In this document: positions 1-64,000 of the stretch, piece by piece | How positions within the stretch are numbered: the first letter of the stretch is position 1 | Layout: each line of letters opens with the position of its first letter | Source: Paraspadella gotoi | Lineage: Eukaryota; Animalia; Chaetognatha | Assembly: GCA_051294375.1 (NCBI GenBank) | Contig: CM119269.1 | Span: 17,033,143 to 17,097,142, forward strand | Length of the DNA stretch: 64,000 nt | Direction: 5' to 3' | Made by a program: the position numbers and the translations under genes | Notes under the pieces: model-generated | Databases searched by the model: none | The model's input: the letters and a program-made list of their open reading frames with translations, nothing else | What the model was told of the DNA's origin: nothing

Positions 1-30
1 TATTTTAATCCTCGACCTTCTTTTATATAG

Positions 31-253
31 CAACGGATGCGCCAATCTTTGCGGTTTGAATTCCTCCAACGTTGAGTCAGTGGCGCGCGCCATTTTTGAC
101 GTCGCGTCAAACGTGGTTGATGATCCCGCGATGCCCGGGGACGACGGCGATGACGATGTCGGTGACGACGAGAACGAAAACGACATTGACGACAATGAAC
201 ACCGGAAAGACGGCGACGACGATCGTGACGAATCTCCGGCTCCTGAAATCTGA
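31..253 (+). CDS. Terminal exon of an aspartate aminotransferase-like (GOT1/GOT1L1-like) gene with an acidic C-terminal extension; upstream exons lie outside the window
   Basis: Acceptor ttctttttatatag ends at 30. The phase-2 exon reads NGCANLCGLNSSNVESVARAIFDVASNVVDDPAM, resembling the GOT1 C-terminus pattern SGRINxxGLxxxNxxYVAxxIxxAV. Stop TGA at 251-253 and AATAAA at 321-326. Confidence 0.6.
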
Positions 254-737
254 TAACTTGTGTCACGTTAGTTCCGGTTGAGAATCACGAAAAAGACTTT
301 CCGTTTTGCTCAAACCTCTTAATAAATCTTTAGTTATAATTTATAATTTATAACTGTCTATACTATTTAACTCTTTTTCCCCGCGGGGTCAGTGACTTAG
401 AGGTAATCGACCCCGTGCACCGAAATCGAGGCTTTTACAATCCCATCTATGAAGTAAGAAAAGAAAACTTTTCGTGTATTACAGTTACAGGGGCGAGTCT
501 CATCAGTCATCAGCGTATCGACTCTTCAAATGACGAATTTTAAAAAGCTTCAATAAAAATCCTGTGATGAATATAACTTACATACTTATCCATAATAACA
601 AAGTAACACCTGACTATCGTAATAGTTGATAATGGATCCGCCTCTTTCGAATCAACCTTCCCAACCTTTCCAACCTTTAGATTCTTGTAATTCTCCATCC
701 ACGCGATTTTTTGAGGCTTCTTTCCGTTTGACCAAAG

Positions 738-1045
738 AAACAAGATCGGTTCATCCTAAGTGTTGCGCCGCAGTGACTTTATTTTCACGTGTATGCCTCG
801 TGACATGGTATGACATGACGAGACATAACATGACTACATGACTGCAATTTCTTTCTTAGCCTGTGTATTTATGACACGCACTGCATCGGAATTCTGTATT
901 TTATTTTCTATAGTTTTAGGATTTCCTGAAGGCAGCGCAAGCAGTCCATTAAATTTAAGATTTTTTAATTTTTAATGTAAGTGGGACAGACCGACCGAAA
1001 GACTTATAGAGTTGCTCCGCGAGTAATCGCGGCGCAACTAAAAAA
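738..1045 (-). mobile_element. Helentron/DINE-1-like non-autonomous element (HINE)
   Basis: The minus strand starts TTTTT-AGTTGCGCCGC with a 5' hairpin, then CTCTATAA and a GTCG/GTCT microsatellite. Subterminal inverted repeat at 762-771 and 1029-1038. It ends CTTGTTT, as does the element at 16097. Confidence 0.65.
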
Positions 1046-1435
1046 GTGAAGTATAAGCCAGGGTTCAATGACCGATGAATCGATTTGTAATGATCTTCTT
1101 AAGATTTACTCGAAACGGTTTGAAGCTTCTTTCGACTTCTAAATATATATCTTTAGTTTAGTAAAGACTTTACATATGTCATTGCTATTTTGGTGTTAAA
1201 CTAAGTCTTGTCACTCGAAAATGTGTGAGGCTTTTTTCCTTTCTTGTTCCAAGTTTATCTTAAAAATGTCATTTCCTTTTATCCATAATAATTAATGCAC
1301 GTTTTGGTTTTTCGCGTTCGCGCAATTTCGATTCTTACACATGATTATATTTCTGTCCCAAGCATTGCGGTTTATCACCTACCGCCATAAACTCAGTTCA
1401 CTCAACGATGCAAGGGTGAGGACTGAAGGAGATCG

Positions 1436-3456
1436 ATGGGCCTATTTGGTTCTCACCCGGCCTCGACCCTTGACGTCGATGACATGGCGGAGATTCGGAA
1501 GGCGACCGGCTTCTCCGCCGATCAGATCGAGCGCCTTCACCGCCGCTTCCGGTTTATAGACAAGAATCGCATGGGCTTCCTTACCCATGAGGACATCATG
1601 GAAGTGAGTCAGACTAACACTGTCTCATTTCGTAAAATAATATCTTCGGATAATTAAAAAACCGAACAGGTTATTTTAATTGCACATCCTGTGACGTTGA
1701 AACTTCGAATAACCCGTTTTTTAAAAACGTTGTCATTGTTAAATTCAAAATTAACTCTGGGAGTGAATAAACGAGACTGTGAGTAGGGTGGAGTGATGAA
1801 AAGATTGAGCGATGGAACAATGTTTTTTTGCTGCCTTTATATATGTAATATAAAATAATTAAGCCCTTTTTCCAAAAAAATTTGCATAACAGTATCATTA
1901 ATTGAATTTTTTTTATAGTAATATCCTTAATTAAAAACGAAAATTTTCGTGGAACAACAAAAAAGTTTTTTATTATTGTTGTTCCACGAAAATTTCCGTT
2001 TTTAATTAATCTCAACAAACAACAAAAGAAAGGATTAATACAAAGTAATATCCTTATAAAATCATAAAATTTCAAAATCATATTTTCTTAATTTTAAGAA
2101 CAGTTTTGGATTCGCCGGAAAAAACTGAAAAACTTTTGTAAAATATGTTACATGATATTTTTAGGTTAAAGCTGTGAAAAATGACCAAAATGTTTCATCA
2201 TATAATAGTTTCTACTACAAAGTATAAAAAAGTAGAGAATTTGACCTATTTTTTTCATTTTTGACGCTGAAGATATTAAAATTTTTTATAACATATTTTA
2301 TATTTTTCATCTAACTTTTTATGAAGAATCAGAATCTTTTATAAAAATTTTAAAAAAATTATTTTGAAAATTTATGATTTTATAAGAATATTACTATAAA
2401 TAAATTGTACTTAATGATACTGTTCCCCAAACAATATAAGCAAAATATTTTTTATACTCCTTAATCATACTATCTTACGTCTAAATATCCTTGTTTGATC
2501 ACTCAAATAAAATTTAGGTTCCCCAGTACTCCACTCTACTGTGAGAGAGTCTTGATTGAAAGCTTGCAGGGGCGTTCTAAAATGGAACAAGAAATAGCGG
2601 TATATTTGAAGCTATCAAGTACCAGTGGCTACTTTTTTTGAGCCTCAGTGTACTTAAGAATTTATGACAGAAAAAATATTTAAGAAAAACTCTAACTTGA
2701 GAAAATGAGAATATTAAATTATCTGCCCATTGAATAGTATTTGTTGGTTTACATTTCTATATTTCACTTATTTTTAATGTGACGTTTTTAAAGCAAATCT
2801 TAATTAAATGCAATTTTTTTTTTTAATTCTCGAATCTGTCCACTGCGAATATGATAGATCCCAGGTTTAGACGACAATCCCTTGGGTCAACGTATCGTCC
2901 ACGCCTTCTTTCGATACGGCGACACTGAAGATGTTCAGGAAAAAATTGATTTCAAAGAGGTTTCTAGATAGCAATTACTAAAATTAATAACCTTCATGAA
3001 TAATAATTTTGCTTTATGTTAAAAAATAAAATAAATCATATGTATCTCTCTCTCCTCAGTTCGTACGTGTTTTGGCAAGATTCCGACCAGAAACGGAGGA
3101 AGACCGTCACGGCATAAATTCAAAAACTGAGAAGTTAAAATTCGCTTTTAAAATGTACGACATTAATGACGACGACACGATTACTCAAAAAGAGGTGATG
3201 AAAACAAATTACAATCATGAACATAATTTTAAAACTTTTTGCTATGCTGAAATGACACCCATTTTACTAGGTGGTGGAGGTTCTGCAACTCATGGTGGGG
3301 TGCCATATTGGCGAGGAACAGCTAATTGGGATAGCGAACCGAACTCTTGAAGAAGCGGACACGGACGACGACAAGGAGATTACGCTCGAAGAGTTTTGCC
3401 GCGTTTTGGAAAATTCCGGCATCGTCCAGACGTTGAGCATAAAATTTAAAGAGTGA
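1436..3456 (+). CDS. CHP1: Calcineurin B homologous protein (EF-hand), about 196 aa; exons 1436-1603, 2858-2959, 3060-3194, 3271-3456
   Basis: Motifs MG..., TGFSADQIERLHRRF, NPLGQRIVHAFF, KLKFAFKMYDINDDDTIT and EADTDDDKEITLEEF. All three introns are GT-AG and the spliced frame is open. Confidence 0.9.
1784..2538. mobile_element. Foldback MITE (hAT- or P-like) in CHP intron 1
   Basis: TIRs TAGGGTGGAGT / ACTCCACTCTA, flanked by the direct repeat CTGTGAG (1777-1783, 2539-2545). It interrupts a dispersed repeat whose uninterrupted copy is at about 30820-30870. Confidence 0.75.
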
Positions 3457-4880
3457 ACTTTGAGACCGTTAAAATTTTTATTTCAAACTCGCAACTGAAA
3501 TTAGCTGCCTGAGTCTGACATATATTATTATTTTAATTTAAGATTTTTTACATAAAATGAGTATATCCGGAAACCAAAAAATCCGACCGTTAGTTAAATA
3601 AGGCTCAGTACTTTAAAAAGTACTTTTATGTTTGGTATGTGTTGCTGTATAAAACTGCAGTATGAGTATAAGATAATCTTTATATTGGTTGTACCAATTT
3701 CTTAGTATGGTGTGAATTGGTCTAAAATGACGAAAAATTTGTAAATTCCAGTTGTTGATTCATTCACTTCTAAGTATATCACGTACTATTAGAGATAAAC
3801 AGGCCACTGAAGAGAAAATATTTACTTGGATTACTTGGAAATTTTAGGAAACCGGATTTCCTGATTATAAGTCTGACAATCGTAAAAAAAATTTAATAAA
3901 ATTAACATTAAGGTTTGATTACAATGATCGCATAGTTAATCAGACTCTATTATATTTCAATAATAATGGTTGCGCTATATTTAGGATCGCCTGTCTTTTA
4001 CTTCGTGTTTACATTCGTATCTGTTAATTGTTCAGTGTTACTTGTGTAGATTATACATGTCTATATATGTTTATCTTAGAATAAATTTCTGTTCTTTTTG
4101 TTAATTGTTGGAGAATCGGTCCTAGCTATATGTTAACATGTATTTATGTTTTATCACTCGTATTATGATTTTTAGTAACAACATTGAAGAGACAGCGGAT
4201 ATTGCATCTAGAAAGAAGCATTAAAAATTGTTACAACTTATAGTAAATGCAAAATAAGGGACTTCAAAAAATTAATTTTATCTTAGAAAGGGATATTATA
4301 TTATTTAGATGAAATTTTAATTCGTACTAACTACTAGAATATTAAGAAAACTATGTTAATATTTAGCAAAAAACTGTTTTCAAATGAAAATAAATTCACA
4401 TAAAAAAATAGCTCGCCAAAATGTCCGACGGTGGGACAAAGTTAGCGCCAAGCAAACGCCGCCCTACTGATGAAACGACCATGAACTGTCGTCGTCGCTC
4501 GGAAAGTCAGTCGCAGACGCGATGACGACGTTTATGATAAACTCGCTGTTTAAAAACATTTTCCTTTTACAAGTTTTCACTGTTTTGCCTACCTCATTCC
4601 TCACCTTTCCAAATCTACAACTGCCAATGCTTAAAATAATATTTTTTTATTCCTGTTCTTTTATCTTTTTTATCTTTTATCTTTTCAGAAAAAATAAAAA
4701 CTAGAAAAGAATTGAAAAAAAAATCTTACAAATACTAACTACAATCAATATTTTTTCCGTCAATCAATAATCGTATTTATAATATAATAATATATTATTA
4801 TATAATATTATATACGACTATGCTTTAAGAGCAATGACTTAACTTAAGTCAAAAGAACAGCGATAATTTTCCTGCGTCAG

Positions 4881-4890
4881 GCGCATGCGC
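4881..4890. promoter_or_regulatory. NRF1/EWG-type palindrome GCGCATGCGC upstream of JMJD5
   Basis: Exact GCGCATGCGC in a GC-rich patch about 530 bp upstream of the JMJD5 ATG. Confidence 0.4.
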
Positions 4891-5417
4891 GGCAACAAAT
4901 ATTTTCTAGCAGAGGTGTGTCGTGTCCTCCGTTCGCTCCCTTATTTTCGATCGATGTTGCTGACTAAACTATTGAATGAGAATATGAATTATTAAGTGTT
5001 TTAACACTAATAATGTGTTATTCATATGAGCCATTATTTTTTATATATTTGTTATATCCAAAGACTCGCGAATCGTGATATATGATTTAATATTTTATTT
5101 ATTTTTTATTTTAATTTAATATTATATTTTACAGTATTTGTTATATTCTGATAATTTTTCCCCCCGAGAGGTCGGGGGGGGGGTAAAAAAAAAGCGATCG
5201 ATTTCCGCTTGATTTACGGCTTGTTTGACCGGTTTTGTTTTTTCTACTTTTTTTTAATTTGGTTGAAAATCCAGTTTGTTTTCTTTTATTCTCTCGTATA
5301 TCTGCTGCTCGCTCACCTTCTCTCAACGAGCTATTAACCTCCCATTCTTTAATCGGAGAGCTTAAGGTTAAATTAAATTTACGTAAAAGAAGGAAAAAAA
5401 TCTAATTGACAAAACTG

Positions 5418-6779
5418 ATGAACCGGTCCGACGTTTTGTTTAAATGGATATCAGACGTACGAAAGACGTCAGCGTTTTCGTTTCGCGATGATTTGAAATC
5501 CAGCGATGTGGGCCAGTTCTGCTTCGACCTGATTGAATCGTCTGCGGCTGCGTTGTCTAGCGACCTTCCTTTGGTCGACGGCTTTGTCATTAAATGCGAC
5601 GCAATCATCGGCATTGCTTGGGAAAAACTCCACACTGGCACTTGGAAGGACGTAGATATCAAATGGCGACTCCTCTATTCTCACGCGTCGCTACACAAGT
5701 TTTTACACCTGTTTTCGGAAGACTGGGCGTCACTATCATCTTCCGACTACGTTGCGCTGCTTACCCGCGCTCTCCTTACACTCGACATGGCGCTACTTAT
5801 GGGCGGACCCATTGGCGGCGATGTTTTAACGAGATCGGCGTCACGGGTGCACGCGCTTCTCGTTGACGCACCATGCAAAAAAGTTGATGTTCCTTCCGTA
5901 AAAACCGAGCACAACGTCGCTGATTCCACTCCATTGGAGGAGCCTACCCTTTCGTCCCCGACAAATCCTTTCCTCTCGACAAAAAGATTAAAGCTTTCAT
6001 CTTCGCCCCTCCCACGCCTCTCCTGTCCTTCCATGGAGGAATTCGTCCGCGACTTCCTTCGTCCACAACTTCCCTGCATTATCACCGACCTTCAGCTCGC
6101 TTGGCCGGCCGCGAGTGCCGTCGTGGACGCCGCCGATTCTTCATCTCGACGTTGGAATCTCTCCTACCTTCGCCGCGTCGCCGGGCACCGTACGGTGCCA
6201 ATTGAAGTTGGAGCCAAGTACACCGACGACGCCTGGGGACAAAAACTTGTCACCGTCAATCAGTTCGTCGATGAGTACTTCAACGATGACCAAAATAGCG
6301 CCGAGGGCGGCGGAACAACTCGCCGCCCCGTCGGATACTTGGCGCAGCACAATCTCTTCGATCAAATCCCTGAGCTGCTCGATGACATCGTCGTCCCCGA
6401 TTTTTGCTACGCCTGCCTCGACGATAACGAAGAAGACGTGGACGTGAACGCCTGGTTCGGCCCCGCCGGTACCGTCTCTCCTCTTCACTTCGACCCAAAG
6501 AACAACCTCTTGGCGCAGGTGGTTGGTGCCAAATACATCAGGCTTTATTCGCCTTCCTCCTCGCCCTGCCTCTATCCCCACCCGCCTTCCGCCCTCATGT
6601 CCAACACGAGTCGAGTCGACGTGGAGGATGTCGATGCCGACGCCTTTCCGCTCTTCTCCGACGCCCCCTTTTGGGAGGCGCGGCTTCAGGCTGGAGAGAC
6701 GCTTTTTATTCCTGAGCGGTGGTGGCATTTCGTCAAATCGCTCTCTGTCAGTTTTTCCGTCAGTTTTTGGTGGAAATAG
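5418..6779 (+). CDS. KDM8: JmjC-domain protein 5 (KDM8/JMJD5), intronless CDS, about 453 aa
   Basis: Motifs [60 protein letters not shown] and SFSVSFWW, with the HxD...H metal triad. The first ATG is at 5418; an in-frame TAA lies at 5403. Confidence 0.93.
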
Positions 6780-7372
6780 CTGGTTTTAAAGACGTTTTCT
6801 TTTTCTTTTCTTTTCTTTTAAAATTTTCGTTTGAGCATGTACTCCCTGTAAATTTTTGAATCGCCCAATTGAGAGCGCCTACCCCTATTTTAAGATCGGT
6901 CCTAATTTTTCCTTTCCGTAATGAAACGAACTTTCGATTCTTTTATCTTCTTTCTCTTCATTTTCCTCCGAGCTATGAAACTCCAGGATCGCCTTTTGTT
7001 TGTTTCGATCGTTAAATTCTTGTTGATCGTAATAATTTAAATATCGGTATTTAGTAAATTAAAATAGAATAAGGGCTTTTACTAAGAAGGCCGAGACATG
7101 TTTTGTACGCAACTAGGGTTGTTGGTTCTCTAGATCTCGATTTTGTTTGTCCCACAATTTAAGTAATATAAATGAATTTTGCATAACCAATTAACCATTA
7201 CCGTTGCTTCAACCAAATATAAACTTTTTTCAGCGGGCGATACCTTTATCGCAAGATGTGTTATTCGTAAACTCTTTACATGCCAACTTAACGTTCAAAC
7301 CCAAATCCTCATAACAAAACCTTTGGTGCTGTCACACTTTTTTTGCGATTGGAAAGTGGAGAAGTGCGCGCG

Positions 7373-10300
7373 ATGAACGGAAACGGCGCTAAAGTCAATG
7401 GCGAGGGCGAAAATGTTCAAACGACTTCCGACGCTGAATCCAACAGTCGGGTTGTCGACCTTTTCATCAAGGTGAGAGAAGTGACTAAAGTTTGCGAGAC
7501 AGAATTATGAGGTTGTGGCAACAGGAAGACATCTGTGATGGACGGCGTGTGAGGCATCTCCTGACAACTGGTGCTCAGGGCTTTGGACCTGCAGTGACCA
7601 CTCCATGTCACTGGGTTGTTTATGCCAACACCATCACACTTAACTAGCATGACCGTGACGGGATTGAAACCAGAACTCATTGATGGTGAACAAGTACTTA
7701 GCTGTCTTAGCCAATGGGAGGCGAATTTAGGATTTGCCACACATGCACCCCCAAGACAGCACACGAGGATGACCAAGCCCAGAATGACTGAGTGACTGAT
7801 TACGATTACGGATTACGACGAGAGTTTGTCCAACACGCGCAGAGCGAGCGAGTAGGGCATAGGCTTGGGATGCATACCCTTACGTGATGAAGTGAGCGAT
7901 GATGCGCAGCGCTTGCATGTTTGATAGTTTGGCTCACCATTTATGGCAACGGGAAGATGTGTGTGATGCCCAGGGTGTAAGGTATCTCCCGACAGCTGGC
8001 TCTCAGGGCTTTGAACATGCAGTGACCAACCCATGTCACTGACGTTTTTATGCCAACACCATCACACTAAAACAGCATGACCGTGAGGGGATTTTAACCG
8101 AGCACTCACGGTTGGTCCAAGCCAATGGAACTGAGCTGAGTTTCAACAAGCTATACAGGAGGCGAATTTAAGATTCGCATTTAGGATTCGTCACAGGGTT
8201 AAGTTTCTCTGAATATTGTCAAATGAATTTCGTTTTCTTTTTCACATAGGCATCCACCATCGATCCAGACAGAAAGGGAGCGTGCCCAATATGCCAGCGC
8301 TACTTCATGGCGCTCTACCTCAAATACGAAGCAGACGACATCGACCTCGTCGTCACCCGCGTAAAAAATACGAAGATGCAACCTGTTTGTCTCGACGGAC
8401 AAAACTTCCAGGTGACTACTCCTGACAATTTCATCGTCACATCTCGCTCTAATGTTCATATTATATTGTATGACAATGAATATTTAAGGCTCCTTCGATG
8501 GTGCACAACAACGAATTAAAAACGATGGAGCATATTGAAGACTACATCGCCACTGAATTGAGAGGTTTAGACCTCACGTCTACAGATAAAGCGCGCGAAG
8601 CCGTAGCAAACGTTTTCATCGTAAGTATTATTAAGTATTATTAACTTAGATATTCAATTACGCAAGTAACTTTGAATATAAATCTCTCTTTAAAACATCT
8701 TCATAATAGTAAATACTTATTTATTTTTTCTTAACAAATAAGTAAGAAGCGGTAATTAGTTTTAGTGCATACTGCATAGTAAAATTTCTAAATTTAACTT
8801 TAATTAAAATTCTAAAAGTGAGGAACGAACAACATTATACTAATGAACATTTATGTAATAAAAAAATTTATAATAAATTTTACAATTTACGCAGTAGGCC
8901 ATATTTATACTAGTACTAATCCAATAAATGTTAAAATTTCAAAACAGTTTTTTCTAAGATTTTTTTTGCAGATTTGGATTTATCATAAAAAGTTGATAAA
9001 AAGAAATATAACTCTTTTTGAAAAATTCCTTCATTAAGTGGGTCAAAAATTAGAAAAAGCTATATTTTAAGCTGAAAATTAACTTTTTATATATTAAATA
9101 GTTGTTTTAATTTTTAACCCACTTAATGAAAGAATTTTTAAAAATGATTTATATTTTATTTGATCAACTTTTGACGAGGAATTCAAATCTGCGATCAAAA
9201 TTAAAAAAGGCCTATTTTGAAAATTTTCGATTTTATAAGGATAGTACTATATATAAATTTAGCCTACTGCGAAAATTAAAAAAACAAAAAAATATTTTTT
9301 TTTACAAATTAATGTTCACTGATGGTATATTGTTCATAATTGACTTTTAGAATTTCCGTACGTAACTTTCACTACGCTCTACTGCATAGTGTTACAATTC
9401 TTTAGGCTTCAATACTTAAGCTTCTCAAATCTCAATTTTTCTTTCAGACATTCAGCAAGTACATGAGGGACCAAAAGACTGAACCAACAGGACTTCTCAA
9501 AGAGTTGATATTACTCGATAAGTACTTAGAAAAAAACGCAACGCCGTTCCTGTGCGGCGAACAGATGACATTCGCCGATTGCGAGCTTCTGCCCAAATTG
9601 CAGCACATTAGGGTCGCTGCAAAGGTAATTATATTATAATTATACAGTTTACTGTTTTGACCTAACAATTAATACCAATAATGGATTAGTTTAATACTGT
9701 TCCCATTAAAATTTGCATTTGGTCGGCTACCGCTACTATAAAGACTTCTTCTATAGGGCGACACATTTCTATCTAGTCTGAATTCATAAAATTTTATGTA
9801 TTATCTTATTGGCGTTTTTTATCTTGTTAATTATGCATTTGAAAGGCAAAAAAATCAAATATTACGAATAGAAATATGAGACCGACCAAAGTTTAGTCTC
9901 AGTTTCTTTGGTCTTACCAATTTTGATCAAACAGTTCGGTATTTAGGGAAAAAATCAAACTCACCTGTCACCATTTTCTTTTAGTTTTGGTTATTCTTTT
10001 TTATCCCATACTTTGACTTCGATGTGATTATTTACAGTAAGAATAATTTCTGGTCATAAACATACATGTTTATGAAAAATGTATATCTTTAAAATCCTGC
10101 AGTAAATGATACCGTTTTCATTTTATTACTATATAGGCGTACAAGAATTTCGAAATGCCCAGTGATGATCTGACATACGTTTGGAAGTACCTTAAAAATG
10201 CTTACTCACAGAAAGCGTTCACGGAATCTTGTCCAGCTGATCAGGTATTACATGATAATCAGATAATTATTAACTAGCTGTATCATTAGAAAATTCTTTG

Positions 10301-13116
10301 AGTATCTTATTAGATTATTAGTCTATTGTTTTTACTACAGTCCCTGAATATCGGTTGTGTACGTGGTTTTGATTAACTTTTAGGTTAATACTTAGTAAAG
10401 TATGAGTAAATGTTTCTTATGCCTATTTTTCGTGCATGTGCAATCACGGGACCATATAGAAATACGGTCAGGAGATCAGAAAGTCAATGCGGCATAGTTG
10501 GTGAAATACAGAAGGCTTCATATTATAAAATTTTTTTGTGACCAGAACACGTTCCGAGAAAACTACTGGACCAAATTTATTGAAATTTGGAATGAACAAT
10601 CCCTATGTGAATACAAATAGAAATATCAAGGCGAATTTCAATAATTGACCCCTGAGCCGAGATACCGGCCCTCTGGGGGGTCACCCATTGGGGCAAAAAA
10701 TGGTCAAAAATTTTTTACCAATTTTTCAAATATTTTTGTTTTGAACAGTCGCACAGACATTTACTATTCTACAAAAACCTATTTATTACCTCAAAAATGT
10801 TAGTTTACCTTAATTTTCATGAACATCAGCTGTTCAAGTCAGATTTGGAATAATTTTGGAAAATTGGAAGTAAAACGATGAACCATGCATCTTCAAACAA
10901 TGCTTAATTATTGAAAATTTATCAATTTTAGTTCTAAAATGTTTTTTTTACATGTTTAAAATGTAAATGCATCTGATGCTACTAAAAATATTAAAATATA
11001 AAAAAAAATTTTTAGCCTTTTTTGGCCCCCCAGGGGTCCAGCCCCAGGACCCCAGCCCCAGGACCCTGTATCTCTTGAATATCAAAATTCACCTCGATAG
11101 TTCCATTTATATCGTCATTAGGACTGTATATATAAAATTTTATAAAATTCGATCGAGTACTTTAGTGGGAACAGATTCTGGTCACAAAAAAGGGGTACTG
11201 TGGCGGTATATTCACACCGCCTCACGTCCACCATCGTTCAGCCAAATCCATTGGCTCAGAAGGGGAACACACCATCCCAGGCGTAGTGTTCCATCCACAG
11301 TCCTAACGACTTCCCTCTGCGTTGGCAAAGCGAGACCGTTCTAGGGTAACCGCGCCAGTGACTGGAAGTGTCACTGAGGGTCAGAAGCCCCCAAAGCCAA
11401 CAGTGAGATGCCCCATCCCAGTGGGCATCACAGGCAACCCGGCTGTTGCCATAGTACCACATTTTATAATATGAAGCCTTCTGTACTTTTTATCTCACCG
11501 TCTTGGTGTGATAATCGTTTAGAATTGCTTCTTTGTGCCGTCGTCGTCACTCTTATTATTTTATATAAAAACTACTACGGTTTATATAGGGGCTACGACG
11601 ACTTATAATTTTTTTTTTATATAAAAACTACTACGAATTACGATTGATTTTTATAAAAGTGTGTTATCATAGTAAGTTTAAAATCTAGATATTTCTTCTC
11701 ATCTTTAAGATCTTTAAAATTGTCATTTTATTTGAATTTCCTTCTCATTATGATTTACTGCAGTATGCAAACTAGAATATAGAACTTACTGTAATATGCA
11801 AATTAGTATATAGTATACTACAGTCCTGTGCGCGCCACTTTATGACTTTAAATTTTTTTTTTAAATGGAATCAATGTTTAAATTTTATTAAAATGGGTCG
11901 TGGTTTAAGAGATATGATTTTTTGAACTTGTTCCAAAACCAAAATTTACTTTCATCTGCATGGATTTTTTCTAACTAGAAAAATTATAAAATGAAAAAGG
12001 CTGTCATTGTGAAAAAGCTTTTCGTTTTGATATTCTGATTGTTCAGATACCCAATGAGTATATCTGTAAGATGAACACAAATTTTTAAACATTTTTTTTT
12101 TCATAAAAATTTATCTTATAATTGGAAGGTCTTATTCGAATGCAAATATTTTTTTTTAATTCGATAAGAAAGTAAGTAAGCTGGACTAATGGGAGTTGTA
12201 AAATAAAAAAATGTCAGCAATTTTTTTACTAGAGTACAAAATCTGAAGTCGCTATATCAGATAATTTAGGCACAGTATTGGATAATTTTATTTTATTCCG
12301 ATATGAAATCCGTATAAAAGCTTCAGAATTATTGTCTTTCATCGTATATTTTAATAACTTAAATTATTATTTAGGGTTTGGGGGCAATCCAGCTATCCCT
12401 CCGGATATGCAGTGTAATTTTTTGATATTTTTAATTTATTTTAAGTTTTGCAAAATATTATAAAAAAAAGATTATTCTTAAATTTATCAGATTTTTTTGC
12501 TTTCAACTTTGCAGTAGAGTACTCTATTTTAAAAAATAATTGCTCCTAAACGGATAGCCCAATTTTAATAAAATTTATGCTAAGATAATCATCTTTCAAT
12601 AAATTTTACTCACTTTTAAAATTTAAAAAAAAATTTAAGTATATAGGGTAATTTTTAAACTCTGAAATAAAGTGGCGCGTTTTTTTTTTTTGTTTTTTTT
12701 GCACCCGAATCCTTAAAGAATTATTTGGTTACCCCGACAATTTATACAATCTTTCATCAAAGACGATCGAAATTTTTGACGAACTTTGTGTTAACAAATA
12801 ACGAAGTTTTGTTGCACATACTAAGTCTAAGAACCATGTTTTTATTACCTAACTTATTAATTTTCTATGTTTTTATTTTGTTTGTCTGTTAATGTATTTG
12901 GGCATTAATCTGTATCATTACTTGATGCGAATAAAAATTCCCCATATATAGACTTAGTTTTTGGAGTTTAATTTTATTTGGCGTTAATTAAAAAATTCCA
13001 TGCGTTTTTAGGACATCATCGCCCATTACGAAAAACTTCCTTACAAACCGACTGAATGGGGGGCTAACTATAAGCTCAAATCTCCTACTTATTCCTTCGA
13101 CACTCCATTCGATTAA
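7373..13116 (+). CDS. CLIC: Chloride intracellular channel (CLIC/EXC-4 family), about 260 aa; exons 7373-7471, 8250-8411, 8489-8620, 9448-9624, 10137-10244, 13012-13116
   Basis: Motifs VDLFIKASTIDPDRKGACPICQRYFM, FLCGEQMTFADCELLPKLQHIRVA and AFTESCPADQDIIAHY. All five introns are GT-AG. Confidence 0.92.
7567..7648 (-). ncRNA. Type-P5 twister ribozyme (degenerate) in the 3' LTR; predicted cleavage between 7622 and 7621
   Basis: Reads GTGT-GA-TGG-TGTTGGCA-TAA-ACAA-CC-[CAGTGAC..GTCACTG]-CAGG-T-CCA-AAGC-CCTG. T1 CCA/TGG and P4 CAGG/CCTG pair perfectly. T2 is mutated (CC for GC) and P2 has one mismatch. Confidence 0.75.
7995..8076 (-). ncRNA. Type-P5 twister ribozyme (degenerate) in the 5' LTR; predicted cleavage between 8050 and 8049
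   Basis: Reads GTGT-GA-TGG-TGTTGGCA-TAA-AAAC-GT-[CAGTGAC..GTCACTG]-CATG-T-TCA-AAGC-CCTG, with P5 GCTGTT/GCCAGC. Confidence 0.72.
8780..9381. mobile_element. Foldback MITE (hAT-like) in CLIC intron 3, left end eroded
   Basis: Long internal inverted repeats, e.g. TTCATTAAGTGGGT / ACCCACTTAATGAA. The right end is ...ACGCTCTA. Direct repeat CTGCATAG at 8772-8779 and 9382-9389. Confidence 0.55.
11199..11453 (+). mobile_element. Solo LTR (255 bp) of a family related to the intron-1 element
   Basis: TGTGGCGG...GTTGCCATA with an exact 4-bp TSD GTAC (11195-11198, 11454-11457). It shares the 5' hairpin, CCATTGGCT, the twister core and the GATGCC..GGCATC hairpin with the intron-1 LTRs. Confidence 0.8.
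11321..11401 (+). ncRNA. Type-P5 twister ribozyme in the solo LTR; predicted cleavage between 11347 and 11348
   Basis: Reads GTTGGC-AAA-GCGA-GA-CCG-TTCTAGGG-TAA-CCGC-GC-[CAGTGAC..GTCACTG]-AGGG-T-CAG-AAGC-CCCC-AAA-GCCAAC. P5 and P3 are perfect and T2 is intact. P2, T1 and P4 each have a single mismatch. Confidence 0.75.
11486..11800 (+). repeat. Dispersed repeat family (probably HINE-like); further copies at about 17360-17745 and 17750-17950
   Basis: Shared blocks GCTTCTTTGTG..GTCGTC..GTCAC, TATATAAAAACTACTAC, TTTTATAAAAGTGTG..ATCATAGTAAGTT and CATTATGATTTACTGCA.TATGCAAA. Confidence 0.6.
11821..12710. mobile_element. Degenerate Tc1/mariner-type MITE, same family as 19994-21833
   Basis: TA|CAGTCCTGTGC start. 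Inverted GCGCCACTTTAT / ATAAAGTGGCGC. Shares GTGGTTTAAGAGATAT..TTTTTT.AACTTG with the 19994 copy. Confidence 0.55.
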
Positions 13117-14621
13117 TTCCAGTGTGTCCAGGTTTGTGAATTTTTTTACTTAAACTAATATTCAGTTGATTCGCTTAATATTTTTATTTTAATTTTAAAA
13201 AAAATTGTTTTCAGAAGTGGTGCCTTTTATAGAAGAATCTGCAATGCAAGTTATGTTTGTGGAGTTTGGTCCTTTATGCATTATTTACAGCTCATTTTTA
13301 ATAATGCTTTCATTATCGAATATCCTTTGCGAAAAGTGATTTTTTAGAAAGGTTGATTCTACATTCCCTATTATTCCAAATTTTCGAAGATTTAATCTAT
13401 GCAGTTGCAGTCCTTCCATTTTTTGATTTACTGATTTGTAAGTATTTTTAATTGTACAACAAGTTTGCTGTATTTTCATGCAAATGGAGGAAGCGAATAT
13501 TATCCGCTTAATCATCAATAACGAAAGTTAAGTATTTTTTAAAAAATAATATAAGTGCAATTTAAGCAGTCATTTAAGGTTTGCCTCGTTTTACTACTTC
13601 ACGCTTGTTTATTAGATCCACTGTACATGACAAATGAGATTCGAATTATGACCCTAGTATTCTAACCTTTCACTAGTCTGTTACTGTTAATACGTGTTAT
13701 GATCAGCGTATATGCAGATAGTCTACATAATCAATAGTGAACAAGCAATCAGTATATTTTGAAGTCCAATTAAAAGTAGATAACCTGCTTTATAAATATG
13801 GCTTTGAAAAATGTTGTACTTTTGCCGAATCCAAAGATGATATTTACTAAGTGATTTTCTAAAAAATTTTACAAAGACGGATTCAATTACAGTTTATTTG
13901 CCGGATATGACAGATTTATCATTTATGAATTAATTTAATAGAGTAATGGACGAGTAGTTAATATTTATCAATATAATTGGCTATATTTAATCGGTTATTT
14001 CATTGATTGTTTCATACTTATTGATGAATAATAACTTTTGCATATTCCTCCACTTATTTGTTTACTGTAAGGCTAAGCGAAATGGAATATCAGAGCATTA
14101 TCTGATTGTTACAGTTTAATCTGAAGACATATCTGGTGATCTTTGAATACATTTATAGTCTATACCTCAAAGGATAACGAATTTGAGTCTAAAATAGTGA
14201 ATACTAGATACTTCCAACTGAGAAGCTATAGCTCTTTAAGAGGAAAGGTCATTCAGCATAACAATACGTAATCATTGATGTATTAGAGCTAATATATCGA
14301 GAAATTTATTATAATCATCAGTAATCACAAAAAAATAAGTTTTTATTTATATGTAAACAATCTGTTTTTAATAATTTTTTTTAAATGGGTAAATAACAAA
14401 ATTGTTAAGTTAAATGGGTAAGCACATTTTTTAAAGATTTGTTTTTCAATCTGGTTGTTAAAATATTCTAGGTAAGAAGTTAAAACACGGTATGGGTTAG
14501 TTTAGAAGGGGAGAATTAAACAATTAATCTCGTTACTCTGTTGGTTTTCCAGTCATGAACAAAATCTTCAGTTAAATAGATGGTAAAGAAATTCGAGCTA
14601 CAATGAATCTACACTGAATTT

Positions 14622-14890
14622 GAAGAGTTGCAGCCTAAACGACTGCAATAATATTGAATTCAAAATTTGATTAGCAATCTTAAAAACATTTGTAAAAATG
14701 TAATAGAGACATTTTGATAAACGCGTTCCAGTTAGAAAGAATTCGGGGTTAAAGTTTAAAAACGTTTCATTTTCAAGGATACAAGTTGAAATTTAAAAAT
14801 GTCTCTCTATTACATTTTTCTAATTAAGTAATAAAAAATTCATAAAAAATATCAGATGGATTGGCATTTTCGTTTGATCTGCAACTCTTC
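14622..14890. repeat. Inverted-repeat (MITE-like) remnant
   Basis: Nested inverted pairs GAAGAGTTGCAG / CTGCAACTCTTC and AAATGTAATAGAGACATTTT / AAAATGTCTCTCTATTACATTT. Confidence 0.4.
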
Positions 14891-15441
14891 AGATAGGTTT
14901 CTTTTATTTTATATTATAATTAAAACCGATATAAAATGGGGTAGAATGCATCAAATGTTTAAAGTGAATACATTTTCGGAATTTGAAGTTGAATTGAATG
15001 ACCCTTTTTCTTAGTTTGTCGCAAATTGAAACTTGCTTCGTCACACGACCGACGAGATGAACAATTAGAAATTCAATAAAGAATACATTTTATTTATAGT
15101 CATGTTTCTCTTTATGGTTTTAATTTGCTATTTTCGTTACAGGTTATTTTCAATATCTTCAATTTCGTATATATATATATATATATATACATGAAGTATA
15201 TACATTTGCCAGTTAAACAGAATGACGGAATGTGGTGTAATTCAATGGAAAGGCAATAGAGGACTCTCGAGCTAGGCTGAACTTGTTTTGGATCGACAAG
15301 CATACGAATTTGCACCCGTCTTGTGTTAAATTCTGTATTATATTCTTTTGTCGATATTATTATTTATTATGATTACCACCATGATAAATGTATTTCCTGT
15401 ATAAAGTAAAACTTTGAGGTTAAAAAATCATACCACCAACA

Positions 15442-18400
15442 ATGAGTTTTGCCGATTATTCTCAGTCTTTCGATGATCATAAAAGTCTTTTGATATTAGT
15501 GAGACCTGTTGGATTAATTAAGGTATGTTGCTTAGAACTTTGGGTACAACTTTAGCTACTTTTATTGATATAACAATCATGAACGTAATTTTTTTAGAGG
15601 TAAGCATATCAATAATTCGAGATATTTTGATTTAGGTAAATGCGTTTAATAAAGTTTTTGACGAAATAAATGCTTGTAGCAATGTATGTCTTGCATCTGA
15701 ATCTTCCCGGCGTCATCTACGGCTACGGTGCGTACATTTGTTACTCCATTGATTTGTCCGTTAACAAAAATAATTTTAAACTAATCTCCCCTTTGGTAAA
15801 ATTTTACATTCACAGTCTAAAATCTCTCTCTCTATCTCTCTTCAAACTAAAAAGTCTGTGAAAATATTTGTTTCACAAATCAATTCGTTTTTGCGCTGAG
15901 TAAGGTTTACATTGAAGTAGAAACATGTCCAAATTTGTTTCTTAATAAAACTCGTTGTAGTTAAACAAACAAGGAAAGGAAAGTAAAAATAATATTTTTG
16001 TTATATTTTTTAAACGGTTAGCAATTGGGTTAAGGTTGGTTAGGGTTAGGGGTAGTTAGGGATTTGTAATAAGTTTTTCTCCCCTTTCCAGTGTCATTTT
16101 TAGTCGGATCTGTTTATCAGCAGATCCCGACTCTATAATTCACTTTGTCGGTCCGTCGGTCCGCCCCCCCAATCTTGTCGGGCATTTACTTGTAAGAACA
16201 TCGAATTATGATAAATTATGCAAAAAAAAAGATGTCCGTCCATCCTACTTTTAAAAAAAAACCAATTACTCGTGATTAGATGGATGGATTGGAATGAAAT
16301 TTTGTAAATGGTTAGGGAAGTGTGTGATTGAGCTGGATATGAAGTTTCGATGGAATCGTCCGAAAAAAACCAAAAAATATATTTCATTATTTGAACACCA
16401 ATGGGTGCAATTGACCTGAAATTTTGTATGTGGGTAGGAAAGTGTGTGATTAAGCTGGAAATCAAGTTTCGATGGAATCGTTTGAGTGGAAATAAGTTTA
16501 AATGGAAAAAAACAAAAAACCTGTTTCACTAATTGATTATGCTTCTTTTTCTTTTTATATTAAATGTAAATGCAAGATGTATTAATTAATCAAATAATTA
16601 ATCAGTTAATTAATTAATCAATTATTAATTAATCAGTCACTTAATCAAAACAAACATTTAATTAATTATTTAATTACCGATAATGATCGTGGGCAGATCC
16701 GACATTGTTTGCTCAACTTGTTTTTATTTTTGCGTAGCGATATTTATATACGTCGCTCATAAGAAGCGAAAAAAAAATGTTTTAAATTTAAAAAAAAATA
16801 TTACCTTATTACCCTAACCCTAAACCACCCCTAAACCCCCCTTAACCCTAACCCCTCCTTAACCCCGGTCGGCGAAAGTAAAAGTAACCACCCTAACTAC
16901 CCTTAACCACCCTTAACCTTAAATACTCTAACCTTAACCAAATCTTACCGGGATTTGATATTATAAAAGCAAAAAATAATGGTAAAATTTTACTTTCGGG
17001 GTTTTAGTATCTTTTGAAAAATATTTTGAATTATATGCATATATGCGAATAAAAAAATAACCGACTGGTTAAGTTCCGGTCGTCAAAAGTAAATATATAT
17101 AATATATATATATAGAAGTTTACCGATATCTAAATTTCGCCCCACAGATTTAAAAGAACTTGCCCTATAGAGAATAACTCTTGGGGTGATTTTCAAGCAC
17201 ATCGAAAAGTGGTTGGAATTCTTTGTGTTGCGACATTTGAAACTGAAGATGAACTAGAAGAGGCTTACAAACATTATGAAATTCTTAGGGATAAGTATTC
17301 CTCTACGTTATTTGATAGGTAAGCATTTTTTAAAACTCATTATTTTCCCCTCAAGTACTGACAGCCCGTCGTGGCGAGATAAAGCGAAGGCCAGGCTTCT
17401 TTGTGACGTAGTCGTCGGCGTCTTCCGCGTCAGCGTCACGCTTTTTTATATAAAAACTACTACACTTTGATAGTTTTGGCTGGGACTTACCGTTTTTTTT
17501 TAAATAAAAATTATTATGAATTAAGAATAAGTTTTATAAAAGTGTGCAATCATAGTAAGTTACAAATTTAGATATGGCTTCTCATCTTGCAATAGCTTTG
17601 AAATTTTCATATTACATTTGGATTCAAGTATTTTTTGTTTTAATTTCCACTTCATTATGATTTACTGCAATATGCAAATTAGATTATGGTACTTTTTTAT
17701 TAATTTTCTTTGATACTATACCTTAGCGAGATCATATACTTTAAGATTTCTTTTATCTCGTCAGACTGGCTTAAGCCTGTTTTGGGCGTAGATAACCATT
17801 TCGTATTGCTTCTTTGTGCTATTGTCGTCATCGTCACGCTGTTTTAATATTAAAAAGAGCTCAAGTATATAACCATAACCAAATTTAAATATGGTTTTTT
17901 ATCATTGAGGTTTTTTAAATTGTTATGTTTCATATTCCTATATTCATTTGTTTTATTTATAAAACAATTTATATATATATAGTTCAGCTCTGCAGCGGTT
18001 TTTTAGCTCTCTCTCTAATTATATGTTGCTCTTTTTTTCCCCTCACTGTTCCGATTCGTCTAAAAACGAGTTAAGCTCTGCAGCGGCTGTCCAGCTTCTC
18101 TCTCTTTTTCTTTCTCTATCTTTTTTTTCTCTTTTTTTTTCTCTCTCTCTTACTCATACACGCATTTGTTTGTTTTAAGATGAATGACTCATCGCATCAT
18201 TGAATGATTATCATCGTATCATCGAATGATTATCATCGCATCAATAAATGACTATCATCGCATCAATGAATGATTATTATCCCATCAATGAATGATATTA
18301 TTCCATCAATGAATGATTATCGCATCAATGAATCATTATCATCGCATCCATCATTTGGTCATCATCGCACCAATAATTTGATTATCATCGCACCAATAAT

Positions 18401-21400
18401 TTGATTATCATCGCATCAATATTTGGTTATCATTGCATCAATATTTGGTTATCATTGCATCAATATTTGGTTATCATTGCATTCAATATTTGGTTATCAT
18501 CACATCAATATTTGGTTATCATATAAATATTTGGTTATTTTTTTTTTTTTTTTTTTTTTTTTTATTTTTTTTTTTACAGTCGTATACTTCTACTTTGGAA
18601 ACGACGTTTATCGAGGATTGACGGCGAGACTTATTACGATCACGAAGATACAAAAGTATCGGAATCTATCGGTCCTTGCTTACAAATAAGTTCTGGAGGT
18701 AGAAAAAAATCTCCGATATTCATTTTTTTCCCCCACATTCACATTTTCCCCAATAAATTGAAGTTCAAAAAAATAGCCTAAAAGACGCTGCGATAATTAT
18801 TTTTCTTTATATGCATTTTCAGAGGCTGGAGAAACAGAGATTGATTCCAATAGTCCATCGGATTTAAAATACTCGTTTCAAACCTCAATTGTGGAAACAA
18901 ATGAACGGATTGACTTTTTAAGCATCAGCAAATCAGATGTTGAAGTAAGTTTTTTGTTTAAGCATTGATTTTTTCATTTTATTCATTGCACTATGTCATC
19001 GCATCGTAACTCGCCCTTTTCGGATTTTTTTACTATGAGCTCGTAATAAATGTCTAAGACAAAGCATATGATATGATTTAGCCTATAGCTATAAATTAAT
19101 ATTGGCCGAAATGTTTGTAAAGACTAATTATCCAAACTTCAAAGTTTTCAAGCGGAATTAGCAAAAATGTGGTCAACCATTAAGTTGCCAAAATTTCTAC
19201 TTTATAAAAAGTTTTCCTGGTAGCATAGGAGAATAATCTTTTTGGTGCAAAACATTTGCAGTTCATATTTAATCGGCTATAAATTGTTTCGCTTTTTCGA
19301 ACAATTTTTTGATGAGAAGTGCTTTTAAAACTAATCACAAGAAAACAATTTTCGCAGTGTTAAGAATCAGAAAAAAGCAATTATCAATAATATTCAATAT
19401 TTTTAAATACAATTGTTTGGAGATCATGTTCCAACGAAAGGATTTCGTATTGATTTTGAAACAGTTATAGGACAAGGGATTTTCAATTATTAGCCAGGTT
19501 TCTGCATAAAAAAGTACTCGTCAATGTGTAGTATACAATGAATACTATACATATATCAGAAGGAATTTTAAAAAATCAGCGAATAAATCATTATACAAAA
19601 TTCTACCTGGTAGCAATAAAGCATAATTTTTTTTTTCTGCATCGCTTTTGTGACATTTTCATATGTTTAATAGTCCAAATCAAGCGTGATACAAATCTTC
19701 TCCATTTGATTCATTTGTACCTTGATAATTTTTCTTAAAGATTAGAATAAAGAAATTAAAAATTCAAGACCCTTAAATACTTACGAAGAATGATGAGTTT
19801 TCTCGTTTTAAGGAAAATTCCTGAAGTAATAAATATTAACTATATAGTACAATAGTATTTATTTAACAATGAACTACTCTTACTCTGTTATAATATGAAA
19901 TCGGTATAACAAATAGTATGTAATTTATATGTAGGGCTGATAACAGATTGAACTATGGGCTTAATATCAATATCATTTCATTTAGCTTGACTACATTCAT
20001 GTGCCAAAAAAACGCGCGACTTAAGATTCCAGACGCTCCATATTTTTAAAAATTGTAAAAGAAAAATTTATTTTTAAATCGGTGTATAAATTTGATGACA
20101 ATCGATTAAGTGGTTTAAGAGATATAATTTTTTAAACTTGAGTGTTTTAAAAAATGTAAAAATCAAGTTTTATTTTATTTTTCAATAACTTTTGTTATTA
20201 ATATTATTTAAGCATCTGAGTCTATCCACTTTGAGAAAAAAGTTTCGTGGGTTAATATTTTGGTCAGTATTTTTACATTCGCTGATTAATCCAGTTTTAT
20301 ACCAAAGTAGAAACTTGCTCACCCGGAAGAAACCAGATTTTTACGAGTTTTTTGAAAAGCATAATTTTGTATAAATAAAAATTTTTAAACTTGAACATCT
20401 TTCGTTTTTTCTTTGTTAAAACTCGCGTTAGTTTTTTTGGACGGGTGAAGCCGCGAACCTTACTTTACAAGCGTGAAATAAAAATGATAATCTTAATACA
20501 AGGTAGGGTAGTGCGGGGTAATTCGGAACGCTATTGGAAGTATTCAAATTTTTCACTTAGTAAGTTTATTTTAATTTTCTGGTAATATATCTAGGAAAGT
20601 GTCACCGATACAGATTGATGTAGTCGTTTTTATCCTCCGGCCCCTAAGGGTCGCATTTTTTTTTTAATTGAAAAGTGTTCCGTTTTACCATACCCTGGAG
20701 TGAAACGGAACACTTAATATATTATGTATAATTTTTTAAAAATATTACAAAAAGTAATAACTGAAACTGTTATTTGGCGCATAGTGCCTCTCATTGATGT
20801 TTTATGTATACAAAATTTTACATTCTTAAGTGGGTAAAATAATTTTTAATACTATGTTCTCAATTTTGAAAAATTAATGACTGTCAATAGATACCAAATT
20901 TATATATATTTTTTGATTTATAGTATTTTTGATAAATTTTTTTTATTTATTTTCATTCCTAAATATCGTCCCCATCTTTCTTTTCAATTAATATTGGTTT
21001 TTTCCCTTATTTTTTATTTACAATGTTATTTTTTCTTATTCTTTTTATTTATCATTTTAATTTATCTTTTTAAATTGTATTTTATTTTCTATTTCTTTTC
21101 ATAAATTATTATATTTATATTAATTTTATATTAATTTCATCTTAATTTTATTTCAAACTAATTTTGTAACCATATTTAGGCGTTAAATTCCATTCCAAAC
21201 TTTTGTATATTTTTTATTGCTAAAAATTGATTTTTTACTGTAACATTAATTGTATAATAATTTTTTTCGACTAATTATTTAACAAATATTGCTAACTGTT
21301 GTCAATACTAAGTAAATTATTACTAACACGTTATAAAAAGCATAAGAGGTAACACAGAATACTTACTTTACAGGTGTTCCGTTTTACCCCAATTGTAGCT

Positions 21401-24400
21401 ATGTAAAAAATAATTGAATTATTTTTTCGAAATAATCTATTTAATAATTAAAAATTATTAGTCTCGTCTATCATATATTGGTTGTACCAATTTCATATTA
21501 ATATTCCATAATGATATTACGATAACGATATATCTTTAAACAATTTCTTATTTCATTTTAGATGTCAGTGTTCCGTATTACTCCTGTTCCGAATTACCCT
21601 GCACTACCCTATAAAAAAATATTTAAAACAATTTTCAATAAATGATTTATCTTTGCTTTGGATTACTTTATTTAAAAAGATCACTGGATGGCCAAATTTT
21701 GATAAAATTTATGCCAAACTTTTCATTTTTTAATTAACTTTTATATATTTTTAAATTTTTTTAAAAAATTAAAATGTACAGGGTGATTTTTAAACACTGA
21801 AATTAAGTGTCGCGGTTTTTTTGCACAGAACTGTATTTACCATCCATTCTCCATCCTGTTGACATTTCATTTCCTTCAAATATGCGAGAGATAGTTTAAA
21901 GTAACAATTTCTTCCTAAAACATTTAGAATTCCAATATGGTGTTTCATAATTTCCGTGATGCAATTATTGTCAGTTGGATTTTGTAAATCTTGAAAAGTA
22001 ATTTATCAGATTATTGCCTGCAAGTATTGTCATTATATTTTTATATAACTTGTTTTACCTTGTGTGATTGAATTTTTTGAGCGTGTTCTCCGATTAAAAA
22101 GTCTGACTAAGCTTGTTGGGGGCATTCCCGGACTGATAAAAGGTTGAGAATTTTGTGTAGACACCTATACAGGAGATTGAAGTACTTAAATTAAATGTTA
22201 TTTTGCATTTCGATTTAAATAGCTAGTAAGCTACATTGTAGTTTCAACTTAAATTTTAAAAGCTTACCTCAAAAACAGTAAGCACAGCAAAATAGACGAA
22301 AAAAATAACGATTAACGTCTCTTTCATCTTGATAATTTAACATTTACTCGCTTGAATGAATATATTGATGCCGAGGTTTGTATCGTTTTTGCAGCGCGAA
22401 GATTTTATTGCGAAAATATAAAGAGTTCTCCTTTTTCGTCGCGCGTTAAGAAACGCGTGAGCGGGATTCACATGGCGACGCGGATTATAACATGAAGATT
22501 TTTTTAAAAACGAAATTAAGTGTTTTAACGTTACGTCAAGCACAGACAGTATAATTATTTTACATTTTAATTATTAAATAATTGAGTTACAATGCTGACA
22601 CAAATCCTTAAAATGTTTTTTTCATGTTTGAGATATAAACTTAAATCATAACATATGAAAAAAAATATTGGTATTTGTCTAACTGCATAGTACCCGAATT
22701 AGAATAAACCAAAATTTTAAATGATTGCTAAATTGTTGTTTTGAAATATTTTACATATTACTACAAACTTATGTTAGGAGTCGACGTCGTTTTAGAGATC
22801 GAGGAAGATTTTTTCAATGGAGATTTTCGTTCAAATCTGACTACAAAACAATATAAACGGTCCTGGGAAAAGTTCCGATAAAACATTGATGTAAAAAGAC
22901 TCGATTCAGATCCTGTTGCATCTGAAGGGCTCGCATTTTTTTTTCTCTTTATGATTAACCATCATTTTGACATCAAACCATGAGATTTAAATGGACTGGT
23001 CTGCTCAGGAAAAAATTTTCATCTCAATTTTTCTATATAAAATAAAGGGATTTCTCAACTTCATTACAATGTAAACGCATTTAAGGCATGTTGTGATTTT
23101 ACAATAAACTTAGAATTCAGGAATCCGATAGCCATATGTCTGAAGGGCTCTCAAAATTTTTCTTTACATTTTATTTAGTTATTTTAATATGAAACGATCA
23201 TGGTAAAGTGAATTAGTCCATTTTGATGAAATTTTTATTTAAAGTAAAAGTAAAAAAGGAGCTTACTATCGGAATTCTAAGAGTTTTCAACAATTCTTCT
23301 ATGGCGAAAATCTTCCAAAGAAGGGGTGGATTTTCCGAAGATTTTGGTTAATATTTTCTATATTTATGATCGGATTTTTTTGAAACTTAACAATAGCAAT
23401 ATTGCCATCATTCTACATTGGCCGGTAAAAGAATATATTAAAAAAACCTCTGGCTTTTTTCGCAAGAGCTTAGTCCTCCTTATGTACAGTAGTCGGACAG
23501 CTTGAAATTTCTTCCTTTAACTTTTTGAAATTTTGTTTTAGTACGATATTGATTTTTTTTAAAATAATTTTCAAGGGGTTTTGTTGATTTTTTTTTTTAG
23601 AATGAGACTGTTTTGAAGGACAAAGCAGCGCTTCCACCTTGCAGTCCCAACCGAGAAACTGCGTTAGCCATCGCGGAGTCAGACCAACTAAACGAGGCAA
23701 CGAAAAAATCTGTCTTAGGTTCGTTCCTAAATCTCGCATTTGATTCAATCTCACTTGGTGAAAATTATTCTTGTTCTTTGTCAGAAGGTATCGTTAACGA
23801 CATTGACGATCCGCTTCGAGTGTCGACGCTCGATATCGATACAGAGTCGTCGCCCCGAATCGATCGAAAATCGACGGAGGTTCTGATCGAAAAAGATGGT
23901 GAGGGGCTAGAAAATTTGTGATGGGGGAAGTGATGGAGCGAGCATTCTTATTCATCGAAAAACCTTCCCAGTTTCTGAAAAGCCGCCGTTTCCCGCTCGT
24001 AAAGGAGCGTGGCTCGTCTCGTCGCCTTCATCTCGGGCGGAGATCGAGGATCGAATTCGCGAGATGGCGGACGCCCTCTTTTGGGCGCTCGAGAGTCGGC
24101 GACTCGACCTGGCGCTAGATCGTCAACCGGCGCTTCTCATGGCGCCGTTCGAGAAGAAAGAGTTCGTTGGCCTCGATTCTGATTCCAGGTTTCGAAGGTC
24201 GTATTCGTGAAGATAAGAATACGCAATAAATATTTAATTTTTTTTTTCTCTCGTAGAAATCATCGCCGTCGTTGTCAAGGACGTCATTATAAACAAGTCG
24301 GTGACCTTTGCTTGCAATCCGGTTTGACCCACGAAGCCATTAGAAATTATCAGGTAAATATTTCTGTTGCTTTTCAAGTACTTCAATCGTTTAGTGCCAT

Positions 24401-27400
24401 TCCTTCCCGCGGATCCATTAACCAAGTTGTCCCTGGACATCTTGCGCCATATCAACGACTTCCTTTGGATGGGCGCCGCCGAGGAGGGCGTCTCCGTGGC
24501 GTCGGCGATGCTTCACTATCGTCCCGTCGCCGCCGACGACGTCGTCCTCGTCCAGAGTCCCAAACTCGCCGACGCTTACGAAGCCGGAACCTCTGTCGGT
24601 CAACAGACACCGATGAAAGCGCCTTCCCAACTCCACAAAGTTTTGGCCCATCACAGATCAGGTGGTGGGGGTGAACGTCTTTGCCTTACCAGCTTTGATG
24701 CTGCTTGATGTTAATCTGGAAAAAAAAAAAAAAAAAATTTTCTGCGAGATGAAACTTAAAAACCTATGGTTGAGTTGAGTAGTAATTTCGCGGAACACGG
24801 CGACTTTCCTTTCGTAGTCGACGGGCTGGCCGACTCCGACTCGCCCACTTCCGTTCCCTCGTTTCACCCAGCCGTCTCGGCCGAGACGAAATCTTTTTTG
24901 CCCTCCCCTAGTCTTTTGCGACGGACGTTTAGACAAAATATTAGTTCTTTGCCCGGATCCTTAGGTATTTAATGTGGAGTATGTTTTGGTTTTTGTCGGG
25001 TCGCGTTCTCCACTTGTTTTTGTATCACCCTGTTCTGGTGAGAGTAAATAGTTTAATTTAGGTATTTGGATAAGTTTCTTTTATTGGCTTATGAGCTTTT
25101 TTTTTTTCATTTATTCAACTTACGGTGCACAATCAGCTTTGCATCCATTTTCAATGGTCCTTCCGTATTTCTGAATTGTGGTAATTGCTAACTGCTAATG
25201 TTGAAAGAGAGAGTACCGAGTGTTTCGAGATTAAATGTTAAAATAAAACTTTTCCCATAGTTTAGTACATTTTTGTTGACAATTTAGTATTCACCTTCAC
25301 TAATTCAGTTAACGCTTCTTAATAATTAATCAAAAAAAAACCAAAATATATAGCAAAAGAATAGTTTCAGGTGTATCGTCGATTGTCTTCAAATTGATTT
25401 ATTCTTCTTTACTGATATTTCAGGCAGCTACGGATCGTCCGTGGCTTCATCTGGCTCGACGAACAATTCCGACAGGTAAGCACATTCGTCGATGGGGTCT
25501 TCTTCGCGCACGTTTAAACCTGAAAACAATTCTTTCAGCAAAGAACTTGCAGGCAGCAACGGCAGTTTAACCGCCTCGACCGAGAGCGACTCCGCAACCA
25601 ACTTAGCAGTTACCGGCGCTGCAGCCAAACCTCTCGGTCCCCACGAGCTCATTGAAAGCTACAAAGAAGCCGTCATTCATTACAGGTGTTTAGCAACAAC
25701 AGCTTCTCGACCACTAGCTTTTGACTATTCGGTTTTTCTTTTCAGCAAATGTCGTCACGCTGGAATTATCGAGATGGAAGCCTCTATAAAAGCCACTCAA
25801 ATCCTTATTCTTCAAAAACGCTTTCTGCTCGCCCACGACTTTCTGCAGAATGTCATTTATATCAACCTTCAAGTTAGTTTTGAGTCTAATTAAAAATTTT
25901 TTAAACTTTGCCGACAATTCTGTTCTTAAAAACTAACTCCAGTTGAGTGACGAGGAAAAAATTTCGAGATACACGACTCTCTCCGATCTTTACGTTTCGA
26001 CTGGGTTTCATCGAAAGGCGGCCTTCTTTCGCCGGGTGGCTGCCATGCAGTGCGTGGCACCGACCAATCCAAGGCACGTATTCAGTTCCTCGTCTTTCTC
26101 TAAACTTTACTTTTTGCTTTCTACTATAATCTCCCTTAAAATGCTCGCAGACCGACTTGGCAGCAGTGTTTCGATCTTCTCTTGGAAACTATGAAAGGTT
26201 ACAAGTTTTCCCTCAATCCTCAAGAAAACAACGCCTCAGTTGGTTCGTCACTTTTTTATTTAATTTTACAAAACTGTTCTAAAATAATTTCTGCTATTCC
26301 TCCAATCCTAGGTTGGCCGATTTTGCAAAAGCGTCTGCTTCACGAACTCATATTTACGGCGAGAAAAATGGGTCAATTGTCGGTGGCGGCAAGGTGAGAT
26401 CTAGTGGGGAGAAGGAACAGTTGCGTACGGCCTCGATAGACTTTTCTTTCTTTTTTCTTTTATAGAATTTTGACTTTGTACCTCGAATGCCTCCACGGCA
26501 ATATGACGAGTGAGGAGATTTCCCAGATGGCGGATTTGCTGCAATCATATTCTCAAAGGAATTCTGCTGCGGCGCCTCAGTCGCTTTCGTTGGATTCGAA
26601 AGGTTTACTTTGAGATAACAGCGGAGACTCTTCGGGGTTGAAAATGATTAACTTAATCCCCGGTCATTCAACTAAGGCGACTACGTTGCTCCTCCTGTGT
26701 CACTGACTTGGATGCCGGAAGTCATAGACGTGATTCTTGTTCCGGCGAATCCCGACAAACTTCCCGTCACTCACGACAGCCAAAGTGGAAAAGGTTGGAC
26801 CATTCGATCATGCCCATTTTTAAAAAAAAAAATTTATTTCCCCCTGGTTTTCAAACTACAAACTCTTTTTGTTTCAGGTTTTCACCCAGGAATTTCGTCC
26901 CCCTTCATCTACTCTCCCCTCAATCTGCGGAGTCAGCAGCGACCGAACGATTCGAGTTCCCGGTCCAAGCGACGAGGCGGACGTGTGAGCGGCTCAGCGA
27001 TCGTCTGGGCCGCGGGAGACGAGTCCAGAGTTCGCGTGACTCTCCGCAACCCCGTCGACTTCGACCTCAGAGGTGGGCGGGGACGTCTTTAATATCTTTT
27101 TCCTTGGTAGCATTGCTCCTAATTTTTAATTTTTTCTCATCAGTGTCCAGAATGCGCCTGTCTGCATCCGGTTGCGGAGGATTTCTCGCCGAGATGAAGG
27201 AGGAGTGGACGGTTGTCCCTCGGTCCGGAGGTGTCGTGGATGTCTTTCTCGCGGCCAAGCCCAAAATCGTCGGCGAGTTGGTCGTTGACGGGATCGGCTT
27301 CGAGGTCTTCTTCCGATTTTTTTGATTTTTTTTTTTTTGATTGATTGATTGTTGAACGATTTTATATATTTCAACCCCATCAGTTGTTGGGTGTTTGGAA

Positions 27401-29675
27401 CGAGGTTTCTATCCTTGCAACTGCGGCGGCCTCTAAGCTCGATCTCCCTCTGACGGCGACGGTCGTGCCCCGACTCCCTTCACTTAATCTTGAGATCGAG
27501 ACTCGGACGGAAGTCAGCGTCGGCGGCGTCGAAGCAACCGGAAACGGTTTCAGTCAGGTGCGGGCGACAACGCCGTTAGATGTGAGCCCAGTGAAAAAAT
27601 AGTAAAATTCTTTCGATTGTCGTATCAAATTCATTTAGAAAATTTGTTAAACTAAAATACGGTAAAAATGTATTCATTTAAAAGCTTCATGAATTTGCCT
27701 TTTAAAATGGCTTTTTCCATATAATTTAGGCACAGAGATCGAAAGCCTCTTCACTGGCGATAATCGACGTCCTCGCCGGCCAATCCATCCACGCAGTCGT
27801 CAAAGTCTGTAATACTGGGTCGACTACGGTTGATTTGCTGGATGTTTCTTTCGAGCAGGCTGGTACAGGTAAGACCAGGGGAATACTGGAGACTCGCATT
27901 AATCAATATTAAAATTATTGTACTAAGACTCTTTGTTATTCCTGTTCAGTTCGATCTCGTCAAGCCGAATCGCGATTAAAGTCTAGCTTCGTCTGTGACG
28001 CCAAAGTCTTGCGCCAACGTTTGCCATTGGCGCCCGGCGCCGAGATAAAACTCCCGCTGACGATTCGTGGAGCCGTCGACACCGAAACCAGAATTGGGAC
28101 GGCGGAGGAATCTTCGAGGTGGGAAAAAAATGGTGGTTGATTAATGGGTGCGAGGAGGTGGAATGAAGTACCTTTTTTTTTTTAAATATTACCATCTCCC
28201 CCACTGGTCTCGCAGTGCCTCAGTGCCTACCATCACAGAGGCGCTACTCACATTCGTGTATTCCGGCGGCGAAGGGCTCGCCGCGGGATTCTGCCGCCAC
28301 GCCGCCGTCGCTTTTCGGCTAAACGTGCGTCCCTCGATCTCCGCGATGCGTTGGACGGCAACTCCAATTAAAGAAGCGGACGACACCGCGGAGGACGCAG
28401 CCGACGGAAAAGAACTTTTTCAAATGGCGCTGGAATTGAGGAACGTCAGCGATAGAGCGATGAGCGTTTGGGGAACGGGAAAAGACAAAAGCGACGCGAA
28501 CAAAAGTGAAATCAATCCTGGAGAAAATGCGGTGGGTGTGGCTGAAAAAGGAAACCAGAATAAAAATTAAAAATTAAGAGGGAAACTTGATGCCACGTGA
28601 AAGCAAAGTAAAAAAAATAATCTGTTAACATAAATTATATGAAATTCGATTTAAAAGTATTAAGTACATAAATTTGTATTGTGTTGTTGTTGTTGTTTTT
28701 TTTGTTTGTTTTTTTGTTTTGTTTTTTGTTTTTTTTCTCGTAAACAACATCGAAACGTTTTAATCGAAAGTTTCTCTAAATCCAGCACGTGACACTCCGC
28801 CTGCCGAAAGTTCGATTTCCTGACTTTCACGACATCAGCCTGGACGGGATCACCGCTCGACAGGCGCTGGAGGAGAGACGCCTTCAGTTCGCCCACTTCG
28901 TCGCCGATCTCGTCGACGTCCGGTGGAAGATCGATGACGACGACCTCAAAGTTGAAGGATTCGTCGCCTTTGGTGATTGAATTCCTTCATTTTTCATGTA
29001 GTTTTAACTAAAATTCTGAGGATTGTTTATTAGATTTTGTCTTTTTCCAGATCGCCTGATGTGGGACCAATCGAGTCTGTGCGCCATGAACAAGCCTCAC
29101 CTTCGATTCGATTGGACTCACCCGGCCACGCCCATACGTCGAGGGATAGTAACTACCATCCAACTTTCTCTCGTCCCCCACGACGTTGATGACATTTCGA
29201 GCGACACTTCCGTCACCGTCTTGAAAAACGTCCGACTCGATTTTCGGATCGTCGAGGACTCGAAAGAAAGTACTTCAGCCATCTTTGTCGGGACCAACGT
29301 ATTCAAACATTCCAAGGTTTGTTTTCTAAAGTCATTTGATGAAGATTTTTTTTTTTTTTTGTGACGAAATTTCGTTGTTTTTTCGCAGATTTGTTTGGAC
29401 CGAAACCCGATCGTGACTTCGGTCGATTTGGTTCCGCTGGGAAATTCTAATGACTCCATCGAAGTCTCCTGCGTTTGTTCTGCGACTGTAAAGGCAAGTA
29501 AACACTGTAAAAGCTGGCGCTGTCGCTAGTTTAATTAGTTGCGTATTTCTAATATTTCGCTTCATATATTGAAAAAAAGGACGCCATTTGCGATGTTGCA
29601 GAGGAAGCGGAGAAGACGGACGGTCGCTGTGCAACTTGGCGCATTCCATCGCAAATTCTTCGCGTCGAAAGTTGA
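15442..29675 (+). CDS. TRAPPC9: Trafficking protein particle complex subunit 9 (Trs120/NIBP), about 1420 aa, 28 coding exons: 15442-15522, 15636-15727, 17148-17318, 18580-18698, 18823-18944, 23601-23898, 23972-24188, 24257-24353, 24427-24661, 24818-24964, 25424-25475, 25539-25685, 25746-25872, 25943-26073, 26151-26242, 26312-26393, 26466-26602, 26677-26793, 26878-27072, 27144-27304, 27384-27557, 27730-27868, 27950-28118, 28216-28531, 28786-28972, 29051-29316, 29389-29493, 29580-29675
   Basis: Motifs [104 protein letters not shown] and SPFIYSP. Exon phases chain consistently. Exons 4-6, 10-11 and the last junction are less certain. Confidence 0.92.
16097..16725 (+). mobile_element. Helentron/DINE-1-like non-autonomous element (HINE) in TRAPPC9 intron 2
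   Basis: TTTTT-AGTCGGATCTG, nearby inverted CAGATCCCGACT, then CTCTATAA and a GTCGGTCC microsatellite. The 3' subterminal repeat CAGATCCGAC is at 16694-16703 and the element ends CTTGTTTT. Confidence 0.7.
18180..18540. repeat. About 22-bp tandem minisatellite in TRAPPC9 intron 3
   Basis: Units such as TCATCGCATCAATGAATGATTA grade into TCATTGCATCAATATTTGGTTA. Confidence 0.85.
19994..21833. mobile_element. Tc1/mariner-type MITE in TRAPPC9 intron 5, containing a nested element
   Basis: TA|CATTCATGTGCCAAAAAAACGCGCGACTTAA at the left and TTAAGTGTCGCGGTTTTTTTGCACAGAACTG|TA at the right form imperfect TIRs. Confidence 0.65.
20506..21609. mobile_element. Nested TA-flanked TIR element (pogo-like MITE)
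   Basis: TA|GGGTAGTGCGGGGTAATTCGGAAC ... GTTCCGAATTACCCTGCACTACCC|TA, with one mismatch. Subterminal GTGTTCCGT motifs are repeated inside. Confidence 0.75.
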
Positions 29676-30202
29676 TTTCTTTGCGTTTTTTTTTTTTAAC
29701 TAGTTTTCGTTTTAACTTGCGTCTTCTAGTCATCAAATACAAAAAAAATTGACTTGGAATTCATTTTCTGTGCCTCATTCTACGGCCACATACGGAGGGC
29801 TGAAATTGTAATCTGCACCATCTAGGAAACTCGATGTACGAGGTTTTCGTTTCAGCGATGCGAGTCGTAGTAAAACCATCGCATTTGAAGTGGGGGATAA
29901 AATTACAAAAAGAAAAAAAATTAAAGAAAAATACAAATCGAAGACAGAAAGATTTCGATCTTCATTCGTCGAGTTTGTACGTCGATCCTCTTTTTCGAAA
30001 GTTTAAAACAAAATGCCTCAAACTAATTTAATTTCCGCGTTCCTTTCTTCCCATACGAGATGAAAAAATAAGACTAAATGCAAATAAATAATTTAATACA
30101 AATTTCGCTACATTGTCATTCGTTGAGAAAAGTACAATAAGTAAAACAAAACAAAACTTTTGGCACAATTCTTTGGACATGATTTTGCAATATGTTGTCC
30201 CG

Positions 30203-32966
30203 CTAAGACAGCGAGCAGCCCCATCTGGATTGATCCGGGTAATGCGGGAAATAGCAGCGGAGATCTTGACCGAAGATCCAAAAAATACCCTCTTTTCCCT
30301 TGTAGCGGTACCGCACTTCGGTTACGGGCACAGCGGTCAGAGCGTGACGTTGTAACAGCGGGCGTTCGTACTCCATCAGAGCGGCATGCTCGTCCAACAG
30401 TTCCTGTAGTTGAAGGGGGGCAATAAACATCTAGGGCGAATTGCATAAAATTTCTCACGGCCTTGCTACACTGCCAGAATAACAACTCTGGGCAGGTGTG
30501 GGGGGCAGGGTTGTGACCGCAGACAGCGTGTGGAAATTAATACTCTTGTTTAATGCTCTTAACCCCTGCATAGCTACCTAGTTTATTCGGTAATCTCATA
30601 CATACCTGTCCAAAGTCAGGGGCAAGATAGCTTATTTATTAAATGAATGGATAATTTTATATTGGTTGTACCAATTTCATAAAATTCAGCTCCTTGTATT
30701 TGATGTTAGTGCGGAGTACAATAAGTATTCCCGATCTAATACTTAAGGGAGTGGTCTTTTCATACAATTGAAACATTCTTTGAAATATTATACCACTTCA
30801 TTGATAGGGAAGCCAGGTACTCTGGGAGTGAATAAACGAGACTGAGAGAGAGTCTTGATTGAAACCTTGCAGGGACCTGCTATGTCATTATCTTGTAAGA
30901 GTGATGGAGGCCTTAAACCACCAAAGCCTGTCCAAAGTCAGGGGCAAGATAGCTTATTTATTAAATGAATGGATAATTTTTTATATTGGTTGTACCAATT
31001 TCATAAGGGAATATAATTTGACTAAGGTCTTGTGATCGATTAGTATTGTTATTGTTAGTATTTTTTTTTTTTCGTGGTTAAGTGAACATAAATATTAAAG
31101 TAACCATCGTTAAAAAAAATTGAACCATAGAAACTTCGGTAACCGATCCTTTTTGTCTCACCTTGGATTTCGCTTCGACTTGCGGCGCAGAACGCCGGCG
31201 AATGTGCGTCACCGTTGTTCGAGTTTCTTCGAAGACGACGACTCCCGTTTCGCCGCGTAAAACTTCTGGCGGAATAGAAGACGTCTCGAAGGCGTGGTCG
31301 CTTTTGTGTACGTGGAAACTGATGCCGAGCATGACGCAGTATTTTAGCCGGCAACTTCCCCCGCATCCCTTGCACTTTTGTCTCCCGTCGCCTCCGCACG
31401 TGGCGCATTTCTTCTTGCCGCGGCCATGGCAGAAGGCGCACTTGGACCGGCGACCCTAGAGGTCGGAAGATATCGGTTAAGGATAAGGGGCAAGTAACAA
31501 TTTAGGTTAAGTTTTAACTTTCGCCGACCGCGGTTATGGCGGCTTTGGAAAAATTATTTAAAAATAATTAAAAAAGAAAATATTACTTAATTACCCTAAC
31601 CCCTCCCTAACCCTGGTCGGCGAATGTAAAAGTAACCCACAATTTTAAATCATCGCCTTCACGATCACACTTGCCTGCCTCGTTGTTCTCCCCGAACCGT
31701 GGCACTTGGTACACTTGACGTTCCTCTTGGCCTTGCACTTGACGCACTTTGCGGCGCCGCGTCCGCGGCACTGCACGCAGTTTCTCAACGACGCCGTGTG
31801 TGGCACTTCAACGTTGGAAGCGTGGGGTGTGAAGGCGGCGGGGGGTCGTGCGGGGATGGACCAAGGGTCGGGCGGATCTCCGTTCTCGGGCCCGTTGACC
31901 GACTGACCCTCGAATGGATCTGAGCTCCAGAACACCGTCCGCGATTCGGCGAACGATTCGACAAAGTAGTGCAGCGCTGGCGACGGGGTCACCGAGATAT
32001 ATCGCATCTTCTTTGCAGCCGCGGTGCCCCAGCAACGATTGCTCTTCACCATGAGGAGCACCGCTTTTCTGCAAGAAAAAGTAGCGAGAGAAAATTTTGG
32101 AGGTGGTGGATAGGCTAAATGTGAAGGAATGAGCGGGAAAAAAATTATTATGCTAAACAAACATGAAAGAAGCTAGAAGCTAGCATGAAAGAAATCTCAA
32201 CAATCATGGCTAAAAGTAATCAGCCCCTTGCCCTGCTCTGTGTTCAGCATTCGCACGACCGTTTTCATTGTTGAATTTTTTCTTCTCTGCGCTAGCCCCT
32301 CTACCGTTTGTCAACGACTACTAGTACTATGTACATAACACTATTAACAGTCCTACTAAATTCTAATCCTCAGTCTCTATAAACCTATTAAGTTTTATAC
32401 CTAATCGTCCTCTCGTCGGGCACGAGGTCGGGCACTTCCAGTCGCCTCCCGCCCGCCAAACCCTCCAGCGAGCTCTTCAGAACGGGCGGCGGTGGCGGCG
32501 GCGCGTTGGCGTATTCCAGTACGTAGTTCTCCAACGCCTCCGTCTGGCGTTCATCTTCGCTGTCGTACTCTTCCTCGTAGTCGTCGTCCTGCAGGAAACT
32601 CCCGTCGACGCAGCTGCTGCGACCGCTGCGCGATTCCAACGCCGCTTCGTCGTCGTCGTCGAAGTCGTCGTCATCCTCCTCCGCGTAACGACTTTCGAAG
32701 TCCGCGTTTTCCTCGTCCTCTTCCTCGCTGTTCAACGGCGCCATCTCCGCGAGCGTCGGCTCCGCCATCTTGCGTTCGCCTACGGAATTCCGCGCTCGGT
32801 CGAGGAGGTTCGAGTCGAATCTATTGAAGGTGGCGCCGTGGTCGAGTTGCTTCGTAGAGAACGTGACGTTTTTGACCGTGGATGCGGAAGAGTCACTGGC
32901 GGCGCTGTTGGGGTCGTCGTCGGCGTCGTCCTCTTGACGTCGAATGGCGGGAAAATGATTGTTCAT
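30203..32966 (-). CDS. SSUH2: SSUH2 homolog (DnaJ-type CxxCxGxG zinc fingers, C-terminal CaaX), about 484 aa; exons 32966-32401, 32068-31675, 31455-31162, 30403-30203
   Basis: Motifs CWGTAAAKKM, ESFAESRT, GPENGDPPDPWSI and VEVPHTAS. Six CxxC motifs, then LLQRHALTAVPVTEVRY and YPDQSRWGCSLS*. Exon phases are consistent. Confidence 0.88.
30815..31005 (+). repeat. Dispersed repeat ending in the hairpin ATTGGTTGTACCAAT; other copies or fragments at 30606-30680, 40478-40657, 1755-1783 plus 2539-2572, 3684-3698 and 21477-21491
   Basis: Directly alignable blocks CTCTGGGAGT.AATAAAC, AGAGTCT.GATTGAAA, GTCCAAAGTC.GGG.CAAGATA.CTTATTTATT and the terminal hairpin. Confidence 0.75.
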
Positions 32967-35900
32967 TCCTCAGTTCACTCGTTAAAAAAAAAGGTTGTTC
33001 TGGATTAAAATGAACATGGTTGTACGCAATTTAATAAAAAAATTCAGAATGTTGTTAAAATAAAATATCAAAATGTAATTTTAATAGACATTAGACAGTT
33101 TACGACGAAAATTAAAAGAAGTTACTCGTTTACTTTTTACTATCCTTTTGTTTTCAAACTTTCTTCTCGTTTTCCACAAAAATTTTCTGGCCCCTCGAAG
33201 CCCGGGGCCTTCAAAAGACCGCGTTGGTCCCGCAACTGCCCGACGCTTTGCGAGATCCTGGGTCTTCACGCCCTATCTCGGCCCTCCCCCCAAAAATCTT
33301 TCGCCGGGGATAACGAGAACCGCCGGACCCATGGGCGCGGGAAAATTGAGAGAAGATGCCGGGAGACCTTGGGAGGGAGAAGAAGGGGAGAGGAGAGAGA
33401 GAGAGAGAGAGATCCGCTGGGTCTTTTATCGCTTTATCGCAATTTTTAGTGAAGGAAACGAGAAAATATCGATTCTGAAGACTTGGATCTTTTTCCAGGA
33501 CAAAGATCGATGGTGCGGGCGAAGAAATATTTCGCTTTTGATCTTTTTTTTTTAAGTTTTTATATTCGAACCTTTTGAGCGTGTGTGATTTTAGTTAATT
33601 TTTTTTAAATAAGTTAAACCACCCTTAACCGAATTGTTAACCGTTTAAAAAATATAATATAAAAATAGCAATTAAATTTATAACAAATATTCGAAGAAAT
33701 AATACGAAATATGCACACAAAAAATTTTTCACTAACGAAAAATGAAGAAATGAGACGACGCTAGAGGGAAAACAAAATTCAATGGATTAACAAAACACCA
33801 ACCGGTAGAAGCGGTCATCGGTCATCGTTCATCGGTCATAGAAATTTTAAAAAATCCAGTAATCTCGTTGTTTGTTAGAGAGACTAAATTCGTGCGTGTT
33901 CCTTTTTATCGAGATACATATCCGCCCCTTTCGACTCTATCTCTCTTTCTCTCTCTCTCAACTCTATCTCTCTCTCTATTCTCGTTGGGCCTTTCTCGAG
34001 TAACCAACGAATCTGCCCCATAGACTCGTCTTCCCCACGAAGCTCTCTTTGTTCGATCAAACAAAAATATTGCACAAGTCCTCGCCCTCGTTTTTTTTGA
34101 AACTCTCTCTCTCTCTCCCTCCCCTCGCTCTCACTCTTTTTTTGAGTCAGGGCCAGGAAACTCGTTTTTTTACTCACCAATTTGAAGTCTTTCGCCGCTG
34201 ATCTCGACGAAGGACGACGTGAGTAAAATTGACGTAATTGACGGATTCGAACGCGAATTCGGCCTTGGAACGTCACCCGACGTCCGTTTCGCTAAAGGGC
34301 CCGATCTCTGACGCAAACCTTTTCGCCCATATTGATCGATCGATTGATTTTGATTGATTTTTTTTGATCGAATATTTAAACTTTTGAGATGCTCTTTTTT
34401 TTTTCTCCAAGTTTCGTCACGAAAGAGTTCAAAGATTCGTGATTAATTATCACCATGAGCGGTTAATCCTTTCGTTTTTTCTTCTTTGTTTTACAGTCGA
34501 TCCCCTGCCCCTCCCTTCACCTCCATTCTCTGCTTCTCGATCTCTTCTTTTGCCTCTTTATTATTACCCACTACCCAGCCCTTGCTCCGACCCTCCCCCC
34601 TGCCCCACCCCAAGCGGCCCCATAACCATTCGCGAGATTTATTTATATCCGAAGCAGTCGTTTGCTTTTGATTCTTCTTTTTACGAGCGAGATAAAAAAA
34701 CAAACAAAATTCATTCGTTTTTGCGTTTGAAGCAACGCAGATTATATTTATTATTGTTGCAGGGAATCGATATGTCTAGTCAATTATTATTACGAGGCTT
34801 ATGCTTTTATCCAGCTATTCTTAGTGGGTAACGGTAATTATCTCAGTTTAAATAATATAGAGTTAAGCTTTCAGAAAAAAAAAAAGCTTTTCGTGCAACT
34901 TGAGACATCCCTCTGCGTAACTTAATAAGAACAGCGCTTCAAAATAAAAATTACTTTGCACGTGTTTTAGCCACGAGAGACTTTTTTACGAACTATTTTA
35001 TATATAAACTGAAAACTTTCAAACTCAACTTCTCTTTGTCGTCTTCTGTGTCATATCCGTGTCATCGAAACTGGGCGAAGAACGTCGAGGCCTCCTCCTC
35101 GTACTCGTTCCTTTTGATTGATATCGCTTTTCTTTTGTCCCTCCCCTTTTTCTTCTCTCTCTCGAATATCTTCTTTCACTACTTCGCTTTCACGTTGACG
35201 AGAAAATATTCGAGATGTGAATCTGAGAGATTGTAGAAGACGAAAAAATAATGATGGTAGAATCAGGGAGATAGTATTAAACAAATCTCTAGTTTTAAAA
35301 CATTAAACAAAATTTATCCTTGCATTTAAGAGTCTGCCTACATGTACGAATAATAATTTTAAAATTCTTGTTAGCGACATAAAAATAATTTAACTTTGAG
35401 CCCATAGAATTGGCGAATTGTAACATCGACGATGAAAATTCTTCCTAATTTCGAGATAAGGCATCCTTTATAATATATATATAAATTATATATTTCAAAT
35501 TTTATGAATTTTGGGATAAGGCATTCTTTAAAATTATATATTTCATGTTTTATGAATGACAATTGCTCCTTTCTTCTTTTTTTTCTCTCTAGAGGACTCT
35601 AGCTGTTTTGTGAAATATCTTTATCTTGGTAGAAAAACAAATGAACTTTACGCCACTAATTACACCGTGTTTGCGGCCTTGCCTTAGACTTTTCAAATAA
35701 ATAAGAGTGACATGGTCCATTAAATCTGTTTAAAAAAATGTAATTTCTAGGTTGCGTTTGTATCGATTACCACTTTTTTCGGGAAATATATTTATCCAAG
35801 TCAATACAATACAATAGAGAATTTTCTGCGATGTTATCATTATCATATTCATTATCATATTTATTATCCTCTTCTCCCTCATCTTCATCTTTCTTCCTTA

Positions 35901-36099
35901 ACAGGTAAAACTCCCTACCTCCCCCCCCCAACCCAAACCAGTAGCCCCCTTCACTCTTTTCGTGTCGCCGCCGACGAAAGCGACGGATTCTTTTTTTGGT
36001 GGCGCCCTAATTGACACTCGGCGGCGTTGTCAGCGGCGCCGCGTCTTCCTCCGGCGCCCGACCAGGTGGCGGGTTAATCACTCTGTCCGTCAAGCGGCT

Positions 36100-42440
<6,341 letters not shown>

Positions 42441-43377
42441 CCTATACACGGTTTATTAATTCTCTGTTGTCATCCCGGCGTCAAGTCATAAGTGTCATCC
42501 ATGACACCCTGTCTCTCTTCATTAGTCATCCCCCCCCACTTCCGAGTCCCGTCCCGTCGCCGTCCCCGCTCGGCAGAAGAAACACCTAAAATCGTCGAAC
42601 CCGACGAACGATTCCAAGTCGAATGGCCTCTCCCACATCTTTCCACCCCCCCCCCCGACGTAGCACCCTGTCCTAATTGCGCGACATTCGTTATTAATGG
42701 AGTCTATACTCCCGCCCCCCCCCCTCCGCCCACTCGAATCCCTCGCAGGAATCTTGTTCCGTCGGCGTTCCCATCGCGGGAGATCCTTCCCTGAGTTGTG
42801 CGGTCGAGACGTTACGGAAGATGGCGTCCGCGCGGTTGTGGGAAAAAAAAAAGGCAAAAAACAAAAGAACCGTCCCCTCGCGAGCGCGCGAGTGGTTGAA
42901 GGAGAGGACGAGGAGGGGGTTGTTGAGAATTGGGTAGTGGTGGACGAGAAAGAAAGAGATCCAGTTTTTCGTTTTCGACGTTTTAAAAGTCGTAATTGTC
43001 ACGCTTTACGAAGCGTTTTCGAAATTATGGGATTGGATTTGTATTCCATTTTCACTCTAAAAAACGATTAAAAAGTGAGTTGAGGAATCTCTCGTCGAGC
43101 AAACGTCGCCGTTTACGATGAAAACGAGATGTTTCTGACCTTTGCATCGTGATTCCGACTCGATGTCACGTGATTCCTACTCAATGTCGCAGTGATTGAG
43201 AGTCCTCCGACTATGTTCTAACTTATGGAAGGTGATTTTAATTTCAAATTTGAAATTAACGTTTCAAGAGATCGATTTTTTTATTTTGGTTCCATTCGAC
43301 GTAACATCGCGATTATCTGAGATAAATCCCGCACCTTTTCATGACTAAATTTTTCTTTTGACCCTTGCTTTGTTTAT

Positions 43378-44102
43378 TTACTTTCCCGCTTTCCTTTCTT
43401 TTTCCTTTTCGTTACTCAACTCCGGTCCCTTCACCCGCGCCCCCGCCTTCCACCGCCCAGCTTTCAAAACTTGAAGTTGGCCGAATAGTTTGGCGGCCAA
43501 CCCGAACTTGTTGTTGATGTTATCGATCGGCCTCGCCGGCGGACCGAACCGTCCGGAACCTCTCCAACTGCCACCCGAACGGCTGCTGAAAGTCCGTCCT
43601 CCGTCCGATCTTCCATCCATAAACTTGGTTTTTGCGTCTCCGGCCAACGAGTTTTTTTCCTTCTGAAAGATGTCTGCAAAGGGTCGCGGGGATTAGGCGC
43701 GCAGCCATCGACGTTAGAAAATATCGAAACAAAAAAAGAATCGTCATGCCCACATGACGCAATCTTACCCGGAAACGGAGGATCGTAGAGGAGCAAGCGC
43801 TTGCGTTTGATCGCCCGCTGACGCGCCGCTTCTACGTCTCCCTCCAAGCATTGGAAGAGGCGTCCGATCTCGTCTCGGTACCATGCCCAGTTGTGATCGA
43901 ACTTGTGAACGCCCAGCTCGACTTTACGGATGTAGTCCGCCCTGGAAAAATAGTTGGTGTACTTAGGACATGGTTTATTATTTATCCCATATAATAGCCC
44001 ATTTAACCAGTTCTTGTCTGAGGAAACGTAGTCGACTGCGGGCTCATTGTCGCCAAGGGCTTTGGCGTTGTAGTTCTGGTTCATAATCCTGTAGCTGTCC
44101 AT
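43378..44102 (-). CDS. C20orf85/LLC1 (CIMIP1)-like ciliary protein, about 187 aa; exons 44102-44008, 43941-43769, 43673-43378
   Basis: The spliced product contains DYVSSDKNWADYIRKVELGVHKFDHNWAWY, with the VxxDxxW-x13-[WF]xxNW spacing of the LLC1 family, and later RFGPPARPIDNI. Introns are GT-AG, and an in-frame TAG lies upstream of the ATG. Confidence 0.6.
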
Positions 44103-47100
44103 CTTTTCCTATTCTCTTCCCCTTCGGTGGCGGAACGAAAGTCGAGCCTACGAAACCTGAAAGCGTTAGAAGTTTCTTTTTCACGATTTTTCAAGGATAT
44201 TCTATCATCATTCATGACAAATGAGATCAGTCGTGTTGAGTGTTTTGATGTGGTTGTGAAGTAGTTGGTTAGACTGCGTCCGTCTTTCTGTCACTCCGTC
44301 CTTCCGTCTATCCGTCTCTACGACCTCCGTCCGTCTACGTTCTACGTCTACGCTTGATGACAGAAAACGTATTTGCTTATCTCGAGGCCCCTGAATAACT
44401 ACTTTTTATTGATATGACTTATTACTTACCTAATGATAACGATACTTATCGCTCCAATATTCAATATTCATATTCAATATTCAACGGCAAAAATACATTA
44501 ACGTAAGTGTTGCTACTTTTATTAAAAAGAGTATGATTTGAATGCTTTTGAGCCATACTGTATGGCATTTAAAAAATTTGGTTTGGGAATTCGAAGCCCA
44601 TATTGATTTAAAAACTATTCTAAAAAACCGTTTCCCGCTGTATACTGTCCTTTTTTTTCATCCATTCGGAGTGACGCGTATTTTTCACGCATCGTCATCC
44701 ACGAGCGAGATGCAACAACGCCAATGAACTAATTCAAAAAGATAGCATTGAAGAAATCGATTTTAGTATAGAAGCGAAAAAAAAAAAGTTTTGAGATGAA
44801 CTTGAAGTTAATAAAAAAAGTGTTTCCAATTTTGGCGCCGCCTGAGTCTCTGGAAAATTGCTTAGTCAGGGGCACCAGCCTAGAATTATTTGAAGATAAA
44901 GGCTGGAGCAATCATTCTGGCACAGGAACCAAATTGTTTAGCTGGACTTAATAGTGGGCAAAAAACAGCAATATATATGTAACACTGGGCCTTAAAAATT
45001 TTAATACAAAGAAGTTGTTCATTGCACTCGATTTTTTTAAAGCAAATACGATTCGCTGGACAAATTTGGCGATTTTACCAATCTTTGTGAGAAAAGCAGA
45101 TTTTGAGAGTTGTTAATGATAATTGATTAAAAGTAATAAATTTATACATAGCAAAGTTGTCAAGTAAGTTATTTATCATTTTAAAAAATGAGTAAGTCTA
45201 TTGCTTACAACTATAGTAAAGTATGGCAGTGGTTTCTTGTTGCGGGGTTCATTGGGGATTTGGGCTCACAGGGTAGGAGATAAATTTTTCCCAGGATTGA
45301 GAGCATTTATCAGAGGGATACAAAAGTTCTCCAGAACGAAGCATTTATCAAGAAGGGAGAGAACTATTCGCCCAGATGAAGGGCATTAAGGTGGAATGCG
45401 AGTAAGGAGTTAAAGGTTTACCTCTCGGTATTTAGTTACTTAAGTAGCATGGACTAGAAATGAAAATATGAAACTAACTTTTTATAACTATTACAGACAC
45501 ATGTAGGGCATTTTTCCACTATTGCAAATTATAATATGGCAAAAGAGATTAAGATACATAATTTAATGTGGATTTTTTTTCTTTCTCTCTTTATGTTCCT
45601 TTCTATCCCCAAAATGTTATAATTGCCAAATGAAATGTCTTTCAATTTAAAGATAAATTAAAAAAATTATTTATATTTCATAGATTGTAAAGGTATTTTT
45701 TTTGGGCTTGCAACAAATCAAGCATTGAAAATAACTTAGCAGAAGACATGAAAAAGAGATAGTAAATTGTGAGGTAGTGAGAAAGATTTAAAGAGAAAAA
45801 AATGTGGCCCTGGGCTTCCTTGATCGCAAACAGCTCAGATTTTTGTTTAATTTGCCATAATAGTCTGGGAAGAGACAATGATTATGCTTCTAATTAAAAA
45901 AACCCAAGTTGATGAATGGGTGATAAGGTGTCAATAGTCGGGTCATCAACTAATGTATCGATTTTATTATTTAATTGTAATTAACTTTGTAGAGACCTGT
46001 TATAAATTATTCCTTATATGTCCTATCATTCACGCAGATGTTTTTAAAATATGGAGAATGAAAGAGAGTTTATGCCTGATACAAATCAAATTTTAGCCTG
46101 ACTCCTAGTGAATCTATGTCATGAGGTGAGAGAAGAGAGAACGATGTAACACGGGTATTTTTGGTTTCTCATTTGCAGTTGAATGAAATGAAAAATCAAA
46201 ACAAGATATTTTCCCATTCATTGTTTTTGGCAAAATTTTAAATGATAGGTCTTCCTTTTCCAAATTTTTATAGCGATTGGTTTTGTCGAGTTTTTAAGTT
46301 TTGTTTTCCCACATGCAAATAAGAAGTTGGTAATTGGGAGCAGAATCTTATTTTGGGAAGCAAAATTAAAACTATGAAAGTTGGTGGGTGGCTGGCAAAT
46401 TGTTGGGCTAAACTGCCAGTTTAGCACTTATTATAATTAATAATAAGGCCATTCATAGACATTTATCAAATTAGTAATTTGAAAACTTTGAGTCTTTCCC
46501 CACACAATATTTTCATTTTATCTTCAAACCGATCTGATGAAGTTTCGTTGATGAGCTACTGGTAGATGAGGTTAAATCCAGCGATATAGCCCATTTCCTG
46601 TGAGAAAGCATTTAATAGACGATTGGGCGACTTATTTTCTTTTCTGCTAGTAGAGATGGCATCCAAAACATCTCCCGTTTCTTGACATGGGATTCACATA
46701 ATATATGTTTGTTATTGATAAAGAACGTTTAGGAGTAGTGATCACCAGGGAAAAAAAAACTAAAAACATGGATCCAAAAACACGCAGGACGTTTCTGATT
46801 GAATCTAAAAACAGGACTGAAAAGTATTTCTCGTTTCCCTCACTTAGAATGCGACTTATTAAAATATGGTGAAAAATTGACTGGACAGAAGAAAAAATTT
46901 GAGGGAATGCCGGGTGAGAGAGAGACGAAGTCATTAGCATTGTTTCTCATTTTTAGAAGAATGCTTCATTCAACAGAAAAGAGAGAGAGAAAGAGAAGAG
47001 AGAGAGAAAAAGAATATAATTTGTTTAAATAAATCAAATCAAATAAGAGTCTGCCATTTACCTATAAAATTAAATTTTTAATGGAGTTTTGATTTGTTAA

Positions 47101-47909
47101 ATTTGATTGGTTACTAACAAAGAACTCTTGCGCTCCGCGCATGCAACAGACGATTGGAAAGATGGGAAGAAAAAAGCAAAGATATGGAGAGATATAGTAT
47201 AAAAAAGAGAGTAAGGAGAAAGAAATGGATATTGAGCTCACGGGGGAGGTAGAAAGGCAAATTATGGGAATGGCATTTCAAACTTGGGGGGAAAAAAAAT
47301 TTAAGTCTTAAACGAGGGTTAGGAAAGTGGGCAGTTTATGATAGCAAAAAGGAGAAGAAAAAGAGCAAGGGGAGTGAGATTAAGCGCAAAAGAATAGAGA
47401 GGAGATATGCCACGTTAAGTAAGAGAGAGAGAAAGAGAGAGAAAAAGAGGCAAAATATTAAGAGAGAATTTCAAGTATTATTTGCCCCGGTTGATGAGTT
47501 TGGCTTTCTTTTGCTTTGTTTCAGGTCACTTTCTTACTTTTTAACTGTTGTTACTCTTGGTTGATATTGTTTAAAAATCTTAGTGCAATTGTTATGGTGC
47601 GAAAAATATTCATTCGCAAATAACTTTTTAGCCTAAAAAAATCTTAAAAATACAAGGGATTAGGGGGGGAGGGGGGAGGGAGGGGATGAGGATTTTTTTC
47701 AAAGGTCACGTGACCGATATTTGGAACTCAAAATCACATGCTCGCGATTTGCCTATTTTTTTTATTTGAATTGGAGAAAAATGCGTGTGATGCCCGGATA
47801 TTTTAATAATACATTGCTGTTGTGAAATGAAAGAGCAGTAGCAAAGGGGTGGCAAACAAAAATAATCGGGAGGGTAAAAGATTTTGGAAAGAAATTGATA
47901 CGACAGAGA

Positions 47910-48535
47910 TCTGCCTTATTGAGCATTTATGCATGAAAGGATACAACTTTTCCCCAGATTGAGCATTTCTCAAGAAGGAGAACAACTTTTGCCTAAAGGG
48001 TAGCAAATATGCAAGGAAAGACAAATTGTTTACCCTTATTGAGCATTTTCTCAAGAAAGGAGATAACTTTTGCCCAAAGTGTAGCAATGATCAAAAGAGA
48101 CAAACTTTTTTCCCCTTATTGAGGCATTTTTTATGAAGCGAGACAACTTTTCCCTGGATATGAACATTTATCAAGAAGGAAAAATACTTTTGCCCAAGAT
48201 GTAGCATTTATCAAGGAGACAACTTTTCGCCTAGATTGAGCAGATGTAGCATGTTATCCAAGAAGGAGACAACTTTTCCGCCTAGATGTAGCATTTATGC
48301 AAGGAGACAAACTTTTTCTCCAGATTAAGCATTTTGCAAGAAGGAAAAACTTTTCTCCAAGAGTGAGAATTTTTTAACAAGGAGATAACTTTTTCGCCCA
48401 GAATTGAGGCATTTAGCAAGGAGACAAACTTTTTCAACCAAGATTTAGTATTTTCTCAAGAACACAGACAACCTTTCCTCAATTGAGAATTTTTCAAGAA
48501 GAGACAACTTTTTCGCGCAGCATTGAGCATTTTTC
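47910..48535. repeat. About 38-bp tandem repeat; related units at 45280-45390
   Basis: Recurring unit GAGCATTTATCAAGAAGGAGACAACTTTTCGCCCAGATT with indels. Confidence 0.8.
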
Positions 48536-48634
48536 AAAAAAGGTTTAAGGGTGAAGTGTCCAGGGTTAACATTAGGGATAAAGAGGCTTTAGAGTTAGAA
48601 TTAGGTAAAGGATTTGATATTGGCTTTACAGATG

Positions 48635-50897
48635 TATTCCTGTGCAAAATTTATTCCTGTGCAAATTTATTCCTGTGCAAATTCATTCCGGTGCAAATTC
48701 AGTCCTGGTGGCAAATTGCATTCCTGTGTAAATCAATCCTTTGCAAAATTCATTCTTGTGCAAATTCAATCCGTGTGCAAATTCAAGTCCTGGAGCAAAT
48801 TCAGTTCTATGAGCTAATTCATCCCGTGAGAAAATCATTCCTGTGCAAATTTATTCGCTGTTGGCAAATTCATTCCTGTGCAAATTCATTCCTGTAAGCA
48901 AATTCAAATCCTGGTGCAATTCTTTATGTTAGCAACAAATCTATGCCCCTGTGCAAATTCAATTCCTAGTGCAAATTTTTTCATGATGTTATGATTCATC
49001 CTGTGCCAATTCATTTCTGTGCAAATTCTTGCCTGTGCAAAATTCATTCCTGTGCAAATTCATTCCTAGTGCAGAATTCCAAACCCTGTGCAAATTCATG
49101 TCCTGTGCAAATTGCAGTTCCTGTGCAAATTTAATTCCTGTGCGGCAAATTCCATTCCTTGTGCAAAAATTGCATTCCCTGTGCAAATTTAATTCCTGTG
49201 CAAATTCCATTCCTGTGCAAATGCCCAGCCCTGGTGCAAATTCATTCCTGGTGCAAAATTTATTGCGCTGTGCAAATTCATTCCTGTGCAAATTCCAACC
49301 GCTAGTGCAAATTCAATTCCTGTGCAAATTCATTCCTGTACAAATTTATTCCTTGGGCAAATTCATATCCTTTGTGCAAATTTATTCCTGTGCAAATATT
49401 CCTGTGCAAATTCATTCCTGTGCAAATTCATTAACTGTGCAAATTCATTCCTGTGCAAATTAATTCCTGTGCAAAATTTCATTCCTGGCAAATTCAATTC
49501 CTGTGCAAATTGAAATCCGGTGCAAATTTCACTTTGCTGTAACAATTTAATCCTGTGCAAAATTCATTCCCTGTGCAAATTCAATCCTGTGCAAATTCAT
49601 GTCTAGTGCAATTTATTCAGTGCACAATTTATTCCTGTGCAAATTTATTCCTGTGGCAAATTTATTTCCGCTGCAAATTAATTCCTGTGCAACTTCATTC
49701 CCTGTGGCAAATTCATTGCCTGTGGCAAATTCATTCCTGTGCAAATTCTTTCCTGTGCAAATTCATTTCCTAGTGCAAATTCAATCTGTGGGCAAATTCA
49801 TTCCTGTGCAAATTCATCCTTTGCAAATTCATTCTTGTGCAAATCAATCCTGTGCAAATTCAATCCTGAAGCGAAATTCATTCTTGAGCTAATTCATCCC
49901 TGAGAAATTCGATTCCTGTGCAAATTTGTTCATGGTGCATATTCATTTCCTATGCCAATTTTTGCCTGTGTGCAAAAATTTATTCCTGTTGCATATCATT
50001 CCTGTGGCAGAATTCATTCCTGTTACGAAATTCAATCCTGTGCAAATTCCTTCTGTTTTAAAATGTTATCCCTTTGCAAATTAATTCCTGTGAAAACTTG
50101 TTCTTTTAAAAAAATGTATTCCTGTGCAAATCTAGTCCGCTGTGCGAAATTCATTCCTTGTGCAAATTTTTCAATGTTGTAATATTCAATCCTGTGCCAA
50201 TTCATTCCTGTGCAAATTTATTCCTGTGCAAAATTAATTCCTGTGCAATTCAGTCCTGTGCAAAATTCATTCCTGTGCAAATTTCAACCCTGTGGCAAAT
50301 TCCATTCCGTGGCAAATATCATTCCTGTGCAGATTTATTCCTGGTGGCAAATTCCATTCATGTGCAAATTCATTCATTGTGCAAATTGAATTCCTGTGCA
50401 AATTCATTCCTGTGCAAAGTTCAATTCCTGTGCAATTTCAACGCCTGTGAAATTCATTCCTGTGTAGATTTATTCCTGTGGCAAATTCATTCCTGTGCAA
50501 ATTCCATCATGTACAAATTCATCCTGTGCGAAATTCATTCCTGTGGCAAAAGTTCATTACTGTGCAAATATTAACTCAATGTGCAAATTCCATGTTTGTC
50601 ACAAATTTTAATCCTGTGCAAATTCATTGTGCCGCTGTGCAAATCCATTCCTGTGCAAATTCATTCTGTGCCAGAAATTTTATTCGCAAGTGCAAATTTA
50701 TTCCTGTTCAAATTTTATTCCTGTGGCAATTTATTACTATGAAGAATCTATTCTATGCAAATTCATATCATGTGGCAAACTTATTCATGTTCATATTAAA
50801 TCCTGTGCAAATTCATATTTGTGCAAATTCATGTTCTGTGCAAAATTCGTTCCCTGTGCAAATTCTTGCCTTTTCAGAATGTAATTTCTGCGCAAAA
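48635..50897. repeat. About 16-bp satellite array (CCTGTGCAAATTCATT)n, roughly 2.3 kb
   Basis: More than a hundred imperfect units. The array explains the spurious Cys-rich ORFs in this interval. Confidence 0.92.
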
Positions 50898-50939
50898 TTT
50901 ATAACTAAGTGATAGGATTATTTTTGTTAGTGTGAAAAA

Positions 50940-51190
50940 ATTAAGTTAGGGAGGTTAGGGTTAAGGAGTGAGGTTAGGGATGCATAGGTCGATAATTAAG
51001 TTACAAAATTATGTAGGTTACGGTTAAAGGTTAGGAACTAGGGTTAAGGGGTTAGGGGTCAGGGAATTAACATTAAGGAATAAGGCTTAGGGTTAAGGTC
51101 CAGAATTAGGTTAAGAATAGTATTAGGGTTTAGGGATTGAGGGTTTATGGGATTAGGTTATAAGTTTAAAAAATATGTTAAGGTTAAAAT
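50940..51190 (+). repeat. Degenerate TTAGGG/TTAAGG-like tract; similar tracts at about 16030, 16810-16945, 31475-31615, 48541-48615 and 61080-61140
   Basis: Runs of GGTTAGGG and GGTTAAGG variants. Confidence 0.6.
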
Positions 51191-52779
51191 ATTTGAAAAA
51201 TTGCAGAATTGTAAATTAAATTAAATCAAACTGAAAACAACTAAACTCAGCTAACCACAAGTTAAAAGTAGTTGTTTAGTTGGTATTGGTAACGAGCATT
51301 CTTTTTTGAAGTTTGAAGGTACTTGTTCTAACCCTGTAGCGATATTTTTATAGCTGGTAGGCTAAACTTTGATCCCGCGGTAAGTATTTTTTTTAAAATT
51401 TAAGCAAAAAAATAGCAAAAAATAATAAATAGAAAATAAATGATGATGATTATTAAGAAAGTCGGTATACATGAGAATATAAAAATAAATATTTGAAAAC
51501 GCAAAAAGTAGAATCGATAGAATTTCTTGGATAAGTTTTTAAACTCAAGCGTAATTCAGTAAAGCCTTATGGATTGTGTTAATAAGGTTTAAAAATATAT
51601 TAAGGTTAAAATATTAGGTATAGAAACAATGGTGTATAAGCTAGTAACTTGGTAAACGAGGCATTCCTTTTATCCTGAAGTTTAAGCTGGTTTTCAATTC
51701 TGTCATAATAATTTTTTTTAAAATTTAAGAAAAAGTAAATGTAATGATATTTTAAGAAGAGCGCTAATAATAATTATAGATAATGGCAATATGTATAACA
51801 TGCGAATTAAATTCAATTAAAAGAATAAAAAAGATAAAAATTTCTTAGATTAAATCCAAGCGTATTCAGTAAAAGTTAGTATTCTTTAATGAAAACATTT
51901 AGAAAAGTTGAAAAGAGCAATAAAAATAACAGTGAAATTAACAGTAATATGTTTTACAAAAGGTTTTTTAACAAACTGAAAGTATTATCCAGAATATTAT
52001 CATTAATAAAATTAATTACCAAACATAATGGTACGCATTATGATTATTCGTTTACGCCTATTAATAAAATCATCATTCAAGTATAAAAAACTTTCAAAAA
52101 AAATAGAAAAAACCGCAAATGTTATCATTTTTAAATAGAGTTTGTATTCTTTGATGCTGACGTTTTTTTGGTCTTCAGAATAATAATTGGTCAAAATAGG
52201 GGCGCCAAAAAATATGCTAAAAACTATTAAAAAGTTTCTCTTTTTCATACAAACTCAAAATTTTAAATTGAAATCATCATTCAAAATATAAAACTTTAAA
52301 AAAAGACATAAAAACGCCAAACGTATATACTTTTATATAGTGTTTGTTATTTCATTTTGATGCTGACCGTTTTGGTCTTTCAAGAATATATTGTCAAAAA
52401 TAGGGCGCCAAAAATATTCCTTAAAAAACTATTAAAATAGTTTCTGCTTTCATATCAAACTAAAAATTTAAATGGATGGATCAAATTTGTACTTTTTTCG
52501 TAGCCAATAAAAAACTATCGTCACTCAGTATCCAAAATTGCAGGACGCATAAGGAAGGTCTGCGTCACACTCTGTCGGCAGCAACGGTCAACGAGAATGT
52601 CGCGAATCAAAAAGTGACATGCGCGCAAAGCGTGTCACAGTCCCGGTCACATCAGAACGAAGATTTTGGTGTGACCGGGTGCAAGCAATAAGAAGAAGAT
52701 ATTATGTGACATGTCACTCACGTCACATGCTTCACGAGCCAATCAAGAGTCGCGCGCATCAATAAGGAAGAAAAATAAT

Positions 52780-54200
52780 ATTCGTTTTCTTTCTTTGTTT
52801 TTGGTTTTCTTTCTTTCGCTTTCTTATCTTTCTTTCTTTCTTTCTTTCCTTTATATGGGTGATAAATTCTTGTCGTTTCTTGTCTTTTCTTTTCTTTCCT
52901 CTTTCCTCGGCTTGCTGCTGTCTGTCTGTTTCTTACTTTCTTTCTTTATTTCTTTTTCCAGCGTCTCTCTTCCGGAAACCGGGGCGCCAAGGGAAATTTT
53001 CGCTGCGACGGCATATAGCGAAGAGATGAGCTGAGACTAGGAGGGTCACACTCGGAAGGTAGCGAAAAGTTGATTAGTTTATGGGAGAGTTAAGTATATA
53101 ATTCGCTGGAGGTTAATTAAGGCCTGCGAAAGAGAATATTGTCATTTCCTTCTTCCTCCGATTTCATAAGAGTCCGAGATCTGTGGTGACTCGTGAAAAA
53201 AGGATCACGTGGTGTGAACAGGAGTTTCACTAAATGCAGACGAATTCCTTTGCTGTCAACATAAACGGACGCGATCGGTCCGTAAGAAGACCAAAGGATT
53301 TACAGCGCACGAGTGGAATTGGCAGTTCGTTTCTTAATACCTAGTCAGGTTCTGTTGTGTGTATATTTTTTGGCGGCTAATAAAAATCTCCTTTGGCCGT
53401 GGAATTTTTTCTTAATCTTTAGAAACGTATATTCAAAAATCTTCGCGTCGGCCCAGTATGATTCGGCGTCCCCTTAATCGCGCCTTATGCCTCCATTTTC
53501 CCTCCTAATGGTCCTATATTTCTCGATTACCGGCCCCCGGCCCTTTTCGAATTTTTTTTATTTTTGAATCCATTTTTAATTCAACGCCATCGACTGACTG
53601 GCATTTAGTGACGGTTTGTTTAGAACTTCTCCGTTTGAATTTCTGCACCTTTTCTCTTCAGTCGTTTTGCATATTTTGTAATCAAAATAACGTTTTTTTT
53701 TCCGCAGATTTTGACGGAACGAGGAATTTTTTCTCTTCGTTCAGAGTAGGGTGAAAAAAAAAGTTACAAACTATTAGTGTAGGACAGAAATTCTTTCTTT
53801 TTTAAGATCTCCAGCTCGCTTCCATTAACCAAATTGGATCTTCTTTCCAGGTAACAGAAAGGGACTGAATCCAAAGTTCGGCAGCTAAGTTTTCGTGGTG
53901 CCATCCTCCAATTTTTGTAATCGATACGTCGAAAAAAGTCAGCTCACACAGTCGAACCGTCATATCGACCATACGCGGCTTTTTCACCTCCCTCTGCCAC
54001 GGCGTTTGCCATCAGCTCGCTGCGGCCCCGCCCTACCGCCGACTCCTCATTGCCCCGCTCCTTCGGTTTGTCAGCGAAACGAAATGGCGTTTCCTTCCCG
54101 TTAACGTGTACTTATCTCTTTTACGATTGTCCGACTCGCCTAGGATATAGATTTGTCACTTCTCTCTTTCTCCTGCTCTCTCTCTCTCTCATCTCTCTCA

Positions 54201-54235
<35 letters not shown>

Positions 54236-54256
54236 GTTCCTCCTCTCTCTCTCCTC
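52780..54256 (-). other. Indel-rich inverted copy of about 58690-60440; probable assembly artefact
   Basis: For example, GAGACTAGGAGGGTCACACTCG at about 53033 is the reverse complement of CGAGTGTGACCCTCCTAGTCTC at about 60170. A third fragment at 54282-54368 lies between N gaps. Confidence 0.7.
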
Positions 54257-54392
54257 NNNNNNNNNNNNNNNNNNNNNNNNNAAATCTCGTCGATCTCGAC
54301 TCTTGAAAATCGGAGGAAGAGAAATGGATATTCTTTTGGCAGGTTAATTAACCTCAGGAATTAATTANNNNNNNNNNNNNNNNNNNNNNNNN

Positions 54393-55737
54393 ATGGGGGA
54401 AAAATCATCAATAGGGAGAAGAAGTTGAATTTATATTTTTTTAAATCTAATCTTAAAAATATTACATATTGATATATATAATATATTGTGATGTCGCTAA
54501 TTTAAAATATTTTTGTTTTGTATTTTTGTTCTTTAATATATAAAGATGACATATAACGACGCGTTCGGGTTGGGGGGGTCGTCACTCATCGTCGTGGGGG
54601 GTCGTGTGTTGTCACCGGTCGGGGGGCGTTCGCGCCCTTCCATCCAGGGGGGTGCATCATGCGGTCTTGCCCACGGTGGGTGGTGTTCCTTCAACTATCC
54701 GAGCGCGAGTTTGACTTTTTTGGTTCGCCTTTTGTTTTCGATCCCGCTTCCTTATCATTATCTCTTCTCTCTCTCTCTCTCTCTCTCTCCCCTCTCTCTC
54801 TCCTCTCTCTCTCTCCTTCTCTCTCTCTCTCTCCCTCTCTCTCTCTCTCTTTCTCTCTCTGCTTTAGACGGTCCGCGAAGTGGATCTCCATTGTGTTTCT
54901 CTCGAAGTCGCACTGTGGACGGAAGAGGCATGAACCTTTTGAGCAACAAGGTCATCCGTCGAGGAAACAACGACGACGACGACGCGGCACGACGACGACC
55001 GTTCGATAGTGCGATAACGTTATTTTAAACATAACGAAATTGAAAATCACCCATTCGACTCGATGTTCGTAACAAACTTATCTGGCCATTGAAAATGATT
55101 AGCTTATGAGCATAAGTTTGTTGGAATTCGGCTTTGAATCATTTTCTTTCGGCTGTCTGCTTAGAAAACTTTTTGTTGACATAACATTATTAATATTAGT
55201 CAATAATTGCCGTCAGAGTAAACAAAAGAACAAACGATATGGGACCAGATTGCACGAACATTTCTTTTTTCCTCCAAATCCGTTCCTTCAATTGGCAAAG
55301 CGGAAGCCACTTTCTCTTCCTCTATTCTAAATGCCACAATTTCGCCGGCGTGAAATTGAATTTTCATCTTCTCTTTTGTCGTTCAAACGCTAAATCCTCA
55401 AGCCCGCCCCGCCGCCAGCCGCCCGCCCCCGCTAGCCCGCTTGCCATCTCGACTGTTATTAAACGCTTCTAACCACTTTAACGACTGCTCCCCCCTTTTC
55501 CCCAACCCCCAACCCCCCCTGCTCCGACTCGTCAAACAAAATAGAACATTAAAGAGCGGAATTTCCCTTCGCAAAAATTTCTCGTTTAAATTTTCTCTCT
55601 TAAATTTGGATCAGGGATCTCGAACACCCCTTTCGTTATATAATTTATCTCGCATCTCGGTATATAGTTATTATACCATGGATGGACGCGCTTTCGCACG
55701 GTCTCTCCTCTCTCTCTCTACTCTCTCTCTCCTCTCT

Positions 55738-55774
<37 letters not shown>

Positions 55775-55872
55775 ATCTCTCTCCTCTTCTCATTCTTTCT
55801 CCAATGATAAACGGTTATGAATAGTCAATAATAGTCTAAGTAATAGTATCCTTTCAATCTTCATTTCCGTTA

Positions 55873-55904
<32 letters not shown>

Positions 55905-58670
55905 ATTCTCTCCTCTCTCTCCTCTCTTCTCTCTCTACTCTCTCTCTCTCTCTCTCTCTGGTCATTACCATATACAGCTTTATATATATATTCTCTGTTG
56001 TCATCCCGCCGTCAAGTCATTAAGTGTCATCCATGACCCCTGTCTCTACTTCAAATTGTCATCCCTCCCCAACTTACCGCCGTGTCCCCGTCCCGTTCGT
56101 CCCCCCCTTTCGGCAGGAAGAAACACACTAAAATCGTGCGAACCCGACCGAACCGATTCCAAGTCGAATGGCCTCTCCCACCACTTTCCACCCCCCCCCC
56201 GACGTAGCACTCCTGTCCTAAATTTGCGCGACCATTCGTTTTATTAATTGGAGTCTATTGACTCCCGCCCCCCCCCTCCCCTCCGCCCACTCGAATCCCT
56301 CGCAGCGAATCTTGTTTCGTCCCGCGTGTTTCCCATCGCGGGACGATCCTTCCCTGATGTGGCGGTCGAGACGTTACGGAAGAAAATGGCGTCCCGCGCG
56401 GTTTGTGGGAAAAATAAAAAAAAAAAAGGCCAAAGTAAAAACAAAAGAAACCGATTTCCCCTCGGCGAGCGGCGAGAGTGGTTTGAAGGATCGCAGGAGG
56501 CGGTTGTGAAGAATTGGCGTAGTGGGTAGGCGAGAAAAGAAAGAGACTCCAGTTCTTCTTCGTGTTCGACGTTTTTTAAAAGTCGTAATTTTGTGTTTCT
56601 CACGAACTTTACGAAGCGTTTTCGAAACTTTATGGGAATGGAATTTTTTTAAATTTGTTATTTCCCATTTCACTCTAAAAAACAGATTAAAAGGTATGTG
56701 AGAATCTCTCGTCCGAGGCAAACGGTCGCCGTTTTACGATGCAAACGAGAATCAGATGTTTTCTGACCTTTTGCATCGTTGATTCCGACTCGCATGTCCA
56801 CGAGTGATTCCTACCTCAATCGCTCGACGTGATTTGAGCAGTCCTCAAACGACTATGTTTTCTAACTTATGGAAGGTGATTTTAATTTCAAATTTGAAAT
56901 TAAACCCGTATTCAAAGAGATCGATTTCTTTTATATTTGCAGTTCCATTCGACACGTAACATCGCGATTATCTGAGATAATAAAATTGACCCCCCGCACC
57001 CCTTTTTTTCATGACCTAAAATTTTTCTTTTGACCCTATGCTTTGTTGATTTACTGTGTGTCCCTGCCTTACCTTTCTTTTTCCTTTTCGTTACTCAACT
57101 CGCGCTTCCCTTTTCACCGCAGCACTCCCCCGCTCCTTCAAAAACTTGAAGTTGGCCGAAAATAGTTTGGCGGCCCCAACCGAACCTTTTGTATGGTTGC
57201 ATGTTATCGATCGGGGCCTTCGCCGGCGGGACGAACCGTCCGCAACCCTCTCCAAACTGCCACCCGAACGGCTGGCTGAAAGTTCCGTCCCCCGGCGGTC
57301 CGATCCTTTCCATCATAAACTTGGCTTCTGCGTTCTCCGGCAAAACTGATTTTTTCTTCCTTCTGAAAGATGTCTGCAAAGGTTAGGGGTATTGAGCGGC
57401 CGCGGCGCCATTCGACGTTTAGGGAAAAAAATTATGAAACAAAAAAAGTCGCGAAGTCGCCACGCCACTTGCGACGCAAACTTACCGGAAACGCCGAGGA
57501 TCGTAGTAGGAGCAAAGCCGCCGCCATTTGCGTTATTGATCGCCCGCTGACGCGCCGCCTTCTACGTCTTCCCTCCAAGCCCATTGGAAGAGCGCGTCCG
57601 ATCTCGTCCTCTGTGGTACCATGCCCCAGTTGTGACTCGAACTTCGTTGAACTCCCCCCAGCTCGACTTGAACCGGATGTAGTCCGCCCTGGAAAAAATA
57701 GGTTGGTCTGATATGTACTGAAGGGACATTGGGTTTATATTTTTATCCCATTATAATACGCCCCCATCTTAAAGCCAGTTCCCCTTGCTCTGAGGAAACG
57801 TTAGTGCCGACTGCCGGCTCATTGGGTTCCGGCCAAGGGCCTTTGCGTCTCCGTTGTTCAGTTCTGTGGGTATTGTTTTTTCGGTAATTTTTGTAGTTCT
57901 CGTGAGTTCATAATCCCTGTAGCTTGTCCATTACTTCCTATATCTCTTCCCCTTCGGTTTTAGGCTCCGGAACGAAAAGTTCGCAGCCTACGAAACCTGC
58001 AAACGCGTTAGAAAGGTTTTCTTCTTTTTCAGCGGATTTTTTTCAAGGGATATTCTATTCATCATCTCTATGACAAAATGAGATTCAGAGTTCGGTGTTG
58101 AGGTCTTGTTTTTGATGGTTTGGTTCCGCTCTGAAGTAGTTGGTTGTTAGGACTGCCGTCCCGTCTTTCTGTCCACTCCGTCCCTCCGTCTATCCGTCCT
58201 CTGAACGACCTCTGCTCCGTTCTTACGCTGTTCTTACGTCTACGCTTGATGACAGGCAAAAACGTTAAGTTGCTCGTATCTCGAGCCCCTGAATAACTAC
58301 TTTGTTATTGATAATATGCACTTATTACTCTACTAATTGATAACGATACTTATCGCCGTCCCAATCATTCAATATTCATATTCAATATTGTTCAACGGGG
58401 CAAAAATACATTAACGTTAAGTTGGTTGATACTTTTATTTTTAAAAAAGACGTATGAAATATTTGCACATGCTTCTTTGAGCCCCATACAGTATGGCGCA
58501 TTTTAAAAAATTTGCGTTGGGAAATTCGAAGCCCATATGCATTTTAAAAAACTCTTCTAAAAAAACCGTGTTTTTCCCGGCTGTATACTCGTGTCCTTTT
58601 TTTTCAATTCTTTCTCCATTCGGTGTCAGTGACGCGCTATTTTTTCGACGCATACGTTCAATCCACCGCA
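54393..58670 (+). other. Insertion-rich duplicate of about 41130-44710, including a frameshifted copy of the CIMIP1-like gene; probable uncorrected long-read gap fill
   Basis: Collinear over about 3.6 kb of source sequence but expanded to about 4.3 kb by scattered 1-3 nt insertions. It starts right after an N gap. Confidence 0.8.
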
Positions 58671-60307
58671 GCGAGGAGGAGCAGGATGAGAGAGAGAGTG
58701 AATGAATGGAGACTGAGGCGGGGAAGAGCGGATGAGAAAAAAGATGGAAGAAGAGACGCAGGCAGAGGCTGAGAGAAGAGAGCGAGGCAGACGAAGCGAC
58801 TAGATTCGGGACGAGGAGCGATGATCTCGAGAGGAGAGGAACGAGTAGCAGAGACGAGCATGCAAAAATCTATATCTCTGCGACGTCGGACAATTGTCGT
58901 AAAGAGATTAAAGTTCACTTTAACTGGCGATAGACGGAAACGGCATCCCCATATCGTAATCCGTGATCAGACCGAAGGGATGTGGGGATGAGGAAGTGGA
59001 TGGGAGGGGTGGTGTACCGGGCGCCAGTGTAGTGGATTGGGGAATGCGCAAACGCGTGAGGGTCTGAGTGATAAAACGCGTCTATGGTCGATATGGCACG
59101 GCAGTCGGACTGTTGTGAGCTGACTTTTGCATGTGACTTTTTCCCGACGTTTCGCATTAAAATGCATTGAGATGGCACCACTGAAAACGTTACGGCGACT
59201 TTGGATAAGTGCCCTCGTCCTTTTCCTGGAAAAAGCTTTTGGTGGCCACAACACAAGAAGTTATCAATTGTGCTTAATGCGAAGCTTGAGGAGCATTTAA
59301 CAAAAAAAAACGAGAAAATTTTCGTTGTCACAACTAACGTTATTGTACTGCTAACTGACTTTTTTTTTCACCACCTACTTACTTGAACGAAGAGGAAAAA
59401 AAATTCCCGTTCCTGTCAAAAACTGGAAAAAAAAAAAAAAGGTTTTTGATTTAAAAAAAATGAATACGAGAGAGAAGAAAAAAGTGGACGATATAAAAGG
59501 AGCGGAAACTATGGGTTTTAAAATACAAACCGGTCACTATATGCAGTCTTGTCGATGCCGGTGAATTTAAATGGATTTCAAAGATATAAAACAAAATTGA
59601 AAAGGGGTAGGGGGTGCCGGGGTCAATCGAGAAGAAATATGCGGAGGGAAAAATTGGCGGATGAAGGGGAGCCGATATTATGGGGGACGGAAGATTTATT
59701 TAATATACGTTTCTAAGATCTAATTGAAAAAATTCCGCGCCAAAAAGATTTTTAAATTACCGCGCCAAAAAATAAATAAAAACCAGAAATGTGGATAAGG
59801 CTGGGAAACTATGTATAAAAAAGACAATGGGTTCTCCCACTCGTTAATGGCTTGTTAAATCTTGGGCCCTTTCCGGATCAGACTAACCCGCGTCCGTTTT
59901 TTCCTTCGTTGGACGGCAAAGAATTCTCGTTTTGCTGCATTTTAGTGAAACTCCTACTGTTCACAACTTGATCCTTTTTTCACGAAGTTCGACACGAAAT
60001 ATCACTCGAGAGAAGCGATCACAAAATCTCGTCGAAAATCTCGAACTTCCTTATTTGAAAATCGGGTGTAGCGGTACTAAGAGGAAATGTCTGATATTCT
60101 TTTGGCAGCGTTTAATTAACCTTCAGGAATTAATTAAGCTCCCTATTAACTTAATCAACCTTTCGCTCTCGAGTGTGACCCTCCTAGTCTCGTCATCTCC
60201 TCGCTATGTCGCCGTCGGGAAAGTTTCCCATGACGCCGGATTCCGGAAGAGACACCGGAAACGACGCCGAGTGGAAGAAATAAAGAAAGAAAGAAAGAAA
60301 GAAAGAT

Positions 60308-60348
<41 letters not shown>

Positions 60349-60768
60349 CAAAGAAACAAAGAAACAAAGAAACAAAGAAAGAAAGAAAGAAAGAAAAAAA
60401 GAAAGAAAGAAAGAAAGAAAAGAAAAAGAAAGTAGGATTTTTCGCATTTTTGATTTTCTTTCCGCTTGAGTCAGTTTTGGATCCCAGTTCACCGCACCTT
60501 TGGGCGAATTGACAACGGCGACGACGATGACGGCGACAATAACGACGACGACGACGACGACGAAGGGAACGACGGCAACGACAACAGAATCGACGACGAC
60601 GACGATGACGACGACGACGACGACGGCAACTACGAACGCCGGTAAAAAACGCAGACAAGTGTGTGACTGAGACTCAAAAGCTGAAAAATAAGGTCAAAGG
60701 TTAAAAATTAAAGGAGATATGGATTTATAATGGAGGTGAAATTGAAAGAAGAGATGGGGGAAGAGAGG

Positions 60769-62098
60769 NNNNNNNNNNNNNNNNNNNNNNNNNNNNNNNN
60801 NNNNNNNNNNNNNNNNNNNNNNNNNNNNNNNNNNNNNNNNNNNNNNNNNNNNNNNNNNNNNNNNNNNNNNNNNNNNNNNNNNNNNNNNNNNNNNNNNNNN
60901 NNNNNNNNNNNNNNNNNNNNNNNNNNNNNNNNNNNNNNNNNNNNNNNNNNNNNGAGAGAGAGAGAGAGAGAGAGATCGCCTTATTAGTATTTTTTTCTTT
61001 TAACCTTGCCTCACCATTTATGTTTCCATCTTTTGTCACATTTTTGTTTCTTTTTAAACTGTTATATACTAAAGCCAAGACTTAATTTTAAACTTATCCT
61101 TAACCTTAATTTATCCTTAACCCTAACTTACCCTTAACAAAAAATTATCTATCCTTATCCGGATTCGAATTTTATTTTCTCTCTCTTAAACTCAATCGCT
61201 ACGTTAAGAGCAACAACAACAACAACAACCGCCCCCCCCAAAAAAAAAACTCTCCGCAGCAAAAAATTAGTATTCGGTTTATGCCTCTTTACCGCAAAGT
61301 ATTAAAAAAAACGGTAGTTTGGCTAATGGGTCGGCCGGTCGTCGGCCTCTTGTCGGCCTCTTGTCGGCCGTAGTCGGGTGCCAAGGCCGTCGCACCCTCT
61401 TCGGCTTCTTCCGCTTCGTTTGCCGACAGATTATGACTTCGATCCCACGATTCGCCGAAAAAAACTCCATCAGGCGTCTCTCTCTCTCNNNNNNNNNNNN
61501 NNNNNNNNNNNNNNNNNNNNNNNNNNNNNNNNNNNNNNNNNNNNNNNNNNNNNNNNNNNNNNNNNNNNNNNNNNNNNNNNNNNNNNNNNNNNNNNNNNNN
61601 NNNNNNNNNNNNNNNNNNNNNNNNNNNNNNNNNNNNNNNNNNNNNNNNTCTTTTTCCATCAAATGGCTCCCTCTCCATCAATTTGTTTTCTCTCCATCCA
61701 CAGCCTCTATACTTAATACTTATTAACCGTGTCTCGACCTCAATTGTCTTTTTCTTCATGGATTTTCTACATCAGGAGTTAACTTTTCGTCTAACTTCAT
61801 CTCTTTCTACATTAACCGTCTATTTCTTCATCCGCTGTCTCACTACATCTTTCTTTCTTTTAAATAAAATGACATTCGTATTCAGAGAAAAATTTCGACT
61901 CGAACCCCAAGCGTCCACAACCCCCATCACTTTCACTTTCGCCTCTCCACTTGTCCATCACTTCCACATCATCTCACCATCATCTCTCCTCTTAATCTTT
62001 CCCCATCAACTTGATGAGACCAGAAAGAAATCTCTTCGCTAAAGAAGCGACGCGATCGCATCGTCATGACGAAACAGGGACGAAACATGGAAGAAACA

Positions 62099-62135
<37 letters not shown>

Positions 62136-63132
62136 NNNNNNNNNNNNNNNNNNNNNNNNNNNNNNNNNNNNNNNNNNNNNNNNNNNNNNNNNNNNNNNNN
62201 NNNNNNNNNNNNNNNNNNNNNNNNNNNNNNNNNNNNNNNNNNNNNNNNNNNNNNNNNNNNNNNNNNNNNNNNNNNNNNNNNNNNNNNNNNNNNNNNNNNN
62301 NNNNNNNNNNNNNNNNNNNNNNNNNNNNNNNNNNNNNNNNNNNNNNNNNNNNNNNNNNNNNNNNNNNNNNNNNNNNNNNNNNNNNNNNNNNNNNNNNNNN
62401 NNNNNNNNNNNNNNNNNNNNNNNNNNNNNNNNNNNNNNNNNNNNNNNNNNNNNNNNNNNNNNNNNNNNNNNNNNNNNNNNNNNNNNNNNNNNNNNNNNNN
62501 NNNNNNNNNNNNNNNNNNNNNNNNNNNNNNNNNNNNNNNNNNNNNNNNNNNNNNNNNNNNNNNNNNNNNNNNNNNNNNNNNNNNNNNNNNNNNNNNNNNN
62601 NNNNNNNNNNNNNNNNNNNNNNNNNNNNNNNNNNNNNNNNNNNNNNNNNNNNNNNNNNNNNNNNNNNNNNNNNNNNNNNNNNNNNNNNNNNNNNNNNNNN
62701 NNNNNNNNNNNNNNNNNNNNNNNNNNNNNNNNNNNNNNNNNNNNNNNNNNNNNNNNNNNNNNNNNNNNNNNNNNNNNNNNNNNNNNNNNNNNNNNNNNNN
62801 NNNNNNNNNNNNNNNNNNNNNNNNNNNNNNNNNNNNNNNNNNNNNNNNNNNNNNNNNNNNNNNNNNNNNNNNNNNNNNNNNNNNNNNNNNNNNNNNNNNN
62901 NNNNNNNNNNNNNNNNNNNNNNNNNNNNNNNNNNNNNNNNNNNNNNNNNNNNNNNNNNNNNNNNNNNNNNNNNNNNNNNNNNNNNNNNNNNNNNNNNNNN
63001 NNNNNNNNNNNNNNNNNNNNNNNNNNNNNNNNNNNNNNNNNNNNNNNNNNNNNNNNNNNNNNNNNNNNNNNNNNNNNNNNNNNNNNNNNNNNNNNNNNNN
63101 NNNNNNNNNNNNNNNNNNNNNNNNNNNNNNNN
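60769..63132. other. Assembly gaps (three N runs) bounded by microsatellites
   Basis: N runs at about 60769-60953, 61489-61648 and 62135-63132, each adjacent to GA/CT or GTC repeats. Confidence 0.95.
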
Positions 63133-64000
63133 CGTCGTCGTCGTCGTCGTCGTCGTCGTCATCGCTGCTATCGTTGACTTCATAGACGTCGCAGTTGACG
63201 TCGTCGTCTAAACGAAGTGCTTAAAAATTTCTTTATCTTAGGAATGAAAATGAAGAGAGAATTTACTTTATATTATCGTGATTGACTTAGAATTCAGCTG
63301 AAAAGTTTGAAAGCAGGAAAAAAAGAAGAAAGCGACGCAAGAAGAAAGAAGAGATAATTTATGTTAATGAAAAAAAATAAAATGTCATAAATGATATTAA
63401 CTAATATCAAAAGTAAATCTTGACGTTATAACATGTAATATATATATCGCTTTCAGAATATCTGGGAAAAAAATACACTAAAATACACTAAAAAATCTCT
63501 CACATCATTCATTCAAATCGGGAGTAAAAAGTTTTCGTTTGAACTAAATTCGTGATTTTGAAAAAAGATCATTTCTGAAAAAGACGGTGATGATGATGAT
63601 GATAATGATGATGACGGCGATAACGACAAAGACAACAAAAACAACGTTTTAGACGATGTCGACGACGATTATAACGACGACGACGACGATTCCGAAGATA
63701 ACGATCATAAAGACGATCGATTTGCGGTCAAAGACGATTTTTCACGCTTTCGTTTCGTAAAAGTTTTTTTTCTTTTTCATCTCAAACAAAAAAAAGAGAG
63801 AGATCCAAAGTGTTCGCCATTCTCTTCGACGGCGTATGCCATATTACTCTTCTCTCTCTCTCTTCTCCTCTCTTCTCTCTCTCTCTCTCTCATCTCCTCT
63901 GTCTCATCGTCATCATCTCTCTTTCTCTCTCTCCATTTATCCTCCTCTCTCTTTCTCTTTCATTCCGCCAAAGAAATCCAGGACATCGTACAATATGCCC

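What the first reader, a model, noticed from the sequence alone, without database searches (positions are those of the whole stretch)
7514..8195. Candidate animal LTR retrozyme carrying twister ribozymes in both LTRs
Seen: a 682-bp non-coding element antisense to CLIC intron 1. It has two LTRs (254 and 228 bp, TGTG...GCCAYA), a PBS 2 nt after the 5' LTR, a G tract before the 3' LTR, near-identical 4-bp flanks (ACCC/ACCT), and a twister fold at the same position in each LTR. Known: LTR retrozymes are described in plants, with hammerheads in each LTR that release circular RNAs; described animal retrozymes are non-LTR hammerhead repeats; twister cleavage leaves 5'-OH and 2',3'-cyclic phosphate ends that RtcB-type ligases can join. 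Inference: cleavage at 8050/8049 and 7622/7621 would release a 428-nt monomer containing the PBS and PPT. This monomer could circularise and be copied by a Gypsy-type helper. I am not aware of a described twister-based LTR retrozyme in animals. This copy is old and decayed.
Basis: partly seen in the sequence, partly recalled or inferred. Interest (0 to 1): 0.92.

Follow-up and report, generated by a model that had tools for sequence, protein, structure and literature searches.

The report
Twister-ribozyme mini LTR retrotransposon in animal
A worn copy of an abundant, gene-less jumping element sits in an intron of an unnamed animal, and its two terminal repeats each hold a predicted self-cutting 'twister' RNA just behind a tRNA-type promoter-like motif, so the family likely spreads through a small RNA circle as plant retrozymes do, a design my searches did not find described in animals.

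Summary
A 682-bp non-coding element (7514-8195, minus strand) fills most of CLIC intron 1. It has two LTRs 82% alike, a TGG-led PBS, a G-rich PPT and 3-of-4 matching flanks. Public DNA runs hold hundreds of related contigs with sharp ends at both LTR termini, so this is a high-copy family. The twister fits the type-P5 permutation: general-base GA and pseudoknot strand lie upstream of U^AA. All 7 broken pairs of that model in the two LTRs fall where most other copies carry a pairing letter, so the breaks are decay of this copy. These make it a Helenus-type (TRIMp3) element; I found no twister in the published Helenus sequences I searched. Best model (0.5): Pol III transcript, two twister cuts, a circle of roughly 430-460 nt, and a Gypsy-type helper. 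Main rival: one cut only trims a linear RNA. Cleavage, circles and the helper are untested, no genome was held, and this copy's RNA folds no better than shuffles.

The parts
7514..8195 (-). whole non-coding LTR element (TRIM size), antisense in CLIC intron 1
   Evidence: family ends at these places in DNA runs (table 7)
7942..8195 (-). 5' LTR, 254 bp; 13-bp duplication near its start; lacks about 18 nt between the A and B boxes
   Evidence: gapped contigs 8023-8178
7514..7741 (-). 3' LTR, 228 bp, with perfect 8-bp inverted ends; lacks about 30 nt of U3 that the 5' LTR and other copies carry
   Evidence: loose ends at 7719 in 13 contigs of X5
8196..8199 (-). 5' flank, 4-bp target-site-duplication candidate
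   Evidence: 3 of 4 bases match the 3' flank
7510..7513 (-). 3' flank, 4-bp target-site-duplication candidate
7927..7939 (-). primer-binding-site candidate, TGG-led, 2 nt after the 5' LTR; primer tRNA not identified
   Evidence: other copies cover it at 5,686-7,602 depth against 150 on a single-copy bin, with no difference listed there
7742..7752 (-). polypurine-tract candidate (G run and short spacer, as in animal Helenus)
   Evidence: 12 contigs differ at 7747 towards a longer purine run; compare supplement of PMC10886601
7702..7713 (-). Pol III A-box-like motif of the 3' LTR (counterpart in the 5' LTR starts at 8124)
   Evidence: 1 mismatch; A-to-B spacing 43 nt, matched by 5 of 5,000 shuffles of the LTR
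7660..7670 (-). Pol III B-box-like motif of the 3' LTR, in a T-arm-like hairpin
   Evidence: 1 mismatch at a place where most other copies differ; exact box in loose-end rows at 7641
8089..8099 (-). B-box-like motif of the 5' LTR
   Evidence: 1 mismatch, at another position than in the 3' LTR
7567..7649 (-). type-P5 twister of the 3' LTR: P2' 7639-7636, general-base G 7635, T1' 7633-7631, cut 7622/7621, P2 7619-7616, T2 7615-7614, P3 7613-7592, P4/L4 7591-7576, P5 arms
   Evidence: broken pairs in P2, T2 and P5
7995..8077 (-). type-P5 twister of the 5' LTR, cut 8050/8049
   Evidence: broken pairs in P2, P4 and P5
7625..7661 (-). upstream hairpin that pairs the general-base strand (counterpart 8053-8089); competes with the twister fold
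   Evidence: mean pair probability 0.76 and 0.59, against 0.0 for P2
7623..7630 (-). P1 region: only a 2-bp hairpin, but a near-palindrome that can pair with the same stretch of the other LTR (8051-8058)
   Evidence: 8-bp duplex, -4.8 kcal/mol
7844..7887 (-). internal stretch shared by many copies; packaging-signal candidate
   Evidence: depth up to 26,934 against 150 beside it; its hairpin is not significant, 71 of 500 shuffles fold as well
7472..8249 (+). host CLIC intron 1 (GT..AG, 778 nt)
   Evidence: run X9 covers both exons and has zero depth on intron-only bins

Best explanation
This is an old, decayed copy of a high-copy, gene-less LTR element whose LTRs each hold a tRNA-type promoter-like motif followed by a predicted type-P5 twister ribozyme; intact copies are likely transcribed by RNA polymerase III, would be cut once in each LTR, and the released unit would be closed into a circle that a Gypsy-type helper likely copies back into the genome. 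Shown: the LTR-PBS-PPT anatomy, the family with sharp ends, the twister pairings and their better state in other copies, and the A/B-box spacing. Inferred: (1) Pol III starts in the 5' LTR upstream of the ribozyme and reads through, since no T tract follows the B box as it does in most Helenus. (2) The twisters take the place of the terminator and set both RNA ends. (3) The doubly cut unit (428 nt here, about 460 in fuller copies) has no terminal repeat and keeps one split LTR, so joining its 5'-OH and cyclic-phosphate ends by an RtcB-type ligase rebuilds a whole LTR with its promoter. (4) The upstream hairpin keeps the ribozyme mostly off, which would protect the circle. (5) tRNA-primed reverse transcription round the circle and integration by a Gypsy-type helper give full-length copies and solo LTRs with 4-bp duplications. 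This copy is probably inactive: both ribozymes are damaged and it lies antisense in the intron.
For: Family: 961, 951 and 447 contigs laid in three DNA runs; summed depth at the ribozyme core is 433,403 against 272 on the single-copy flank in X2. The tool warns this is no copy number; I read it only as the order of a thousand. Sharp ends with unrelated AT-rich flanks at 7516 (16 contigs in X2, 14 in X4), 7941 (12 in X4) and 8178 (16 and 17). PBS and PPT regions are covered by other copies at 5,686-7,602 and 3,599-4,083 depth against 150. Twister: Rfam P5 E 0.0022; top two descriptor scores of the window; general-base G, cut-site AA and T1 present in both LTRs; 7 of 7 broken pairs include a place where 83-99% of laid depth in X2 carries another letter, which pairs; none of the 40 listed rows that holds a majority breaks a pair of the model; one P5 pair (7649-7572) differs on both sides. 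P1 and P2 imperfections are tolerated in tested twisters (PMC11662667). A/B pair: 5 of 5,000 shuffles. Animal Helenus have these boxes, 4-bp TSDs and Gypsy-like PBSs (PMC10886601). Plant retrozymes give the precedent for double cut, circle and a hairpin that blocks the ribozyme (PMC4918200); RtcB closes animal retrozyme RNAs in vitro (PMC7229834).
Against: No cleavage, circle or Pol III transcript was observed. The natural monomer folds no better than shuffles (z 0.76 linear; z 0.71 circular and 56% paired), whereas plant retrozyme RNAs are about 70% paired; decay may explain this but I could not test it. Secondary-structure prediction gives P2 no weight against the upstream hairpin, so cleavage may be poor. 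Both Rfam scores are under the gathering thresholds. Covariation could not be measured, because only two copies were readable as sequence; table 3 shows 40 of 106 rows and is unphased. The B box alone is not above chance in the window (16 matches, 21 expected), the A/B test was made after the fact, and ARAGORN finds no tRNA. Lack of T runs is uninformative (P 0.78). TSD is 3 of 4. No listed contig spans a second full-length copy, and the contigs across the PBS and PPT junctions have under 31 letters on one side. Contigs of run X9 read through the predicted cut site (records 27, 31), strand unknown. At least one other copy has lost the general base and T1. No helper was found, as no genome was held.
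Confidence: 0.5

Rival explanations
1. A Helenus-type TRIM in which the twister only trims a linear RNA. Slow or partial cleavage cuts one LTR per transcript, giving the 3' end in place of a Pol III terminator, or a defined 5' end. The RNA keeps a terminal repeat of about 110 nt and is copied by ordinary LTR reverse transcription, with no circle.
For: Geometry allows it: a transcript from the A box of the 5' LTR to the cut in the 3' LTR, or from the 5' cut through the end of the 3' LTR, is terminally redundant. The upstream hairpin predicts inefficient cleavage. The monomer is not unusually structured. Twisters and HDV-like ribozymes serve as end-formers of linear retroelement RNAs (PMC8501958; PMC6765202).
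Against: Both LTRs of a young copy carry the same ribozyme, so double cuts should occur whenever single cuts do. Doubly cut RNA is a dead end unless it is circularised. The P1 near-palindrome offers a way to couple the two cuts.
Confidence: 0.27
2. The twister is a passenger. It was captured once with the tRNA-derived head, for example from a ribozyme-bearing SINE, and is mostly folded off; the element moves as an ordinary Helenus.
For: Helenus LTRs are proposed to arise by SINE insertion into an LTR (PMC10886601). Scores are under the Rfam thresholds, P2 is not predicted to form, and a copy without the general base is present in X4 and X9.
Against: The majority state of the family pairs at all 7 places where this copy is broken, and no majority difference is listed at the catalytic positions. 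This shows the parent elements were intact when they spread.
Confidence: 0.13
3. Not an LTR element: two neighbouring units of a tRNA-headed, ribozyme-bearing SINE or non-LTR retrozyme (like the schistosome repeats), or of a short inverted-repeat element, 200 bp apart.
For: A tRNA-type head followed by a ribozyme is the layout of the schistosome repeats (PMC4918200). The two units differ by distinct indels in U3, the TSD is imperfect, and many laid contigs suggest a TA rather than CA 3' end.
Against: Sharp TG..CA/TA ends with 8-bp inverted repeats, a TGG-led PBS at 2 nt, a PPT, and other copies covering both internal junctions. The intron returns to 92 nt when the whole is removed. TA ends occur among published Helenus LTRs.
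Confidence: 0.06

Closest known systems
Helenus / TRIMp3 (Kojima 2024, PMC10886601; main text parts 1-4 of 6, supplement parts 1, 5, 6, 7, 10 of 11 and three term searches read)
   Same: TRIM under 1 kb; A box and B box motifs in the LTR; PBS and PPT; 4-bp TSD in animals; Gypsy helper proposed; families with about a thousand LTRs and fewer internal parts.
   Different: In most Helenus LTRs that I read, the B box is followed by a T-rich tract and a short end. Here about 145 nt with a twister follow it. The paper reports no ribozyme ('twister' 0 hits); none of the 14 'aagccc' places in its supplement looked like a twister L4 by eye; this PBS is not among its listed ones.
Plant LTR retrozymes (Cervera, Urbina, de la Pena 2016, PMC4918200; passages read)
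   Same: Non-coding, a ribozyme at the same place in both LTRs, PBS and PPT between the cut sites, 4-bp TSD, solo LTRs, ribozyme strand hidden in a hairpin.
   Different: Twister (type P5) instead of type III hammerhead; animal host; unit of 430-460 nt instead of 600-1000; PBS is not of the tRNA-Met type; Pol III boxes; circles not shown here.
Animal non-LTR retrozymes (PMC7229834, PMC7761336, bioRxiv 10.64898/2026.07.22.740005; passages read)
   Same: Animal host, small ribozyme-bounded unit, RtcB-type closure plausible; some work as ribozyme dimers.
   Different: Those are tandem repeats with type I hammerheads, lack LTR, PBS and PPT, have longer TSDs and are tied to Penelope-like elements.
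T-variant twisters of Perere-3 in Schistosoma mansoni (PMC8501958; passages read)
   Same: Twister with a weak P1 in an animal retroelement.
   Different: One P1-type ribozyme at the 5' end of an autonomous non-LTR element, with no LTRs and no circle.
Type-P5 twister ribozymes (Rfam RF02684)
   Same: Strand order, U^AA, general-base GA, 3-bp T1, 2-bp T2, 10-nt L4.
   Different: P1 is only 2 bp with a 4-nt loop; P3 is present; score 23.4 is under the gathering score 37.6.

Membership tests
Helenus (TRIMp3) | non-coding LTR element under about 1.3 kb with two LTRs | tested here: met
   682 bp, LTRs 254 and 228; the only ORF of 120 aa or more over it is a 131-aa stop-to-stop frame
Helenus (TRIMp3) | tRNA-derived A and B boxes in the LTR | tested here: met
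   A/B pair 43 nt apart, 5 of 5,000 shuffles; exact B box in other copies; no full tRNA by ARAGORN
Helenus (TRIMp3) | PBS complementary to a host tRNA 3' end | tested here: inconclusive
   TGG-led and shared by other copies; no host tRNA available; tRNA-Arg(ACG) is a recalled guess from no call
Helenus (TRIMp3) | PPT next to the 3' LTR | tested here: met
   G run plus short spacer, like animal Helenus; purine-richer in 12 other contigs
Helenus (TRIMp3) | 4-bp TSD in animals | tested here: inconclusive
   3 of 4 in this old copy; paired flanks of other copies not readable
Helenus (TRIMp3) | Pol III transcription (not validated for Helenus either) | not testable with these tools
   only contigs of one probable RNA run
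Plant LTR retrozyme | type III hammerhead in each LTR | tested here: not met
   no hammerhead at E up to 10 on either strand; twister instead
Plant LTR retrozyme | self-cleaving ribozyme at the same place in both LTRs, with PBS and PPT between the cut sites | tested here: met
   as a fold only
Plant LTR retrozyme | accumulation of circular monomer RNA | not testable with these tools
   contigs show no ends or strand, and a circle junction equals LTR sequence
Plant LTR retrozyme | highly self-paired monomer (about 70%) | tested here: not met
   56% paired, z 0.71, for this decayed copy only
Twister ribozyme, type P5 | N^AA cut site and general-base G followed by A | tested here: met
   both LTRs
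Twister ribozyme, type P5 | pseudoknots T1 (3 bp) and T2 (2 bp) | tested here: met
   T1 3 of 3 in both (one wobble); T2 2 of 2 in the 5' LTR (one wobble), 1 of 2 in the 3' LTR with the break at a place private to this copy
Twister ribozyme, type P5 | P2 and P4 stems, 10-nt L4 | tested here: met
   P2 3 of 4 in each; P4 3 of 3 and 2 of 3; breaks at private places
Twister ribozyme, type P5 | P1 closed as a hairpin | tested here: inconclusive
   2 bp only; near-palindrome; P1 reported dispensable (PMC11662667)
Twister ribozyme, type P5 | Rfam gathering score | tested here: not met
   23.4 against 37.6 bits for this decayed copy
Twister ribozyme, type P5 | self-cleavage | not testable with these tools
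   needs an assay
Twister ribozyme, type P1 | general-base GA and T1' strand downstream of P4 | tested here: not met
   Rfam alignment places C at the general-base position and T1 does not pair; its P2 has an unflagged break in the 5' LTR
Animal non-LTR retrozyme | tandem units with type I hammerhead, no PBS or PPT, long TSD | tested here: not met

The most novel reading that the evidence does not exclude
The first animal LTR retrozyme, arisen independently of the plant ones: a Pol III-driven, tRNA-headed TRIM that swapped its terminator for a permuted twister. The two LTR copies of the twister pair through a palindromic P1, so both cut only when a full-length transcript is made, releasing a unit that is ligated into a circle and copied by a Gypsy helper.
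Probability: 0.3. Interest if true: 0.9.

Novelty: new variant of a known kind. Interest (0 to 1): 0.76.

Why it matters
The papers I read split retrozymes into plant LTR elements and animal non-LTR repeats, both with hammerheads. A twister-bearing LTR family in an animal would break both rules and show that copying through a ribozyme-made circle arose again, from other parts, on an LTR backbone. It would join two groups described apart (TRIMp3 and retrozymes) and offer an answer to how a short Pol III transcript rebuilds a whole LTR. It would also give a second biological role to eukaryotic twisters, after the schistosome RTE case. The main steps can be tested cheaply: cleavage of a 100-nt RNA, an RNase R northern, and one-LTR against two-LTR transcripts.

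Tried and rejected
No genome is held, so no copy-by-copy alignment or helper search. Rfam at gathering score: nothing. Type-P1 topology rejected. No ribozyme on the plus strand; a plus-strand descriptor hit at 8095 scores 20, which shuffles reach 1.0 times per window. No second copy in the window. A metagenome scan gave 1 locus, L001, which shares only the short pattern and lacks P3, P4 and L4: chance. Viral contigs: 0. No RNA holder on record was listed; X9 behaves as spliced RNA, but family depth in it cannot be told from slight DNA carry-over of a high-copy repeat, and its contigs give no ends or strand. Differences in depth along the LTR were not used as a measure of conservation, because this copy's own changes affect what is laid. 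T-run scarcity is uninformative. The internal hairpin is not significant. ARAGORN: no tRNA. The count of structure pairs was given a structure string out of register; its result is void, and two rows could not show covariation anyway. Earlier findings by place and sequence: nothing. The KDM8 search did not place the host: best hit unnamed at 48%, best named hits bivalves at about 45%. Literature searches; none listed a paper on a twister in LTRs or an animal LTR retrozyme. Not seen: Roth 2014, Repbase, the supplementary twister lists of PMC11662667, parts 2-4, 8, 9 and 11 of the Helenus supplement (covered by term search only, which misses motifs split by line ends), and bioRxiv supplements; any of these could hold a prior case.
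Full report
Setting. The window is from an animal without close named relatives: the neighbouring KDM8 protein has its best hit at 48% (unnamed) and named hits at about 45%. No genome is held. The element lies antisense in intron 1 of a CLIC gene. Run X9 covers both flanking exons at depth 185 and has zero depth on intron-only bins, as spliced mRNA would. Without the element and one 4-bp flank the intron is 92 nt.

Observation. The 3' LTR has 8 of 8 inverted terminal bases and the 5' LTR 5 of 8. TGG begins 2 nt after the 5' LTR, a G run precedes the 3' LTR, and the flanks match in 3 of 4 bases. The U3 parts differ more: the 5' LTR lacks about 18 nt between the promoter boxes, and the 3' LTR lacks about 30 nt nearer the start. 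Other copies carry both stretches (gapped contigs at 8023-8178; loose ends at 7719 in 13 contigs). The family's cut-to-cut unit is therefore probably near 460 nt, not 428.

Family. I laid 4 of the 9 listed runs and 2 of the 9. In the three DNA runs 961, 951 and 447 contigs lie on the 951-bp stretch at 80% likeness or more. Summed depth peaks at 433,403 against 272 on the flank in X2, 221,411 against 104 in X4, and 20,893 against 14 in X5. The tool says this is no copy number; I take from it only the order of a thousand. Contigs leave the element for unrelated AT-rich sequence at 7516, 7941 and 8178, that is at the LTR ends (the last behind this copy's 13-bp duplication). The loose-end rows suggest that many copies end in TA; such ends also occur among published Helenus LTRs. 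The PBS region has depth 5,686-7,602 and the PPT region 3,599-4,083, against 150 on a bin held by this copy alone; one internal stretch (7844-7887) reaches 26,934. No listed piece spans a second full-length copy, and the pieces across the internal junctions have fewer than 31 letters on one side, so the LTR-PBS-PPT arrangement in other copies is supported but not proven.

Ribozyme. Rfam gives nothing at gathering score, twister-P1 at E 0.0014 and Twister-P5 at E 0.0022 for the 3' LTR, and a partial hit at E 6.8 for the 5' LTR. The P1-type alignment puts a C at the general-base position and has no T1. The P5-type reading has the P2' strand, GA and the T1' strand upstream of U^AA, a 3-bp T1, a 2-bp T2, a 7-bp P3, a 3-bp P4 with a 10-nt L4, and two overlapping ways to close P5. 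A descriptor of that core ranks the two LTR sites first in the window; 150 shuffles give 0.107 sites of that score per window. Three pairs are broken in the 3' LTR and four in the 5' LTR. All 7 include a place where 83-99% of the laid depth in X2 carries another letter, and by eye that letter pairs in 7 of 7. No listed majority difference breaks a pair of the model, and one P5 pair differs on both sides. Only 40 of 106 rows were shown and they are unphased, so this is evidence that the family was intact, not a covariation test. One minority contig (X4, X9) has lost the general base and two T1' bases. In tested twisters, P1, P2 and most P4 imperfections are tolerated and T2 mismatches are not (PMC11662667, section 32 part 1); the 3' LTR of this copy has a T2 mismatch.

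Two features bear on regulation. An upstream hairpin pairs the general-base strand with mean probability 0.76 and 0.59, while P2 gets none (pseudoknots are not modelled). Plant retrozymes hide their hammerheads in the same way (PMC4918200). P1 is only 2 bp, but the stretch is a near-palindrome and the two LTR copies can form an 8-bp duplex of -4.8 kcal/mol. An earlier AI note on a Naiad twister prompted this check; it is a possibility, since P1 is reported to be dispensable.

Promoter. About 40 nt upstream of each cut site lies a B-box-like motif with one mismatch, at a different position in each LTR; loose-end rows show the exact box in other copies. In the 3' LTR an A-box-like motif starts 43 nt before it. 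Such a pair arises in 5 of 5,000 shuffles of the LTR, and the window holds 2 such pairs against 0.27 expected. The box patterns are recalled, the test was made after the fact, each box alone is at chance level, and ARAGORN finds no tRNA. These are the marks of Helenus, TRIMs with tRNA-derived LTRs, 4-bp TSDs in animals and Gypsy-like PBSs (PMC10886601). In most Helenus LTRs that I read a T-rich tract follows the B box near the LTR end; here the twister does. The paper names no ribozyme in Helenus, and term searches of its supplement found no twister L4.

Mechanism. Most likely (0.5): Pol III transcribes an intact copy from the 5' LTR and reads through; both twisters cut; the unit has 5'-OH and cyclic-phosphate ends (established chemistry of this class) and no terminal repeat; an RtcB-type ligase closes it, as shown in vitro for animal hammerhead retrozymes (PMC7229834); the join rebuilds one whole LTR; a tRNA-primed Gypsy-type RT and integrase make new copies. 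All of these steps are inferred. Against: the natural monomer is 56% paired with z about 0.7, and no RNA evidence could be had. The first rival (0.27) needs only one cut per transcript, which leaves a terminal repeat of about 110 nt for ordinary LTR copying. A passenger ribozyme (0.13) and a non-LTR origin (0.06) fit less well.

Comparison and novelty. By anatomy it is a Helenus-type TRIM, with PBS and TSD inconclusive. It is not a plant LTR retrozyme by definition, having no hammerhead, but it is built to work like one. [quoted passage not shown] The twister-retroelement links in those papers are to RTE-type non-LTR elements (PMC8501958; PMC7761336). I also read passages of PMC6765202, PMC10085705, PMC6154101, PMC4558846 and bioRxiv 10.1101/2022.07.19.500677, and the abstract, passages and section 35 of PMC11662667. 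Ten searches listed no twister-bearing LTR element and no animal LTR retrozyme. The library lacks most subscription papers and Repbase, and I did not read the supplementary twister lists of PMC11662667.

Verdict. A real, high-copy family with a new combination of known parts: new variant of a known kind, interest 0.76. The circle is the open step.

Noticed in passing
window 5406-6779 (+): Intronless KDM8/JMJD5 reading frame; best hit an unnamed protein at 48%, named hits at about 45%.
   Followed up: partly
window 41376-44660 and 54803-58606: A duplicated stretch of over 3 kb, about 82% alike; the 214-aa frame at 43464-44108 has no Pfam match.
   Followed up: partly
window 48620-50910: A 2.3-kb decayed short-unit satellite, in the only 4-kb bin with strong CpG depletion (0.36); most bins are at 1.0-1.5.
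   Followed up: no
window 52781-54367 and 59358-60424: Inverted repeat pieces about 75% alike, possibly a decayed DNA transposon.
   Followed up: no
window 7980-8093, run X9 record 32 and one contig of X4: A family copy that has lost the general base, two T1' bases and the base before the cut is present at depth 70.6 in the probable RNA run.
   Followed up: no
window 7970 to 7718 joint, run X2: One contig joins the last 30 nt of the LTR to its first 24 nt over 12 other letters: an LTR with its middle deleted.
   Followed up: no
window 7547-7668, run X9 records 27 and 31: Long contigs (1,292 and 1,823 nt, depth 216 and 339) carry LTR pieces, so some copies seem to lie inside host transcripts.
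   Followed up: no
window 31055-32969 (-): Exons with CxxCxG repeats that recall an SSUH2-like gene (name recalled; Pfam gave only a weak zinc-finger hit).
   Followed up: partly
L001 152-172: Chance match of the search pattern in an unrelated metagenome contig.
   Followed up: yes

Follow-up and report, generated by a model that had tools for sequence, protein, structure and literature searches.

A twister-like motif of type-P5 order in a solo LTR of Paraspadella gotoi and in a related small non-coding LTR element

RESULTS

The window, by which we mean the whole 64,000-nucleotide stretch of Paraspadella gotoi DNA that was analyzed, carries a CLIC gene and a JMJD5 gene. In homologue searches with the latter, the best identity was 48%, and named homologues lay at about 45%. 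Between CLIC exons stands a GC-rich insert of 255 bp (Table 1) with the termini TGTGGC...GCCATA and the tetramer GTAC on either side. A sequence-only reading of this locus had described the insert as a solo long terminal repeat (LTR) with an exact target-site duplication (TSD), and as a flank match this was borne out; the probability of a 4-base flank match by chance is 0.003 to 0.007. The host of the insert is one arm of an inverted-repeat element, whose partner arm is about 10 bases shorter and lacks the GTAC. Because the insert-bearing arm has these extra bases, GTAC included, we treat the TSD as a candidate only. The hairpin near the 5' end of the LTR, for which covariation had also been claimed, is real in the solo LTR (6 bp, z −3.3), but its covariation is weak, since the comparison with the intron copies described below involves indels and mismatches.

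Intron 1 of the CLIC gene contains a small non-coding element of 682 bp (7514-8195, minus strand) with two LTRs homologous to the solo LTR; beyond these two, no further LTR relative of the solo LTR was found in the 64-kb window. The solo-to-LTR alignment scored 128, against a maximum of 81 in 300 shuffles. Identity between the solo LTR and the two sister LTRs is 67.7% (155/229) and 65.8% (146/222), and the sisters share 80.5% (182/226) with each other. The element has a retrozyme-type layout, with both LTRs around a non-coding interior, and its longest ATG-initiated open reading frame (ORF) encodes 73 amino acids. The inverted ends of the 3' LTR pair perfectly over 8 bp, and the flanks of the element, ACCC and ACCT, match at 3/4 positions. 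The motifs resembling a primer-binding site (PBS) and a polypurine tract (PPT) are correctly placed: a TGG-initiated motif starts 2 nt past the 5' LTR, and a G-run lies immediately ahead of the 3' LTR. A tRNA search found no tRNA, and the primer-site-like motif probably does not resemble tRNA-Met. No gag/pol-like ORF was recognized by eye among the 60 listed ORFs of at least 120 amino acids. The Rfam scans gave no match to a hammerhead; the LTRs have a twister-like motif instead.

Table 1. Features of the solo LTR, the two-LTR element and the second repeat family, in window positions
Feature	Position	Strand	Remarks
Left GTAC, candidate 4-bp TSD	11195-11198	+	exact match to right flank
Solo LTR, 255 bp, TG...TA ends	11199-11453	+	sense within CLIC-gene intron; CLIC exons flank
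5' hairpin of solo LTR, 6 bp	11202-11221	+	z −3.28; 2/200 shuffles
Twister-like motif of solo LTR, type-P5 order, 81 nt	11321-11401	+	residues, order, pairing
Solo P5	11321-11326/11396-11401	+	6/6 pairs
Solo P2	11330-11333/11350-11353	+	3/4 pairs
Solo GA	11334-11335	+	conserved core
Solo T1 (3-bp pseudoknot)	11336-11338/11382-11384	+	2/3 pairs
Solo P1 segment	11339-11346	+	8 nt
Solo UAA	11347-11349	+	predicted cut between 11347 and 11348
Solo T2 (2-bp pseudoknot)	11354-11355/11387-11388	+	2/2 pairs; GC at 11354-11355
Solo P3	11356-11362/11370-11376	+	7 bp, sequence invariant in three LTR copies
Solo P4	11377-11380/11389-11392	+	3/4 pairs
Downstream hairpin of solo LTR	11407-11429	+	traceable in both intron LTRs
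Right GTAC	11454-11457	+	pairs with left GTAC
5' LTR of two-LTR element, 254 bp	7942-8195	−	twister-like motif 7995-8076
Non-coding interior, 200 bp	7742-7941	−	TGG-initiated primer-site-like motif from 7939; G-run
3' LTR, 228 bp, inverted ends TGTGGCAA...TTGCCACA	7514-7741	−	twister-like motif 7567-7648
Twister-like motif of second repeat family, type-P5 order, without P3	30890-30950	+	match of model R2; motif mapping

Positions 11321 to 11401 follow the fold and the order of a type-P5 twister, with the elements P5, P2, GA, T1, P1 segment, UAA, P2, T2, P3, P4, L4, P4 and P5 in succession. This core aligns with a single gap to 7995-8076 and 7567-7648 on the minus strand. All eight unpaired core bases, which make up the L1 and L4 core and include the general base G and the general acid A, are identical in four motifs, namely those of the three LTR copies and one at 30890-30950 in a second repeat family (see below). 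The 3-bp pseudoknot pairs at two of three positions in the solo LTR and at all three in the 5' LTR, the 3' LTR and the second-family motif. The 2-bp pseudoknot is complete in the solo LTR, the 5' LTR (one G·U) and the second family, with one of two pairs in the 3' LTR. The stems of the solo motif are as the sequence-only reading had drawn them (P2 3/4, T1 2/3, P4 3 bp, P5 6/6). The residues that it had listed as invariant (GA, UAA, GC and GGU-CAG-AAGC-C) are present, but their spacing is identical except in the P3 loop, which is 1 nt shorter. Its comparison with an "intron-1 consensus" is correct on the solo side; the consensus, however, was pieced together from two decayed copies, and neither intron LTR copy holds the composite P2, P5 or 5'-hairpin arm intact.

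We then compared the pairing of three LTR copies representing two lineages, one solo LTR against two sister LTRs, over a structure of 28 pairs. In the resulting 84 cells, 89% were paired and 6 pairs had changed on both sides; controls in which the partner strand was slid gave 30 to 43% and 0 to 1, respectively. Between the solo LTR and both sisters, 8 of the 28 pairs differed on both sides, 2 on one side, and 18 were unchanged (Fisher p=2.5e-5). Leaving out P3 and T2, which are invariant, gave p=0.001, and the 13 pairs set by the twister motif alone (P2, T1, P1 and P4) showed 7 double against 1 single change (p=0.005); pairwise tests were weaker (p=0.014 and 0.0013). Provided that they stem from one LTR insertion, the sister LTRs were identical at insertion, and as a control they differed from each other at 10 positions on one side of a pair and at none on both. 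Post-insertion decay and lineage divergence therefore look different, as the sisters differ on single sides only and the lineages mostly on both. Of the 8 double-sided changes in the solo LTR, 5 still pair (4 Watson-Crick swaps and 1 G·U), and the remaining 3 are mismatched as A·C. Identity inside the motif is 62 to 65%, against 66 to 71% in the remainder of the LTR, so that the motif is no more similar than its surroundings. The claim that structure rather than sequence had been conserved between two LTR families thus holds as lineage divergence under pairing constraint, but the "two families" are one copy against two. Likewise, the selection that had been proposed is visible as a constraint on the pairing of the fold rather than specifically on self-cleavage. 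The attribution of the remaining mismatches to decay at CpG sites is not supported: over the window as a whole the CpG observed/expected ratio reaches 1.29, and 25 transversions against 19 transitions separate the sister LTRs. Within the LTRs the CpG ratio is low (0.36 to 0.6). Since active twisters can tolerate A·C pairs (PMC11662667), those of the solo LTR do not have to reflect damage after insertion.

With a descriptor fitted to the solo motif, there was no match in 150,000 dinucleotide-shuffled versions of the LTR or in 60 shuffled windows, and a relaxed descriptor matched exactly the four motifs in the window (scores 15, 13, 13 and 13); both descriptors were written only after the motifs had been seen. 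In 150 shuffled windows, the relaxed descriptor gave 22 matches at score 11, 17 at 12, one at 13 and none higher. As a further null set we used 89 viral loci that match a P5-order pattern with an 8-nt P1, several of them duplicates and none convincing. With P2, T1 and P4 alone, 16 of these 89 chance matches equaled the 8/11 pairs of the solo motif; with P3 and P5 included, the solo motif scored 21 and the best chance match 20. A pattern for the family had no matches in viral contigs or in prokaryote genomes, and two metagenome matches were rejected as bacterial-looking chance matches from which the upstream core is absent.

None of the copies reached a gathering score in Rfam. The Twister-P5 model (RF02684) aligned over its full length (1-58/58) to a 93-base stretch of the 3' LTR at 23.4 bits, against a gathering score of 37.6, and in the same register as the earlier parse; it did not match the solo LTR or the 5' LTR. 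The solo LTR gave only partial twister-P1 matches (17.4 to 19.8 bits, threshold 67.2), and the 5' LTR scored 11.8 bits. A type-P1 reading of the 3' LTR, at 27.6 bits in Rfam, was rejected, as that register accommodates neither the GA nor the 3-bp pseudoknot and is absent from the other two copies. A covariance model that we built from 18 phage twisters of P5 order (R1) missed the solo LTR and found only the L4 hairpin in the 3' LTR. Because of the sub-gathering Rfam scores and this miss, we set the motif apart from RF02684 and treat it as a twister-class candidate. In the minimum free energy fold of the solo motif, P5 and P3 form at a probability of 0.95 to 1.0 and three P2 pairs at about 0.65. 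In the pseudoknot-free ensemble, P4 in the twister register has a probability of 0.12 and a competing hairpin one of 0.85; P1, which as a stem would contain two G·U pairs, has a probability of 0. The intron LTR copies show no folding advantage over shuffled sequences (z −0.5 and −0.4).

The P1 segment sets these motifs apart from phage twisters. It measures 8 nt in each LTR copy and 6 nt in the second family, compared with 15 to 24 nt in 18 distinct, well-formed P5-order twisters among 44 phage loci examined. Counting G·U, it is fully self-complementary in all four motifs, whereas an 8/8 self-complementary segment occurred in none of the 89 chance matches. The 6-mer cannot form even a 2-bp hairpin, and its self-duplex is worth −9.1 kcal/mol; those of the 8-mers are worth −5.4 and −4.8 kcal/mol. 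The competing hairpin, of 3 bp, is paired in every LTR copy, with changes on both sides at two of its pairs, and would block both the scissile U and the 3-bp pseudoknot. The sequence-only reading had noted neither this hairpin nor the abnormal, self-complementary P1.

A model built on the three LTR copies (R2) had its best match, after those copies, at 30890-30950 (16.7 bits). This motif, which MAFFT misaligned and which we mapped by motif in a script, belongs to a repeat family at about 30755-31012 with five same-strand copies that have common 3' ends and variable 5' truncation; this second family in the window with the same fold is newly found here. Its P5 (6/6), T1 (3/3), T2 (2/2, with a changed pair) and P4 (4/4) are complete, and the 3' strand of P2 is one base short; with P2 excluded, all 17 scored positions pair. 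Compared with the solo motif, it shows 13 double and no single changes; one of the changed pairs belongs to a pseudoknot, which the search model leaves unscored. Because R2 scores nested stems only, discovery favored the nested stems but not the pseudoknots. The fold energy is ordinary (z −0.3). The motif lies about 56 nt from the 3' end in the second family and 52 to 53 nt in the LTR copies; no flanking similarity was found between the two, and the competing hairpin of the LTR copies is not preserved. Shared 3' ends with variable 5' truncation have been described for Penelope-like elements (bioRxiv 10.1101/2021.04.23.441226), and by this pattern the second family is probably Penelope-like.

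DISCUSSION

The retained core bases and the double-sided changes make it very likely that the fold at 11321-11401 is derived from a twister and was formerly under pairing constraint. Origin as a chance fold in a GC-rich repeat is strongly disfavored by the shuffle and covariation tests, even with Rfam scores below threshold and intron copies that fold weakly. The order of permutation, the core bases and both pseudoknots are those of the type-P5 twister (RF02684; PMC5408937, PMC10085705), from which the motifs differ in falling below the gathering score, in a self-complementary P1 of 6 to 8 nt and, in the LTR copies, in having both P3 and P5.

The three LTR copies suggest a retrozyme-like animal LTR element in which a twister, with predicted cutting activity, replaces the hammerhead. 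Plant LTR retrozymes (Cervera et al. 2016, PMC4918200) resemble the element described here in having two LTRs, a short non-coding middle and a 4-bp TSD, and also PBS- and PPT-like motifs, solo LTRs and one ribozyme per LTR. They differ in size, with LTRs of 300 to 400 bp and an interior of 300 to 600 bp, compared with 228 to 255 bp and 200 bp here, and in carrying a type III hammerhead where the animal element has a twister-like motif. As the ribozyme class differs, we regard the element as retrozyme-like in its working but outside the plant family. The explanation that we favor, and hold to be somewhat better than evenly supported, is that a solo LTR with a type-P5 twister motif is related to a small non-coding LTR element in which the motif cut RNA once per LTR, the unit-length RNA being circularized and copied by a helper as in plant retrozymes.

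From twister biochemistry, with the cut site taken from PMC8501958, cleavage would be expected between U11347 and A11348; G11334 would act as the general base and A11348 as the general acid. By analogy with retrozymes, a transcript through both LTRs would be cut twice, yielding a 428-nt monomer (8049 to 7622) without terminal redundancy, which would be circularized, tRNA-primed and integrated by a helper of Ty3/gypsy type; the circle, tRNA priming and helper retrotransposon are steps described for retrozymes (PMC4918200). The predicted circle of the decayed two-LTR copy is not unusually stable (z +0.8). Natural twisters tolerate flaws in P1, P2 and P4 (PMC11662667). One flaw in the 3-bp pseudoknot, where that of the solo LTR sits, lowers mean cleavage from 0.76 to 0.65; with one in the 2-bp pseudoknot, a flaw that the 3' LTR carries, the mean falls to 0.53 (PMC11662667). 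Because the 2-bp pseudoknot and all catalytic bases are intact in the solo LTR, and its own flaw costs only a modest part of cleavage, this copy may retain some slow cleavage.

An alternative to which we assign a clearly smaller but appreciable probability is an active twister in the LTR of an autonomous LTR retrotransposon, where it would set an RNA end or serve cap-independent translation without a circle, the 682-bp element being a deletion derivative. The covariation evidence fits this reading equally, as does the ordinary stability of the predicted circle, and Perere-3 has 5'-terminal twister variants that cleave in vivo and allow translation downstream (PMC8501958). However, cuts in both LTRs would abolish the terminal redundancy that strand transfer needs, which is the reason why circles were proposed for retrozymes (PMC4918200), and the ORFs listed for the window contained nothing recognizably gag/pol-like by eye.

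Less probable still, though not negligible, is a twister-descended fold that does not cleave and is retained for its structure, for example as a signal for packaging, dimerization or priming. The sequence-invariant P3 with its 7/7 pairs, the abnormal P1 and the double-sided changes in the blocking hairpin of the LTR copies would suit such a role, but a purely structural element would not need the eight unpaired core bases that all four motifs keep, and the second family does without the blocking hairpin. It is very improbable that the three repeats are Penelope-like pseudo-LTR or tail fragments rather than true LTRs. The second family, with its Penelope-type truncation, shares the fold and has it about as far from the 3' end; against this stand the TG/CA inverted ends (perfect over 8 bp in the 3' LTR), ends fixed in all three copies, 4-bp flanks, the TGG motif and G-run at their places beside the LTRs, and flanks dissimilar to those of the second family.

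The P1 segment, too short for a normal hairpin yet fully self-complementary, raises the idea that the four motifs act as dimers, although P1 is dispensable in twisters (PMC11662667), which leaves room for a monomer. Dimerization improves cleavage by amphibian hammerheads whose weak helix is palindromic (PMC7229834). We put forward only tentatively, as an unlikely but specific version, that these are animal LTR retrozymes with a dimer-activated twister taken from the co-resident Penelope-like family. The palindromic P1 of 6 to 8 nt would pair between both LTRs of a single transcript, or between two RNAs, and this pairing would displace the blocking hairpin, so that cutting would occur only once both ends meet. 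The LTR lineage would have acquired the ribozyme from the Penelope-like family, in which this fold likewise sits close to the 3' end.

Two animal systems come close. The T-variant twisters of Perere-3 in Schistosoma mansoni likewise belong to an animal retroelement and have a weak or missing P1, but they are of type-P1 order and lie at the 5' end of a non-LTR element, unlike the LTR motif described here (PMC8501958). For variants of this type, an LTR-type reverse transcriptase lies within 10 kb downstream in 1.6%, and the available text of that paper makes no claim of LTR embedding. Metazoan non-LTR retrozymes and the dimer-acting amphibian hammerheads are likewise animal, with a weak helix capped by a palindrome and stronger cleavage as dimers, but they carry a type I hammerhead in tandem repeats that have no LTRs, PBS or PPT (PMC7229834). 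More generally, LTR retrozymes are described as mainly plant and hammerhead-linked, and animal retrozymes as having no LTRs, PBS or PPT (PMC7229834, PMC11722881, bioRxiv 10.64898/2026.07.22.740005; in the portions of these sources available). A full-text literature search, with most subscription papers outside its scope, found no report of a twister inside an LTR or of an animal LTR retrozyme; the genetic-context supplement of PMC11662667 may hold LTR-embedded cases.

If the favored explanation is true, the strategy of cutting and circularizing arose again, with another ribozyme class, in animal LTRs, and twisters, whose biological role is mostly open, would gain a concrete job there. The palindromic P1 in three sequence lineages would also make a dimer-activated twister directly testable with RNAs of 60 to 80 nt.

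A hairpin in the candidate LTR ribozymes

We identified a 3-bp hairpin in the candidate twister of the LTRs, in which the 3' strand of pseudoknot T1 (3 bp) base-pairs with the end of the short P1 segment and the scissile U. The hairpin pairs in all three LTR copies (the solo LTR and both LTRs of the intronic element), among which two double-sided Watson-Crick changes were found, the hairpin having been identified post hoc. Upstream (5') of the candidate ribozyme, the box CCATTGGCT is conserved in the same three copies and may represent a CCAAT promoter box in reverse.

When we compared the motif of the second repeat family, the hairpin was absent. Copies of this family, which is probably Penelope-like, share a common 3' end, are variably truncated at the 5' end and include a partial tandem with a short copy ahead of a longer one. 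The longest copy carries a predicted type-P5-order twister about 56 nt from its 3' end, and the core is deleted in the copy at 40.5 kb; a short reading frame is preserved in two copies, with its end just upstream. The window also contains a degenerate tandem array with a 16- to 17-nt unit. In phage contigs, we found 18 distinct well-formed twisters of type-P5 order (loci L003-L029, L129, L131), some with P3.

Features of the window
Feature	Position	Strand
Second family, longest copy	30755-31012	+
Second family, copy at 40.5 kb	40420-40663	+
Second family, other copies	30605-30682, 3672-3704, 21474-21497	+
Second family, fragments	1754-1783, 2538-2579	
CCATTGGCT, three LTRs	11248-11256, 8120-8128(-), 7709-7717(-)	
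3-bp hairpin, solo LTR (equivalents in both intron LTRs)	11335-11347	
MITE-like inverted-repeat element, ~1 kb	10504-10643, 11080-11191 plus 11461-11488	
CLIC-family gene	about 7400-13116	+
JMJD5/KDM8 gene	5418-6779	+
Degenerate tandem array	48600-50900	

Host contexts of the LTR insertions

The first intron of the CLIC-family gene carries the two-LTR element in antisense orientation. The JMJD5/KDM8 gene of the window is intronless, and its nearest database relative is only 48% identical. The solo LTR sits within the right arm of the MITE-like element, in a later CLIC intron and in sense orientation, and therefore its ribozyme, if active, would cut the host pre-mRNA.
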